Source: a virus
Lineage: Duplodnaviria; Caudoviricetes
DNA: 58,819 nt
Direction: 5' to 3' (one strand)
IMG/VR virus record: IMGVR_UViG_3300037657_000011
Coordinates: 1 to 58,819 of that record
The translations under genes and the position numbers were made by a program. The notes under the pieces were generated by a model. It saw nothing but the letters and a program-made list of their open reading frames with translations. It did no database searches and was not told the DNA's origin. Position 1 is the first letter of the stretch, and every line of letters begins with the position of its first letter. This document shows positions 1 to 58,819 of this stretch, piece after piece.

Positions 1-127
1 TGGTGTATCTGGACCCGCCGTTTAACTCGAACCGGTCGTATAACGTGCTGTTTCGGGAGGAGGGGGGCGATGAATCTGAGGCACAGATACAGGCGTTTGA
101 CGACACCTGGCACTGGAACACGCAGAC
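1..127. repeat. Terminal direct repeat, identical to 58693-58819 (circular assembly overlap)
   Basis: The first 127 nt match the last 127 nt exactly, and an ORF reads through the junction. Confidence 0.97.
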
Positions 128-1541
128 CGAGGCTGTGTATAACGAGCTGGTGACGGATGTAAACGGCAAGGTTGGCGCGATGATCGGGGCGCTGCGGGGA
201 GCGATTGGCGAGAACCAGATGATGGCGTATCTGGTGATGATGGCGGTGCGGCTGGTGGAGCTGCATCGGGTGCTAAAGCCAACGGGGAGTTTGTATCTGC
301 ATTGTGATCCAACGGCAAGCCACTATCTGAAGATCGTGTTGGACACGATATTTGGATACACCAACTACAAGAATGAAATCATTTGGCAGCGGTCTCTACC
401 GCATGGTAACACCTCAAAAAAGTACGGCTCTTCCCATGACGTGATACTGTTTTACAGTAAAGGGGATACAACCTCATGGAATGGGTCTTTCAGTCCACAT
501 CGCGCGGAGTATCTTGAACAGTTCTACCGATTTACCGAGGACAACGGGCGCAGGTATCGGCTTATCTCGTGTATCAATCCTAATCCTGACCGTCCTAACC
601 TTACTTACGACTGGAAAGGTGTTACTAGAGTATGGAAGTACACACGCGAACGCATGGCGAGAATGGATCAGGAAGGGCTGTTGGTGTACAGCAGAAACGG
701 AATCCCATCCTATAAGGGGTATCTAGATACCATGCAAGGAACTCCTATGCAGGATGTCTGGGTTGACATACCTCCACTGATGGGGTCGGCTACAGAACGT
801 CTTGGATATCCCACACAGAAACCTATCTCGCTGCTTGAGCGGATTGTGAACGCGAGTAGCAATCCGGGGGATGTAGTGCTGGATCCGTTCTGCGGGTGCG
901 GGACGGCGATTGCAGCGGCGGAGAAGCTAGGCAGGAAGTGGATTGGGATTGACATTACGCACCTGGCGGTGGCGTTGATCAAGTACAGAATGACGGATAT
1001 GTTCCCGGGTGCGGCGTTTGATGTGGTGGGCGAACCGGAAGATATTGGATCGGCGCAGCAACTGGCACTGGATGACAAGTATCAGTTCCAATGGTGGGCG
1101 CTGTCGTTGGTTCGAGCGCGCCCGTTGGGTGGCGATGGCGACAGCAGGAAAGGCAAGAAGGGGGCTGACCGAGGCATTGATGGGGTGATCAACTTCATTG
1201 ATGACAACACGGGCAAGCCGAAACGGGCGCTGGTGCAGGTGAAAGGTGGGCATGTGAAGAGCGGCGACATTCGCGATCTGGTGGGGACATTGGATCGGGA
1301 GAAGGCGCAGATCGGAGTGTTCGTGACGCTGGAGGAACCGAGCGGACCGATGCGAACCGAGGCGGCATCGGCGGGTTTCTATCAATCACCGGGCTGGCAG
1401 CAGGACTATCCGCGGGTGCAGATATTGACGGTGGAGGATTTGCTGGCGGGGGTGAAAGTGCAGATGCCGCCAGCGTTTGGGACGTTCCGGCAAGCGCCTA
1501 AGAGCGCGAATGATGGACCGGAACAGGGGAAGTTGATATGA
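1..1541 (+). CDS. Beta-class N6-adenine (or N4-C) DNA methyltransferase with C-terminal Mrr-like PD-(D/E)xK domain; true start at 58620 across the origin
   Basis: LDPPF motif [18 protein letters not shown] motif I; C-terminal DRGIDG...LVQVKGG; upstream MQNTLYYGDNL from 58620. Confidence 0.9.
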
Positions 1542-1645
1542 AACGGAGAACATCACGGGGAACGGTGGATATTCCGGAAGGTGTGGCGTGGATGTTCTGG
1601 ATACTGATTATCATTGCGGTGGTGGTGGCGTTGATTGGGAAGTGA
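1538..1645 (+). CDS. Small single-TM peptide (35 aa)
   Basis: ATG overlaps the MTase stop (ATGA); hydrophobic [17 protein letters not shown]. Confidence 0.5.
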
Positions 1646-1666
1646 AAGTGAGTACCATAGAAATAA

Positions 1667-1960
1667 CTAGAACGGATCGTCTTGAGATTGCTGAATAGAC
1701 AGGAACGTTACATGAGTGTCATTGTAAGTGTAGTACAGCACGAGAGGCGGCAAACCTACCGCCTCTCCATCAACTGCAACCATACGAACCGCTGATCCCT
1801 CAACGACTGGCTGACCGTACTCTGGTCTGCGTGACAATAACCAAATTGTTCCGTCTATGAATTCGTCTGAGCGACGAGTATCCGCGATCAGTTCACTAAG
1901 TTCACGCTCATATTGCGGATCAGCCTGTATGCTACGACAAGTCTCACTAATATCCAGCAT
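1667..1960 (-). CDS. Putative RelE/ParE-like toxin partner of the Panacea antitoxin
   Basis: ~97 aa, overlaps the 3' end of the DUF4065 gene; LSRRPEYG...LVLYYTYNDTHVTFLSI pattern resembles the RelE fold; ATG 1960 with GGAG ~10 nt upstream. Confidence 0.55.
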   Translation of the reverse strand: MLDISETCRSIQADPQYERELSELIADTRRSDEFIDGTIWLLSRRPEYGQPVVEGSAVRMVAVDGEAVGLPPLVLYYTYNDTHVTFLSIQQSQDDPF

Positions 1961-2522
1961 TTGCCACATACTCCTGTGCGCGAGATTCAAGTTTTAATCC
2001 AGCGATCCTTTCACTAAGTGTTGGTGCGCGATTACTTACAAGTGCAACTGAGTAAGGTATGGTTTCGTTAGGTTTGGCATATTGCCAGCCAATGAATTGG
2101 TGCGAACCTTCACTAACTTGCTTTGCAGTGGCATTGCGCAGACTACTCACCACATAATCCACAAGCGCGATCTCGTCTGCAGTAAACTCACTAAGGTCTG
2201 CCTCACGTCGAGCAATGGGCTTATGCTGCACGTGATTGTGAAAGTCTTGCTGCACCATAGCAAGTGATTGTTCAGCAACCATTGCCTCGCGAATAGGCAC
2301 CAACCGACGCGGCGCTGGACCGTGTTGAAGTGCCTGATATTCCTGTCCTGTAATTGACTTCCCCAAGCGCACATACGCTAGGAAGTCAGCATAGAACAGT
2401 AGCTTGTTTAGTTTCACTGAACCAAAGGTGGTGTCGTCTTCGGAAACTTTAGCAAGATATAGGATCAGTTGCTTGGTCTTGTCGTCATTGTGTACTTGAG
2501 TACCGTTATTTATGCGAGCCAT
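1947..2522 (-). CDS. Panacea-domain (DUF4065/SocA-like) antitoxin
   Basis: KLNKLLFYAD...SITGQEYQALQHGP...SH..W signature. Confidence 0.85.
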   Translation of the reverse strand: MARINNGTQVHNDDKTKQLILYLAKVSEDDTTFGSVKLNKLLFYADFLAYVRLGKSITGQEYQALQHGPAPRRLVPIREAMVAEQSLAMVQQDFHNHVQHKPIARREADLSEFTADEIALVDYVVSSLRNATAKQVSEGSHQFIGWQYAKPNETIPYSVALVSNRAPTLSERIAGLKLESRAQEYVANAGY

Positions 2523-2776
2523 TGGTCTCCTTATAGTTTATGCGGGTAGCTGATTGTCATAATGCGATTAAAGCGGATTACGGCAAGATAGGCAAATATC
2601 GTTAGTAGTTGGAACCAGAGATGGGAGTAATGGACTTCGTATTGGCGTGTTTCACCTACCAGATGAATGTGCATTCACTGGCTGGAGAAATAATCACGGA
2701 CCATACGAGTAGTCATTACAGCCATGATTATATATCCCATATAGAAAAAGTAAAGCTAGATTTGTAGATACTCTAT

Positions 2777-2801
2777 GCCCACTCGCGCGAGTGGGTTTTT
2801 T
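2777..2801 (+). terminator. Intrinsic terminator upstream of the rightward promoter
   Basis: GCCCACTCG/CGAGTGGGT stem followed by a T-tract. Confidence 0.7.
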
Positions 2802-2841
2802 GTTGCCCAAGACACCGCCATAGCTATTCACAGAATTGCTA

Positions 2842-2870
2842 TTGACAAAATCAACTATGCTGTGTATCCT
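2842..2870 (+). promoter_or_regulatory. Sigma70-type rightward promoter
   Basis: TTGACA-17 nt-TATCCT; ATG at 2877 lies at the expected +1 (leaderless). Confidence 0.7.
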
Positions 2871-2876
2871 ATAGCT

Positions 2877-3095
2877 ATGGATAAGAAACGTACCTTCAAG
2901 CTCCGCAGGCGGGTACCAGCTGCCAAGCGCCCACCGCAGTTCATTACCGTGGCGATCAGCATCCCCGTTTCACTGGCTAAGGCGTGGGAAGCCGCTGCAA
3001 ATGAGGAATACGGCGGCAACAAGTCAGCATTAGCGACTACGGCGATTAGTAAAGAAATCGGGTTCCGTGGTGACGTGGAGTTTGTCGCACAATAA
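2877..3095 (+). CDS. Ribbon-helix-helix (Arc/CopG-like) regulator, probable Cro-equivalent
   Basis: ITVAISIPVSLAKAWEAAA...NKSALATTAI: strand-helix-helix pattern; first gene of the rightward operon. Confidence 0.7.
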   Translation: MDKKRTFKLRRRVPAAKRPPQFITVAISIPVSLAKAWEAAANEEYGGNKSALATTAISKEIGFRGDVEFVAQ

Positions 3096-3194
3096 GAAAC
3101 CGACGCAACTGTGACTAGCAGGGGTGCGCCGGTTTTACGTGCATGAGGAACATGCAACTATGCCTATTATAGCGACATTTTCCTTCTTTCTCCT

Positions 3195-3239
3195 CCTCCC
3201 TCTCGGTGTCCTGGCACGCCGAGGGGGAGGCATTGTTTT
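3195..3239 (+). terminator. Possible terminator after the RHH gene
   Basis: CCTCCCTCTCGGTGT/ACGCCGAGGGGGAGG stem, then CATTGTTTT. Confidence 0.45.
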
Positions 3240-3248
3240 GGGGTTGTA

Positions 3249-3452
3249 ATGACATACATCATATTGGTACGGTATGGCGGCGAGCGATATGTGCAGGATA
3301 CACCCAAGGTTGGCAGGCGCCCACGCCTGACACAACACGGGGACGAGGCGCGCGAGTACACCCACAGCGAGGCGCAGACAGTGGCGAACCGGCTGCACGG
3401 CATGGGGTACAAGGCGACTGTTGTTGAGAGGGCGGTGCAGCATGGCGGGTAA
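3249..3452 (+). CDS. Hypothetical protein
   Basis: 67-aa ORF in a chain of coupled genes. Confidence 0.55.
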   Translation: MTYIILVRYGGERYVQDTPKVGRRPRLTQHGDEAREYTHSEAQTVANRLHGMGYKATVVERAVQHGG

Positions 3453-3960
3453 GCTACAGAACTTTTCTTTTGTGGGCATCTTTGATGAGATGCGCAAGGC
3501 TGGCAGCGCAGAAATTGTGATGAGAGGCGGCAAGCTGCCGCTCAAGGAAACCGTGCTGGTGTTTAGCATCGTGCGCGGGATGTATTGCGCGGAGCTGCAA
3601 ACGTTGCTGATTGACAGCAAGGCGTGTCAGATCGTCGGAGATGGGATGGAGTGGGAAGTAGAGGGCGCGCCCAAGGCGCACATCAAAGCGGTGCGAGGCG
3701 TGACTGTGACGGATGCTGTGCGGCATTTATCCGGCGCGGCGGACGAGTGGCATACGATGTGCGCACAGGTGGTGCGCGAGACCTGGCGTGATCTGAATCC
3801 AGAAGACGAGACAACCGCAGCCAGTAGTGGTCCGATCACTGCAGCAGATGTTATTGGCGGCTTGATGGACTTGTACGAGAAAGAGCCAGGCGCAACCGTT
3901 GACCGTCAGACCAACACGATAACGATTGACACTGATCAGGGACCTGGACATGAGCATTAA
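3442..3960 (+). CDS. Hypothetical protein
   Basis: ATG 3442 overlaps the previous gene; stop overlaps the next gene. Confidence 0.65.
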   Translation: MAGKLQNFSFVGIFDEMRKAGSAEIVMRGGKLPLKETVLVFSIVRGMYCAELQTLLIDSKACQIVGDGMEWEVEGAPKAHIKAVRGVTVTDAVRHLSGAADEWHTMCAQVVRETWRDLNPEDETTAASSGPITAADVIGGLMDLYEKEPGATVDRQTNTITIDTDQGPGHEH

Positions 3961-4858
3961 GGTAATGTCGCTGGTGTGGGAGAAAAGCCGACACAAGGGT
4001 AGCGACCTGCTGCTGCTGGTGGCGTTGGCAGACATTGGCGATGACGAAGGCAAGCGCATCTATCCGAGCATCGCGTATCTGTGCCGCAAGACGCGACTAT
4101 CGGAACGGGGTGTGCAGACTTCGTTGAAGCGGCTGTGCGTCAGCGGCGAAATATCCATTGCTGTGAATGGGCATGCGCGATCTGGCGGCGCGGCGACGAA
4201 TGAGTTCACGATTAACCTGAGCAAGCTGGGCGAGGGGGTGCAAACTTTGCACCCCCGCAAAGTTTGCACCCTCCCCCCGCAGAATCTGCGCCCTCCCCCC
4301 GCAGAATCTGCACCCAATCCGTTAGTAGATCCGTTAGGTGAATCGTTAGTTGATGTTGATGATGGCGCTGCGGCGCAGAATGAAAGCCAACACGCTCAAG
4401 TTGACGTGGATGGTGAGGTCTTGCGGAAGTGGCGAGTGCGGGATGGATACAGGTTTCTGGCTGAGGATTGCGAATATGGCGGACAGATCGCGGCGCAGGT
4501 GGTGGGCGCATATGGCGACAATCCTGCTTTCTGGAAGGGATTGCGTGGGGTAAACGAACCCCGGGCGGCGTGGGTGCGGCGCGCGATGGTAGACGATATC
4601 CTGAAGGCTATAGGCGTGGAGAACACGCGGAGAGCGCAGATGCGGCAGCGAGTGGTGATGCACCTGGCTGATCGGGCTGATGCGATTGAATTGATCGGCG
4701 CGGAGTGGGGGCGGATCGGGCATAGCCGGAAGCGGTTAGGGCTGATGATCGAACGGCTGCTGGCTGTGCCGCGCACGGGCGGCGAGGTTAGCGATGATGT
4801 GATCGCGTATCGAGTGGCGAAGATGGGGCAAGCGATGTTGGAGGGAGCTGCAACATGA
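3950..4858 (+). CDS. Phage replication initiator (N-terminal winged HTH, lambda O-like organisation)
   Basis: MSIKVMSLVW...LLLVALADIGDDEG...YPSIAYLCRKTRLSERGVQTSLKRL; internal iterons. Confidence 0.8.
   Translation: MSIKVMSLVWEKSRHKGSDLLLLVALADIGDDEGKRIYPSIAYLCRKTRLSERGVQTSLKRLCVSGEISIAVNGHARSGGAATNEFTINLSKLGEGVQTLHPRKVCTLPPQNLRPPPAESAPNPLVDPLGESLVDVDDGAAAQNESQHAQVDVDGEVLRKWRVRDGYRFLAEDCEYGGQIAAQVVGAYGDNPAFWKGLRGVNEPRAAWVRRAMVDDILKAIGVENTRRAQMRQRVVMHLADRADAIELIGAEWGRIGHSRKRLGLMIERLLAVPRTGGEVSDDVIAYRVAKMGQAMLEGAAT
4234..4315. repeat. Four palindromic iterons (GCAnAnTnTGC), probable replication origin
   Basis: GGGGGTGCAAACTTTGCACCCCC, CGCAAAGTTTGCACC, CGCAGAATCTGCGCC, CGCAGAATCTGCACC inside the initiator gene. 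Confidence 0.75.
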
Positions 4859-5244
4859 CTGCGGTCACTGCGCTGCAAACACGGGATATGGGCGCGTTTT
4901 TAAGGCGTTCGGATGGCGTTCGGGCGGCGTTCGGCATATCGCGCAGGGCAAAAAAGGTATTGGGGGTCGCGAGTTTGTGTCAATTCCTTGCTGTTTCGTA
5001 TCGGCAGTTGGGCGTGATGTTGCAGCGATATACCGGGCGGGTGTACTCGAAGTCGAGTGTTGGAACGTGGGCGATGTATGAGGGTAGAACGGCGCGAGTG
5101 CCGGCGAAGCATCGGATGCCGGTGGCGGTGGGTGAAGCGCTGCGGAGATTGTTTCGTGACGCGGTGTATTGGCTGACTGACGGGCGGTATGCGGTGCGCG
5201 TGAGTGGGATGTACCACTGGCGCGTGAGGGTGGTGAGGGTATGA
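4855..5244 (+). CDS. Hypothetical basic protein, possibly HTH
   Basis: ATGA coupling at both ends; Arg-rich. Confidence 0.6.
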   Translation: MTAVTALQTRDMGAFLRRSDGVRAAFGISRRAKKVLGVASLCQFLAVSYRQLGVMLQRYTGRVYSKSSVGTWAMYEGRTARVPAKHRMPVAVGEALRRLFRDAVYWLTDGRYAVRVSGMYHWRVRVVRV

Positions 5245-5561
5245 CACTGCTAGAACAGATCGAACGGCGCGCTGAACTGAAGCGCATCATCAAGCGGAGT
5301 GTGCCAGACGGGTGGACGCAACAGGAAGCGAAGCGCGAGTTGAAACAGATCGAAGCTGACTTGGCTGAGACTGAACGCCTCGCAGAGACAGGGCGGCGAC
5401 TGGAAGCGCTGGAGGATGGGCGCGGGATAGTACGAGATGATAACCGGGCAGGCAAGCGTTTTCAAATGATTTCTGTAGACTCTCGTGTTTATGGGTATGT
5501 AGATATCACAAACGGCGCAACAGCCGCCGAAGTGTTGGGCGTTGTGGAGGTGAAGCCGTGA
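5241..5561 (+). CDS. Hypothetical protein
   Basis: Coupled ORF; coiled-coil N-terminus. Confidence 0.65.
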   Translation: MTLLEQIERRAELKRIIKRSVPDGWTQQEAKRELKQIEADLAETERLAETGRRLEALEDGRGIVRDDNRAGKRFQMISVDSRVYGYVDITNGATAAEVLGVVEVKP

Positions 5562-5827
5562 GCAAGCGCATTAACTTACGTAAGCGCTACATGTTCTGGC
5601 GAGAGGAGCATCCGGTTAGTCCGGTACTGGCAAAGGATGAAGTGGAACTCATCAACCCGTTATGCACAAAGGAATCATTCGAGGCATTACGCGCATATCA
5701 CACAAGGGAGTGGACAGACAAGTTCGGTAAATGGCATGTAGTGATTGACAGGACTGCACTACGGATTGTGGAGGATATATACCAAAAAACAGCCAAGGCG
5801 CTGGGAGTTGAGGAGGTCAAGCCGTGA
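5558..5827 (+). CDS. Hypothetical protein
   Basis: GTGA coupling; ends in the same GAGGTsAAGCCGTGA junction as the previous gene. Confidence 0.65.
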   Translation: MSKRINLRKRYMFWREEHPVSPVLAKDEVELINPLCTKESFEALRAYHTREWTDKFGKWHVVIDRTALRIVEDIYQKTAKALGVEEVKP

Positions 5828-6180
5828 ATAAGCTGCTGGTCGGATTCATGATCGTGTGGGTGGTTGCTATGGTGGTTGTGTATAGCCTTGCAGACGAGGG
5901 TACGCAGTTGCTGCTACTCGGAACTGCAATTGGTGTCATCACCACTCTGCCGTGTGCGGCAGCAATCACCTACATTCTGATGCGACGGCGCGTTGCGCCT
6001 GAACCCGAACCCACTCCGCAGGCTATGCCTGACGACATACACTTCGCGCATCCGCTTAATAAGATCATCGTCAAGATGGATGGCGAAACATACGTGATGG
6101 TGAAGTTGGCGGAGCCAGTTGGCAGATTATGGGAGCGACAAACGATCTACATCGGGGATGGGCGTGGTGGGCGGCAATGA
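5824..6180 (+). CDS. Membrane protein (2 TM)
   Basis: Two hydrophobic N-terminal segments. Confidence 0.6.
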   Translation: MNKLLVGFMIVWVVAMVVVYSLADEGTQLLLLGTAIGVITTLPCAAAITYILMRRRVAPEPEPTPQAMPDDIHFAHPLNKIIVKMDGETYVMVKLAEPVGRLWERQTIYIGDGRGGRQ

Positions 6181-6277
6181 GTGATGGACAGGTGATCGCG
6201 GCGGTGCTGCTCGTAGTGGCGCTGTATCGCATTGGCGCGGAGATCATCTCGCGCAAGTTGGAGATAAGGAGAAATGT

Positions 6278-6611
6278 CATGTGGGAAACGCTGTTCGAGT
6301 TGCCGCCCGTTGATCCAGATCGGCAAGTGCCTGACCATCGGCTGACAGCAAATGCCAGTCGGCGGCGGATGTGGCAGACGTGGCGGCGCGAACATCCTGA
6401 ACATGCCTCGCTGCCGGACCGCATTGTAGCCATGTACGCGCTGTACGGGCTGGCTGATGCGGCGCGATGCAAGTCGTGCGCCCATCTGGTGCGCGAGGAT
6501 TATCACAACACAACCTATTACAAGTGCGGGTTATCGCGCACTAGCCGCGGAGCTGGCACGGATTGGCGCGTGTCATGGCAGGCGTGTGGAAGATATAGCG
6601 AGGAGGAGTGA
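6278..6611 (+). CDS. Small Cys-containing (possible Zn-binding) protein; start may be 6177
   Basis: AAGGAG before ATG 6278; CKSCAHL...YYKC...QAC. Confidence 0.6.
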
Positions 6612-6704
6612 TGAGTGACGCACTGGCGGGGATGATGGCGGTTGGCGCGCTGGTGCTGCTGACGGTTGGCGCTATCGTGATCCTGAAACTCGTGGGGGTG
6701 GGAC

Positions 6705-7412
6705 GTGATCGAGGAAAGTAAGACGCGCGGCTGGGCTGCGGTGGTGTTCGGGGTAATCGGGATGACCGGCTTGCTGCTGATTGTGACATTCTTCCTTATG
6801 TTGGTGGAGGATGGGGACGCGAGGAGTGCAGCAAGCCGGGTTCTCAACGTGATGGTAGTTGGCGGTGTGGGCGTTGGTCTGATACTGATGCTGATATTTG
6901 GTATGTTGCTGGTGCATCGCAGCGACAGGGATATGGTGAACGGGATAGCGCCTGCAATTGGCGCTGCGGTGGCATCGGCGCTGGCGAAGCGGGGCGAACA
7001 AGATTGGGGGGAGAAGCGCGACTATTACATCAGCACGGCGCGACCAAAGCCGACCAAGACGCAGCGCAACGTGCGCGCGCTGCTTGTTTCAGGCGAACGG
7101 ATGCCGTATGGGATGGATGATGATGATGACCTGGGCGATGGCGATGAAGTGGAGCTGACAACACGGCTGGACGACAAGGAACTGTCGGTGCCGGCGTCGC
7201 TATTACGGCGTTTCTCGCTCATGCCACACCCAACGCGCGCGATGTTCGGGGGTAAAGCTACGACATACGGGAAGATATGCGATTGGTTTATTGCCCAGGG
7301 TGTGCTAGAGCGAACAGCGAATAATGGAGTGCGCTGGAACAAACGATGGGACGCAGGCAAGCGCGCGCGCTGGCTCAGTAGCCTCGCCTCCCCTACTGAC
7401 GATGACGGATGA
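6705..7412 (+). CDS. Membrane-anchored protein with soluble C-terminal domain
   Basis: Two TM segments, acidic linker, basic C-terminal domain. Confidence 0.65.
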   Translation: MIEESKTRGWAAVVFGVIGMTGLLLIVTFFLMLVEDGDARSAASRVLNVMVVGGVGVGLILMLIFGMLLVHRSDRDMVNGIAPAIGAAVASALAKRGEQDWGEKRDYYISTARPKPTKTQRNVRALLVSGERMPYGMDDDDDLGDGDEVELTTRLDDKELSVPASLLRRFSLMPHPTRAMFGGKATTYGKICDWFIAQGVLERTANNGVRWNKRWDAGKRARWLSSLASPTDDDG

Positions 7413-7432
7413 CAGCGGATACCTGTACCACG

Positions 7433-7467
7433 GGGAACAGGAACAGGGAACGGGAACAGGGAACAGG
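7433..7467. repeat. Short intergenic GGAACAG-like tandem repeats
   Basis: About five imperfect copies. Confidence 0.6.
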
Positions 7468-7511
7468 CTGGAAAACGGGGCAATCTGCGATATATGTAAA
7501 GGTTGGGATAT

Positions 7512-8465
7512 ATGCCACGGTTATATGACGATCTAATGCAATCCGGTGTCCTCGATGCGAGGATGGCTGAATACACTGCGAAGGCGAAGGTAATCAAGAT
7601 TCAGAACGTAGCCGACTATCACTTTAACGATATGAAGGACGACTATGACTTGTGCAACTCATTCCCCAATGTAGCACCACCATTTGAACACACATGGTTC
7701 GAGTACACCATCCCGCGTGAGATGAGATCGTCTAACGGCGAGGTCTTTAACATCAATAATTTCCAGCGTCGCATCGGCGTGTTCTCGCTTGCGTTTCGCG
7801 TTGAGACTGAGCTAGAGCTAAAGCCGTGGTACGAACACGCGCAAAAGGAAGGGAATGCACCATTCGGCAAGGTATGTGACCGCATGATACTGCCGGGATG
7901 GATGGTGAACTACGCCATATTCTTTCATTCGCGGCTTGATCCACAACCTCACGAGATGGGAGCGGTCTGGCTGGCTGTGAATAGTGATGGGCGGGTGACT
8001 TCAGAAGAAGGAATCCCGTACAGGACTGCGCCCGGACTAATGGATGTGCATGGCAATAAGATAGATAACCTGAGCATATACTGGGCGATGATTGGATACA
8101 TGCGCCCGGTACTGATGGCGCTGTCGTTCCTGCATTGCAAGAACGTAACCCTCGATGGCAATGACGTGCCGGTGAGGATTCAGAAGCGGCGCATGGCTGA
8201 AGGCAAACTACCGCTAGTCAAATACTACACGCTTAACATCGAACCGATGACGCGGGTGCTGTCTCGTGAGGGCGGCGCTGAGAAGAACGGAGCGGCTAAG
8301 GCGATGCACATTTGCCGGGGTCACTTCGCGGACTACTCGAAGGGCAATGGATTGTTTGGCAAGTATAAGGGTCGCTATTGGATCGAATCGCATGTGCGTG
8401 GATCGGCAGAACTAGGCACGGTTGTAAAAGACTACAACGTAATTGGGAGTAGAATAACCGCATAA
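7512..8465 (+). CDS. Hypothetical phage protein with C-terminal HxxRGHF motif
   Basis: Long ORF; MHICRGHF...RYWIESHVRG. Confidence 0.75.
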   Translation: MPRLYDDLMQSGVLDARMAEYTAKAKVIKIQNVADYHFNDMKDDYDLCNSFPNVAPPFEHTWFEYTIPREMRSSNGEVFNINNFQRRIGVFSLAFRVETELELKPWYEHAQKEGNAPFGKVCDRMILPGWMVNYAIFFHSRLDPQPHEMGAVWLAVNSDGRVTSEEGIPYRTAPGLMDVHGNKIDNLSIYWAMIGYMRPVLMALSFLHCKNVTLDGNDVPVRIQKRRMAEGKLPLVKYYTLNIEPMTRVLSREGGAEKNGAAKAMHICRGHFADYSKGNGLFGKYKGRYWIESHVRGSAELGTVVKDYNVIGSRITA

Positions 8466-8486
8466 CTACCCGTAGGGTGAATAACT

Positions 8487-8524
8487 CGCGGCGATGGGAC
8501 TAGCCCATCGCCGCGTTTTTTTTT
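8487..8524 (+). terminator. Intrinsic terminator
   Basis: 12-bp perfect stem plus T9. Confidence 0.85.
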
Positions 8525-8553
8525 CGAGATTACTCGAACTATCGGAGGTCAGG

Positions 8554-8946
8554 ATGCAAGACACGCTGCGAGAGATAGCCGCAACCATATGGTCGTATCC
8601 GGGTGTGCAGTTCATTACGGTGGGGGTGATCCTAAATCTTGCGCTGGCGTTGGCGCAGGCGGTTAAGAACAACGTCTTTACCTTCCGCGAAGTCGGCGCG
8701 TTTCTCTACTCGCAATTGTTGCCATACACCATTGTGTACGGTGTGGCGGCGGCGGTGACTGATGGCACAGATTACCAGTGGATCCCGGCTGTTGTGCTGG
8801 GCGCGATTACCGCAATGATGGGTGCGCGCATCCTGGACAACCTGAGCCAGTTAGGGATACCGATACCGGAAGGCGTGTTGTCGCTGGCACGTGAACCAAA
8901 GCAATTCCTCATCGTCCACAAAATCAAAGGGAGCGATGTGGAATGA
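8554..8946 (+). CDS. Putative holin
   Basis: GGAGG RBS; ~3 TM segments; ILDNLSQLGIPIP resembles a holin C-terminal motif; upstream of lysins. Confidence 0.65.
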   Translation: MQDTLREIAATIWSYPGVQFITVGVILNLALALAQAVKNNVFTFREVGAFLYSQLLPYTIVYGVAAAVTDGTDYQWIPAVVLGAITAMMGARILDNLSQLGIPIPEGVLSLAREPKQFLIVHKIKGSDVE

Positions 8947-9299
8947 CACCAGCGGATATTGAGCGATTAGTGGGTACGTTGGGTGTGCCGGTTGCGTCGC
9001 TGGCAATCCTCACCATATTCGGATACAAGACGCTATTCCCGTGGCTGCAAGATCAATTGCTGTGGTGGCGCAAAGCAATGGAGGAGAACACGCGGGTGAA
9101 TCAGAACGTTCTCGCTGCGTTGCAGGCGATCACGGACCAGGTGCAGAAACAGCCAAACCAGCAAATAGCCGAAGCATTAACGAAGCTGAATGAAAGGATG
9201 GAACAGCACAATACAGACGCGCGCGCAGCATGGACAGACCAGCGCGAGAGGCTTGAACGCATTGAAACGATGCGGCGCAAGACGACAGGCAGGAGGTAG
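8943..9299 (+). CDS. Single-TM coiled-coil lysis-cassette protein
   Basis: N-terminal TM, coiled coil, position between holin and peptidase. Confidence 0.55.
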   Translation: MTPADIERLVGTLGVPVASLAILTIFGYKTLFPWLQDQLLWWRKAMEENTRVNQNVLAALQAITDQVQKQPNQQIAEALTKLNERMEQHNTDARAAWTDQRERLERIETMRRKTTGRR

Positions 9300-9301
9300 C
9301 T

Positions 9302-9835
9302 ATGCGATGGGATTGCCCTGTTGGGACGGATGAGGAGCGCGCATCTGATCGTGTGTGGTGCGGGTTGTGGGTGGATGCCACGGGCTACGCGGTGCAGTAT
9401 CCGCCTAGCATGAACAGGCGCGACTATCACACTGGCGCAGACCTGAACCTCAACAAGCCACACTTTGACACGGACCGCGAATCGCCGGTGTATGCGGCTG
9501 CAGATGGTGTTGTGGTGTACGCGCAGAGCGATACGCCGTGGGGCAAACGCAATGCGATTGTCTGCATCATGCACGAACTGCCTAATGGCATGAGTGTGTG
9601 GACGCGTTACGCGCACATTATCAATCTGTTGGTGAAGGACACCGACATTGTGAAGCGCGGTCAGCAGATCGCGCAGATCGGCAACGGCGGCGGACGATAC
9701 CCATATCACCTGCACTTTGACGTGGCGTGGATAGACCTCGGCGCGCGCCCTGGCGATTGGGCAGGCGCTGATTATGGGCGGTGTGTGCGCAGCTATGCGG
9801 ACCCGCTGCGATTCATACAGGAGAGCAGACGATGA
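9302..9835 (+). CDS. M23 family peptidase (endolysin)
   Basis: HTGADL, YAAADG, TRYAHI, HLHF motifs. Confidence 0.9.
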   Translation: MRWDCPVGTDEERASDRVWCGLWVDATGYAVQYPPSMNRRDYHTGADLNLNKPHFDTDRESPVYAAADGVVVYAQSDTPWGKRNAIVCIMHELPNGMSVWTRYAHIINLLVKDTDIVKRGQQIAQIGNGGGRYPYHLHFDVAWIDLGARPGDWAGADYGRCVRSYADPLRFIQESRR

Positions 9836-11028
9836 TTGCTATAACGAAAGCTAACTTGCGTGTGCGGCTGTCGCCGACAACGGACAGTGAAACCATCGGC
9901 GTAGTGCAGCAGGGGCAACCAGTTGATGTAATCGAAGTCGTCAACAAGTGGGCGAAAGTGCCACTCACGGCAGGCGGTCAGCCCTTATACAAGGTGGGTA
10001 GCAAGACACCAGCGTACGGGTATATGTCAGCGGCATATCTTACGTTTGATACTGAACCTGAGCCTGAGCCGCCTCCGCCTGTGGTTATACGCAAGGCGCT
10101 GTTAGCAATTAACGCGGTCAAGAGCGGTCCTGCTGGGCGCGCCGCCGTTGAGAATGGCGCTGAAATGCTGTGTGTGACTTTCAATCCGCAGTTCGCGGGA
10201 GAGATGAAAGACCAATACCCGCACCTGATTGTGTCGCATCGTGCGCGATTGGAGCGCGGGTTCATCCCTACGTTGCAGCACTGGATAGATCAGGGCTGGC
10301 AGTCGTTTCGCCCTGGCATGATTCTCACCGGGCTTAACGAAGGCGACCAATCCGACCAGCGCAACCTAAAGGCGCTGCGGGAGCGGCTTGCGTTTGACAA
10401 ACAATGTCTTGAGTGGGTGCAGGCTGAGAACATCCGGCGCGGCTGGCAGGCTAATCCGATGCGCTATGCCGCGGGTGGGTGGAGCGTTGGCGAACCTGAC
10501 CTGACGCAGCCAGAGATTTGCGACATGCTGGCAGAGTGGAAGCCGTTAATTCGTGCCGGCGCTCTCACCAATGTACACACTTACAGCGCCAATGACGGGC
10601 GCCCTGGCATCACCAACGAGAACATCCGCGACCTGATATTTGATGATGAGTTGTCAGATGTCGAGTGGCGCGGCGTGAAGGAGAAAACCTACCGCACAGA
10701 CTGGACGATCACCCGCTGGCGCATGATGATTCGGCGCTGCGGCTGGGACGTTACAACGCCGATATTCAGCGATGAGACAGGGCTGGAGTGCGCTAATGGT
10801 TCATTCCCCGTTGCACCGCATCCGGGCGGCTCGCAGGAGTTCGTCATGCGCTGGGCGCGGCGGTTCGTGTGGGTGCAATCGCAGCCGTTTTACGGCAGGG
10901 ATGGCAAGCTATACCCATCACCATTTATCGGCGCAGCGCTGTTTCAGACAGGTGATGACTCGTGGCAGACTTACGAAATGCGGCATTATCTGCAAACGTT
11001 GCAGGCGTGCCGGTGGGGGCAGGCGTGA
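9832..11028 (+). CDS. SH3b-domain protein with putative glycoside hydrolase (TIM-barrel) domain
   Basis: NLRVRLSP...W SH3b pattern, Pro linker, GLNEG and SDETG motifs. Confidence 0.6.
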   Translation: MIAITKANLRVRLSPTTDSETIGVVQQGQPVDVIEVVNKWAKVPLTAGGQPLYKVGSKTPAYGYMSAAYLTFDTEPEPEPPPPVVIRKALLAINAVKSGPAGRAAVENGAEMLCVTFNPQFAGEMKDQYPHLIVSHRARLERGFIPTLQHWIDQGWQSFRPGMILTGLNEGDQSDQRNLKALRERLAFDKQCLEWVQAENIRRGWQANPMRYAAGGWSVGEPDLTQPEICDMLAEWKPLIRAGALTNVHTYSANDGRPGITNENIRDLIFDDELSDVEWRGVKEKTYRTDWTITRWRMMIRRCGWDVTTPIFSDETGLECANGSFPVAPHPGGSQEFVMRWARRFVWVQSQPFYGRDGKLYPSPFIGAALFQTGDDSWQTYEMRHYLQTLQACRWGQA

Positions 11029-11108
11029 GGAAGTGCGGCAGGATTGACGAAAACCAAGTTTAAACAGTTGGCGTGGTAAGTGTTGCGCTAGAATAAACGG
11101 GATTCGCA

Positions 11109-11315
11109 ATGAAAGACAGCGAATTAACCACACAGGAAGAGCAGATAGTTAAGGCGTTTCGGGATTGTTGGGACAACCTGAAACGAAAGCCTCGCAATTG
11201 GGTATTTACTGCCACGGGATTCGATAAGTCTGTCAATTGTTCGTTCAGTGATCGCGTCCAGGTGGTTGCGACCTGCGTTGATGGCGTGGTTATTGTCAAG
11301 AGAAACAATGAGTAA
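11109..11315 (+). CDS. Hypothetical protein
   Basis: 68-aa ORF overlapping terS. Confidence 0.5.
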   Translation: MKDSELTTQEEQIVKAFRDCWDNLKRKPRNWVFTATGFDKSVNCSFSDRVQVVATCVDGVVIVKRNNE

Positions 11316-11787
11316 CGAGTGGGATCAACGGTCTAACGAGACAGACGAAGAATATGCGTGGTTTCTCGCATATCTGACGCTGGGACCCTCGCGCTCATTG
11401 CCTGCGCTCATCGCCCATTATGGCAAGGGCGTGACGAAAAGAGACGAAAAGAGACGGCTGCGGAATGGGAGTGTTGAGGGCGCTTGCTCTCGGCATCATT
11501 GGGTGAAACGCGCTGGAGCGTATGATGTGTCGCTGATGCAGGCGGCGTTGCGCACCAGCGGCGCGGCTGTTATCGAAGGGCTACGCGAGTATGCGGTGTA
11601 CTTTCTGGAAGTTATGCGGCGCACTCGCATTAAGCCTCAAACGTTTGGCGATCTGGTGAATGGTGTACAAGTCCTCGCGCAGTTATTCCCGCCTGAAATC
11701 ATCGCTGCCGTACTTCAGTCCGCATCTCATGGGGATGCCGGTAGTGGAGGCGACGGAGAATCGGGCGTATCGGGCGTTTCAGGATAG
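11308..11787 (+). CDS. Putative terminase small subunit
   Basis: Directly upstream of and overlapping terL; W..E..AWF.YL.LG..RSL...W.KRA.AYD pattern. Confidence 0.6.
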   Translation: MSNEWDQRSNETDEEYAWFLAYLTLGPSRSLPALIAHYGKGVTKRDEKRRLRNGSVEGACSRHHWVKRAGAYDVSLMQAALRTSGAAVIEGLREYAVYFLEVMRRTRIKPQTFGDLVNGVQVLAQLFPPEIIAAVLQSASHGDAGSGGDGESGVSGVSG

Positions 11788-13216
11788 GTACAGGGACGAT
11801 CCGGTTGGATTCGTCACTGACTGTATCCTGTGGCGCAACGGCGAGGGACCGGCGCCGTACCAGAACGAGATACTAGAAGCCATTCCAAAGCACAGGCGGG
11901 TAAGCGCGCGCGGTCCGCACGGGCTGGGCAAAAGCACACTGGCGGCGTGGGCGATACATTGGTTTGCGCTGACCAGAGATGGCACGGACTGGAAGATACC
12001 GGCGACTGCGAGTGTATGGCGGCAGTTGTCGGCGTTTTTGTTTCCAGAGATTCACAAGTGGGCGCGGCGGCTGAATTGGGAGCGCATCGGCAGACCGCCA
12101 TACAAGGACAAGGACGAACTGCTAACGCTGGCGCTGCATCTATCCACGGGATCGGCATTCGCGTTGGCATCTGATCAACCTACCGCATTGGAGGGCGCAC
12201 ATGCCGACCATATACTCTACGTGTTTGATGAGAGTAAAGCTATTTCGTCTGCGATCTTTGATGCCGCAGAGGGAGCGTTCAGCACGGGAGAAAGTTATGC
12301 GCTGGCAATCTCGACACCGGGCGCATCGGTAGGCAGGTTCTACGACATTCAATCGCGGCGCGCCGGTTATGAAGATTGGTGGGTGCGCGCTGTGCGCCTG
12401 CACGAAACGATACAGGCGGGGCGCATCTCGCAGGAGTGGGCGGATGCGCGCAAGCGGCAATGGGGTGAAGCCTCGCCGGTGTATCAGACGAGGGTGTTGG
12501 GTGACTTCGCAACCGGCGACACGGGCAGCGTCATACCGCTGGCGTGGGTGGAAGCGGCGAACGAACGCTGGCATGTGCTACGTGAATCCAACCTACTGAC
12601 GAAAGAGTTTAGAGGGCTGGGCGTAGATGTGGCGTGGACTGGCGATGACCGCAGCGTGATAGCGCCTCGGTATGGCAACTCGATCTCGGAACTGATCACG
12701 TTTGCGAAGGTTGATCCGATGGCACTCACGGGGCATGTGGTGGCATATCTGGACAAGCACAAACGCCCAGGTGTTCGGCGTGGATATGCCATTGTGGACG
12801 TGATCGGTATTGGCGCTGGCGTAGTGGCGCGCCTGCGGGAGCTGCATTACCCTACTGTGGCGTATAACGCTGGCGCTGGCACGGACCTGGTGGACATTGC
12901 GGGGGAGTTGGGATTCGTGGATAAGCGCAGCGCGGCATGGTGGCGGATGCGTGAGATGCTTGATCCGCAGAATGGGTTTGGCGTGGCGCTGCCGCCTGAT
13001 GATGAACTGACCGGGGAACTGGTGTCACCCACATGGAAGGTGACGAGCACGGGCAAGATACGGGTGGAGAGCAAGGACGATCTGCGCAAGGCTGACCGGC
13101 TGGGCAGATCGCCGGACAAGGCGGATGCTGTGATACAGGCGTTTTGGGATGAGGAGCCGGACGACGGTGTGCCGGCGGTGCATGTGCCGAGGCGATTGAG
13201 TACGAGACAGATTTAG
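11729..13216 (+). CDS. terL: Terminase large subunit
   Basis: Walker A GPHGLGKS, Walker B YVFDES, nuclease GLGVDVA and SPDKADA. Confidence 0.95.
   Translation: MGMPVVEATENRAYRAFQDRYRDDPVGFVTDCILWRNGEGPAPYQNEILEAIPKHRRVSARGPHGLGKSTLAAWAIHWFALTRDGTDWKIPATASVWRQLSAFLFPEIHKWARRLNWERIGRPPYKDKDELLTLALHLSTGSAFALASDQPTALEGAHADHILYVFDESKAISSAIFDAAEGAFSTGESYALAISTPGASVGRFYDIQSRRAGYEDWWVRAVRLHETIQAGRISQEWADARKRQWGEASPVYQTRVLGDFATGDTGSVIPLAWVEAANERWHVLRESNLLTKEFRGLGVDVAWTGDDRSVIAPRYGNSISELITFAKVDPMALTGHVVAYLDKHKRPGVRRGYAIVDVIGIGAGVVARLRELHYPTVAYNAGAGTDLVDIAGELGFVDKRSAAWWRMREMLDPQNGFGVALPPDDELTGELVSPTWKVTSTGKIRVESKDDLRKADRLGRSPDKADAVIQAFWDEEPDDGVPAVHVPRRLSTRQI
13055..13138 (+). repeat. 84-bp terL 3' segment duplicated at 14181-14264
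   Basis: About 73/84 identical by eye; 39-bp identical core 13090-13128 = 14216-14254. Confidence 0.9.
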
Positions 13217-13280
13217 GGGGAGAAGGAGGCTGCGCGGAGTACCGCGCTGGGCGGAGTACCGCGCTAGGGAGCAGAAGGGA

Positions 13281-14054
13281 TTAGGTGCGGCATTCGTGGA
13301 TCACATCATCGGGTAGCATGCCGTAGAACTGGATGTGTTGGGCGGGGAAAAGGTCGCGGGCATATTTGAGCGACACGTTAAAGCCGGCATCCGTTAACCT
13401 GTCAATGAAGTCCTTACCGTAGATTCGGAGATGATCTTCCTGACCGAATAACTGCAGGCGCATGGCAGGATCTGTTACGGATGGGTCTTCGAAAGTGGTA
13501 TCGCCAAAGATCGGAACACTGGCGAGGAGCAGAGCTTGCGGCTTGAGAACACGTCGTAGTTCAGACATTGCCAAGCGGTCATTGGGGAGGTGCTCAAAAA
13601 CGTGATAGCAGATGGCAAGGTCGAAGCATGCTGAAGCGAACGGCAAGCTTTGCGCGTCAGCGATTGTATTCGCCTGCTTGGATGAGTAATCCAGCGCGGC
13701 GTATGTTACGTGGCTGAGTCTGTCATACAGCAACCTGGAATGGTGTTCAGGACCTATCTCCAGTAAGCGCGTGGGTTGTGTGAAGAGAGTGGTAGTTGAT
13801 TTGAGGTAATGGCAGAGATACCTATGCCGGTCTTTGGAATAGCAGCGGGGGCAGAGGCGCCCGGTATGATCACAGAGCAGGGGGTCTATTTCACCGGGTG
13901 AATAGAAGGCATTGCCATGCCAACCACAGATTGGACAGTGCACAGTTGTGCCAGTATGGCGAAGCGCGATGACGACTTGACGGGCGAAGGCGCGAGAGGT
14001 GTACCAGCGGAAACGTCCCCATACTTTTTTGATCGGTATGATGTAATGGCGCAT
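13281..14054 (-). CDS. Class I SAM-dependent methyltransferase with N-terminal Zn ribbon (moron)
   Basis: CPICG...CPRC; LLEIGP; DAQSLPF...FDLAICYHVFEH...ELRRVLKP; opposite strand to the structural genes. Confidence 0.85.
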   Translation of the reverse strand: MRHYIIPIKKVWGRFRWYTSRAFARQVVIALRHTGTTVHCPICGWHGNAFYSPGEIDPLLCDHTGRLCPRCYSKDRHRYLCHYLKSTTTLFTQPTRLLEIGPEHHSRLLYDRLSHVTYAALDYSSKQANTIADAQSLPFASACFDLAICYHVFEHLPNDRLAMSELRRVLKPQALLLASVPIFGDTTFEDPSVTDPAMRLQLFGQEDHLRIYGKDFIDRLTDAGFNVSLKYARDLFPAQHIQFYGMLPDDVIHECRT

Positions 14055-14180
14055 GTGAGTACCTGTGCGTATTGTATTACCGTAATGGGGCTGAGGGGAG
14101 TACACTTTGGGAGATTGAAGGTCGTGAACCTGATGAAGTTAGGTTGGGGTGTAACCTGACGCGAGAAGATTGCCGCGGTC

Positions 14181-14267
14181 AATATTCGGGTGGGGAGTAA
14201 GGATCATCTGCGCATGGCTGACCGGCTGGGCAGATCGCCGGACAAGGCGGATGCGGTAGTACAATAA
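14181..14267 (+). pseudogene. Remnant terL 3' end
   Basis: Reads NIRVGSKDHLRMADRLGRSPDKADAVVQ* versus terL KIRVESKDDLRKADRLGRSPDKADAVIQ. Confidence 0.85.
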
Positions 14268-14290
14268 CGACAGATCAGCTAGTTTGAGTA

Positions 14291-14324
14291 AAGCGGCTGG
14301 GCAAATTTGCCCAGCCGCTTTTTT
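14291..14324 (+). terminator. Intrinsic terminator just upstream of portal
   Basis: AAGCGGCTGGGCA/TGCCCAGCCGCTT stem plus T-tract. Confidence 0.8.
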
Positions 14325-14344
14325 GTTGCCTTGCAGGTGGGCTT

Positions 14345-16432
14345 ATGGCGAAACGAAAGACTGACCGGACGAAAACCTACGATGCGCGTTTCGTGTTGGA
14401 CAGGACGGACGAACTACGCACTGCTGCGGGGGATCGCAACACGCGCATGGATAGATTCGAGCGCATGTACCGCATGGATGTGTGGGATGACGCGCCTCTC
14501 GGACCTGACGACATTCGACTGTCACTCCCCATTGCCTTTGATATGGTCGAGAAGATGCGCGCCCTGCTCATCACCAGACCGCCTGTTATCTCCGTGCCGT
14601 GGGGGAACAACGATCCTGACGATCAGGCGAAGTCACAACGGATGGAGCGATACCTGTACGGGTTATCGGGACGCGCCAACCTGGGGCGTGTGCTGGCAGA
14701 TGCAGAGTGGTTTGCGATGTGCCTCGGTATGGGCGTTCTCAAGATCGCCTATGACAGCCAGGCAGTCGAGGGTGATTCGCCGCTCGTGATTGTCGCGCCG
14801 GATCCGCGCACCATTTTCGGGAGGCTTGCGCCTGCGCGTGATAGGTGGGTGGAGCTGGCGCAGGTGTGGGACAGGACACGCAGCGAGATCATTGACGAAT
14901 GGGGCGCTGACCTCGATATGCCGTCCGGCATGGATGCCACTGAAGAAATAGCATGGCTGGACGAGGAAGTTGAATACATCGAATACTGGCGCGAGATGAC
15001 CGAATGGATCGAGCCTGAGCCGGTGATCGAGATGCCGACACAGGATAGCGTAATCGAGGCAACCATTGATAACGTCATGGCGGCGATGGCTGGTTCGGCT
15101 GGTTCGACAGGCTCACCAACCGGTGACGCTGCGAACGAACGCGGCGCACAGGAAATACTCGACGGCATTGACAGCGGCGAGGCGGTGGAACTCGACATTA
15201 AGGATGAGCCGGAGAAGATCAGGGTGCGGCGTGTGCTGCACATGGTCGTGGTGCGGGATGGTAATACGGGGAAACCAGAGGAAGGCGGGATCGTGGTCAA
15301 GGATGCCGTCATCGTGCCGGGCTACTCGCAAATCCCCTATATCAAATGGTCTGGAATTGCCACACCACTAGGCGGCGGCGATTCTGACCTGTCCATCCTG
15401 TACGCGCTGGGCAATGGTGACGGCGGGAGCGACAGCTACGGCATCCTGCAAGCGTGGAATCTGCTTGCGTCATTGGATATGGGCGAGGCGCTTAATGCTG
15501 CAAACCCGCCACTGGAAACCGATGATGAGAAGGCAACCATTAACGCCCATGCCGGCGAAATCACCACCGTCCAGAAAGACCGCCATGTCCGCCCATTGCG
15601 AGAGCCTGGGCAATCACTAGCGTTTTCGCGCATGAGCGAACAGATGAGCCGGATGGTGGATCGGATTGGCTTGCCGGAGATTTGGTCGGGCATGGTGCAG
15701 AACCTATCTGGTCAAGCGATCTCAGGATTGGCAACCGCGTTCACTATGCTGATCGGCTTTAAGCAGCTTGATCGAGAGAGGGCGCTGGAAAACCTGCTGA
15801 TGCTGGCGCTGGCGCTGACACGCGAGTATGCGCCGGATGACGGCTGGATGATGTACGGCGAGAACGCATACGGGCGCAGCGTAGAGGAAACGCTGAAACC
15901 GACTGACATTGCGCCTCATCCACGGGTGCGTGTGAAGCTGAGTGCGTCCATGCCGAAGGATGATATGGCGTTTATCTCGATGCTGGTGCAGTTGGTGAAC
16001 ACTGACCTGCTCAGTTACGAGACTGCGCTTGACCACATACAAAAGACGATTGGCTTGAGCGCGGACACACCAGAGGAAGAAATCGAGCGCATCCTACGGG
16101 CGAAGTTGCTACTCAAGAGCGATGTGTCGCAGCAGTTGGCGAAGGTGCTGGCGCTGCGATCTGCTAAACGGATGGCGCGGAATGCCGGTGAGGATGAGGC
16201 GATGATCGAGCAACTGCTAGGGATACAACCGCAAGGGCAAGGGCAACCGCAAGGGTTGCCCCAACAGATGCCGCCTCAAGGGATGCAACAGCCACAAGGC
16301 GCACCTCCGCCAACGATGGGACTGCCGCCTAATGTGCTGCCGCCCTCGCCGGACCTGCTGGCTGGCGCCGGGCGAATACCACAGGCGAACAACCTGCAAG
16401 CGGGGATGAATCTGAATGAGGTATTGCAATGA
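14345..16432 (+). CDS. Portal protein (podovirus-like) with acidic insertion and Q/P-rich tail
   Basis: Follows terL; size; GMGVLKI and PDPRTIF portal-like segments; coiled/QP-rich C-terminus. Confidence 0.75.
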   Translation: MAKRKTDRTKTYDARFVLDRTDELRTAAGDRNTRMDRFERMYRMDVWDDAPLGPDDIRLSLPIAFDMVEKMRALLITRPPVISVPWGNNDPDDQAKSQRMERYLYGLSGRANLGRVLADAEWFAMCLGMGVLKIAYDSQAVEGDSPLVIVAPDPRTIFGRLAPARDRWVELAQVWDRTRSEIIDEWGADLDMPSGMDATEEIAWLDEEVEYIEYWREMTEWIEPEPVIEMPTQDSVIEATIDNVMAAMAGSAGSTGSPTGDAANERGAQEILDGIDSGEAVELDIKDEPEKIRVRRVLHMVVVRDGNTGKPEEGGIVVKDAVIVPGYSQIPYIKWSGIATPLGGGDSDLSILYALGNGDGGSDSYGILQAWNLLASLDMGEALNAANPPLETDDEKATINAHAGEITTVQKDRHVRPLREPGQSLAFSRMSEQMSRMVDRIGLPEIWSGMVQNLSGQAISGLATAFTMLIGFKQLDRERALENLLMLALALTREYAPDDGWMMYGENAYGRSVEETLKPTDIAPHPRVRVKLSASMPKDDMAFISMLVQLVNTDLLSYETALDHIQKTIGLSADTPEEEIERILRAKLLLKSDVSQQLAKVLALRSAKRMARNAGEDEAMIEQLLGIQPQGQGQPQGLPQQMPPQGMQQPQGAPPPTMGLPPNVLPPSPDLLAGAGRIPQANNLQAGMNLNEVLQ

Positions 16433-16698
16433 AAGTATTAACAGCCGCGTATCAAGGCGCGGAGAAGATTCTGGAACGCACGATGCAAGGGATTCTGGAT
16501 GATGACCTGGCGACTGACGAGGATCAATTGAAGGTGTACGAGAAGCTGCGCGGCAACCCGCAGGCGATCAGCATGTATGCCGTTCGCTTTGCGCCGGAGG
16601 GGAGCAATCCGATGGTCGAGGCGCGCAAGTATGAACTGGCGATGGAACAGAAGTGGAAGTCCCGTTATGGGAGTGGAGGTATGAGCAATGGCAACTAA
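16429..16698 (+). CDS. Hypothetical protein
   Basis: ATGA-coupled to portal. Confidence 0.7.
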   Translation: MKVLTAAYQGAEKILERTMQGILDDDLATDEDQLKVYEKLRGNPQAISMYAVRFAPEGSNPMVEARKYELAMEQKWKSRYGSGGMSNGN

Positions 16699-17599
16699 CA
16701 ACCAGTGGCAACCGCCGCAGTATGGATACGCGGCAAATCCTGATCCGTGGGCGCAATGGGTGCAGTCGGTGACGAGGCAGTCTGTGCCATACGCACCATC
16801 AGTACAACGTCAAATGACGTGGGCTCCTGGCGGCACGGGTCCGCTTGGCTACTATCCGCAGGCATTTGGTACACCTGCTGCCGCCGGACCGAGTGCGCCA
16901 CAAGCACCAGCCGCTAATAACTGGAACGCCCTCTACCCGCAACCGTTTACGGCATGGGGTATCAACCCTAACTACTGGCGGAGTTTGCCAACGCAGCAAG
17001 GAGGGCAACCGCAAGGGTTGCCCCAACAAGGGTTGCCCCAACAGGCGGCGCAGACGATGGCGCAGATACCGGCTGGGCTGGGGATCGGCGGCGCGTCATC
17101 GCTGCCGGGCTGGAACTTCGGGCAATGGGGGCAGAACTGGCAGAACCCGCTCGAAGGTGTGCCGCTTGAGTATTGGGATTACGCGCTGGCATCCTCACAG
17201 TATGCGCTGCCGTGGCAGCAGCAGCAGGATTACAACCGCTGGAAGGGTGAGGAGATCGGGCTGTCGCAGCAGCAGTTGGCGTTGCAGCAGCAAACCGCAC
17301 AGCAGCAGGCGGAGCAATGGATGAAGGAATACACGGCTGCACAGAACCAATGGGCAGCGCAGCAACGGCTGGCGAACGATCAGTTCGATTGGTCGAAGAA
17401 CACCTGGGGGCAGGAGTTTAACCGCGCCAACGTGAACGACGCATGGACGCGCCAGTCTGACCAGTGGACGCAGGCGATGCAAGCCGCTACTAACGCATGG
17501 CAACGCGATCACTCGAAAGAACAGAACCGCATACAGGATCAGGGTAACGCGCTGGCGGCGTGGGGTCGCCGGACGAACCCGCTTATCTCCGCAATGTAA
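16688..17599 (+). CDS. Q/W/N-rich low-complexity protein, candidate internal virion/ejection protein
   Basis: Composition; position ahead of the giant gene; GGAGG upstream. Confidence 0.6.
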   Translation: MATNNQWQPPQYGYAANPDPWAQWVQSVTRQSVPYAPSVQRQMTWAPGGTGPLGYYPQAFGTPAAAGPSAPQAPAANNWNALYPQPFTAWGINPNYWRSLPTQQGGQPQGLPQQGLPQQAAQTMAQIPAGLGIGGASSLPGWNFGQWGQNWQNPLEGVPLEYWDYALASSQYALPWQQQQDYNRWKGEEIGLSQQQLALQQQTAQQQAEQWMKEYTAAQNQWAAQQRLANDQFDWSKNTWGQEFNRANVNDAWTRQSDQWTQAMQAATNAWQRDHSKEQNRIQDQGNALAAWGRRTNPLISAM

Positions 17600-17611
17600 C
17601 AAGGGGGGTGA

Positions 17612-20600
17612 ATGGCTAAGGTCAATACTTCGTGGTGGACTGCGCCTAACGCGATCTCGGCATTTAACGCGAACAATGCGGCGGCGCTGGCTGCGGTGAT
17701 GAACGCGCAGAATCCACAACCGGCACAGGCGAATCAGTGGAACGCGATCGGTCCGGTCAATCCAAACGCTGCGCCTGCTATGCCTGCTTTGGGTCCGGTC
17801 AATCCAAACGCTGCACCCATTGCGCCAACACCAGCGCCATACCAGCCGGTGAACGGGTGGCTGCCGCCCAATAACGTTGATCAGAACGGTGTGCTGCAAT
17901 ACACCTACACGCCTCCGGTTGACCAGACACCGCCTCAATGGGTGCAGACGGCGGCGGAGATTGGGGATGTGCTGGCTGCGCCTTCGAGGGCGGTTAGCAA
18001 TTTGATCTTCCCTGGCAATGCCGCGTATAGACCGGATGCGCTTAAGAGCGATGTGCGGAATCTGTGGCAAGGCAAGACACCAGAATGGTTTGCGCCGGCA
18101 GATCGGTATGAGGGCATTGTGGAACGTGAACTGGCGCGCGACTTCCGCACGGCGGCTAATGCGGCGCAAGCTGGCGATGTGCGTACTGTGCTTGAGAAAA
18201 CCACCATGCAGAGTGCTGCGTCCATGATCCCGCAGACCGTGGAACAGTTCAAGCAGAACCCTAGCCTGTTGAGTGGTGTGCAAGTGGCTATGTCGGCGAT
18301 GGGAGCGATGTTGCCATTGATGCCCAAGGCGCTATTCCCTGTTACCAATGCGCCAACACAGCAGGCAGAGGCGATATTAGGCGACATTATGAGTTACGTG
18401 CCTGTGCCGGGCGGGGCTATCGGCGAGGGGCAGAAGGCGGTTGCCACGCTGGGCGGTCTTGAGCAAACGCTGCAAGACGTACCCGGCACGATGCGCAGGT
18501 TACAGGGTGAGATTGATGCGGTGAAGCGCGGCGAGAAACCACTGCTGACAATCGAGGAAGCGTCGCGCGACTATGCCAACACTATCGCGAAGGCAGTAGC
18601 GGATTACCACGGGCAAGACTTCTCATTGCCATACCGACAGGCTGGCGGTGTATTGGATCGCCCAATCAAAGGCAACCTGAACCTGTACTCCGGCGCGGCG
18701 GCGGTGCTGAGTGGGGATGACCCGACAACCATTGATGAGATTGGCAGATGGGTGGATTATCAGTCGCGCCACATTGTATTTAGTGGTCCAGACGCGCGGC
18801 GTGAGGCGATTGATCGTATCGCACACGGCGAGAATCCGCAGATTGCCATGCGTGGATTGGTAGCACCACCGAAGGATGCGCTGGATGATGAGATCGAGCT
18901 ATGGGAGCAAAGCGTACAGAACCACATGGCGGTGACTGAGCGCGTAGCGTACACGAGCGCGCGGATGGGCGGGGCAACTGACGCAGAGGCGCGCACGGCG
19001 GCGGCGGAAGTGGCGGCTGACGCAGAACGCTTTATATCCGAGTTCGGCATGATCAAGGGCGCAGAGCGTCCACTGTCCGAGGGCATACTACAAACGGCCT
19101 TTGGCTTCTCGCCATTGGACCCGATGAACTATGCCGGATTGGGTAAGCTGTTCGGGTGGCAGAGGCTATTGCCCAAGGCGCGGGCGCAAGGGCAAGCGGC
19201 AACTCTCTCACGGGTATACGAGGCTGCTGCAAAGAACGCGGCTGGCTACACGATGGCGGAGGAAGTGGCGGCGGCGAAGCGCGGTCTGTCGCCGGAGATG
19301 GTGTCGCGCGAAACGGAGGCGAAGCGGACGCTGGGACTAGACACGCAGGGCGATCAGCCTACTCCACGCGCTGAACCGACACTGGCGGACGATCTACCGG
19401 CAGAAGCGCCGGGCGCAAGCGCGAACGCATGGCAGCGATTCGGGGCGCAAGCGTATCTGCAATATGTCAAGATCGCGGAACTACTGCCGCAATCCACGGG
19501 ACACATGGTACAGGGCTATGCGATGGATATGCTGCATAACCTGACCAGAGGGGCGCGCAATGCTGCAGAAGCGGCGCGGCGGATACAAGCCTTTGTGGAT
19601 GAGCCGGGCAGCCTGGTATCGGAGATGGGGAGTGTGCCGCTATCGGTCAAGGCGGAGTTCGCGCGCCCGGTGATCCGCGATGCGATGGACGGCATTATGA
19701 AGGTGCTATCCGGCGCGGGTGACAGGCTGGATCATGGCGCGCTGCTGGAAGGCTGGCTGAAACCTACCGAGATGGCGGCGAACAAGCTGAGTAACGTCAA
19801 GCCATTGGGGGAGCGTTCGGTGCTGGAACGTTGGGGCGCTGGCGTGAAGGGCTGGCTGGGCGAGTTCGCGCTGCGTACACCTGGCTATGCAATCCGCAAT
19901 GCGATCAGCGACAGCGTGGTCATGGCGATGGATGGTGTCTATTCGCTGGACACCTACAAAGACCTGACCAAGTTCTTAGGCAAGTACAAGATTGACAGGG
20001 CGTTGATTACCGGCAAACGTCCAGAGGAGATGCGTGAATCGAAGTTAAGCCGTGTGCCGGTGATCGGCACGGTGCAGAATGCCATCGGCAGAATGAACGA
20101 AGTATGGGATGACGGCAGGCGCGTTCGCGCGTTTACTACGGCATTCCGGCAGTTCATGGGCGCGAACTATAAACCCATCATCAGCGAGGGGGCGAAACAG
20201 ATATTGGGACCGCAGTTCGGTGACGCGGTGGCGAAGCTGGAACAGATGTGGCGGACTGGATCGTCCACGCAGGAGATACGCCAGATGTATGAGGCGGTCA
20301 TCTCTCCGCGCACGGCGATGGACGACTTCAACATTATGGGCGCGCTGGAATCGCGGGGCATACCGTCTGATGCGGTATCGCCCGAGCTGGGCGCGCGGGT
20401 GTGGGGGGAGCTGCGCAGGGCAACCACGGATATAGAGGTTAATCACATCCTGGACAAGTACGAGGATATGATCATCCAAGACCAGCAGGCGCGCATGGCG
20501 CTGATGGGTGACGTGGTATCTCCGAAAGGCATCACTGAAAAGACGGTTGAGATGGACGCGGAAGAATACCGCGCGATGCTCAACAAGATAACCGAGAAGG

Positions 20601-23600
20601 CGGTGAAGGCTGGCGCAATGTCGCAAGAGGACGCGGTGAAAGCTGCGGACGAAATGGCGCGCCAGGTGTTCGAGTATGAGGTAACGATTCATAACGCGCG
20701 CGCATCCATTGGGCAGGCGTTGGCATATCTCGGTGATGGCGCGGACCTGCAACGCGCCCATGCGCTGATCGCGTATGCGATGGATATGGAGTATTCCATC
20801 CGCAACACGGCGCGCGAGAACCAGCACAAGCTATACCTGCAAACGCTTGACCGGATCAATAACACGCGCGGGATATTGCGGCGTGATGGGATCGGCATAC
20901 GCCGGGCGTGGGACGAATACCGCAGGCTGAATGACGGCGAACAACGGACGCGGTTGCGGGAGATCGCGGAGATTCATAAGTGGACGGCGGACGCGATCAT
21001 TCGCAGCAGCACGGATTGGGATGGGCTATTGAGGGAGCGCCCGGACATTGCGAAGGCGGCGAACACGGCTGACCGGCTGTTGGAACAGGCGATGGACTTG
21101 GTGCGCAAGGGCGGCGTAGAGGACTTTGAGGCGGTGCTGCTCGGCAATCGCACACGGATAGACCTGGGCAGGCGAGAGGCTTACCGGCAGGCACAGGTGG
21201 TATCACGCGCTGAACCGGAATTGGCGGCGCATGTGTTTGACGTGCTGCTATCCACGGAGAAGGATGTGCAGATGGCGGCGGCGCGCACGGTGGGATCGGT
21301 GCGGCTGGAACTGGCGCGTAAAGATGCCGGCATGATTGACCTGGCGGAATACGACACGCGGGTGAACGCGCACTGGAATCATTACTTCGACTTTGCAGAA
21401 AACCGCTATGGCAAGTACGCGCAGGCGCAGTTGCTATGGATGCAGGTGCGCAATAGCGCAGTAGCGAAGGGGATGCGCGCGCTGGGATGGGAGGATGATG
21501 CCATTGCTGACCTGTTCGGCAAGACGGAACAGGCAGAGGGCATGATTCGGGCGCAGGAGATTCTTGATAAGCGGATACGCGGCGATGTTACACCGGAGCC
21601 TAAACCTGTGCGGCGTGAGAGAGCGCCGGTAGAACCTGAACCGGCGCGGTCATTGTTGGAACAAGCGGATGAGGCTGCACCTGAAACACCGGCTGCACCA
21701 CGCCCACGGGCGGAGATAAGTTATCCGTATGACGTGGACGCGCTGGACGGGACGAAGGTGGTGCTGGCGGACGCGGTGCGCGAAATACTGGATAACAACA
21801 TCGAGAACGCGATGGATGTGGCGGCGCGCTTTAACTTGGGAGAGTATGAGGCGGGGATGCTGCTACGGGCGGCAAAGGCTACGACTGGCGGTGAGCGCGC
21901 GCCGGGCAAAGCTGGGCGCGAAGCACGGGCAGTCGGCAGCACACCGGATAAGAAGTACCGGCTGCGTCGGTGGCTGGCTGATCTGGATGACGTGATTCCG
22001 TCGAACACGGCAAGCGGCGCGGTTGATCCGCGGTATCCGGCGCATTTCCAGCCACGGGATAGAACACGGCAGGGTATGCAGCAGCAGGTTAATAAGATGG
22101 CGCTGGCGTTTGATTCGGATGCCGTCTTAAGTGACTTCCGCGTAGTGGGGCGCGGCGCGCCAACGGCTGTATCTATGAACGGCAAATGGTATGTGGTGGA
22201 TGGCAACGGCAGAACGCTACTGCTAAAGAAGATTAAACAGGATGCGCCGGAGAAGTACGCGCAATACCTGGACGATCTCAAGAGCCGGTTGGCTGAGAAC
22301 GGATTTACCGAAGCGGACCTTGAGGGGATACGCACTCCGGTGCTGATCAGTGAGTTGTTGGATGACGTTGATGTAGTGGAGTTTGCGCGTGAGGGCAACG
22401 TGCAGCAGAGTATGGCAATGTCGCCGTTCGAGGAGGCGCGCATTGATGCCACGCGCCTACTGGATGATGCCGTTACCAAGCTGGCAATCGGTGAAGATCA
22501 GACAGTGGACGAGGCGATCACGTCACTGGACAATCAGCAATTGGTGATTGGATTCATCCGCACCCTGCCGGAGACTGATCGCAATAAGTTAGTGACGAAA
22601 AATGCCACATCGCTGAACCAAGATGGCATTAACCGGTTGAAACATGCGCTGTTCGTCAAGACATACAACAGTGAATCCGGCATACGGCTGGCAGAATCGT
22701 TTATCGAGAGCGCGGATAGCGGGGTAAAGAACATCGAGAATGCCATGTTTGCCAGTTTGGGGCAGATGGCGCGCGCGGAAACGCTGGCGAATAGCGGGGC
22801 GCGCGATGCGGGGCTGGCGATTGCGGATGACTTGGCGATTGCGGTTGAGGGGTTGGCGCGGATGCGCAGGTCGAGGCAGAAGCTACTCGACTTTATAAAC
22901 CAAATACCAATTGACGGCGGTCAGGAATTGACCAAAGTACAGAAGGCATTGGTCGTTTTCTTCCACGAAAACGCCGGAGCCGTCAAGACGATGCGCGAGT
23001 TCATGCGCAACTACGCGGCGGCGGTTGAGAATCAGCCTGGCAGGGATTCACCGGGGATGCCTGGCATTGATCTTTCGATGACGAAACAGGAGATCGTCTA
23101 TAAGCTGGTCGCGGATGTGCAACGGGCAAAGGAAGATGCGGCAAAGGCGAAGCTATTTGGTGAGCCGCTCTATCCATCGCCGTATGACAGTGCGGTTAAT
23201 CCGCGAGAAGCGGCGGACGTGAGTGTACCAACGGAGGCAGACAGTGGAAGGACATTCGATAGCCAACACGCATATCGAGTTGCTGGACCCGGAGAAGATA
23301 CGGGAGTTGACGGACGAGATGCTACTGCAGGAGATGGAGTTTTACGGGCTGACACCATTTCTATTGAAGTTGAAACTAGACCTGACACAACTCCCGAAAT
23401 GGCGCGAGTTGGCAGAAACCTTGTTGCTGACCTGGAATTACAGGATAGATCTAACCAAGCGGGGCAGGCTGTACGTGCAGGAGAGAATGGGCAGACCGGT
23501 GTACGGCGGCAAGGCAGAGTAACTACTGTCGCCTCGCGGTTGGCGGATTCGCTGCGCATTGATGGCACAGCATCACTCATTGGGCAGAGGGTACAAACCG

Positions 23601-26600
23601 CGCAAGACCTCGGCACACTGGCGCAGGTGTTCCGTGATCCACGCTACGAAACTGCGCGCTACTTCTTCATTGACGTAGATGGCAAGGTCATCGGGGAAAC
23701 CGGCGTGTCCTCACGCCTGCCTGGTATCAGCGTTATTGCGCCGGAAGGCGTAGAAGACGATATTGCGTGGCTCAAGGGACTGATAAAGAGCCACAATGCC
23801 GCACAGGTATGGCTGATGCACAATCACCCCAGCGGCTATGTCAATCCTAGCCAACCCGATATGCAGGGGACGGCGCAGATCGCACACGCACTAGGCGAAG
23901 CCTTTGGCGGTCACATCATTATTGACCACAATAAGTTTTTGATGATGACGCGCAAGATGGACGTTCCTATTGAGAGTGGGGGGCGCTTCTTGAATTTTTT
24001 CAATGTCGAGGAAGTGAGAGTACCCACCAGTGAGCCAACGGATGCGGAGGTAGCCGACTTTGCGGCAAGGCAAACGCCGGAACACCTGCAAGAGATCGAG
24101 GCTATTTATGATCGTGATCCGGTTATTGCGATCAGACACATTATCAGGCAAGATAAGCAGACTGATCCGCTGCTGAATCGGGAACCGGGCGATGTAAACA
24201 TAGGCTGGAAAGTGCCTGGTATGGGGTCAGACTTCGCGCGCAACCTGTTCTACATTGGAAAGCAGTACATGACCGGAGATCATCCTGTGTTGATGGGATT
24301 GGGCGCGGATTACACATTGCAAGCCATCGGAACACAGGTCATCGAGGATATCCGCGCACAGGATGGGATGCGGATTGCGGCGCAGATACGCGCGTTTGGG
24401 CGCAATAACGGGGCGCGGCATGTGGCGATGCTGATACCGAAAAATTTGGCGGACCTGAGTCAGGACGACTGGCGGCTGATTGACTTCTCGATCACCACTA
24501 AACTGCTGATGGATGTGGTCACGGTGGATGGGCGCAGCGTGAGGAGCAATTCAGAGGCAAGCCCTTCTGCTTGGATGGAATCGCAAGGCGTGGAGTTGGG
24601 GACGATACCGAAGGGGCGCACACTTTGGGACCCCGGAACGCAGATAGATATGTTCGGCAACTACGTCTTTGACGATGCGCCGAAACCGGCAGAACAACCA
24701 CGGCAAGCGGCGCAACCGGCACGGCAAGAGACACCTCGGCAGGCGGCGCCCCAGCAGCAGGCAGAGACACCTCGGCAAGCAGAACAACCACGGATGGCGG
24801 CGCAGGCTGAACAACCACGGCAAGCGCAACCAGAGACACCACGGGCGGCGCAGATACCGGCAGAGCCGAAGCAGGTCACGGCTGAGAACATCACAACCCA
24901 AGATGCCATTGAGATGTTGCAGGATGGGAGGCTAACCGGACACCAGCTTAATGAGATTGGTCCGCTGTTAAAGCAGGAAAAGCTAGTCCAGCGAGCTATC
25001 GGCGGGGGCATAGATGGGGAGCGCGTGTATGTAACGCCGACTGGCAAGCAGGTTCGCTACACCGATACGCGCGTTTATCGGTTTAACAATGGCAAGACAG
25101 CGAAGATAACGCTGACGGGATTTGACCGTGAGCATATGTCCATCAGCCACGATCTATATGAGATACCTGATCTCACATGGGATGGGGCGGATGCACTCAA
25201 CCAGCAGTTGAGGAATAGCCCGGTCATCCCGTTTGAGCAGGATCAACGGGCGCGCATCGCGGACGTGCTGAACGAAACGAAGCCGATGACGCGCGCGGAT
25301 GTGCGCGGGGCGCTTGAGGCGGTGGCGCGGGGTGAACTGGATCCCGAGATGGTAAGCGCGGCAGTCAAACAGGGCATAGAGGATATTGAACGCAGAGCCG
25401 CGCCGGTGCGCAGAACGGGAGTGTACAAGCTGCCGGATGGGACGGAATTGCAGTATGACGGCGTGGGCTTGCTGGGCGGCAGCGGGTCATATCGGGTGAC
25501 GCTGTACATGCATGATGCCGATGGCAACCAGAAAACGATTTATCAGTTTGCGCCTGCGAACCTGACGGCAGCATCGGCGCAGCGGTCCGCGCTATTGCGG
25601 CAGATAACTGGAAGTGGTACAACTATTACAGGGGGCGCAAATGCTAGACCAACTACTACCCAACCAAGAGGAGCAACCGCAGGAGATACCGCCCGAACTG
25701 GCGGGGCAAGGGGAACAGGCACTACCGCCCGAACTGGCGGCGCTGATGCAGCAGCAGGGGCAAGCGATGCCGGACGAACTGGCAGGGCTGTCAAACCCAC
25801 CAAGCGAGGATCAGATGATTCCTGGCTCGGCGGACTCTTTGCCCACATCCCCGATGAGCAGCCTACCGCTACCCGTGGACGAACTGAGCCAACCACGGGC
25901 GGAGCTGATGCCGCAGGAAGAACCGGCGACAGCGGAGGACGACGATCCCTGGCAACTGAAACACCCGCACCAGATACCGCAACACGCCTCGATCAAGGAG
26001 GAGATACGCAAGCAGTGGAAACTGGCGGATCCGAAGCGGTACAAGGCGCTGGTGAAGAAGGGGGAGCTGGAAGCGGAAGTGCAACTGGCACACGACGAAC
26101 ACGTCCAGACGTTCGGGGCGTACATCGAGGCGGGAGCGGGGTATTACCCGGCATTGGAGATGGCACGGGCAACGTGGAAGTGGGAGACACCGGAGGAAGA
26201 ACACCCGCTGGACAAATACTCGATCAAGAAGTACGGGATACCGATGCCGGAATACATGCACGAGGGGGACGAGGAAGCGGAGAGGATAATGCGGGAGTAC
26301 CGCAAGACACATCCCTACGCCTAGACGATGCGCCGGACAGCCTCAAGGCTGAAACCGAGGCGGTGCGAAATGACGAAGCCAGGGCGATTGATGAGGCGTG
26401 GAGCGCGCTGACTGACACAGAGCGCGGACAGTTTACGGACTGGCTGACCACCAGCACACACCCCATCGCAGGCGAGAAAGTTCCACTGGCAACCAAGTAC
26501 CATATCCTCTCGCGCGTGTTTGCAGATGAGATCAATGATGAGCCGCGATCGGTCCGGCGCGGCAATGGCAACTACGACTACCTCATCACGGAGAAGGATG

Positions 26601-29600
26601 CGATAGGCGCAGGAGGCGCGCGCACCAAGTACAAAGCCAACATCGAGGCAATCCGCATCCTCAAGGCAATTGAGGAAGAAGGCAGATACGCTTCGCCGTA
26701 TGAACAGGCGGCGCTGGTGCGGTATGTCGGTTGGGGCGGCTTGTCTCAGCCGGTGAACACGCTCAAGTATTACCCTGATTGGCATGACGCACAGCGCGAA
26801 GTGCGCGGTATGCTCACGCCGGCAGAACTGGAATCGGCGGGATTGTCCACGCCAAACGCGCACTTTACCAGCATCCCCATTGTTGATGCGATGTGGGGGA
26901 TCATGCAGCGGTTGGGCTTTGGCGGCGGGAGAGTGCTGGAACCGGCTGGCGGGATTGGTCACTTCCTCGGCAGGATGCCGCGCGATGTGTACGCGAAGTC
27001 CACGATGACGCTGGTCGAGATGGATAGCCTGACGGCGCGCATTGCCAAGCAGTTGTATCAGAACGCGGACGTTCACGAGAAGCCGTATCAAGAGGCGCGC
27101 ATCCCGAACAACTGGTTTGACCTGAGCATATCGAATGTGCCGTTTGGGAACTACGCGGTCTATGATCCAGCCTTCCGCGATAACAAGGCGCTGACAAGCA
27201 GCATCCATAATTACTACTTCGCCAAGTCGCTTGAGCATGTGCGCCCTGGCGGGGTGATCGCTTTCATCACCAGCCGGTACACAATGGATTCGATGGGCGC
27301 TGAAGTGCGGCAGTACATCGCTGATCGGGCGGAGTTGATCGGCGCGTTCAGACTGCCCAATACGGCGTTCGAGGGTAACGCGAATACGAACGTCACCACG
27401 GACGTGCTATTCCTGCGCAAGCGCGCGCCGAGTGAGGAAAAGACCGGACCGGCGTGGGTCAAGACGGTGAAGCAAACTGATCCGGTAAGTGGGCGCGAGT
27501 ACGACATCAACGAGTATTACGCGAGTAATCCCGATATGCTGCTGGGGCGGATGGAAGTGACCGAACACGGCAACACATCCGGCAATGAGTGGCAACCGAA
27601 CCTGATGCCGACACGCCCACTAGAGGAAATGCTGCCGGAAATTGTGGCGCGCTTCCCCGAGAACATCTACACCGAGGGCATCCACGTCGAGGCGGAGGAA
27701 GCGCAGATGGTGGCGGCGATGGCGGAGTTCAAGCTAAAGAAGCGTGTTGTCGAGGGGCAATACATGGTGATGGACAGCAGGCTGCACAAGGTTGTGAAGG
27801 GCGCGCCTGTGCCAGTGCAGTTTGACGTGCATAAGACGGCGGCGCTATCGGATGGCGCGCGGCTGGTCGAATCGCTGCAAACCACGCTGGCGGAGATGAT
27901 GAATCCGAACAGCACGGATACCAGCATCGGTACGCACCAACAGACGCTTAACACGCAATACGATACGTTTGTGAAGCGGTACGGCAGGGTGAACGATGCG
28001 AGAGTGGCGGAGTATTTTGCGGATGATCCCCTGTATCCACGCCTGTTGAGCCTTGAGAAGAAGAACGAATGGGGCGCATGGGATAAGACGGACGTATTCA
28101 GCAAGCGCGTAGCCGGCGCGGGAATTGCGATCACGCAGACGGACAGCGCGCAAGAGGCGTTGTATGCGTCACTGTTCAAGCACAATAGCGTTGATCTCGG
28201 CTACATCAGCCAACTGCTGCGGCGCGGACGCGATGAGACGATTGAAGCGTTGGGGGAAATGGTGTACCACGATCCTGACGGGATGTACGTGACGAAGGCG
28301 GAATACCTGTCGGGCGATGTAGTGGGCAAGCTAGAGGAGGCGCGTGTCGCGGCAAAGACGGATGAACGATACCAGCGCAACGTCGAGGCGCTTGAGAAGG
28401 TGCAGCCTGAGCGCATCCCTGCGGGGAAGATCACCGCGCGGTTAGGGTCGCCGTGGATTCCTCCTGATGTGATCGAATCGTTTATTACCTCACTCAGCGG
28501 CGCGAAAGTGGCGGTCGAGCATATTGACGGCACGACTGACTGGAACATCAGTATCAAGCAAGCTGGCAAAGAAGACATGATGTTGCAGTACCAGACACCC
28601 GACGTTAGTTTCATGTATCTGGTGCGGCAGGCGTTGGCACTCAAGCAGCCTACCGTTACATTTAAGGATGCTGAGGGCAGAGAGCATATTAACCAAAGAG
28701 CAACCGAGGCGGCGCGCGAGAAGCAGGCGAAGATCAAAGAGGCGTTTGAGAAATGGGTGTGGCGTGATCCGGCGCGCATGGGGCGGCTGGAAGATTTGTA
28801 CAACCGGACGTTCAACTCGTATATCCCGCGCACATGGGATGGGGCGCACATGCAGTTTCCGGGGATGAACCCGCAGATCACGCTCAACCCACACCAGAAG
28901 GCAGGCGCATTCCGTATTGTGTCGGGGCAGAATGTTTACCTGGCGCATGGCGTTGGAACGGGCAAGACGTTCACGATGATCGCCGGTGGGATGGAATTGC
29001 GGCGGTTGGGCTTGCGCCGTAAGCCGATGTATGTTGTGCCCAATATGATGTTGGAACAGTTCGAGCGAGAGTTCAAGCTGCTGTATCCAATGGCGAACAT
29101 TCAGGTCATCAGACCGGACGACTTAACGCCGGTGAAGCGTCCGCGTATGGTGGCGCAGATCGCAACCAGCGATCTCGACGGCGTGATTGTGTCGCACGAG
29201 ACATTCGCGCGCTTCCCGGTTAGCGCAGAAGCACGGGCGGAGTTCATGCGCAAACAGATCGCTGACCTGGACGATATGATGAAAGGTCGGGGCGATGAGA
29301 AATCGTGGCGTTTCAAGCAACTGCAAAAGCAAAAGCTGGATTTGGAGGCGCGGCTGGAGAAGATGCTATCCGGTAAGAAGGACGACGCTACGCTGTTCGA
29401 GGAGTTGGGCGTGGATCAATTGTTCGTGGATGAGGCACATGCGTTTAAGAATCTGCGCTACACCACACGGCTGGACGGCGTAAAGGGCATGGGATCACCA
29501 GAGGGCAACATGAAAACGATGGATATGATGCTCAAGGTGCGCTTGCTCAATAAGATGAATGGCGGCGGCGGCGTGGTTTACTCGTCCGGCACACCAGTAT

Positions 29601-32600
29601 CGAACTCGCTGGCAGAAACATACACCATCATGCGCTACCTGCAGCCAGACACGCTTGACCAGTTGGGGCTGCGGACGTTTGACGCATGGGCGGGATCGTT
29701 TGCGGAAGTGGTGGAATCAATGGAGAAAACCGCGACTGGCGCAAAGAAGTCGGCGCGGCTGAGTGGTTATGTGAACATGCCGGAGCTGCGTTTCCTGATG
29801 AGCGAAACCACGGACATTAAGACACAGGACACGCTCAAGCTATCCGTGCCGAAGATCGAGGGCGGCGAACCGCAGTCGGTTGTCGCTGAGAAGTCGCCGG
29901 AGATGAAAGCGATCATCGCGGATCTGGTGAAGCGCGCCAAGTATCTTGAGCAGAATCCCGGCGAGGCAAAGAAGAAGGGCGGAGATAACATCCTGGTCAT
30001 TAACGGCGATGCGAAGGCGGCGGCGCTCGACATTCGCACTTACGCGAAGGGCTTGCCGGATGTGCCGGGGAGCAAGCTGAACACCGTGGTAAAGAACGTG
30101 TTGGATATATACCAGCAGACCAGCAATTACCACGGGACACAGATGATCTTCTGCGACTTTAGCAAGCCGAAGAAGCACGGCGGCGGACAGCGCACGGGAT
30201 TCAGCGCCTACGATGACATTATCGAAAAGCTGGTTGCGGGGGGCATCCCGCGTAATGAGGTCGTCAGCATCTACGATTGGGACACGCCACAAAAGAAGGC
30301 GCAACTCAATAAGCTGGTGAACGAGGGTAAGGTGCGCGTGGTGCTGGGCAGCACGGATAAGCTAGGCACAGGCACAAACATGCAGCAACGGTTGTATGCG
30401 GCGCACCATTTGGACATTCCGTACACACCGGCAAAGATGGAACAACGTAATGGGCGCGTGGTACGGCAAGGCAACCTGCACGTCCAATGGGACAAGCCGG
30501 TGAAGGTGCTGAACTACGTGACCAAAGGCACGTTTGACGAGGTTATGTGGGCGCTGCTGCGAAAGAAGGGATCGTTTGTCGCCACGTTCATGAGCGAGAA
30601 ACCGCTGGGGCGCAAGGGCGTGGATGATAGCGCGTTGGTGCTGAACGCGCGGCAGATGGAGATGGCATCGTCTGACGATCCAACCATGCTGCGCCAGGCA
30701 GAACTAGAGAACGACATACAGCGATACGAGAACCTACACGCGGAATATCTGTACCAGCGGCAACAGAACGGAGTGCGGATCAGCCAGGGCGAAACAAAGC
30801 TGGAACGGCAGCGGCAGGACGCGCAGGTTTTATCACGGGCGGCGGCGACATACCGAACTGAGAAACAGAAGCCGTTTAGTATGCGCTGGAACAACGAGAC
30901 ACACTCGGCATGGATTGACAAGAACGCGCGCACGACTGTGAATAACGCGATGATCGCGTGGGCGAAGGATCCCGGCGAAGCGCCTCCGGCTGGCGAGGTC
31001 AAGCCGCTGGGCGAAGTGCAGGGCTTGCGGCTGGAATGGGATGGCAGATATGATTCGCCGGATGCCAAGTTCAGGGGAGTAGAACACCTATTCCATGCGT
31101 CACCGGAAGGGCGCAAGATGATCGAGGCGCAGATGGAAGTGGGACCGGTGATCCGCGTGGTATCGGATTACTACGGCGGCGAGACTGTTGGCAAGTTCAT
31201 CCTATCGCCACGGGACGGCGCGCAAAACATTACGCGGTTGGAGAACATACTGACCGGGTTAGAGGCGCGGAAAGAGGCGGCGATCAACAGTATGCGCGAC
31301 ACGGAGAACCTACTGCGCGAATTGCGGATGCAGATGGCACAGCCGTTTGAGCATGATATGGTGTGGGATCGCTCGAAGGTGGAGCTGGCAGACCTCAAGA
31401 GCAAGTTCAGCGTACAGGACGAAGTAATTGACGAGGTGGACGCAATCGAGCGCAATGAGGATTACACGGGGCGCGAGGCGAAGGTATTCCAGGAGGAGGG
31501 CGCGCCTGATCCGTATGCCGCGCTCAACGATGAACAGATCGAGGCGGCGGCGCTGGCGGATGCGCCTGTGCCGGTGGATGGACTGGTGGCGCAGGATGCA
31601 GACGCGGAGATGACCGGCAATACCGGCGAGACACACGCGCACCAAAGCCTGCTCGACTATGTGACCAAACAGCAGCTTGAGGCGTTGAACGCGATACGCG
31701 ATGGGGCGTTGAAGCATCTCGGAGATGCGCCCAAACGCACGAAGCCTACACTCTCGGCGGATCAGTTGAAGGTGCTAGAGGCGGAAGTGCAGCAGGCGGT
31801 GCGGCAGTTGAATGAAACCGTGGACGCTGGTAAGACTTATGCCAATGAGCGCAGTAACTTCGCGCTGATGGACTACGGCAATAAGCGCGGTTTCGATCTG
31901 TGGCTGTCGTCTATTGCGCCGTTCTACTATTGGGCGACACGCCAGGGCAGAAACTTCATCCTGCGCGCGTTGGATAATCCGCAATTCCTGATCGCCTACT
32001 GGCGCTACAAAGAGGCGATGAAGAAGCACAACAAGCGGCGCGGCACACGCAAGCGGTTTGAGACTGCGTTCCGCATCCCTACGCGCGATCTGACTGGCGG
32101 GGCGATGGATGATGTGTATTGGGATCCGACAAGCGCGCTGTTCCCGTTTGACCAGATGTACGGTGAGGGATATGACGAGGAGGCTACTGGACTGCAGGGG
32201 ATGTACAACACGGCAAGCCAGTTCGGTATGCGCCCACATCCGGTGATTGACGTGCCGCTGCGACTGACCGGCGCGCTGACCAGTAAGTCACCCAACCAAG
32301 AGGGGTATGAGGCAGAGCAGGCGGAATGGGGACCGGGCAGCGTGGGTAAGCTGCTGCAACAGTCCAGCTTGGTGCAAGCGGTGTCGGCGGCGCTGGGCAT
32401 GGGTCCGTCTGGAATGGGGATTAATCCCGAGTCGCCGTTGCGTAAGGCGCTGGGGCTGACTGAGACAGAAGGGTTTGACGCTTATCGTGTGGGGCGGTCA
32501 ATCTCCAACATGGCGGCGGAACAGAACAAAGCCTACGGGGAGCAGTTTGACCGCAGACCATACCTCGCGGCGCAGGAGTTTGTCGCCAAGCATGTAAGCG

Positions 32601-34360
32601 ATCTGCCCACGGCGCTGACCAGCATGAAGCCGGCAGAGATCGCGGCGGAATTGGGCATTGATCCGACAATGGCGGCTTACGCGCTGCAAGTGGCACAAGC
32701 CGCGGCGCGGATGGCGGCGCAAGAGCGCGGGACAAGCCAAGTGGCGAGTATCCTGGGCGGACAGCGGCTTGTCGCGCATCCGCAAGGGGAGTATGAGCGC
32801 GCCGAAATGAGCCGACAGGAACGCGGCGCGGCATGGAATCCAGCCACACAACAGGGCAGCCGGGTGGATGTGCAAGCGGTACAGCGCGCGAATCCGGCGC
32901 TGGAAGTTCAACGGGCGCAGTATGGGACGCTGCCTGGCGAACAGAGCGATTACCGATGGCTGTATGACCGCGCGATGCAGGACGAGATCAATACCAAGTT
33001 TGACGCGCTGAAAGAACAGGTGATCGTAATGCGTCCGTGGGATCGCAAGGCGGGATATGCGATTGAAGATGCGCGGCGCGCTGCGCTTGATCGCGTGGAC
33101 CGCGACAAGGTGAGTAGCACGGCGGCATGGCAGGACGACTATCTCAGGGCGATGAACGCAACGGCTGGCACAAACGCGGTTCCGCAATCGGTATCACCGG
33201 CGACGGCGCTACAAAGCTACAAACCGCGCAGCGTGGCGGGGGCGAATCCAACGGAGAAGTTGGAGATACGGCAGCAGGAGATCATGCAGCAGGTTAGCCG
33301 GACGCAACCACGGGCTGAATCCTTTATGACACCACAGGGCGAGATTGACTACAAAGCCTACCGGATGGCGCTGGACGAGTGGCGCGGATCGCTGGGCAAA
33401 GTGGCGGCTGGACTACCGGCTACACAGTTGATCATGGCGAAGGCGACAGAGGAAGGCAATGCGGCGACGATGAAACAGTTTATGGCTGGGCTGACCGGCG
33501 ATCAACTGGATCAATATCGCTGGCGGTATGACACGCCACTAGAGGCGGCGCAACGGACGTACTACGAGGCGATCTACACGCCAGTCATGGAGGCATATGT
33601 CACCATGCGCGATCAGGGCGATACCGAGGCGTGGGATAAGACGATTGGGGCGGTGGGCGCAATCGCCGGACCGATGCTGGCAGACCTGACTAACCGACTG
33701 TATCAGGGGCGGTTCACGCCTGAGCAGTTGGCGGAAGTGCAGCGGATTAACATACCGGCGATGGCGGAAGTGATGCGGTTGAATCAGGGACCAGAAGCGA
33801 AGGCAAAGACGGCGGCGCGTGATGACTTCTGGAACACCTATAACAATGGGATACCGCCAGGGAGCGCGGCATACGAGATCAAACAGAATCCGCTGGTGGC
33901 GCTGATACTGGACAGGGACAGCCGAGGCACAGCCACAACGGAACAGTACGAGATAGCATCGGCATCCATGCGGCAATACGTGGTGCAGAACTACGGGGGA
34001 GTGCAGCCGGAATGGACGCAGGCGCGCCAGGAGAAGACGGATTTGGATAAGGCGCTGTCAGCGCAGTACGGGGCTGATGCTCCGGCGCTGGTGCAGGCGT
34101 ATGACTTCGCGGGTAACGCTGAACAACAGGCGGCGCTACGGGCGCAGTATCCGATTCTGAACACGATCTTGTTGATGCGGTATCAGTATGAGCAGGCGCA
34201 TCCGGTGTACGCGCTGTACTACTCGCGCAAGGTGGCGAAGTCTGAGCAAGCCGGAGTGGGGATCGCGGCGCCTGCTGGCGCTGCGCCGAGTGGCGGCGGC
34301 ACAACTGATACGCGCACGAGCGAGTTGGGAGTGTTGAAAGTGCGCAAGGTCGGCAGATAG
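17612..34360 (+). CDS. Giant 5582-aa polyvalent DarB-like virion protein: DdrB-like ParB, JAB/RadC, N6-MTase and SNF2 helicase domains
   Basis: FQPRDR/GAP/VVDGNGR (~21950-23100); HNHPSG..PSQPD (~23820); VLEPAGGIG and NVPF (~26930-27150); AHGVGTGKT, DEAH, QRNGRVVRQGN (~28940-30480). Confidence 0.9.
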   Translation: MAKVNTSWWTAPNAISAFNANNAAALAAVMNAQNPQPAQANQWNAIGPVNPNAAPAMPALGPVNPNAAPIAPTPAPYQPVNGWLPPNNVDQNGVLQYTYTPPVDQTPPQWVQTAAEIGDVLAAPSRAVSNLIFPGNAAYRPDALKSDVRNLWQGKTPEWFAPADRYEGIVERELARDFRTAANAAQAGDVRTVLEKTTMQSAASMIPQTVEQFKQNPSLLSGVQVAMSAMGAMLPLMPKALFPVTNAPTQQAEAILGDIMSYVPVPGGAIGEGQKAVATLGGLEQTLQDVPGTMRRLQGEIDAVKRGEKPLLTIEEASRDYANTIAKAVADYHGQDFSLPYRQAGGVLDRPIKGNLNLYSGAAAVLSGDDPTTIDEIGRWVDYQSRHIVFSGPDARREAIDRIAHGENPQIAMRGLVAPPKDALDDEIELWEQSVQNHMAVTERVAYTSARMGGATDAEARTAAAEVAADAERFISEFGMIKGAERPLSEGILQTAFGFSPLDPMNYAGLGKLFGWQRLLPKARAQGQAATLSRVYEAAAKNAAGYTMAEEVAAAKRGLSPEMVSRETEAKRTLGLDTQGDQPTPRAEPTLADDLPAEAPGASANAWQRFGAQAYLQYVKIAELLPQSTGHMVQGYAMDMLHNLTRGARNAAEAARRIQAFVDEPGSLVSEMGSVPLSVKAEFARPVIRDAMDGIMKVLSGAGDRLDHGALLEGWLKPTEMAANKLSNVKPLGERSVLERWGAGVKGWLGEFALRTPGYAIRNAISDSVVMAMDGVYSLDTYKDLTKFLGKYKIDRALITGKRPEEMRESKLSRVPVIGTVQNAIGRMNEVWDDGRRVRAFTTAFRQFMGANYKPIISEGAKQILGPQFGDAVAKLEQMWRTGSSTQEIRQMYEAVISPRTAMDDFNIMGALESRGIPSDAVSPELGARVWGELRRATTDIEVNHILDKYEDMIIQDQQARMALMGDVVSPKGITEKTVEMDAEEYRAMLNKITEKAVKAGAMSQEDAVKAADEMARQVFEYEVTIHNARASIGQALAYLGDGADLQRAHALIAYAMDMEYSIRNTARENQHKLYLQTLDRINNTRGILRRDGIGIRRAWDEYRRLNDGEQRTRLREIAEIHKWTADAIIRSSTDWDGLLRERPDIAKAANTADRLLEQAMDLVRKGGVEDFEAVLLGNRTRIDLGRREAYRQAQVVSRAEPELAAHVFDVLLSTEKDVQMAAARTVGSVRLELARKDAGMIDLAEYDTRVNAHWNHYFDFAENRYGKYAQAQLLWMQVRNSAVAKGMRALGWEDDAIADLFGKTEQAEGMIRAQEILDKRIRGDVTPEPKPVRRERAPVEPEPARSLLEQADEAAPETPAAPRPRAEISYPYDVDALDGTKVVLADAVREILDNNIENAMDVAARFNLGEYEAGMLLRAAKATTGGERAPGKAGREARAVGSTPDKKYRLRRWLADLDDVIPSNTASGAVDPRYPAHFQPRDRTRQGMQQQVNKMALAFDSDAVLSDFRVVGRGAPTAVSMNGKWYVVDGNGRTLLLKKIKQDAPEKYAQYLDDLKSRLAENGFTEADLEGIRTPVLISELLDDVDVVEFAREGNVQQSMAMSPFEEARIDATRLLDDAVTKLAIGEDQTVDEAITSLDNQQLVIGFIRTLPETDRNKLVTKNATSLNQDGINRLKHALFVKTYNSESGIRLAESFIESADSGVKNIENAMFASLGQMARAETLANSGARDAGLAIADDLAIAVEGLARMRRSRQKLLDFINQIPIDGGQELTKVQKALVVFFHENAGAVKTMREFMRNYAAAVENQPGRDSPGMPGIDLSMTKQEIVYKLVADVQRAKEDAAKAKLFGEPLYPSPYDSAVNPREAADVSVPTEADSGRTFDSQHAYRVAGPGEDTGVDGRDATAGDGVLRADTISIEVETRPDTTPEMARVGRNLVADLELQDRSNQAGQAVRAGENGQTGVRRQGRVTTVASRLADSLRIDGTASLIGQRVQTAQDLGTLAQVFRDPRYETARYFFIDVDGKVIGETGVSSRLPGISVIAPEGVEDDIAWLKGLIKSHNAAQVWLMHNHPSGYVNPSQPDMQGTAQIAHALGEAFGGHIIIDHNKFLMMTRKMDVPIESGGRFLNFFNVEEVRVPTSEPTDAEVADFAARQTPEHLQEIEAIYDRDPVIAIRHIIRQDKQTDPLLNREPGDVNIGWKVPGMGSDFARNLFYIGKQYMTGDHPVLMGLGADYTLQAIGTQVIEDIRAQDGMRIAAQIRAFGRNNGARHVAMLIPKNLADLSQDDWRLIDFSITTKLLMDVVTVDGRSVRSNSEASPSAWMESQGVELGTIPKGRTLWDPGTQIDMFGNYVFDDAPKPAEQPRQAAQPARQETPRQAAPQQQAETPRQAEQPRMAAQAEQPRQAQPETPRAAQIPAEPKQVTAENITTQDAIEMLQDGRLTGHQLNEIGPLLKQEKLVQRAIGGGIDGERVYVTPTGKQVRYTDTRVYRFNNGKTAKITLTGFDREHMSISHDLYEIPDLTWDGADALNQQLRNSPVIPFEQDQRARIADVLNETKPMTRADVRGALEAVARGELDPEMVSAAVKQGIEDIERRAAPVRRTGVYKLPDGTELQYDGVGLLGGSGSYRVTLYMHDADGNQKTIYQFAPANLTAASAQRSALLRQITGSGTTITGGANARPTTTQPRGATAGDTARTGGARGTGTTARTGGADAAAGASDAGRTGRAVKPTKRGSDDSWLGGLFAHIPDEQPTATRGRTEPTTGGADAAGRTGDSGGRRSLATETPAPDTATRLDQGGDTQAVETGGSEAVQGAGEEGGAGSGSATGTRRTRPDVRGVHRGGSGVLPGIGDGTGNVEVGDTGGRTPAGQILDQEVRDTDAGIHARGGRGSGEDNAGVPQDTSLRLDDAPDSLKAETEAVRNDEARAIDEAWSALTDTERGQFTDWLTTSTHPIAGEKVPLATKYHILSRVFADEINDEPRSVRRGNGNYDYLITEKDAIGAGGARTKYKANIEAIRILKAIEEEGRYASPYEQAALVRYVGWGGLSQPVNTLKYYPDWHDAQREVRGMLTPAELESAGLSTPNAHFTSIPIVDAMWGIMQRLGFGGGRVLEPAGGIGHFLGRMPRDVYAKSTMTLVEMDSLTARIAKQLYQNADVHEKPYQEARIPNNWFDLSISNVPFGNYAVYDPAFRDNKALTSSIHNYYFAKSLEHVRPGGVIAFITSRYTMDSMGAEVRQYIADRAELIGAFRLPNTAFEGNANTNVTTDVLFLRKRAPSEEKTGPAWVKTVKQTDPVSGREYDINEYYASNPDMLLGRMEVTEHGNTSGNEWQPNLMPTRPLEEMLPEIVARFPENIYTEGIHVEAEEAQMVAAMAEFKLKKRVVEGQYMVMDSRLHKVVKGAPVPVQFDVHKTAALSDGARLVESLQTTLAEMMNPNSTDTSIGTHQQTLNTQYDTFVKRYGRVNDARVAEYFADDPLYPRLLSLEKKNEWGAWDKTDVFSKRVAGAGIAITQTDSAQEALYASLFKHNSVDLGYISQLLRRGRDETIEALGEMVYHDPDGMYVTKAEYLSGDVVGKLEEARVAAKTDERYQRNVEALEKVQPERIPAGKITARLGSPWIPPDVIESFITSLSGAKVAVEHIDGTTDWNISIKQAGKEDMMLQYQTPDVSFMYLVRQALALKQPTVTFKDAEGREHINQRATEAAREKQAKIKEAFEKWVWRDPARMGRLEDLYNRTFNSYIPRTWDGAHMQFPGMNPQITLNPHQKAGAFRIVSGQNVYLAHGVGTGKTFTMIAGGMELRRLGLRRKPMYVVPNMMLEQFEREFKLLYPMANIQVIRPDDLTPVKRPRMVAQIATSDLDGVIVSHETFARFPVSAEARAEFMRKQIADLDDMMKGRGDEKSWRFKQLQKQKLDLEARLEKMLSGKKDDATLFEELGVDQLFVDEAHAFKNLRYTTRLDGVKGMGSPEGNMKTMDMMLKVRLLNKMNGGGGVVYSSGTPVSNSLAETYTIMRYLQPDTLDQLGLRTFDAWAGSFAEVVESMEKTATGAKKSARLSGYVNMPELRFLMSETTDIKTQDTLKLSVPKIEGGEPQSVVAEKSPEMKAIIADLVKRAKYLEQNPGEAKKKGGDNILVINGDAKAAALDIRTYAKGLPDVPGSKLNTVVKNVLDIYQQTSNYHGTQMIFCDFSKPKKHGGGQRTGFSAYDDIIEKLVAGGIPRNEVVSIYDWDTPQKKAQLNKLVNEGKVRVVLGSTDKLGTGTNMQQRLYAAHHLDIPYTPAKMEQRNGRVVRQGNLHVQWDKPVKVLNYVTKGTFDEVMWALLRKKGSFVATFMSEKPLGRKGVDDSALVLNARQMEMASSDDPTMLRQAELENDIQRYENLHAEYLYQRQQNGVRISQGETKLERQRQDAQVLSRAAATYRTEKQKPFSMRWNNETHSAWIDKNARTTVNNAMIAWAKDPGEAPPAGEVKPLGEVQGLRLEWDGRYDSPDAKFRGVEHLFHASPEGRKMIEAQMEVGPVIRVVSDYYGGETVGKFILSPRDGAQNITRLENILTGLEARKEAAINSMRDTENLLRELRMQMAQPFEHDMVWDRSKVELADLKSKFSVQDEVIDEVDAIERNEDYTGREAKVFQEEGAPDPYAALNDEQIEAAALADAPVPVDGLVAQDADAEMTGNTGETHAHQSLLDYVTKQQLEALNAIRDGALKHLGDAPKRTKPTLSADQLKVLEAEVQQAVRQLNETVDAGKTYANERSNFALMDYGNKRGFDLWLSSIAPFYYWATRQGRNFILRALDNPQFLIAYWRYKEAMKKHNKRRGTRKRFETAFRIPTRDLTGGAMDDVYWDPTSALFPFDQMYGEGYDEEATGLQGMYNTASQFGMRPHPVIDVPLRLTGALTSKSPNQEGYEAEQAEWGPGSVGKLLQQSSLVQAVSAALGMGPSGMGINPESPLRKALGLTETEGFDAYRVGRSISNMAAEQNKAYGEQFDRRPYLAAQEFVAKHVSDLPTALTSMKPAEIAAELGIDPTMAAYALQVAQAAARMAAQERGTSQVASILGGQRLVAHPQGEYERAEMSRQERGAAWNPATQQGSRVDVQAVQRANPALEVQRAQYGTLPGEQSDYRWLYDRAMQDEINTKFDALKEQVIVMRPWDRKAGYAIEDARRAALDRVDRDKVSSTAAWQDDYLRAMNATAGTNAVPQSVSPATALQSYKPRSVAGANPTEKLEIRQQEIMQQVSRTQPRAESFMTPQGEIDYKAYRMALDEWRGSLGKVAAGLPATQLIMAKATEEGNAATMKQFMAGLTGDQLDQYRWRYDTPLEAAQRTYYEAIYTPVMEAYVTMRDQGDTEAWDKTIGAVGAIAGPMLADLTNRLYQGRFTPEQLAEVQRINIPAMAEVMRLNQGPEAKAKTAARDDFWNTYNNGIPPGSAAYEIKQNPLVALILDRDSRGTATTEQYEIASASMRQYVVQNYGGVQPEWTQARQEKTDLDKALSAQYGADAPALVQAYDFAGNAEQQAALRAQYPILNTILLMRYQYEQAHPVYALYYSRKVAKSEQAGVGIAAPAGAAPSGGGTTDTRTSELGVLKVRKVGR
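23244..23522 (+). CDS. Candidate overprinted gene 1, +1 frame inside the giant gene
   Basis: GGAGG 6 nt before GTG; helical globular-looking 92-aa product; host frame is linker-like here. Confidence 0.5.
   Translation: MEGHSIANTHIELLDPEKIRELTDEMLLQEMEFYGLTPFLLKLKLDLTQLPKWRELAETLLLTWNYRIDLTKRGRLYVQERMGRPVYGGKAE
24684..24870 (+). repeat. Coding repeat (QPRQA/ETPRQA units) in the giant protein
   Basis: Repeated AACAACCACGG and AGACACCTCGGCA units. Confidence 0.7.
25641..26324 (+). CDS. Candidate overprinted gene 2, +1 frame inside the giant gene
   Basis: AGGGGG before ATG; 227 codons open; ordered C-terminal domain; host frame is a G/T/R/D-rich linker over the same span. Confidence 0.65.
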   Translation: MLDQLLPNQEEQPQEIPPELAGQGEQALPPELAALMQQQGQAMPDELAGLSNPPSEDQMIPGSADSLPTSPMSSLPLPVDELSQPRAELMPQEEPATAEDDDPWQLKHPHQIPQHASIKEEIRKQWKLADPKRYKALVKKGELEAEVQLAHDEHVQTFGAYIEAGAGYYPALEMARATWKWETPEEEHPLDKYSIKKYGIPMPEYMHEGDEEAERIMREYRKTHPYA

Positions 34361-34392
34361 GTGTAGAATAACCGCAACAGCTTAGGCAGAAC

Positions 34393-34433
34393 ACGCCGGG
34401 CGACTGAGAACCAGTCGTCCGGCGTTTTTGTTT
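34393..34433 (+). terminator. Intrinsic terminator 1 after the giant gene
   Basis: 14-bp stem (one G-U) plus TTTTGTTT. Confidence 0.8.
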
Positions 34434-34460
34434 GGCTGAATTAGCTTAGGCGGAATACGT

Positions 34461-34499
34461 CGGGCAGCCGTGATATGCGGCTGCCCGTTTTTTGTTTTT
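34461..34499 (+). terminator. Intrinsic terminator 2 before the scaffold gene
   Basis: CGGGCAGCCG/CGGCTGCCCG stem plus T6GT5. Confidence 0.8.
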
Positions 34500-34537
34500 C
34501 CGCCCGTTCCAAATGGAGTTCCGGGAGGGATAGCCGA

Positions 34538-35305
34538 ATGGAAACAGGATATGACGCACAGGCTGAAACAGTTCCGGCGGCAGGGATGCCGAATGGGATA
34601 GGTGACGGTGACCTGGGCAATGGGAATAGCGCAGCTCCCACCACAAGCGGCGCAGTCCTGCCGGAAGGCGTGGACTTAACGCAGTTACCGCAGTTTCGAC
34701 AGTACCAGAGCCAAATGGATCGCGCGCGCACGGAAGCGGAGCAGCGCGCGGCGCAGTTGCAGGCAAGGCTGGAAGCAATGGAAGCGGCGCAATTAGAGGC
34801 ACTTTCGCCGGAGGAGCAGCTTGCTCACATACGCAAGCAGCAAGAGGAAGACCGGCGCAAGGATAAGGAAGATCAACGGGTGGCGGCTATATCTCGCCAG
34901 GCACAGGATGCCTGTACCGAGTTCGGCATCCAATGGACAGATCCTGCCGTGCAAAGCGTTCTTTCTCGCATCCCGCCAACCGAGCAAGGATTGGCGCAGT
35001 TTAACCTCGAACTGGCGCGCATGGTAAAACGGCGCGCCGCGAGTATGCAGCAGCAAACGGAACAGCAGGTGGACGAAGCCACGAACCGCGCGCGCGTGAA
35101 CGCGCTCAACACGGCAGGGGTGACGCGCACCAGCACTACCGCACCCACGACAAAACCGAGTAGTCGGGAAGAACAACAGTGGAAGCGGTGGAAGAAAACC
35201 TATGCAGAACTAATAGGCAAGGGTACTAACAATCCAGCGGTATTTGAGTTAGCGGCAGAAATGCGCGCACAAGGTTTCACATTTGATGACCTCAGAAATC
35301 ACTAG
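34538..35305 (+). CDS. Capsid scaffolding protein
   Basis: GGGAGG RBS; coiled coil; immediately upstream of the capsid gene. Confidence 0.7.
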   Translation: METGYDAQAETVPAAGMPNGIGDGDLGNGNSAAPTTSGAVLPEGVDLTQLPQFRQYQSQMDRARTEAEQRAAQLQARLEAMEAAQLEALSPEEQLAHIRKQQEEDRRKDKEDQRVAAISRQAQDACTEFGIQWTDPAVQSVLSRIPPTEQGLAQFNLELARMVKRRAASMQQQTEQQVDEATNRARVNALNTAGVTRTSTTAPTTKPSSREEQQWKRWKKTYAELIGKGTNNPAVFELAAEMRAQGFTFDDLRNH

Positions 35306-35332
35306 CTGGGGCATCCCTAGGAGTGAATAAAA

Positions 35333-36496
35333 ATGGCTACTGGACCACGTACTACATTCCACGACACCAGTTTGCAAGAGCGAACTGTGGTGGAATACTT
35401 CGATCTTTTGTCGCCCAAAGAGTCCATGTTTCTGAAGGCGATCTCAGGCGGATCGCCGGATAAGCCGGGGCTGAACAGCCTTTCGATGCCGTGCGAATCC
35501 AAAAAGTACGAATGGCTAGAGGATGAGGATCCACCGTTCGTTTCGACGTTGGACACCGCGCTGAGCGACAGCGACACCACGCTTGACCCAACGGCTACTC
35601 ATGTGGAGTACTTCGTGCCCGGTTTGATCTTCTCCATTGATGACGAGTACATGATCGTGGCACAAGCAAGCACTGTTGGGAGCAATCCCACAATCGAGCG
35701 CGCGTATGCCGGCACTGCGGCAGCGGCGCACGATGCAGGGGCTGAGATTCACATGTACGGCAACGCCTCGCTGGAAGATGCCGACTTTAAGGGCACCTGG
35801 ACGAAGGAACTGACCTCGCCGTACAACGTTACGCAGTTGTTCGAGCAGACGATCCTTGTCACCGAGATGGCGCAGGCAATCAAAACCTACGGCATCGATA
35901 ACGCGCTGGAACGCGAAACGGCAACCAAGACGCGCCGCATGATACGCGAGATGAACCGCGTGGCGTTCTTCGGCAAGCGATACGCGGGCACCGCAAGCAA
36001 GCCTTCGATGATGGGCGGTTTGAATTACTACATCCCCAGCGTCAATGTGACAGACCTCCTCGGTGGAACGCTCGAAACGGAACACATTGCTACTGCGATG
36101 CGGAACATCTTTGATCGGGTGGGCGCAAGCAACGTACCAGACACGATCATCTGCAATTCCGTAGCGCGCGAGCGCATGACAAAGGTGTTTGCAGCGTCGG
36201 GCGTGGTTCGGTACAGCGAGGAACGCGAACGCACCGCAGGGATGGTCATTGATCACATCGTTACGCACTTCGGCACGTTTGACATTTTGTTGGATCAGGA
36301 CTGCCCACAGACCACGATCTACCTGGTGAAGCTGGACCAGATCGGCTTTGGACCAATGGCAGGTATGCCGATGAGGCGTATGCCCCTCGCCAAGAGTGGA
36401 CCCGTGGACAAGTTCGGCGTGTACGGCACGTACACGATGGAAGTGCGCAACTCTCTGTCTCATGCCGCGATTAAGAACATCGCGCAGACGATCTAG
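35333..36496 (+). CDS. Major capsid protein (SU10/DUF5309-like, with insertion domain)
   Basis: KYEWLED, YNVTQLF..TILVT, MGGL, PLAKSG...YTMEVRN pattern; AGGAG RBS. Confidence 0.85.
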   Translation: MATGPRTTFHDTSLQERTVVEYFDLLSPKESMFLKAISGGSPDKPGLNSLSMPCESKKYEWLEDEDPPFVSTLDTALSDSDTTLDPTATHVEYFVPGLIFSIDDEYMIVAQASTVGSNPTIERAYAGTAAAAHDAGAEIHMYGNASLEDADFKGTWTKELTSPYNVTQLFEQTILVTEMAQAIKTYGIDNALERETATKTRRMIREMNRVAFFGKRYAGTASKPSMMGGLNYYIPSVNVTDLLGGTLETEHIATAMRNIFDRVGASNVPDTIICNSVARERMTKVFAASGVVRYSEERERTAGMVIDHIVTHFGTFDILLDQDCPQTTIYLVKLDQIGFGPMAGMPMRRMPLAKSGPVDKFGVYGTYTMEVRNSLSHAAIKNIAQTI

Positions 36497-36526
36497 CCGC
36501 AAGGCTAGACGCACAAGGAGCAAGGT

Positions 36527-36976
36527 ATGAACACATATAAGCGAGTTGGAATTACAGCGGCGGTTTTGGCGATGGCGGTTGTAATGTTTGCTGCGCTGCT
36601 GGCGCTGCTGACACCGGCACAGCCTGCCGATGCTGCTGGGTATGGGGTGTATCCAACCATCCGCACACACGCGGGGGCTGGTGGGCTGACGACATACACA
36701 ACCAGCGTGAACCTGGGTGCGGCGAGTTGGCTGTACTACGAGACGGCGGATGTGTATGCGGTGCTGGACCTGACAACGTTGCAGACTGTGACACTGAAAA
36801 CGCAGAGTTCGGCGGACGGCGTGACCTGGGTGGATGGCACGACTATCTGGAACGGCGTGGTGGCTGATCAGGCGACTACGAGCCGCATCAATGCCCTGGG
36901 GTCGCAGTATCGGTTTGTCTTGACCGCCAGCGGGGAGAGCGTTTACACGCCCACGATCAAGATTGTTCTTAAGTAG
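36527..36976 (+). CDS. Beta-rich protein with a Sec-type signal peptide
   Basis: KR n-region, long hydrophobic core, ADA cleavage motif; AAGGAG RBS. Confidence 0.7.
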   Translation: MNTYKRVGITAAVLAMAVVMFAALLALLTPAQPADAAGYGVYPTIRTHAGAGGLTTYTTSVNLGAASWLYYETADVYAVLDLTTLQTVTLKTQSSADGVTWVDGTTIWNGVVADQATTSRINALGSQYRFVLTASGESVYTPTIKIVLK

Positions 36977-37005
36977 CCTAATGCGCCATGCGCGCAAGTA
37001 GATCA

Positions 37006-37033
37006 AGTGGCGCAGGGTAACACCTGCGCCACT
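37006..37033. other. Perfect 11-bp hairpin without U-tract
   Basis: AGTGGCGCAGG-GTAACA-CCTGCGCCACT, intergenic. Confidence 0.7.
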
Positions 37034-37047
37034 AGCAAAGGTGAAAA

Positions 37048-37257
37048 ATGGCTAGACGCAAGCAAGCTGACGAGCCGATAGTTGTAGATGAGCCACAGCC
37101 ACAGGAGCCTGCCGTTGCGGTGTTCGTGATAGCGGTGGGCAGATTGTTGGTGCGCGGGAAGATGCTCACGATGGGAGAGTATCGCACCAGCGATGAGGAT
37201 GAGATCGCTGTACTGCGCGGTCTGGTGCAGAAGGGGATCGTGACAGAGCTTAACTAG
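37048..37257 (+). CDS. Small hypothetical head-associated protein
   Basis: Position; AAAGGT RBS. Confidence 0.6.
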   Translation: MARRKQADEPIVVDEPQPQEPAVAVFVIAVGRLLVRGKMLTMGEYRTSDEDEIAVLRGLVQKGIVTELN

Positions 37258-37265
37258 GGGGCATT

Positions 37266-38114
37266 ATGCCTGAAACAATGGCGCAGATGATAACGGCGGT
37301 GGCAAAGCGCGCCGGATTCCATCTGCTTGACGTGGCGACAGGTGGCACGACTACCACGCTGAACGCCGCAAAGCTGATCCACAGGGATGGCTACTGGACC
37401 GGCAAGTACATCTATTTCCTCTCCGGCAGTAACGCGGGGCTGGAACGTATTGTCACCGGCTACACCAATCACACCCTCGCCTTCGATGCCTGCCCGTACA
37501 ACGTGGCGGCTGGTGATCAGTTCGAGATCGCTGAGATCGCACGGGATGACCTGGTGTTGGCGGTGCAGGGGGCGATTGGCGCGGCTGGGTCTAGCTGGAT
37601 GCGGATTGTCTCGGACGAGAGCATGACGCTGGACACCGACACCATGCGCTATGAGATGCCGGACGATTTAGTGAGTATCCTCTCAATTGATATGTTTTAC
37701 ACCGATGACGTGGCGCTTGAATCGTATTGGCTGCCTGTGACCGATTACGAGTTTTATGGTGCACCAGGCGCACGCACATTGATGGTGCGCCAATTCCCTG
37801 AATCGCACAGCGCACCCGCCTCAAGCTACCCAATGCGAGTGCAATACCTGGCGTTGCCTACCATGCTGAGTGAGGCGGCGGATGGACTGGATATCGGACT
37901 GTTTGAGCGCGATGCCGTGGCGTACATAAAAGAGATGGCGCTGCACTACATAAACGAGCAGCGATTCCAGCGCAACCGCACAGGCGAGGACGCGCGCGCC
38001 TGCCTGACCGCTGCACAGCAGCACATGGCGAAGGCTGAGAGCATCCGCGAACGGGCGCATAGCGCGGTTGGGACACGGCGATATAAGACGCGCCAACTGC
38101 CGAGGCATATATAG
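37266..38114 (+). CDS. Head-to-tail adaptor-like protein
   Basis: Position; TMRYEMPDDL..I and MRVQY..P motifs typical of adaptor/tail tubular A. Confidence 0.6.
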   Translation: MPETMAQMITAVAKRAGFHLLDVATGGTTTTLNAAKLIHRDGYWTGKYIYFLSGSNAGLERIVTGYTNHTLAFDACPYNVAAGDQFEIAEIARDDLVLAVQGAIGAAGSSWMRIVSDESMTLDTDTMRYEMPDDLVSILSIDMFYTDDVALESYWLPVTDYEFYGAPGARTLMVRQFPESHSAPASSYPMRVQYLALPTMLSEAADGLDIGLFERDAVAYIKEMALHYINEQRFQRNRTGEDARACLTAAQQHMAKAESIRERAHSAVGTRRYKTRQLPRHI

Positions 38115-38177
38115 GGTGGTTGTCAAGGCAAGAAAAGGACAAGAAAAGATTAAAAAGGATTAAAAAGGATTAACTAG

Positions 38178-41100
38178 ATGGACAGCATCGAGAAAGAACC
38201 CGGCTACGACGTGCTGTTCGTGGATGAGCCGGACCTGCCCTATACCGACAACCCGTATCCTGACACCACATATCGGGCAACCAGCGATGATGACGGCTAT
38301 GTGATCTCGCGCTGCAACCCTGTATTTCAGGAGTTTACGCTGATCGAGGGCGTGTTTATCTCATCGGTATCGTGGTGGATGACCGCCTACAACAGTAACT
38401 TTCCTGACGATCCGGCGATTGTGCGCGTGGTTGTCGGCGCAAAGGATAGCGACACGCTGCCGTATTGGGGTGCTGGGCAGCCATTGGTTGACACTGTTGT
38501 CACTGTGCCGTCTATGGGGTTGAACACCGTGGTACAGAAGATCACGGTGGCAGTAAACCAGTATTTGCCTGCTGGTAAGTATGTGTTTGGGCTGATACCA
38601 GATCCAGAATCGGTACAAACGCTGTACGGATTCTCCGAAAAGAGCATCTATTCTGAGCCAACGTACACCAATGCGGGGGAACTGGAATACTACGGATTCA
38701 CATATCGCCTGTGCTTTGAGTTGCGCACGTACACGGGCGATAACCTGCCTGAAAGCCTGCCATTGATGCTGACCGAGGGCGGCGCGCTGGCGCTGCAGAA
38801 GGCGTATACCTCGCCATTCTCCGGGCAATTGGCACAAGGCACACTGACCGAACAAGACTTATCCACGTATAGGGCGCGCACACAGAATGATTGGAGTGGC
38901 GGTAGGGCGCTCGAAGCTGCGCCGGGACCGACAAACCGCTACCATGACGCGGATGTAGATGCGCGTTTCAAGGAAATGCTGGTGCTGGCGCCGCGCATGA
39001 TCAAGGCTGCCATGCCTGCGACTGGTCCATCATTCCTGCCGAGCGATGGCAACACGCACACCAGTTCCGCCACGGTGCAGGCGTATAACGCGGCTACGCT
39101 GCTGGATGTGCCGCAGTTCAAGGAGGACGCAGCGAACGTTGTTATATCCGATGCGTTTGGGACGGATGGGCTGAACAGACCGCGCAAGCTGCGCGCCATG
39201 TGGGAGGCTACGCGCTTCGCTCGATACCTGCCTGGGGATAAGCCAAGCCAAACGATCAGCACCCAACGGGCATATCTCAGCTACACCGAGAGCGCCGTGG
39301 AGATTCGCCAACCGCAGGACGGATGGTTTAACACGGGCAACATATCGAGTGAGGCGCGGTATGCGGAGAACGGGCGGATGCTGGCGCAGGGCGTGATCGT
39401 TTCGGATACGCAATATGAGCCATACGGCAACCAATCCCCGCGCACGTTGACGCATGTGCAGATCGAGATACGGACAATAACGCCTGGCGCAAGCGGGATC
39501 GGTACATTGGAGATACGCAGCGATGCCTTCCCTGCCACATGGAACAACAAAGATCAGGGCGCGCCGACTGGAACAATCCTCGCAAGCGGCACATTTACGT
39601 TGCCTGCGGCTGGCGGCGCGCTGGCATGGGTGACGGTGGCGCTTAGTGCTGACGTGGCGCTGGTGAGTGGCACTAAATACTGGATTGTGCTGCGGACGGC
39701 TGGCGATGGCGCTAAGGTGGTGTGGCAGTCCTACGCAGACGTGACGCAGAACAAGGCGCTGTATGGCGGTCACCCAACCGCAAACGCATGGTACGACTAT
39801 CGGGATGGCAGCGGCGCGGTGATGCACTACCAACACGCTTTCAAGTTGAGCAACGGCATAGCGTACACGAATGGCGTAGGGCGGGATGTTGCTCAGGCAG
39901 TGGTGATCGGGGGCGATGACATTGACGTTGATCGAGTGCGGATGCGGCTGAAACGTGAATCATGGGCTGGCGCATTTGTGGCGAAGCTGGAACTGCGGAC
40001 CGAGTTGAACGGGCAACCAAACGCGGACGATCTGATTAAGGAATGGGAGATTAGCAGCAGCACACTCACTACCAGTATGGCGTGGGTGGAGTTCACCATG
40101 ACCGAGGCTACGCTGTTGGCAGACACGACCTACTGGCTGATCTTGCGCGTGGGCAGTATGCAAACGGACGATGGGCGCGATGTAGCCTCTATTGCGTGGG
40201 AGTGCGACAGCTCCGGCAGATATGACGTGGAAGATAGTTACGCGGCGCAACGGCTGCGCGCTGCGGGGAGCAATACCGCATGGGTGGAACTGGCGAACAC
40301 GGATATGTTCTTCGCCATCGAGAACAAGGTGTTGAGCGCAACCAAGATCGCGCAGAGCGTGACGCTGGGCGCGGATGATGTAACGCTCTCTCAGGTGCAG
40401 CTACGGGTGAACCTTGCATCGCTGGAAGATTGGACAGGCAACGGCGTTGTGTATGTGTACGTGAGGGCAGATGACACCGATGAACCTCATGCCAGTACCA
40501 TCATGGCGCAGGGTGGGTTGACCAGGCAATCGGTGATAAACGCGGCTGCGGTGGGGTCGCCCAAGTGGGTGACTGTGCCAATGACCAACCTGGCAACTCC
40601 GCTTGTGGCTGGCACTAAATACTGGATCACCATAGAAGGTGTGGCGGCTGCTGCTGCGGATGCGGTGACACTGGCGATCTACAACGATCAGAACCAGCAA
40701 TACCCAAGTGGCAAAGCGATGTGGGCATTGTATGAAGATGACGCATGGGGCGACTGGACTGAGGCGTTTGCAGATGCGTTCTTCATCCTGAATAGCGGAC
40801 CGGTGCAGACTGGCGCGCCAGTCTATACAGCTACTCGGCTGGCACGGCAGTTCGTAACACCAGTAGGCGGTTTGACTGTGACCAAGATCAGCCTGCTCAT
40901 GGAACTGAGCGCGCTGACTGGAACACCCACTGTTAGCCTGAAGATATGCGCAGACGACACGGATGAGCCGGATTTAGATACCGTGGTGGCAACGGCGGCT
41001 ATCAGTCCATCCTCTCTGACACTGGCGCAAACGTGGCTGACTGTGCCAATTGCGGCGACGTTGGACGAGGAAACGGCATATTGGATTGTGGTCGAGGCAA

Positions 41101-43028
41101 CCAGCGCAGCGACACAACACGCATTTCGGGCGCGGTGGTACGGCGATCTGAACGGAGTTGATACCTCGGCGCTGGCGTTACAGGCGCAATGGCAAGGCGC
41201 GGCATGGCTGGGCTGGCAAGAGTGCATGGACTTGTATTACATCGTCAATGATGGCGATTCGTTTGACACAGACGTAACGGTGCATCCGGTGGTGTTTGGG
41301 ACAGGGCTATACCTCGCGGCTGGGCTAAAGGTTTACAAGTTCAATAACAGCACCCAGGTATGGGACGCACTCGCCACATTCACAGGGACAGCCGTGGTTA
41401 CGGCGATGGCAGAGTATGGCGGCAAGCTATGGTGTGCGCGTGGTGATAGCGCATACGTGAGGACGTATGACGGGACAAGCTGGGCAGATACAGCGGTGCA
41501 GTTTACGCACCTGCTGAACTACAACGGATACCTGAACGCGGCGAAGGCGGCTGGCGGCGCCGGGGCATTTGGATACTACAACGGCACGGACTGGACTACT
41601 GTGGCACTGGCAACCAGTTCATTGAAGATTACGGGGCTATTGGGGTATCAGTCGCGCTTCCTGATCACAACCGAAGTGGGGATATGGGAGCAATCCAGCG
41701 ACTTTGTACAGCAGATGTTGGACTACCAGCAGCAGCGATCGAGCGGGAACGGCGTGAATCCTATCGTGTGGATTGGTGACGGACTGGCATACATCCCCAT
41801 CCGGCACGGGCTGAACGCATGGAATCTTGCGGGGATGCGCCCAAGTGGTCTTGACCTGGATGAAGGGCTACCGGCTGGCTGGCAGGGACCCGTAAGCGCA
41901 ATGGTGGGGACACCCTCATGGTTGTTTGCGGCGGTGGATGCTGGCGCGTCGGGCTACTCCGGCGTGTATGCCAAGACTGTTGAGGGCGGCGGATGGCATC
42001 GGCTGATGGCTGCGCCGTTTCCGGGCAAGCGGATAAGGGCTATTGCGTTTGAGGCGGTGACACACGCAAGCGGGATACCGCGGCTGTGGGCGATGCTGGG
42101 CGCAGAGGCGTGGTACGTGGAGCTGCCGGACTACTCGAACAACCGCTACACCTATACCGGCAGCGAGTACCAGACAAGCGGGTCGCTGATCAGTGCATGG
42201 TGGGGCGGCGAGTTGTCGCAGATCGCTAAGGACTTCCAACAGATCAGCATTAAGTCCACGGGCTGCCGCCCTGGGTGCAGCGTGGATGTGTATATCGAAG
42301 TGGACAGGTCGGGCTACTGGACGCATTGCGGCACAGTGACGCGATCACCCTACCAAATGCTGCAACTGCGCACCAGCGCGATTGTGCCGAAGGTGATAGG
42401 CGAAGGGTCAACCGATCAGACGATTGTGATTGACATTGTGCGGAGTGCGCGGGTGTACGTGGCTGGATCATCGGGGCAAGAGGATTTGGTTAATGCTGAC
42501 AACAGCATATTGGATGACTTGCGTCCTGGCACGTTCATTCGGATTGGGGCAGAGGTGGCACAGGTGGCGAGTGTGGGGGTTGGGGAGATCACGCTGGCGA
42601 TGCCGTTACAGAACGGCGCGCCTGCGGCTGGGTCGAAACTGTACGGCAGTTCACCGGGTGGGCGCGAGATGCGCTACAAGCTGGTATTCAAGACCGACAC
42701 ACCCACGGATACACCTTGCGTACAGGGCGTGACGCTGCGGTATCAGGATCAGATATTGGGCAACGCTCGGTACTCGTTCACGGTGAGGATCGAGGACAAC
42801 ATGCGGATGCGCAACGGGGGCGAGTATCCGTACACGGCTGCGGAGCTGCGCGAACTACTGGACGACTGGATTAAGCGGCTGACACCTTTCAGGATGGTGC
42901 TGCCGGATAGCACAGGCAAGCGGGTGAAGATGCTGAACGCCAATGAATCGGACTTCACGCGGGACACGCTGCCGGATGCGGGGCTGTCGCTGCGGAGCAG
43001 AATGACATTTGGGGTAATCGAGGTGTAG
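38178..43028 (+). CDS. Large tail (nozzle-like) protein with 4-5 repeated beta-sandwich modules and a beta-propeller region
   Basis: Repeated AQ.V...W.TV...GTKYWI modules; propeller-like blades after ~41280; QNDWSGG motif. Confidence 0.65.
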   Translation: MDSIEKEPGYDVLFVDEPDLPYTDNPYPDTTYRATSDDDGYVISRCNPVFQEFTLIEGVFISSVSWWMTAYNSNFPDDPAIVRVVVGAKDSDTLPYWGAGQPLVDTVVTVPSMGLNTVVQKITVAVNQYLPAGKYVFGLIPDPESVQTLYGFSEKSIYSEPTYTNAGELEYYGFTYRLCFELRTYTGDNLPESLPLMLTEGGALALQKAYTSPFSGQLAQGTLTEQDLSTYRARTQNDWSGGRALEAAPGPTNRYHDADVDARFKEMLVLAPRMIKAAMPATGPSFLPSDGNTHTSSATVQAYNAATLLDVPQFKEDAANVVISDAFGTDGLNRPRKLRAMWEATRFARYLPGDKPSQTISTQRAYLSYTESAVEIRQPQDGWFNTGNISSEARYAENGRMLAQGVIVSDTQYEPYGNQSPRTLTHVQIEIRTITPGASGIGTLEIRSDAFPATWNNKDQGAPTGTILASGTFTLPAAGGALAWVTVALSADVALVSGTKYWIVLRTAGDGAKVVWQSYADVTQNKALYGGHPTANAWYDYRDGSGAVMHYQHAFKLSNGIAYTNGVGRDVAQAVVIGGDDIDVDRVRMRLKRESWAGAFVAKLELRTELNGQPNADDLIKEWEISSSTLTTSMAWVEFTMTEATLLADTTYWLILRVGSMQTDDGRDVASIAWECDSSGRYDVEDSYAAQRLRAAGSNTAWVELANTDMFFAIENKVLSATKIAQSVTLGADDVTLSQVQLRVNLASLEDWTGNGVVYVYVRADDTDEPHASTIMAQGGLTRQSVINAAAVGSPKWVTVPMTNLATPLVAGTKYWITIEGVAAAAADAVTLAIYNDQNQQYPSGKAMWALYEDDAWGDWTEAFADAFFILNSGPVQTGAPVYTATRLARQFVTPVGGLTVTKISLLMELSALTGTPTVSLKICADDTDEPDLDTVVATAAISPSSLTLAQTWLTVPIAATLDEETAYWIVVEATSAATQHAFRARWYGDLNGVDTSALALQAQWQGAAWLGWQECMDLYYIVNDGDSFDTDVTVHPVVFGTGLYLAAGLKVYKFNNSTQVWDALATFTGTAVVTAMAEYGGKLWCARGDSAYVRTYDGTSWADTAVQFTHLLNYNGYLNAAKAAGGAGAFGYYNGTDWTTVALATSSLKITGLLGYQSRFLITTEVGIWEQSSDFVQQMLDYQQQRSSGNGVNPIVWIGDGLAYIPIRHGLNAWNLAGMRPSGLDLDEGLPAGWQGPVSAMVGTPSWLFAAVDAGASGYSGVYAKTVEGGGWHRLMAAPFPGKRIRAIAFEAVTHASGIPRLWAMLGAEAWYVELPDYSNNRYTYTGSEYQTSGSLISAWWGGELSQIAKDFQQISIKSTGCRPGCSVDVYIEVDRSGYWTHCGTVTRSPYQMLQLRTSAIVPKVIGEGSTDQTIVIDIVRSARVYVAGSSGQEDLVNADNSILDDLRPGTFIRIGAEVAQVASVGVGEITLAMPLQNGAPAAGSKLYGSSPGGREMRYKLVFKTDTPTDTPCVQGVTLRYQDQILGNARYSFTVRIEDNMRMRNGGEYPYTAAELRELLDDWIKRLTPFRMVLPDSTGKRVKMLNANESDFTRDTLPDAGLSLRSRMTFGVIEV

Positions 43029-43030
43029 CG

Positions 43031-43132
43031 ATGATCATAATGCCAAACGTTTCTGTGGTGGCGGTGCTGGTGGTGTGGCTGGTGCTGGCGTTTGGCGTGG
43101 TGCTGTTGTTCGGGGATGAGAGGAAGCGATGA
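43031..43132 (+). CDS. Small TM peptide
   Basis: 33 aa, hydrophobic; ATGA-coupled to the next gene. Confidence 0.4.
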   Translation: MIIMPNVSVVAVLVVWLVLAFGVVLLFGDERKR

Positions 43133-43650
43133 AGGGACTAGCGAAACTCCCGGCACTAAAGCCACTGGCGGACTTGATCGCGCTCGAACCGGCGTGGGAC
43201 TTCGAGGAGCAGGTAAAGCGTGAGGACGAACGCATCCGGTCATGGGCTGCGCGAGTGGGGGAGGAACGCGCTAAGAGGGCGCAGGACATTTGGGAGCGTG
43301 GCAAACGCGGCGACACAGGGGCGCGATCTCGAACGCTGCCGGAACTGCTGGCAGAGGCGTTTCTGCGTGACCGCGCGAAAGACTACGCGGTGCAGGTCAA
43401 TCTCGGATGGGCGCATCCTGACTTTGCGGTGTTCGATGCCGTGGCTGGGGGCGTTATGGTTTGGCGGGTGCAAGGCACGTACTGGCACTCCGCCACAAGT
43501 TCAGCGGACGCAGGGCAGAAGGTGCGGCTGCTGGCGCACACGATACGGGGATTGCCCATTCTGAGCGTGGTGGACATTTGGGAGAAGCGCATTAACGAGA
43601 GCGATGGCGTGTTCGAGGCTGCGCTGCGCGGCGAGGAGATGCCTGGATGA
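43129..43650 (+). CDS. Vsr/DUF559-like endonuclease-fold protein
   Basis: TLPE...PDF...VQGTYWH...VVDIWE. Confidence 0.65.
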   Translation: MKGLAKLPALKPLADLIALEPAWDFEEQVKREDERIRSWAARVGEERAKRAQDIWERGKRGDTGARSRTLPELLAEAFLRDRAKDYAVQVNLGWAHPDFAVFDAVAGGVMVWRVQGTYWHSATSSADAGQKVRLLAHTIRGLPILSVVDIWEKRINESDGVFEAALRGEEMPG

Positions 43651-44480
43651 GCGATGAGGCACTAAAGCGAATCGCGGGGAACAGCATCTTGCGCATCCCG
43701 GCAGATAAGCGGCTGTCGTTTATCAACGGGCAGGGCGGCGAAGTGGCGTGGATCAATAGCCTGGGCGAAGCATCGTTCATCGGTACACTCGAAGTTGAGG
43801 GCGGCGTAATCGAGGGCGCGCTGTCGGTTGATCCGCCTACGTTCGTGGTGGATGCGGTGAATCATCGGGTGGGGATTGGCACGGCGACACCAGCGGCGAA
43901 GCTGCACGTAGAGGGGAGCGTGGCGCTTCCGGCAATCATCAGCGAGAGCGAACCGACACCAGTAGCCGGGATGCTGTGGGTGGATCCGCTGGCGGAGAGC
44001 GTAGGGAATTATCTACCGCTTGCAGGCGGACACCTGACAGGCAATATCACATTAGACGAAGGCGTGACTATTGATGGTGTTGACCTGAGCGAATTAGCTT
44101 TGACTGGTGACTACCTTCCGCTGACAGGCGGGACGATCAGCGGTACGTTGGATGTAACAGGAGCAATTACATCACCAGGCATTACCGCGCCATCCGAAGG
44201 CACAGTGATAGGCGGGGGTGCTACGCAGAAGTTGGGGTTTTGGGGAGCTGCGCCTATTGTGCAGCCAGCGGGTGCGGGGCAGAAGGCTCCTGCTGCATAT
44301 GCCACGGGCGCGTATGGGCTTAATAGCAATGCCAACATGCAGGCTTTATACGATCTGGTTGTGTCAATGCGCAGCGCGTTAGTTAGCGCAGGGATTATGA
44401 AGGGCGCAGCAGTAAGCGACACTGGCGGCGCGTTGTGGTTTGATCACGCGGAACAATCCGGGTTAATCAGCATACTTTAG
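43647..44480 (+). CDS. Tail fibre-like protein
   Basis: RVGIGTATPAAKLHV, YLPLAGG x2, QKLGFWGAAPIVQP. Confidence 0.7.
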   Translation: MSDEALKRIAGNSILRIPADKRLSFINGQGGEVAWINSLGEASFIGTLEVEGGVIEGALSVDPPTFVVDAVNHRVGIGTATPAAKLHVEGSVALPAIISESEPTPVAGMLWVDPLAESVGNYLPLAGGHLTGNITLDEGVTIDGVDLSELALTGDYLPLTGGTISGTLDVTGAITSPGITAPSEGTVIGGGATQKLGFWGAAPIVQPAGAGQKAPAAYATGAYGLNSNANMQALYDLVVSMRSALVSAGIMKGAAVSDTGGALWFDHAEQSGLISIL

Positions 44481-44489
44481 GAGATTAAT

Positions 44490-45260
44490 ATGGCAGATGT
44501 ACCACTGAAAGTACTAGATGCGGATAGCGTAGAAGCCTACATGGATACCACGGGCGAAGGGACAGCTATTGATCCACACAAGACGAAAACCGTGGTGGCG
44601 GGGGCGCTTCCGGCAGGCGACAACAATATCGGGAATGTGGATGTTGAGACATTGCCAGCCGTAAAGATAGACCAGGCGACTGCCAACGCCAACGAAGTAG
44701 TGACCAAGAGCGGGTCCGTGGTGGCGGATGCGGCGGTGCTTGCGAAGCTGGTGGAGGTATTGGCGAAACTTGCCGATGTGGACATTACCACTCTGCCGGC
44801 AATTCCTGCTGGCACAAACAACATTGGGGATGTGGATGTTGCTACATTGCCATCCGTAAAGATAGACCAAGCGACAGCCAACGCCAACGAAGTAGTGACT
44901 AAGAGCGGGTCCGTAAGCGCGGATTCAGGCGCGGGGTGGGCGACTGTGCGGGGGGTGAGTGGCGCGGCTGTGGTGAGTGCGGATGCGACTACGGCAACGG
45001 CGGTGACGGATGCGCCGACTGGTGGACAGAAGATTGTGATAACGGACATCATCTTCTCAAGCGACACGGAGATGAACCTGCTATTTGAGGAACAAGACAG
45101 CGGCACGGATGTGTTTAAGGTGTTTGTGCCAGCCAATGGCGCGGGGCAGATCACGCCGCGCGGCAAGTGCAAACTGGCTACGGCGGACAAGAAGCTGACG
45201 GTTAAGGCAAGCGCAGCGGGCAACATTGCGGTGACGGTGTTGTACTACTCGGAGGCATAA
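44490..45260 (+). CDS. Structural protein with internal ~98-bp duplication
   Basis: 44622-44719 repeated at 44817-44914 (NNIGxVDV...KSGSV). Confidence 0.7.
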   Translation: MADVPLKVLDADSVEAYMDTTGEGTAIDPHKTKTVVAGALPAGDNNIGNVDVETLPAVKIDQATANANEVVTKSGSVVADAAVLAKLVEVLAKLADVDITTLPAIPAGTNNIGDVDVATLPSVKIDQATANANEVVTKSGSVSADSGAGWATVRGVSGAAVVSADATTATAVTDAPTGGQKIVITDIIFSSDTEMNLLFEEQDSGTDVFKVFVPANGAGQITPRGKCKLATADKKLTVKASAAGNIAVTVLYYSEA

Positions 45261-45264
45261 AACT

Positions 45265-45525
45265 ATGGCGCGTGAGGTAAACGTAACCACTTCGGGATGG
45301 CGGGCGACTGGCGCGAATGTGTCCACGCCACAGTACGAGATGACGATCAAGTACGAGTGGGTGGATAACGCCGGAGTGAAGCACACTCAATCGCAGCTCG
45401 TGCGGTTTCCGAACATCCTGATAACGCTGGCTGGAACAAACGCAGGGAATGCCTCGTGGGTAGGCGAACAGATTAAAGGCGTCATTCTGGATGCGATACG
45501 CCGGTATTTGGGGGTGGATGAATGA
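45265..45525 (+). CDS. Hypothetical tail-module protein
   Basis: GGAGG RBS; coupled to the next gene. Confidence 0.65.
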   Translation: MAREVNVTTSGWRATGANVSTPQYEMTIKYEWVDNAGVKHTQSQLVRFPNILITLAGTNAGNASWVGEQIKGVILDAIRRYLGVDE

Positions 45526-46895
45526 CGACATACTTTGTTGGTCCGGGCGGGAACAATGCCAACAGCGGTTTAACGTATGCGCTGCGCAAGCTGACGATCA
45601 ACGGCGCGGAAGATGTGCCGGTGGCTGCGGGCGACACTGTGATTATTGCGCCCGGTATATATCATGAAACAGTCACAATTGACGTGAGCGGCGAGTCGGG
45701 CAGTCCGATTACCTACACGGGCGATGTGACTGGCAGGCTGACAGACGGGGTAGGCGGCGTGGTGTTCATTAGCGGGGCAGATTCACCGTACCAGACATTT
45801 GCGCGCAGCGCAGTGGTGAGTGGCACATCCAAGAATTACCGCACATTCAATAACATCGTATTTGATGGCACAACCGGAAATTCAGTACTAATTGCCAACG
45901 GCACGAACTGGACGGTTAATGATTGCGTGTTCATGCCCCAAGCGGTACTGCTTGCTAATGGCGCGTCACAAGCGGCACACGCTGTTAACAGGTGCGTGTT
46001 CTATGGGCACATTGCCAACAACTCGGTAAAGTTCACGCATACCAGCACAGTAGATAATGCCGGTCATACTGTCACGAATTGCTTGTTTCTAGGCGGAAAC
46101 AACCACGTTGTTGCGCAGCGTGTCGGCGGCATAGTCATCAATGGATGCACACACCTCTTTAACCGAGGTCAAGCCATCCAGATAGAAACCGCGCTCACAG
46201 CAGGGCAGACGGTGACGGTTAACAACTGCATAATCGCGCATGGGGTGAAGGGTTTGTCTGCGACGGCGGTGGGCGAGATCGTTGAAGACTACAACAACGT
46301 ATACAACAACGCCACGGACAGACAGAACGTTACCGCAGGAGCAAACTCCGTAGCATATATTCCGGGCTTTAATCCATCCCTGCTATTAGCTGGCTATAAC
46401 ATACACGAATCTATGTATTCCCTGTCGCCACAGTCCCCGCTACGGGCGATTGCTGGCACGTCTATGCCTGCTGCTGATCTGCGAGGAATGACGCGCCCAG
46501 CAACGGATTCTAAAAAGTCGTGGGGCACATATCAGTTTGTGGACGCATCGCGTTCTGAAACGCAGCGAACGGGCGCAACGGGCGCATCGCTCAAGCTGGC
46601 GGACGCGGGGCGTATTCAGTTGCGCGTGCCTGTTACCGCTGTATCTACTACATTCACAGTGAAGGTTTGGCGCGAGGCTGATTATGCGGGGACACTGCCG
46701 CAGATGATTGTCAAACAAGATGGCGTAGCTGACAGCGTGACGACTGACACCGGGGCGGCGGCGGGATGGAACACAGTTACCGTTACGCTGACACCTGCGG
46801 CGCTGCCGGGGTGGGTGGTGGTGGAATTGGTGTCGAATAACACCGCCACGGCTGACGACTACAACGTTTACTTTGAGGATTTTCAGGTGACTTAA
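45522..46895 (+). CDS. Right-handed beta-helix protein (tailspike/depolymerase-like)
   Basis: YFVGPGGNN.NSG...AGDTVIIAPGIYHETVT; repeated VNxCVF rungs. Confidence 0.75.
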   Translation: MTTYFVGPGGNNANSGLTYALRKLTINGAEDVPVAAGDTVIIAPGIYHETVTIDVSGESGSPITYTGDVTGRLTDGVGGVVFISGADSPYQTFARSAVVSGTSKNYRTFNNIVFDGTTGNSVLIANGTNWTVNDCVFMPQAVLLANGASQAAHAVNRCVFYGHIANNSVKFTHTSTVDNAGHTVTNCLFLGGNNHVVAQRVGGIVINGCTHLFNRGQAIQIETALTAGQTVTVNNCIIAHGVKGLSATAVGEIVEDYNNVYNNATDRQNVTAGANSVAYIPGFNPSLLLAGYNIHESMYSLSPQSPLRAIAGTSMPAADLRGMTRPATDSKKSWGTYQFVDASRSETQRTGATGASLKLADAGRIQLRVPVTAVSTTFTVKVWREADYAGTLPQMIVKQDGVADSVTTDTGAAAGWNTVTVTLTPAALPGWVVVELVSNNTATADDYNVYFEDFQVT

Positions 46896-46896
46896 T

Positions 46897-47100
46897 ATGG
46901 CGAATCCAGGTGATGCGGGAACGTTTGACTTTTGGCTGACCGATAGATGGTACTGGCAGACTGTACCTGCTAAGTCTGACAGTGGAACGTTTGACTTTTG
47001 GTTAACCGATAGGGTGTGGCTAGTGGCGGACTACATTGCGCCAGCGGCGGTATCACCCACACCTGTATTCATGCGCGCGCCGATGTGGGGGAGGTTCTAA
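46897..47100 (+). CDS. Small protein with GTFDFWLTDR duplicated
   Basis: 46918-46946 resembles 46984-47012; TAATG coupling to the next gene. Confidence 0.6.
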   Translation: MANPGDAGTFDFWLTDRWYWQTVPAKSDSGTFDFWLTDRVWLVADYIAPAAVSPTPVFMRAPMWGRF

Positions 47101-48368
47101 TGATTAGCATAATCACACCAGTACATGCAGCGAGTGCGAAGTATTTAGGGGAGGCATTTGATAGTCTGTGCAAGCAACAGATGACCGAATGGGAGTGGAT
47201 CATCGTCACGAACAATGGCGGCAGAGTTCCGGTATATGTCGCCCATGATGCGCGGGTGCGACTTGTACCCGGACCAGAAGGTAACTATAGAGAGCATGGC
47301 ACAATCGGCGCGCTCAAACGCAGGGCGGCGGAACGTGCCTCGAAGCCGATCATCGTGGAGCTGGATGCGGACGATATGCTCACGCCGGATGCGCTGAGTG
47401 AAGTGATGCTGGCGTTCTGTGATCCGCAGGTGCAGATGGTGTACTCCAACTCCGCGGAGTTCGAGGATGGCACATGGAAGCCACACGAGTACGGCGCATA
47501 TTGGGGATGGCAGGCGCGTGAATTCTGTTGGTATGGGCACGATCTGCGCGAGATGGTGGCATGGAAACCGAGCGCGCAGATGATGCGATCAGTTCATTTT
47601 GCCCCAAACCATATACGGGCATGGCGGCAGAGTGCATATATGGCGGTGGGTGGGCATGACACAACGATCAAAACAGGCGATGACCATGACCTGTGTATGC
47701 GCTTCTATATCACCTATGGCGCGAAGGGCATACGGCACATAGACAAGTGCCTCTATCTATATCGCCTGCACGGTGACAATTCCAGCGTGACGCATAACGC
47801 GGATGTGCTGGCGCAGTCTGAGCGCAACTACATCCGGCATCGCACAGGTTGCGTCATCCGGTGGGCAGCGGACGAAGGGCTGGCGATGCTAGACCTGGGC
47901 GGGAGATTCAACGCATGGGATGGGTTTACCACGGTTGATCTGCATGACGCGGATGTGAACTGCGATCTAAACGGCAGATGGGCGTTTGAGGATGGCAGCG
48001 TAGGCGTGATACGGGCGGCGCATATCTTCGAGCATTTGCGGGATCCCATTCACACGATGAATGAGGCGTATCGGGTGCTTGCACCTGGCGGGTGGCTCCT
48101 GGCAGAAGTGCCGTCCACGGATGGACGCGGCGCATTTCAGGACCCAACACATGTGTCATGGTGGAATAGCAATAGCTTCTGGTACTACACAAACCAGAAT
48201 TGGGCGCGGTTTATCCAGCCTGCATATACGGGGAGATTCCAGACGGCGCGAGTGGTGACGTTCTATCCAACTGAGTTCGAGCAACTACATCAGATACCGA
48301 TTGTGCAGGCTGATCTGATCGCGCTGAAGCCGGGCTATGACAGACCTGTGGGAGAGGTATTGATATAG
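47100..48368 (+). CDS. GT2 glycosyltransferase fused to a class I methyltransferase
   Basis: ISIITP...WEWIIV...ELDADD...GDDHDL; C-terminal LDLGG...HIFEHL...EAYRVLAPGG...DPTH. Confidence 0.88.
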   Translation: MISIITPVHAASAKYLGEAFDSLCKQQMTEWEWIIVTNNGGRVPVYVAHDARVRLVPGPEGNYREHGTIGALKRRAAERASKPIIVELDADDMLTPDALSEVMLAFCDPQVQMVYSNSAEFEDGTWKPHEYGAYWGWQAREFCWYGHDLREMVAWKPSAQMMRSVHFAPNHIRAWRQSAYMAVGGHDTTIKTGDDHDLCMRFYITYGAKGIRHIDKCLYLYRLHGDNSSVTHNADVLAQSERNYIRHRTGCVIRWAADEGLAMLDLGGRFNAWDGFTTVDLHDADVNCDLNGRWAFEDGSVGVIRAAHIFEHLRDPIHTMNEAYRVLAPGGWLLAEVPSTDGRGAFQDPTHVSWWNSNSFWYYTNQNWARFIQPAYTGRFQTARVVTFYPTEFEQLHQIPIVQADLIALKPGYDRPVGEVLI

Positions 48369-58369: not shown

Positions 58370-58614
58370 CAAATCCTGACGACAAGCTGCGCGAGATTGT
58401 CTCGAAGCTGACAGACGGCGACCACGAACACTCAGCGAAGTTGCTGCTGGATATGGTGGACGCGCGGGAAGCGCCGGTGGTGGGTGACGAGGCAAGGGCG
58501 CTGCACGCTTGGGAGTTGATTGACAGGGTATTCCAAGGGCTAACTCCGCAGCAGCGTGATGAAGCGATTGTGAAGATGGAGGAGTGGCTTAAGGAACGCA
58601 AGCAGGCTGATTAG
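58366..58614 (+). CDS. Hypothetical protein
   Basis: ATGA-coupled ORF. Confidence 0.6.
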   Translation: MTNPDDKLREIVSKLTDGDHEHSAKLLLDMVDAREAPVVGDEARALHAWELIDRVFQGLTPQQRDEAIVKMEEWLKERKQAD

Positions 58615-58619
58615 TCACC

Positions 58620-58819
58620 ATGCAAAACACACTTTACTACGGCGACAACCTGCCGATATTGAGACAGTACATCCCCAGCGAGAGCGTTGACTTGGTGTAT
58701 CTGGACCCGCCGTTTAACTCGAACCGGTCGTATAACGTGCTGTTTCGGGAGGAGGGGGGCGATGAATCTGAGGCACAGATACAGGCGTTTGACGACACCT
58801 GGCACTGGAACACGCAGAC
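58620..58819 (+). CDS. 5' part of the DNA methyltransferase that continues at position 1
   Basis: MQNTLYYGDNLPILRQYIPSESVDLVYLDPPF. Confidence 0.9.
   Translation, partial: MQNTLYYGDNLPILRQYIPSESVDLVYLDPPFNSNRSYNVLFREEGGDESEAQIQAFDDTWHWNTQ

What the first reader, a model, noticed from the sequence alone, without database searches (positions are those of the whole stretch)
25641..26324. 227-aa gene overprinted in the +1 frame inside the giant protein
Seen: across this span the giant protein turns into a G/T/R/D/A-rich linker, while the +1 frame stays open for more than 680 nt with a purine-rich RBS before ATG 25641. The product has an acidic Q/P/E N-terminus with PPELAG-like repeats and an ordered C-terminal domain (IRKQWKLADPKRYKALVKKGELE...ALEMARATW), loosely reminiscent of TnpV-like proteins. 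It ends shortly before the MTase-helicase module. Inference: a dual-coding region in which the linker is a by-product of a hidden gene. The product might be a chaperone, inhibitor or packaging partner of the DarB-like module. Standard gene callers would miss it.
Basis: partly seen in the sequence, partly recalled or inferred. Interest (0 to 1): 0.8.

Follow-up and report, generated by a model that had tools for sequence, protein, structure and literature searches.

The report
TnpV-like gene nested in giant gene
A real 227-codon gene for a small helical TnpV-like protein is written one base out of step inside the floppy linker of this phage's 5,582-codon anti-restriction gene, an arrangement that related phages keep intact in both readings and that annotation misses.

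Summary
ATG 25641..TAG 26324 is a 227-codon ORF in the +1 frame of the 5,582-codon ORF 17612..34360, with AGGGGG 5 nt before the ATG. It is not chance: no codon shuffle of the giant frame left +1 open (0 of 20,000). A codon model trained on 15 other genes of this phage prefers +1 over 25532-26431.

A profile built from 54 relatives, without the window, hits only this ORF among 1,127 six-frame ORFs of the window (E 4.6e-9). Of 55 aligned members, 25 match Pfam TnpV; the window's own protein does not.

The family was found in 68 of 81 related sources, always in +1 relative to the methylase frame. The giant frame is stop-free across it in 68 of 68. That is 34 of 34 clusters, against 3.7 expected. 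Substitutions pile up at the nested third codon position, and most copies have their own SD-ATG.

Both readings are therefore kept: a true gene within a gene. Its function is unknown, and a partner role for the methylase-helicase module is inference only. This scan has noted the same arrangement on at least 29 other genomes. I found no paper that describes it.

The parts
17612..34360 (+). Giant 5,582-codon polyvalent DarB-like ORF. It carries ddrB-ParB and RadC/JAB domains upstream, and Eco57I-like methylase plus ResIII/SNF2/Helicase_C downstream.
   Evidence: ORF listed and Pfam hits. A codon model prefers frame 0 everywhere except 23132-23611 and 25532-26431.
25630..25635 (+). Shine-Dalgarno-like AGGGGG, 5 nt before the nested ATG.
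   Evidence: Read. The giant's start 17612 and gene 37266 have the same SD type.
25641..26324 (+). Nested +1-frame gene, 227 codons plus TAG (P0001).
25641..25940 (+). N-terminal P/L/Q/E-rich extension of the nested protein, with PPELAG-like motifs. It is absent from most relatives.
   Evidence: The +1 coding signal already starts here. Relatives' ORFs are 71-200 codons.
25992..26186 (+). Conserved TnpV-like helical core (P0001 about 118-182).
   Evidence: Profile alignment; AF2 helices with pLDDT 95-98; family alignment.
25640..26323 (+). Giant-frame reading of the same DNA: a linker that is 68% G/T/A/R/D, stop-free but not conserved.
26579..30473 (+). Methylase-helicase module of the giant, directly downstream of the nested gene.
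   Evidence: Pfam hits; alignments A1 and A3; match offsets.

Best explanation
This is a genuine same-strand overprinted (nested) gene.

Ribosomes that start at the internal SD (AGGGGG) and ATG 25641 on the giant gene's mRNA read the +1 frame. They make a 227-aa protein with three parts: an acidic, proline-rich N-terminal tail, a four-helix TnpV-family core, and a short C-terminal helix.

Ribosomes that started at 17612 read the same 684 nt in frame 0. There it is a compositionally odd, unconserved linker that joins the ParB/JAB effector half of the polyvalent protein to its methylase-helicase half.

Selection keeps the nested protein's sequence. In the giant frame it keeps only the absence of stop codons.

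The codon usage of the nested frame matches the phage's other genes, and TnpV exists as a stand-alone gene family. I therefore infer that the tnpV-like gene is the older reading, and that the giant's linker arose by reading through it.

Function is not shown. My best guess (about 35%) is a co-expressed accessory factor of the methylase-helicase module, kept in physical linkage with it by the nesting.
For: Shown for the window.
- ORF, frame and SD.
- +1 openness is far beyond chance.
- The codon-usage signal switches to +1 only here and at one other site in the giant.
- A profile of 54 relatives, built without the window, hits this ORF alone among 1,127 six-frame ORFs (E 4.6e-9).
- Direct BLASTP links at E<=1e-3 to the nested ORFs of L031, L036, L065 and L072.
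- A stand-alone 139-aa protein, P0006, matches at E 7.9e-4 among 1.84 billion representatives.
- A confident helical fold.

Shown in relatives.
- The family is found in 68 of 81 sources, all on the + strand and all +1 to the methylase frame, with no hit in the other five frames. Six of these loci were not used to train the profile.
- The giant frame is open across the nested ORF in 68 of 68 sources. That is 34 of 34 clusters against 3.7 expected, while the third frame has 288 stops against 272 expected.
- In 13 independent pairs, differences at nested codon positions 1/2/3 are 255/227/381. The methylase control gives 604/417/1919 at giant positions 1/2/3.
- A perfect AGGAGG precedes an ATG in 25 of 68, and a match of at least 5/6 in 45 of 68. 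Among 10,411 control ATGs the rates are 0.38% and 7.5%.
- 25 of 55 members match Pfam TnpV, best E 3.9e-39.
- In cultured phages VvAW1, Pavtok and LASTA the match lies +1 inside the annotated giant CDS (frame arithmetic is mine).
Against: - No close relative of the window's own copy exists in what I searched. The three runs that hold it are identical over the nested gene. Selection on this particular copy is therefore inferred from distant relatives only.
- The window's protein does not reach Pfam TnpV.
- For the window alone, the giant frame would stay open by chance in 7% of codon shuffles.
- 13 of 81 sources gave no family hit.
- In six loci the nested gene lies 0.9-3.5 kb upstream of the methylase match, which weakens a strict methylase linkage.
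- In phage PBC5 the domain is in frame at the end of the upstream ORF.
- Expression was not observed.
- The pos3 excess in the nested frame is modest (about 1.5-fold).
Confidence: 0.85

Rival explanations
1. The TnpV-like segment is not made on its own. It is reached by a programmed +1 (or -2) ribosomal frameshift from the giant frame. That would give a truncated product: the upstream half of the giant ending in a TnpV-like domain.
For: In Sinorhizobium phage PBC5 the domain is in frame at the C-terminus of the 2,185-aa upstream ORF, which stops there. The methylase frame is already open 259 nt before the match. PHROG phrog_938, a profile 2,185 positions long, matches nested ORFs at its positions 2081-2161.
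Against: Most copies have their own SD-ATG (25 of 68 perfect and 45 of 68 at least 5/6). The +1 frame is closed by a stop shortly upstream of the domain: the ORFs are 71-238 codons stop to stop. There is no frame-0 stop to pause ribosomes. I did not search for slippery sites. The PBC5 arrangement may reflect a single indel or an error in an old sequence.
Confidence: 0.07
2. The 5,582-codon ORF is not one gene. It would be three genes (upstream effector gene, tnpV-like gene, methylase-helicase gene) whose frame 0 merely happens to be open across the middle one.
For: For the window alone, 7% of shuffles of the nested codons leave the giant frame open. In some relatives the methylase-frame ORF begins only 0.6-1.5 kb upstream of the methylase match (L040/L075, L038, L041, L011/L012).
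Against: The giant frame is open in 34 of 34 clusters against 3.7 expected. No frame-0 stop exists for an upstream gene to end at. After the nested stop, the frame-0 start candidates have weak SDs (GTG 26363 at 4/6; first ATG at 26810 at 3/6). Distant relatives also have one continuous ORF through the site.
Confidence: 0.04
3. The +1 ORF is a chance or decaying open frame with no product.
For: No RNA or protein evidence was available. There are no near relatives of this exact copy.
Against: 0 of 20,000 shuffles leave it open. It has gene-like codon usage, a profile hit at E 4.6e-9, a confident fold, and family-wide conservation with the selection pattern of a coding frame.
Confidence: 0.03

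Closest known systems
TnpV of Tn4451/Tn4453-type mobilisable transposons (Pfam PF14198)
   Same: A small helical protein of mobile elements. 25 of 55 aligned nested ORFs match the Pfam model (best E 3.9e-39), and L082 scores 46.9 bits against a cut-off of 27. The window's copy joins them through a profile.
   Different: - The window's protein itself does not reach the Pfam model.
- It is twice the usual length, with an acidic N-terminal extension.
- It is nested inside another gene of a phage, rather than standing beside a TnpX serine recombinase.
- TnpV's own function is only postulated: an excision role by likeness to lambda Xis (passage read in PMC3158075).
Rz1 embedded in Rz (phage lambda spanin genes)
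   Same: One gene lies wholly inside another, on the same strand, in the +1 frame, and both are functional. This is recalled from my own knowledge. PMC5295617 appeared in a search listing only and I did not read it.
   Different: - The outer gene here is a 16.7-kb virion or anti-restriction polyvalent gene.
- The outer reading is an unconserved linker rather than a functional domain.
- The inner gene seems to be the older one.
- No functional link between the two products has been shown.
DarB-like methylase-helicase polyvalent proteins (Iyer et al. 2017, PMC5512222)
   Same: The outer gene has the methylase plus SF2/SNF2 helicase dyad, together with ddrB-ParB and JAB domains. These are the kinds of domain the paper describes for polyvalent proteins (passages read).
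   Different: A term search of that paper found 0 occurrences of 'TnpV', 'overlapping' and 'frameshift'. The nested gene is thus not part of the published description. Supplements were not available to me.

Membership tests
TnpV (Pfam PF14198) | The protein matches the Pfam model at or above the gathering score (27 bits). | tested here: not met
   P0001 and its residues 100-227 give no TnpV hit. PF14198 finds nothing in the window at E<=10.
TnpV (Pfam PF14198) | Homology to bona fide family members through an intermediate profile. | tested here: met
   A profile of 54 nested ORFs, built without the window, hits the window ORF at E 4.6e-9. 25 of the 55 aligned members hit TnpV at E<=0.01, best 3.9e-39.
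TnpV (Pfam PF14198) | Stand-alone gene beside a large serine recombinase in a mobilisable transposon. | tested here: not met
   Here it is nested in a phage virion-module gene. The capsid gene 35333-36496 is SU10_MCP, and the record is a virus contig with terminal repeats.
Same-strand overprinted (nested) gene | ORF wholly inside another ORF, in another frame of the same strand. | tested here: met
   the offset is +1.
Same-strand overprinted (nested) gene | Both frames are kept open more than chance allows. | tested here: met
   +1 is open in 0 of 20,000 shuffles. The giant frame is open in 34 of 34 clusters against 3.7 expected.
Same-strand overprinted (nested) gene | Purifying selection on the nested frame. 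| tested here: met
   Met in relatives: differences of 255/227/381 at nested positions 1/2/3 in 13 pairs, and 118 of 561 against 2 of 561 similar pairs in the nested and giant frames. It could not be tested on the window's own copy, because no close variant was found.
Same-strand overprinted (nested) gene | The nested product is expressed from its own start. | not testable with these tools
   An SD-ATG is present. Translation itself was not observed.
DarB-like polyvalent protein (outer gene) | N6-adenine methylase fused to an SF2/SNF2 helicase within a multidomain virion-module protein. | tested here: met
   Pfam SNF2-rel_dom and Helicase_C are above cut-off; ResIII and Eco57I are below cut-off. 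There is 44-51% identity to the methylase part of 80 viral loci. RefSeq names the cultured relatives 'DarB-like antirestriction'.
Programmed ribosomal frameshift product | Slippery site and stimulator at the frame junction, with no independent start. | not tested
   I made no search for slippery motifs. Independent SD-ATG starts are common.

The most novel reading that the evidence does not exclude
The nesting is an old, selected design. An ancestral stand-alone tnpV-like gene was read through when effector genes fused to the methylase-helicase gene, so the giant protein's linker was born by overprinting an existing gene. The small protein would be an obligate partner of the methylase-helicase module, for example holding it inactive or escorting it into the capsid, and the nesting would guarantee linkage and co-expression. 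That would make TnpV, a family with no known function, the first candidate regulator of DarB-type anti-restriction.
Probability: 0.3. Interest if true: 0.8.

Novelty: new variant of a known kind. Interest (0 to 1): 0.66.

Why it matters
- **A missed gene.** If the reading is right, many phages carry an unannotated protein-coding gene hidden inside their largest gene. These include cultured ones infecting Vibrio, Erwinia, Klebsiella, Pseudomonas, Agrobacterium and rhizobia.
- **A natural experiment in overprinting.** It is a clean, widely replicated case of bacterial-virus dual coding in which one frame codes a folded protein and the other only a spacer.
- **A place to test TnpV.** It gives the uncharacterised TnpV family a fixed genomic partner, the DarB-type methylase-helicase, where a function can be tested.
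- **A practical warning.** Any edit, knockout or CRISPRi of the giant gene's linker also hits a second gene.
- **This copy as an outlier.** The window's copy is the longest nested ORF of the 68 sources with a family hit (238 codons stop to stop; the others are 71-200). It has a unique acidic N-terminal extension, so it marks the family's outer range.

Tried and rejected
**Homologue searches that gave nothing for P0001**
- A word-indexed search at 'near' lengths found only the protein itself.
- tblastn against GenBank phages and PLSDB plasmids found no match.
- Scans of viral contigs and metagenome contigs with P0001 confirmed no relative.
- A scan with the upstream 400 aa of the giant found none.
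- HMMER over 1.84 billion representatives gave only P0006 (E 7.9e-4) and P0005, a repetitive 522-aa protein that I regard as spurious.

**Sequencing runs**
- Three groundwater DNA runs hold the stretch, and their contigs are identical over the nested gene. The only four differences are at 24958-25012, so there is no variation to use.
- These runs may be the source of the window.
- No RNA holder was listed.

**Fold searches on the AF2 model** (none convincing)
- Foldseek against PDB: best E 2.2.
- VIA-align wide: best Z 6.0, rmsd 3.8, 68 residues aligned, to 2apl. This is within the range common for helical bundles.
- BFVD: best hit Q8W6J4_2 at E 0.066. I guess this is PBC5 orf33 but did not check.

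**Other attempts**
- ESM Atlas gave only unnamed clusters at 0.86-0.89, plus one with TnpV on 11% of members at 0.78. These are leads only.
- Complex prediction of the nested domain with the first 700 aa of the methylase module returned no verdict.
- tblastn of relatives' nested ORFs against plasmids gave no match for L082 and one Brucella record for L065. I therefore make no claim about plasmids or conjugative elements.
- Tandem Repeats Finder found no DNA repeat under the PPELAG motifs.
- I collected a +2-frame control set but did not run the iterative profile on it. One search serves as the frame control instead.
- In one search the methylase control for pair L051/L054 aligned only 9 codons, because L054's methylase match is not at 4001. 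It is included in the sums.

**Literature**
- Searches run: 'TnpV' (38 papers, 25 listed); 'TnpV'+'phage' (11, all listed); 'DarB'+'overlapping gene'+'phage'; 'polyvalent proteins'+...; 'TnpV/helicase/methyltransferase'; 'embedded gene/out-of-frame/bacteriophage/antirestriction'.
- By title and abstract start, none describes this nesting.
- I read only passages of PMC5512222 and PMC3158075. Supplements are closed.

**Considered and rejected**
- An intein or intron-like insertion: the giant frame is continuous and the linker length varies.
- Sequencing error: three independent assemblies agree.
Full report
**What is there.** The window is a complete IMG/VR virus record of 58,819 bp with direct terminal repeats. 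It is held by three groundwater metagenome runs. One ORF, 17612..34360 on the + strand, codes 5,582 residues. It carries ddrB-ParB and RadC/JAB domains in its first half, and an Eco57I-like methylase with ResIII/SNF2/Helicase_C in its second half. This is the make-up of the DarB-like 'polyvalent proteins' of phages and conjugative elements (passages of PMC5512222). The major capsid gene 35333..36496, about 1 kb downstream of it, is of the SU10 type.

Inside the giant ORF, the +1 frame is open from 25608 to the TAG at 26322-26324. ATG 25641 gives 227 codons. AGGGGG lies at 25630-25635, five bases before the ATG. The giant's own start and gene 37266 use the same G-rich Shine-Dalgarno type.

**Is it more than chance?** Yes.
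- At 238 codons stop to stop, it is the longest same-strand alternative-frame ORF in the window. The next are 168 codons in any + strand ORF and 112 inside the giant.
- Shuffling the giant-frame codons of this stretch never left +1 open (0 of 20,000; 8.4 stops expected). 228 codons drawn at random from the rest of the giant did so in about 1 of 20,000 draws.
- Across 25600-26350, GC3 of the giant frame drops from about 0.70 to 0.40, while +1 shows GC3 0.63-0.78 and T3 0.02-0.06.
- A codon model trained on 15 other + strand ORFs of this phage prefers frame 0 in every 240-nt window of the 16.7-kb gene except two stretches, 25532-26431 and 23132-23611, where +1 wins. The first stretch covers the whole nested ORF, including its N-terminal extension.
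- The giant-frame reading of the same DNA is 68% G/T/A/R/D, against 40% for the whole protein.

**Relatives.** P0001 has no close relative in any collection I could search. HMMER over 1.84 billion representatives gave one credible hit, a 139-aa stand-alone protein, P0006 (E 7.9e-4).

The exact protein is on record from two Logan contigs. Laying the runs showed that these contigs start at window position 25013 and are identical to the window. A gene caller therefore did call the ORF once the giant was cut. This is no independent evidence.

The way forward came from the methylase. A distant giant (L002, 44% identity) has a +1-frame ORF in the linker before its methylase. Its translation resembles P0001 weakly (BLASTP E 0.007). 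A scan with a two-sequence methylase alignment then returned 80 viral loci.

**A conserved nested family.** +1-frame ORFs ending near the methylase converge to one family under iterative profile search. The core is about 80 residues: L.P.G.E...YW....PK.Y.....G.L...L......D....L...G.....A.E..R.E.Y.
- Searching all six frames of 80 loci plus the window with that profile gave hits in 68 of 81 sources. All were on the + strand and all were +1 relative to the methylase frame, with none in the other five frames.
- Sixty-two of these sources were used to train the profile, and only +1 ORFs went into training. Six (L046, L048, L049, L052, L066, L070) were not used. They lie 0.9-3.5 kb upstream of the methylase match and are still +1.
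- Thirteen sources had no hit.
- For the window, a profile built from 54 relatives without it hits exactly one of 1,127 six-frame ORFs, the nested one (E 4.6e-9).
- Reading the same DNA of 34 cluster representatives in three frames, BLASTP finds 118 of 561 similar pairs in the nested frame, 2 of 561 in the giant frame and 0 of 561 in the third. Four of the nested-frame pairs involve the window.

**Selection.**
- In 13 non-overlapping pairs of related loci, differences fall 255/227/381 on nested codon positions 1/2/3. The giant frame's own third position is nested position 2, and it is the least variable.
- In the methylase region of the same pairs, the giant's positions 1/2/3 show 604/417/1919 (one control pair aligned only 9 codons).
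- Nested-frame amino-acid identity exceeds giant-frame identity, and giant-frame identity equals that of the non-coding third frame.
- Yet the giant frame has no stop across the nested ORF in 68 of 68 sources. That is 34 of 34 clusters at 50% identity, where codon shuffles predict 3.7. The third frame carries 288 stops against 272 expected.

Both readings are therefore maintained: one for its protein sequence, the other only for being open.

**Own start.** Of 68 nested ORFs, 59 have an ATG before the core. A perfect AGGAGG lies within -20..-3 in 25, and a match of at least 5/6 in 45. Among 10,411 control ATGs of the same loci the rates are 0.38% and 7.5%. This favours independent initiation over frameshifting.

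**What the protein is.** 25 of the 55 aligned members match Pfam TnpV (PF14198) at E<=0.01, best 3.9e-39. L082 scores 46.9 bits against a cut-off of 27. The window's copy does not reach the Pfam model. It is thus a divergent member by transitive evidence only.

AlphaFold2 with the family alignment gives a confident four-helix core (pLDDT 95-98 for P0001 120-179) and a further C-terminal helix. Fold searches found nothing convincing.

TnpV has no established function. One paper says it was postulated to act in excision, by likeness to lambda Xis (passage in PMC3158075).

**Cultured phages.** tblastn of one nested ORF (L065) hits 20 GenBank/RefSeq records. They are phages of Vibrio, Pseudomonas, Erwinia, Agrobacterium, Sinorhizobium, Ochrobactrum and Klebsiella, and each hit lies under the giant gene.
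- By my arithmetic on the annotated coordinates, the match is +1 inside the giant CDS in VvAW1, Pavtok and LASTA. No separate CDS is annotated there or in Atu_ph08.
- PBC5 is an exception. The domain is in frame at the end of a 2,185-aa upstream ORF, and the methylase frame opens 259 nt before it. This explains the PHROG phrog_938 matches and keeps a frameshift-type reading alive as a minor rival.

**How it most likely works.**
- Shown: two overlapping readings, both maintained, and an internal SD-ATG.
- Inferred: ribosomes start internally on the giant's mRNA and make the small protein, while the giant's ribosomes read the stretch as a spacer between the effector half and the methylase-helicase half.
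- Inferred: the nested frame has the phage's normal codon usage and TnpV exists as a stand-alone family, so the tnpV-like reading is probably the older one and the linker a read-through product.
- Guess (about 35%): the product is an accessory factor of the methylase-helicase module. The basis is its position just before that module in 62 of 68 sources, whatever lies upstream. No result supports binding.

**This copy compared with the family.** It is the longest nested ORF of the 68 sources with a family hit (238 codons stop to stop; the others are 71-200). It has a 100-aa P/L/Q/E-rich N-terminal extension carrying IPPELAG, LPPELAA and MPDELAG, and a C-terminal extension. Its stop lies 255 nt before the methylase homology, rather than within about 130 nt as in most relatives.

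**Novelty.** Nested genes, TnpV and DarB-like giants are each known. Their combination is not described in any paper I could find. My searches are listed under Tried and rejected, the library is limited, and supplements are closed. This scan had already noted the same arrangement in at least 29 other genomes. I used those notes only after reaching the same reading, and I re-tested the claims here on this window and its relatives.

Noticed in passing
window 23223-23522 (+1 frame of the giant; GTG 23244): This is a second stretch where the codon model prefers +1 over the giant frame (23132-23611). It holds a 99-codon +1 ORF with GGAGG before GTG 23244, between the ParB-like and JAB domains. No Pfam hit and no relative in my loci (best tblastn E 0.13). 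It may be a second nested gene.
   Followed up: partly
L087/L089 (Sinorhizobium phage PBC5), locus 2742-3318: In PBC5 the giant is split. The upstream 2,185-aa ORF runs in the TnpV frame and ends with the TnpV-like domain, while the methylase frame is open from 259 nt before it. This could be a natural single-indel variant, a frameshift site, or an error in a sequence deposited under an early (AF-series) accession.
   Followed up: partly
L086 (Pseudomonas phage Itty13, MW460249): The GenBank record annotates three long CDSs on the strand opposite to the DarB-like giant and its nested ORF. This is probably a strand mis-call in a G+C-rich genome.
   Followed up: no
window 24958-25012: Two of the three runs carry a minor variant contig with four substitutions (T>A, A>C, A>G, A>G) in the giant gene about 630 nt upstream of the nested start. 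The assemblies break there.
   Followed up: no
window, whole length: GC skew is positive over almost the entire genome, and AT skew is strongly positive through the giant gene. This fits nearly all genes lying on one strand.
   Followed up: no
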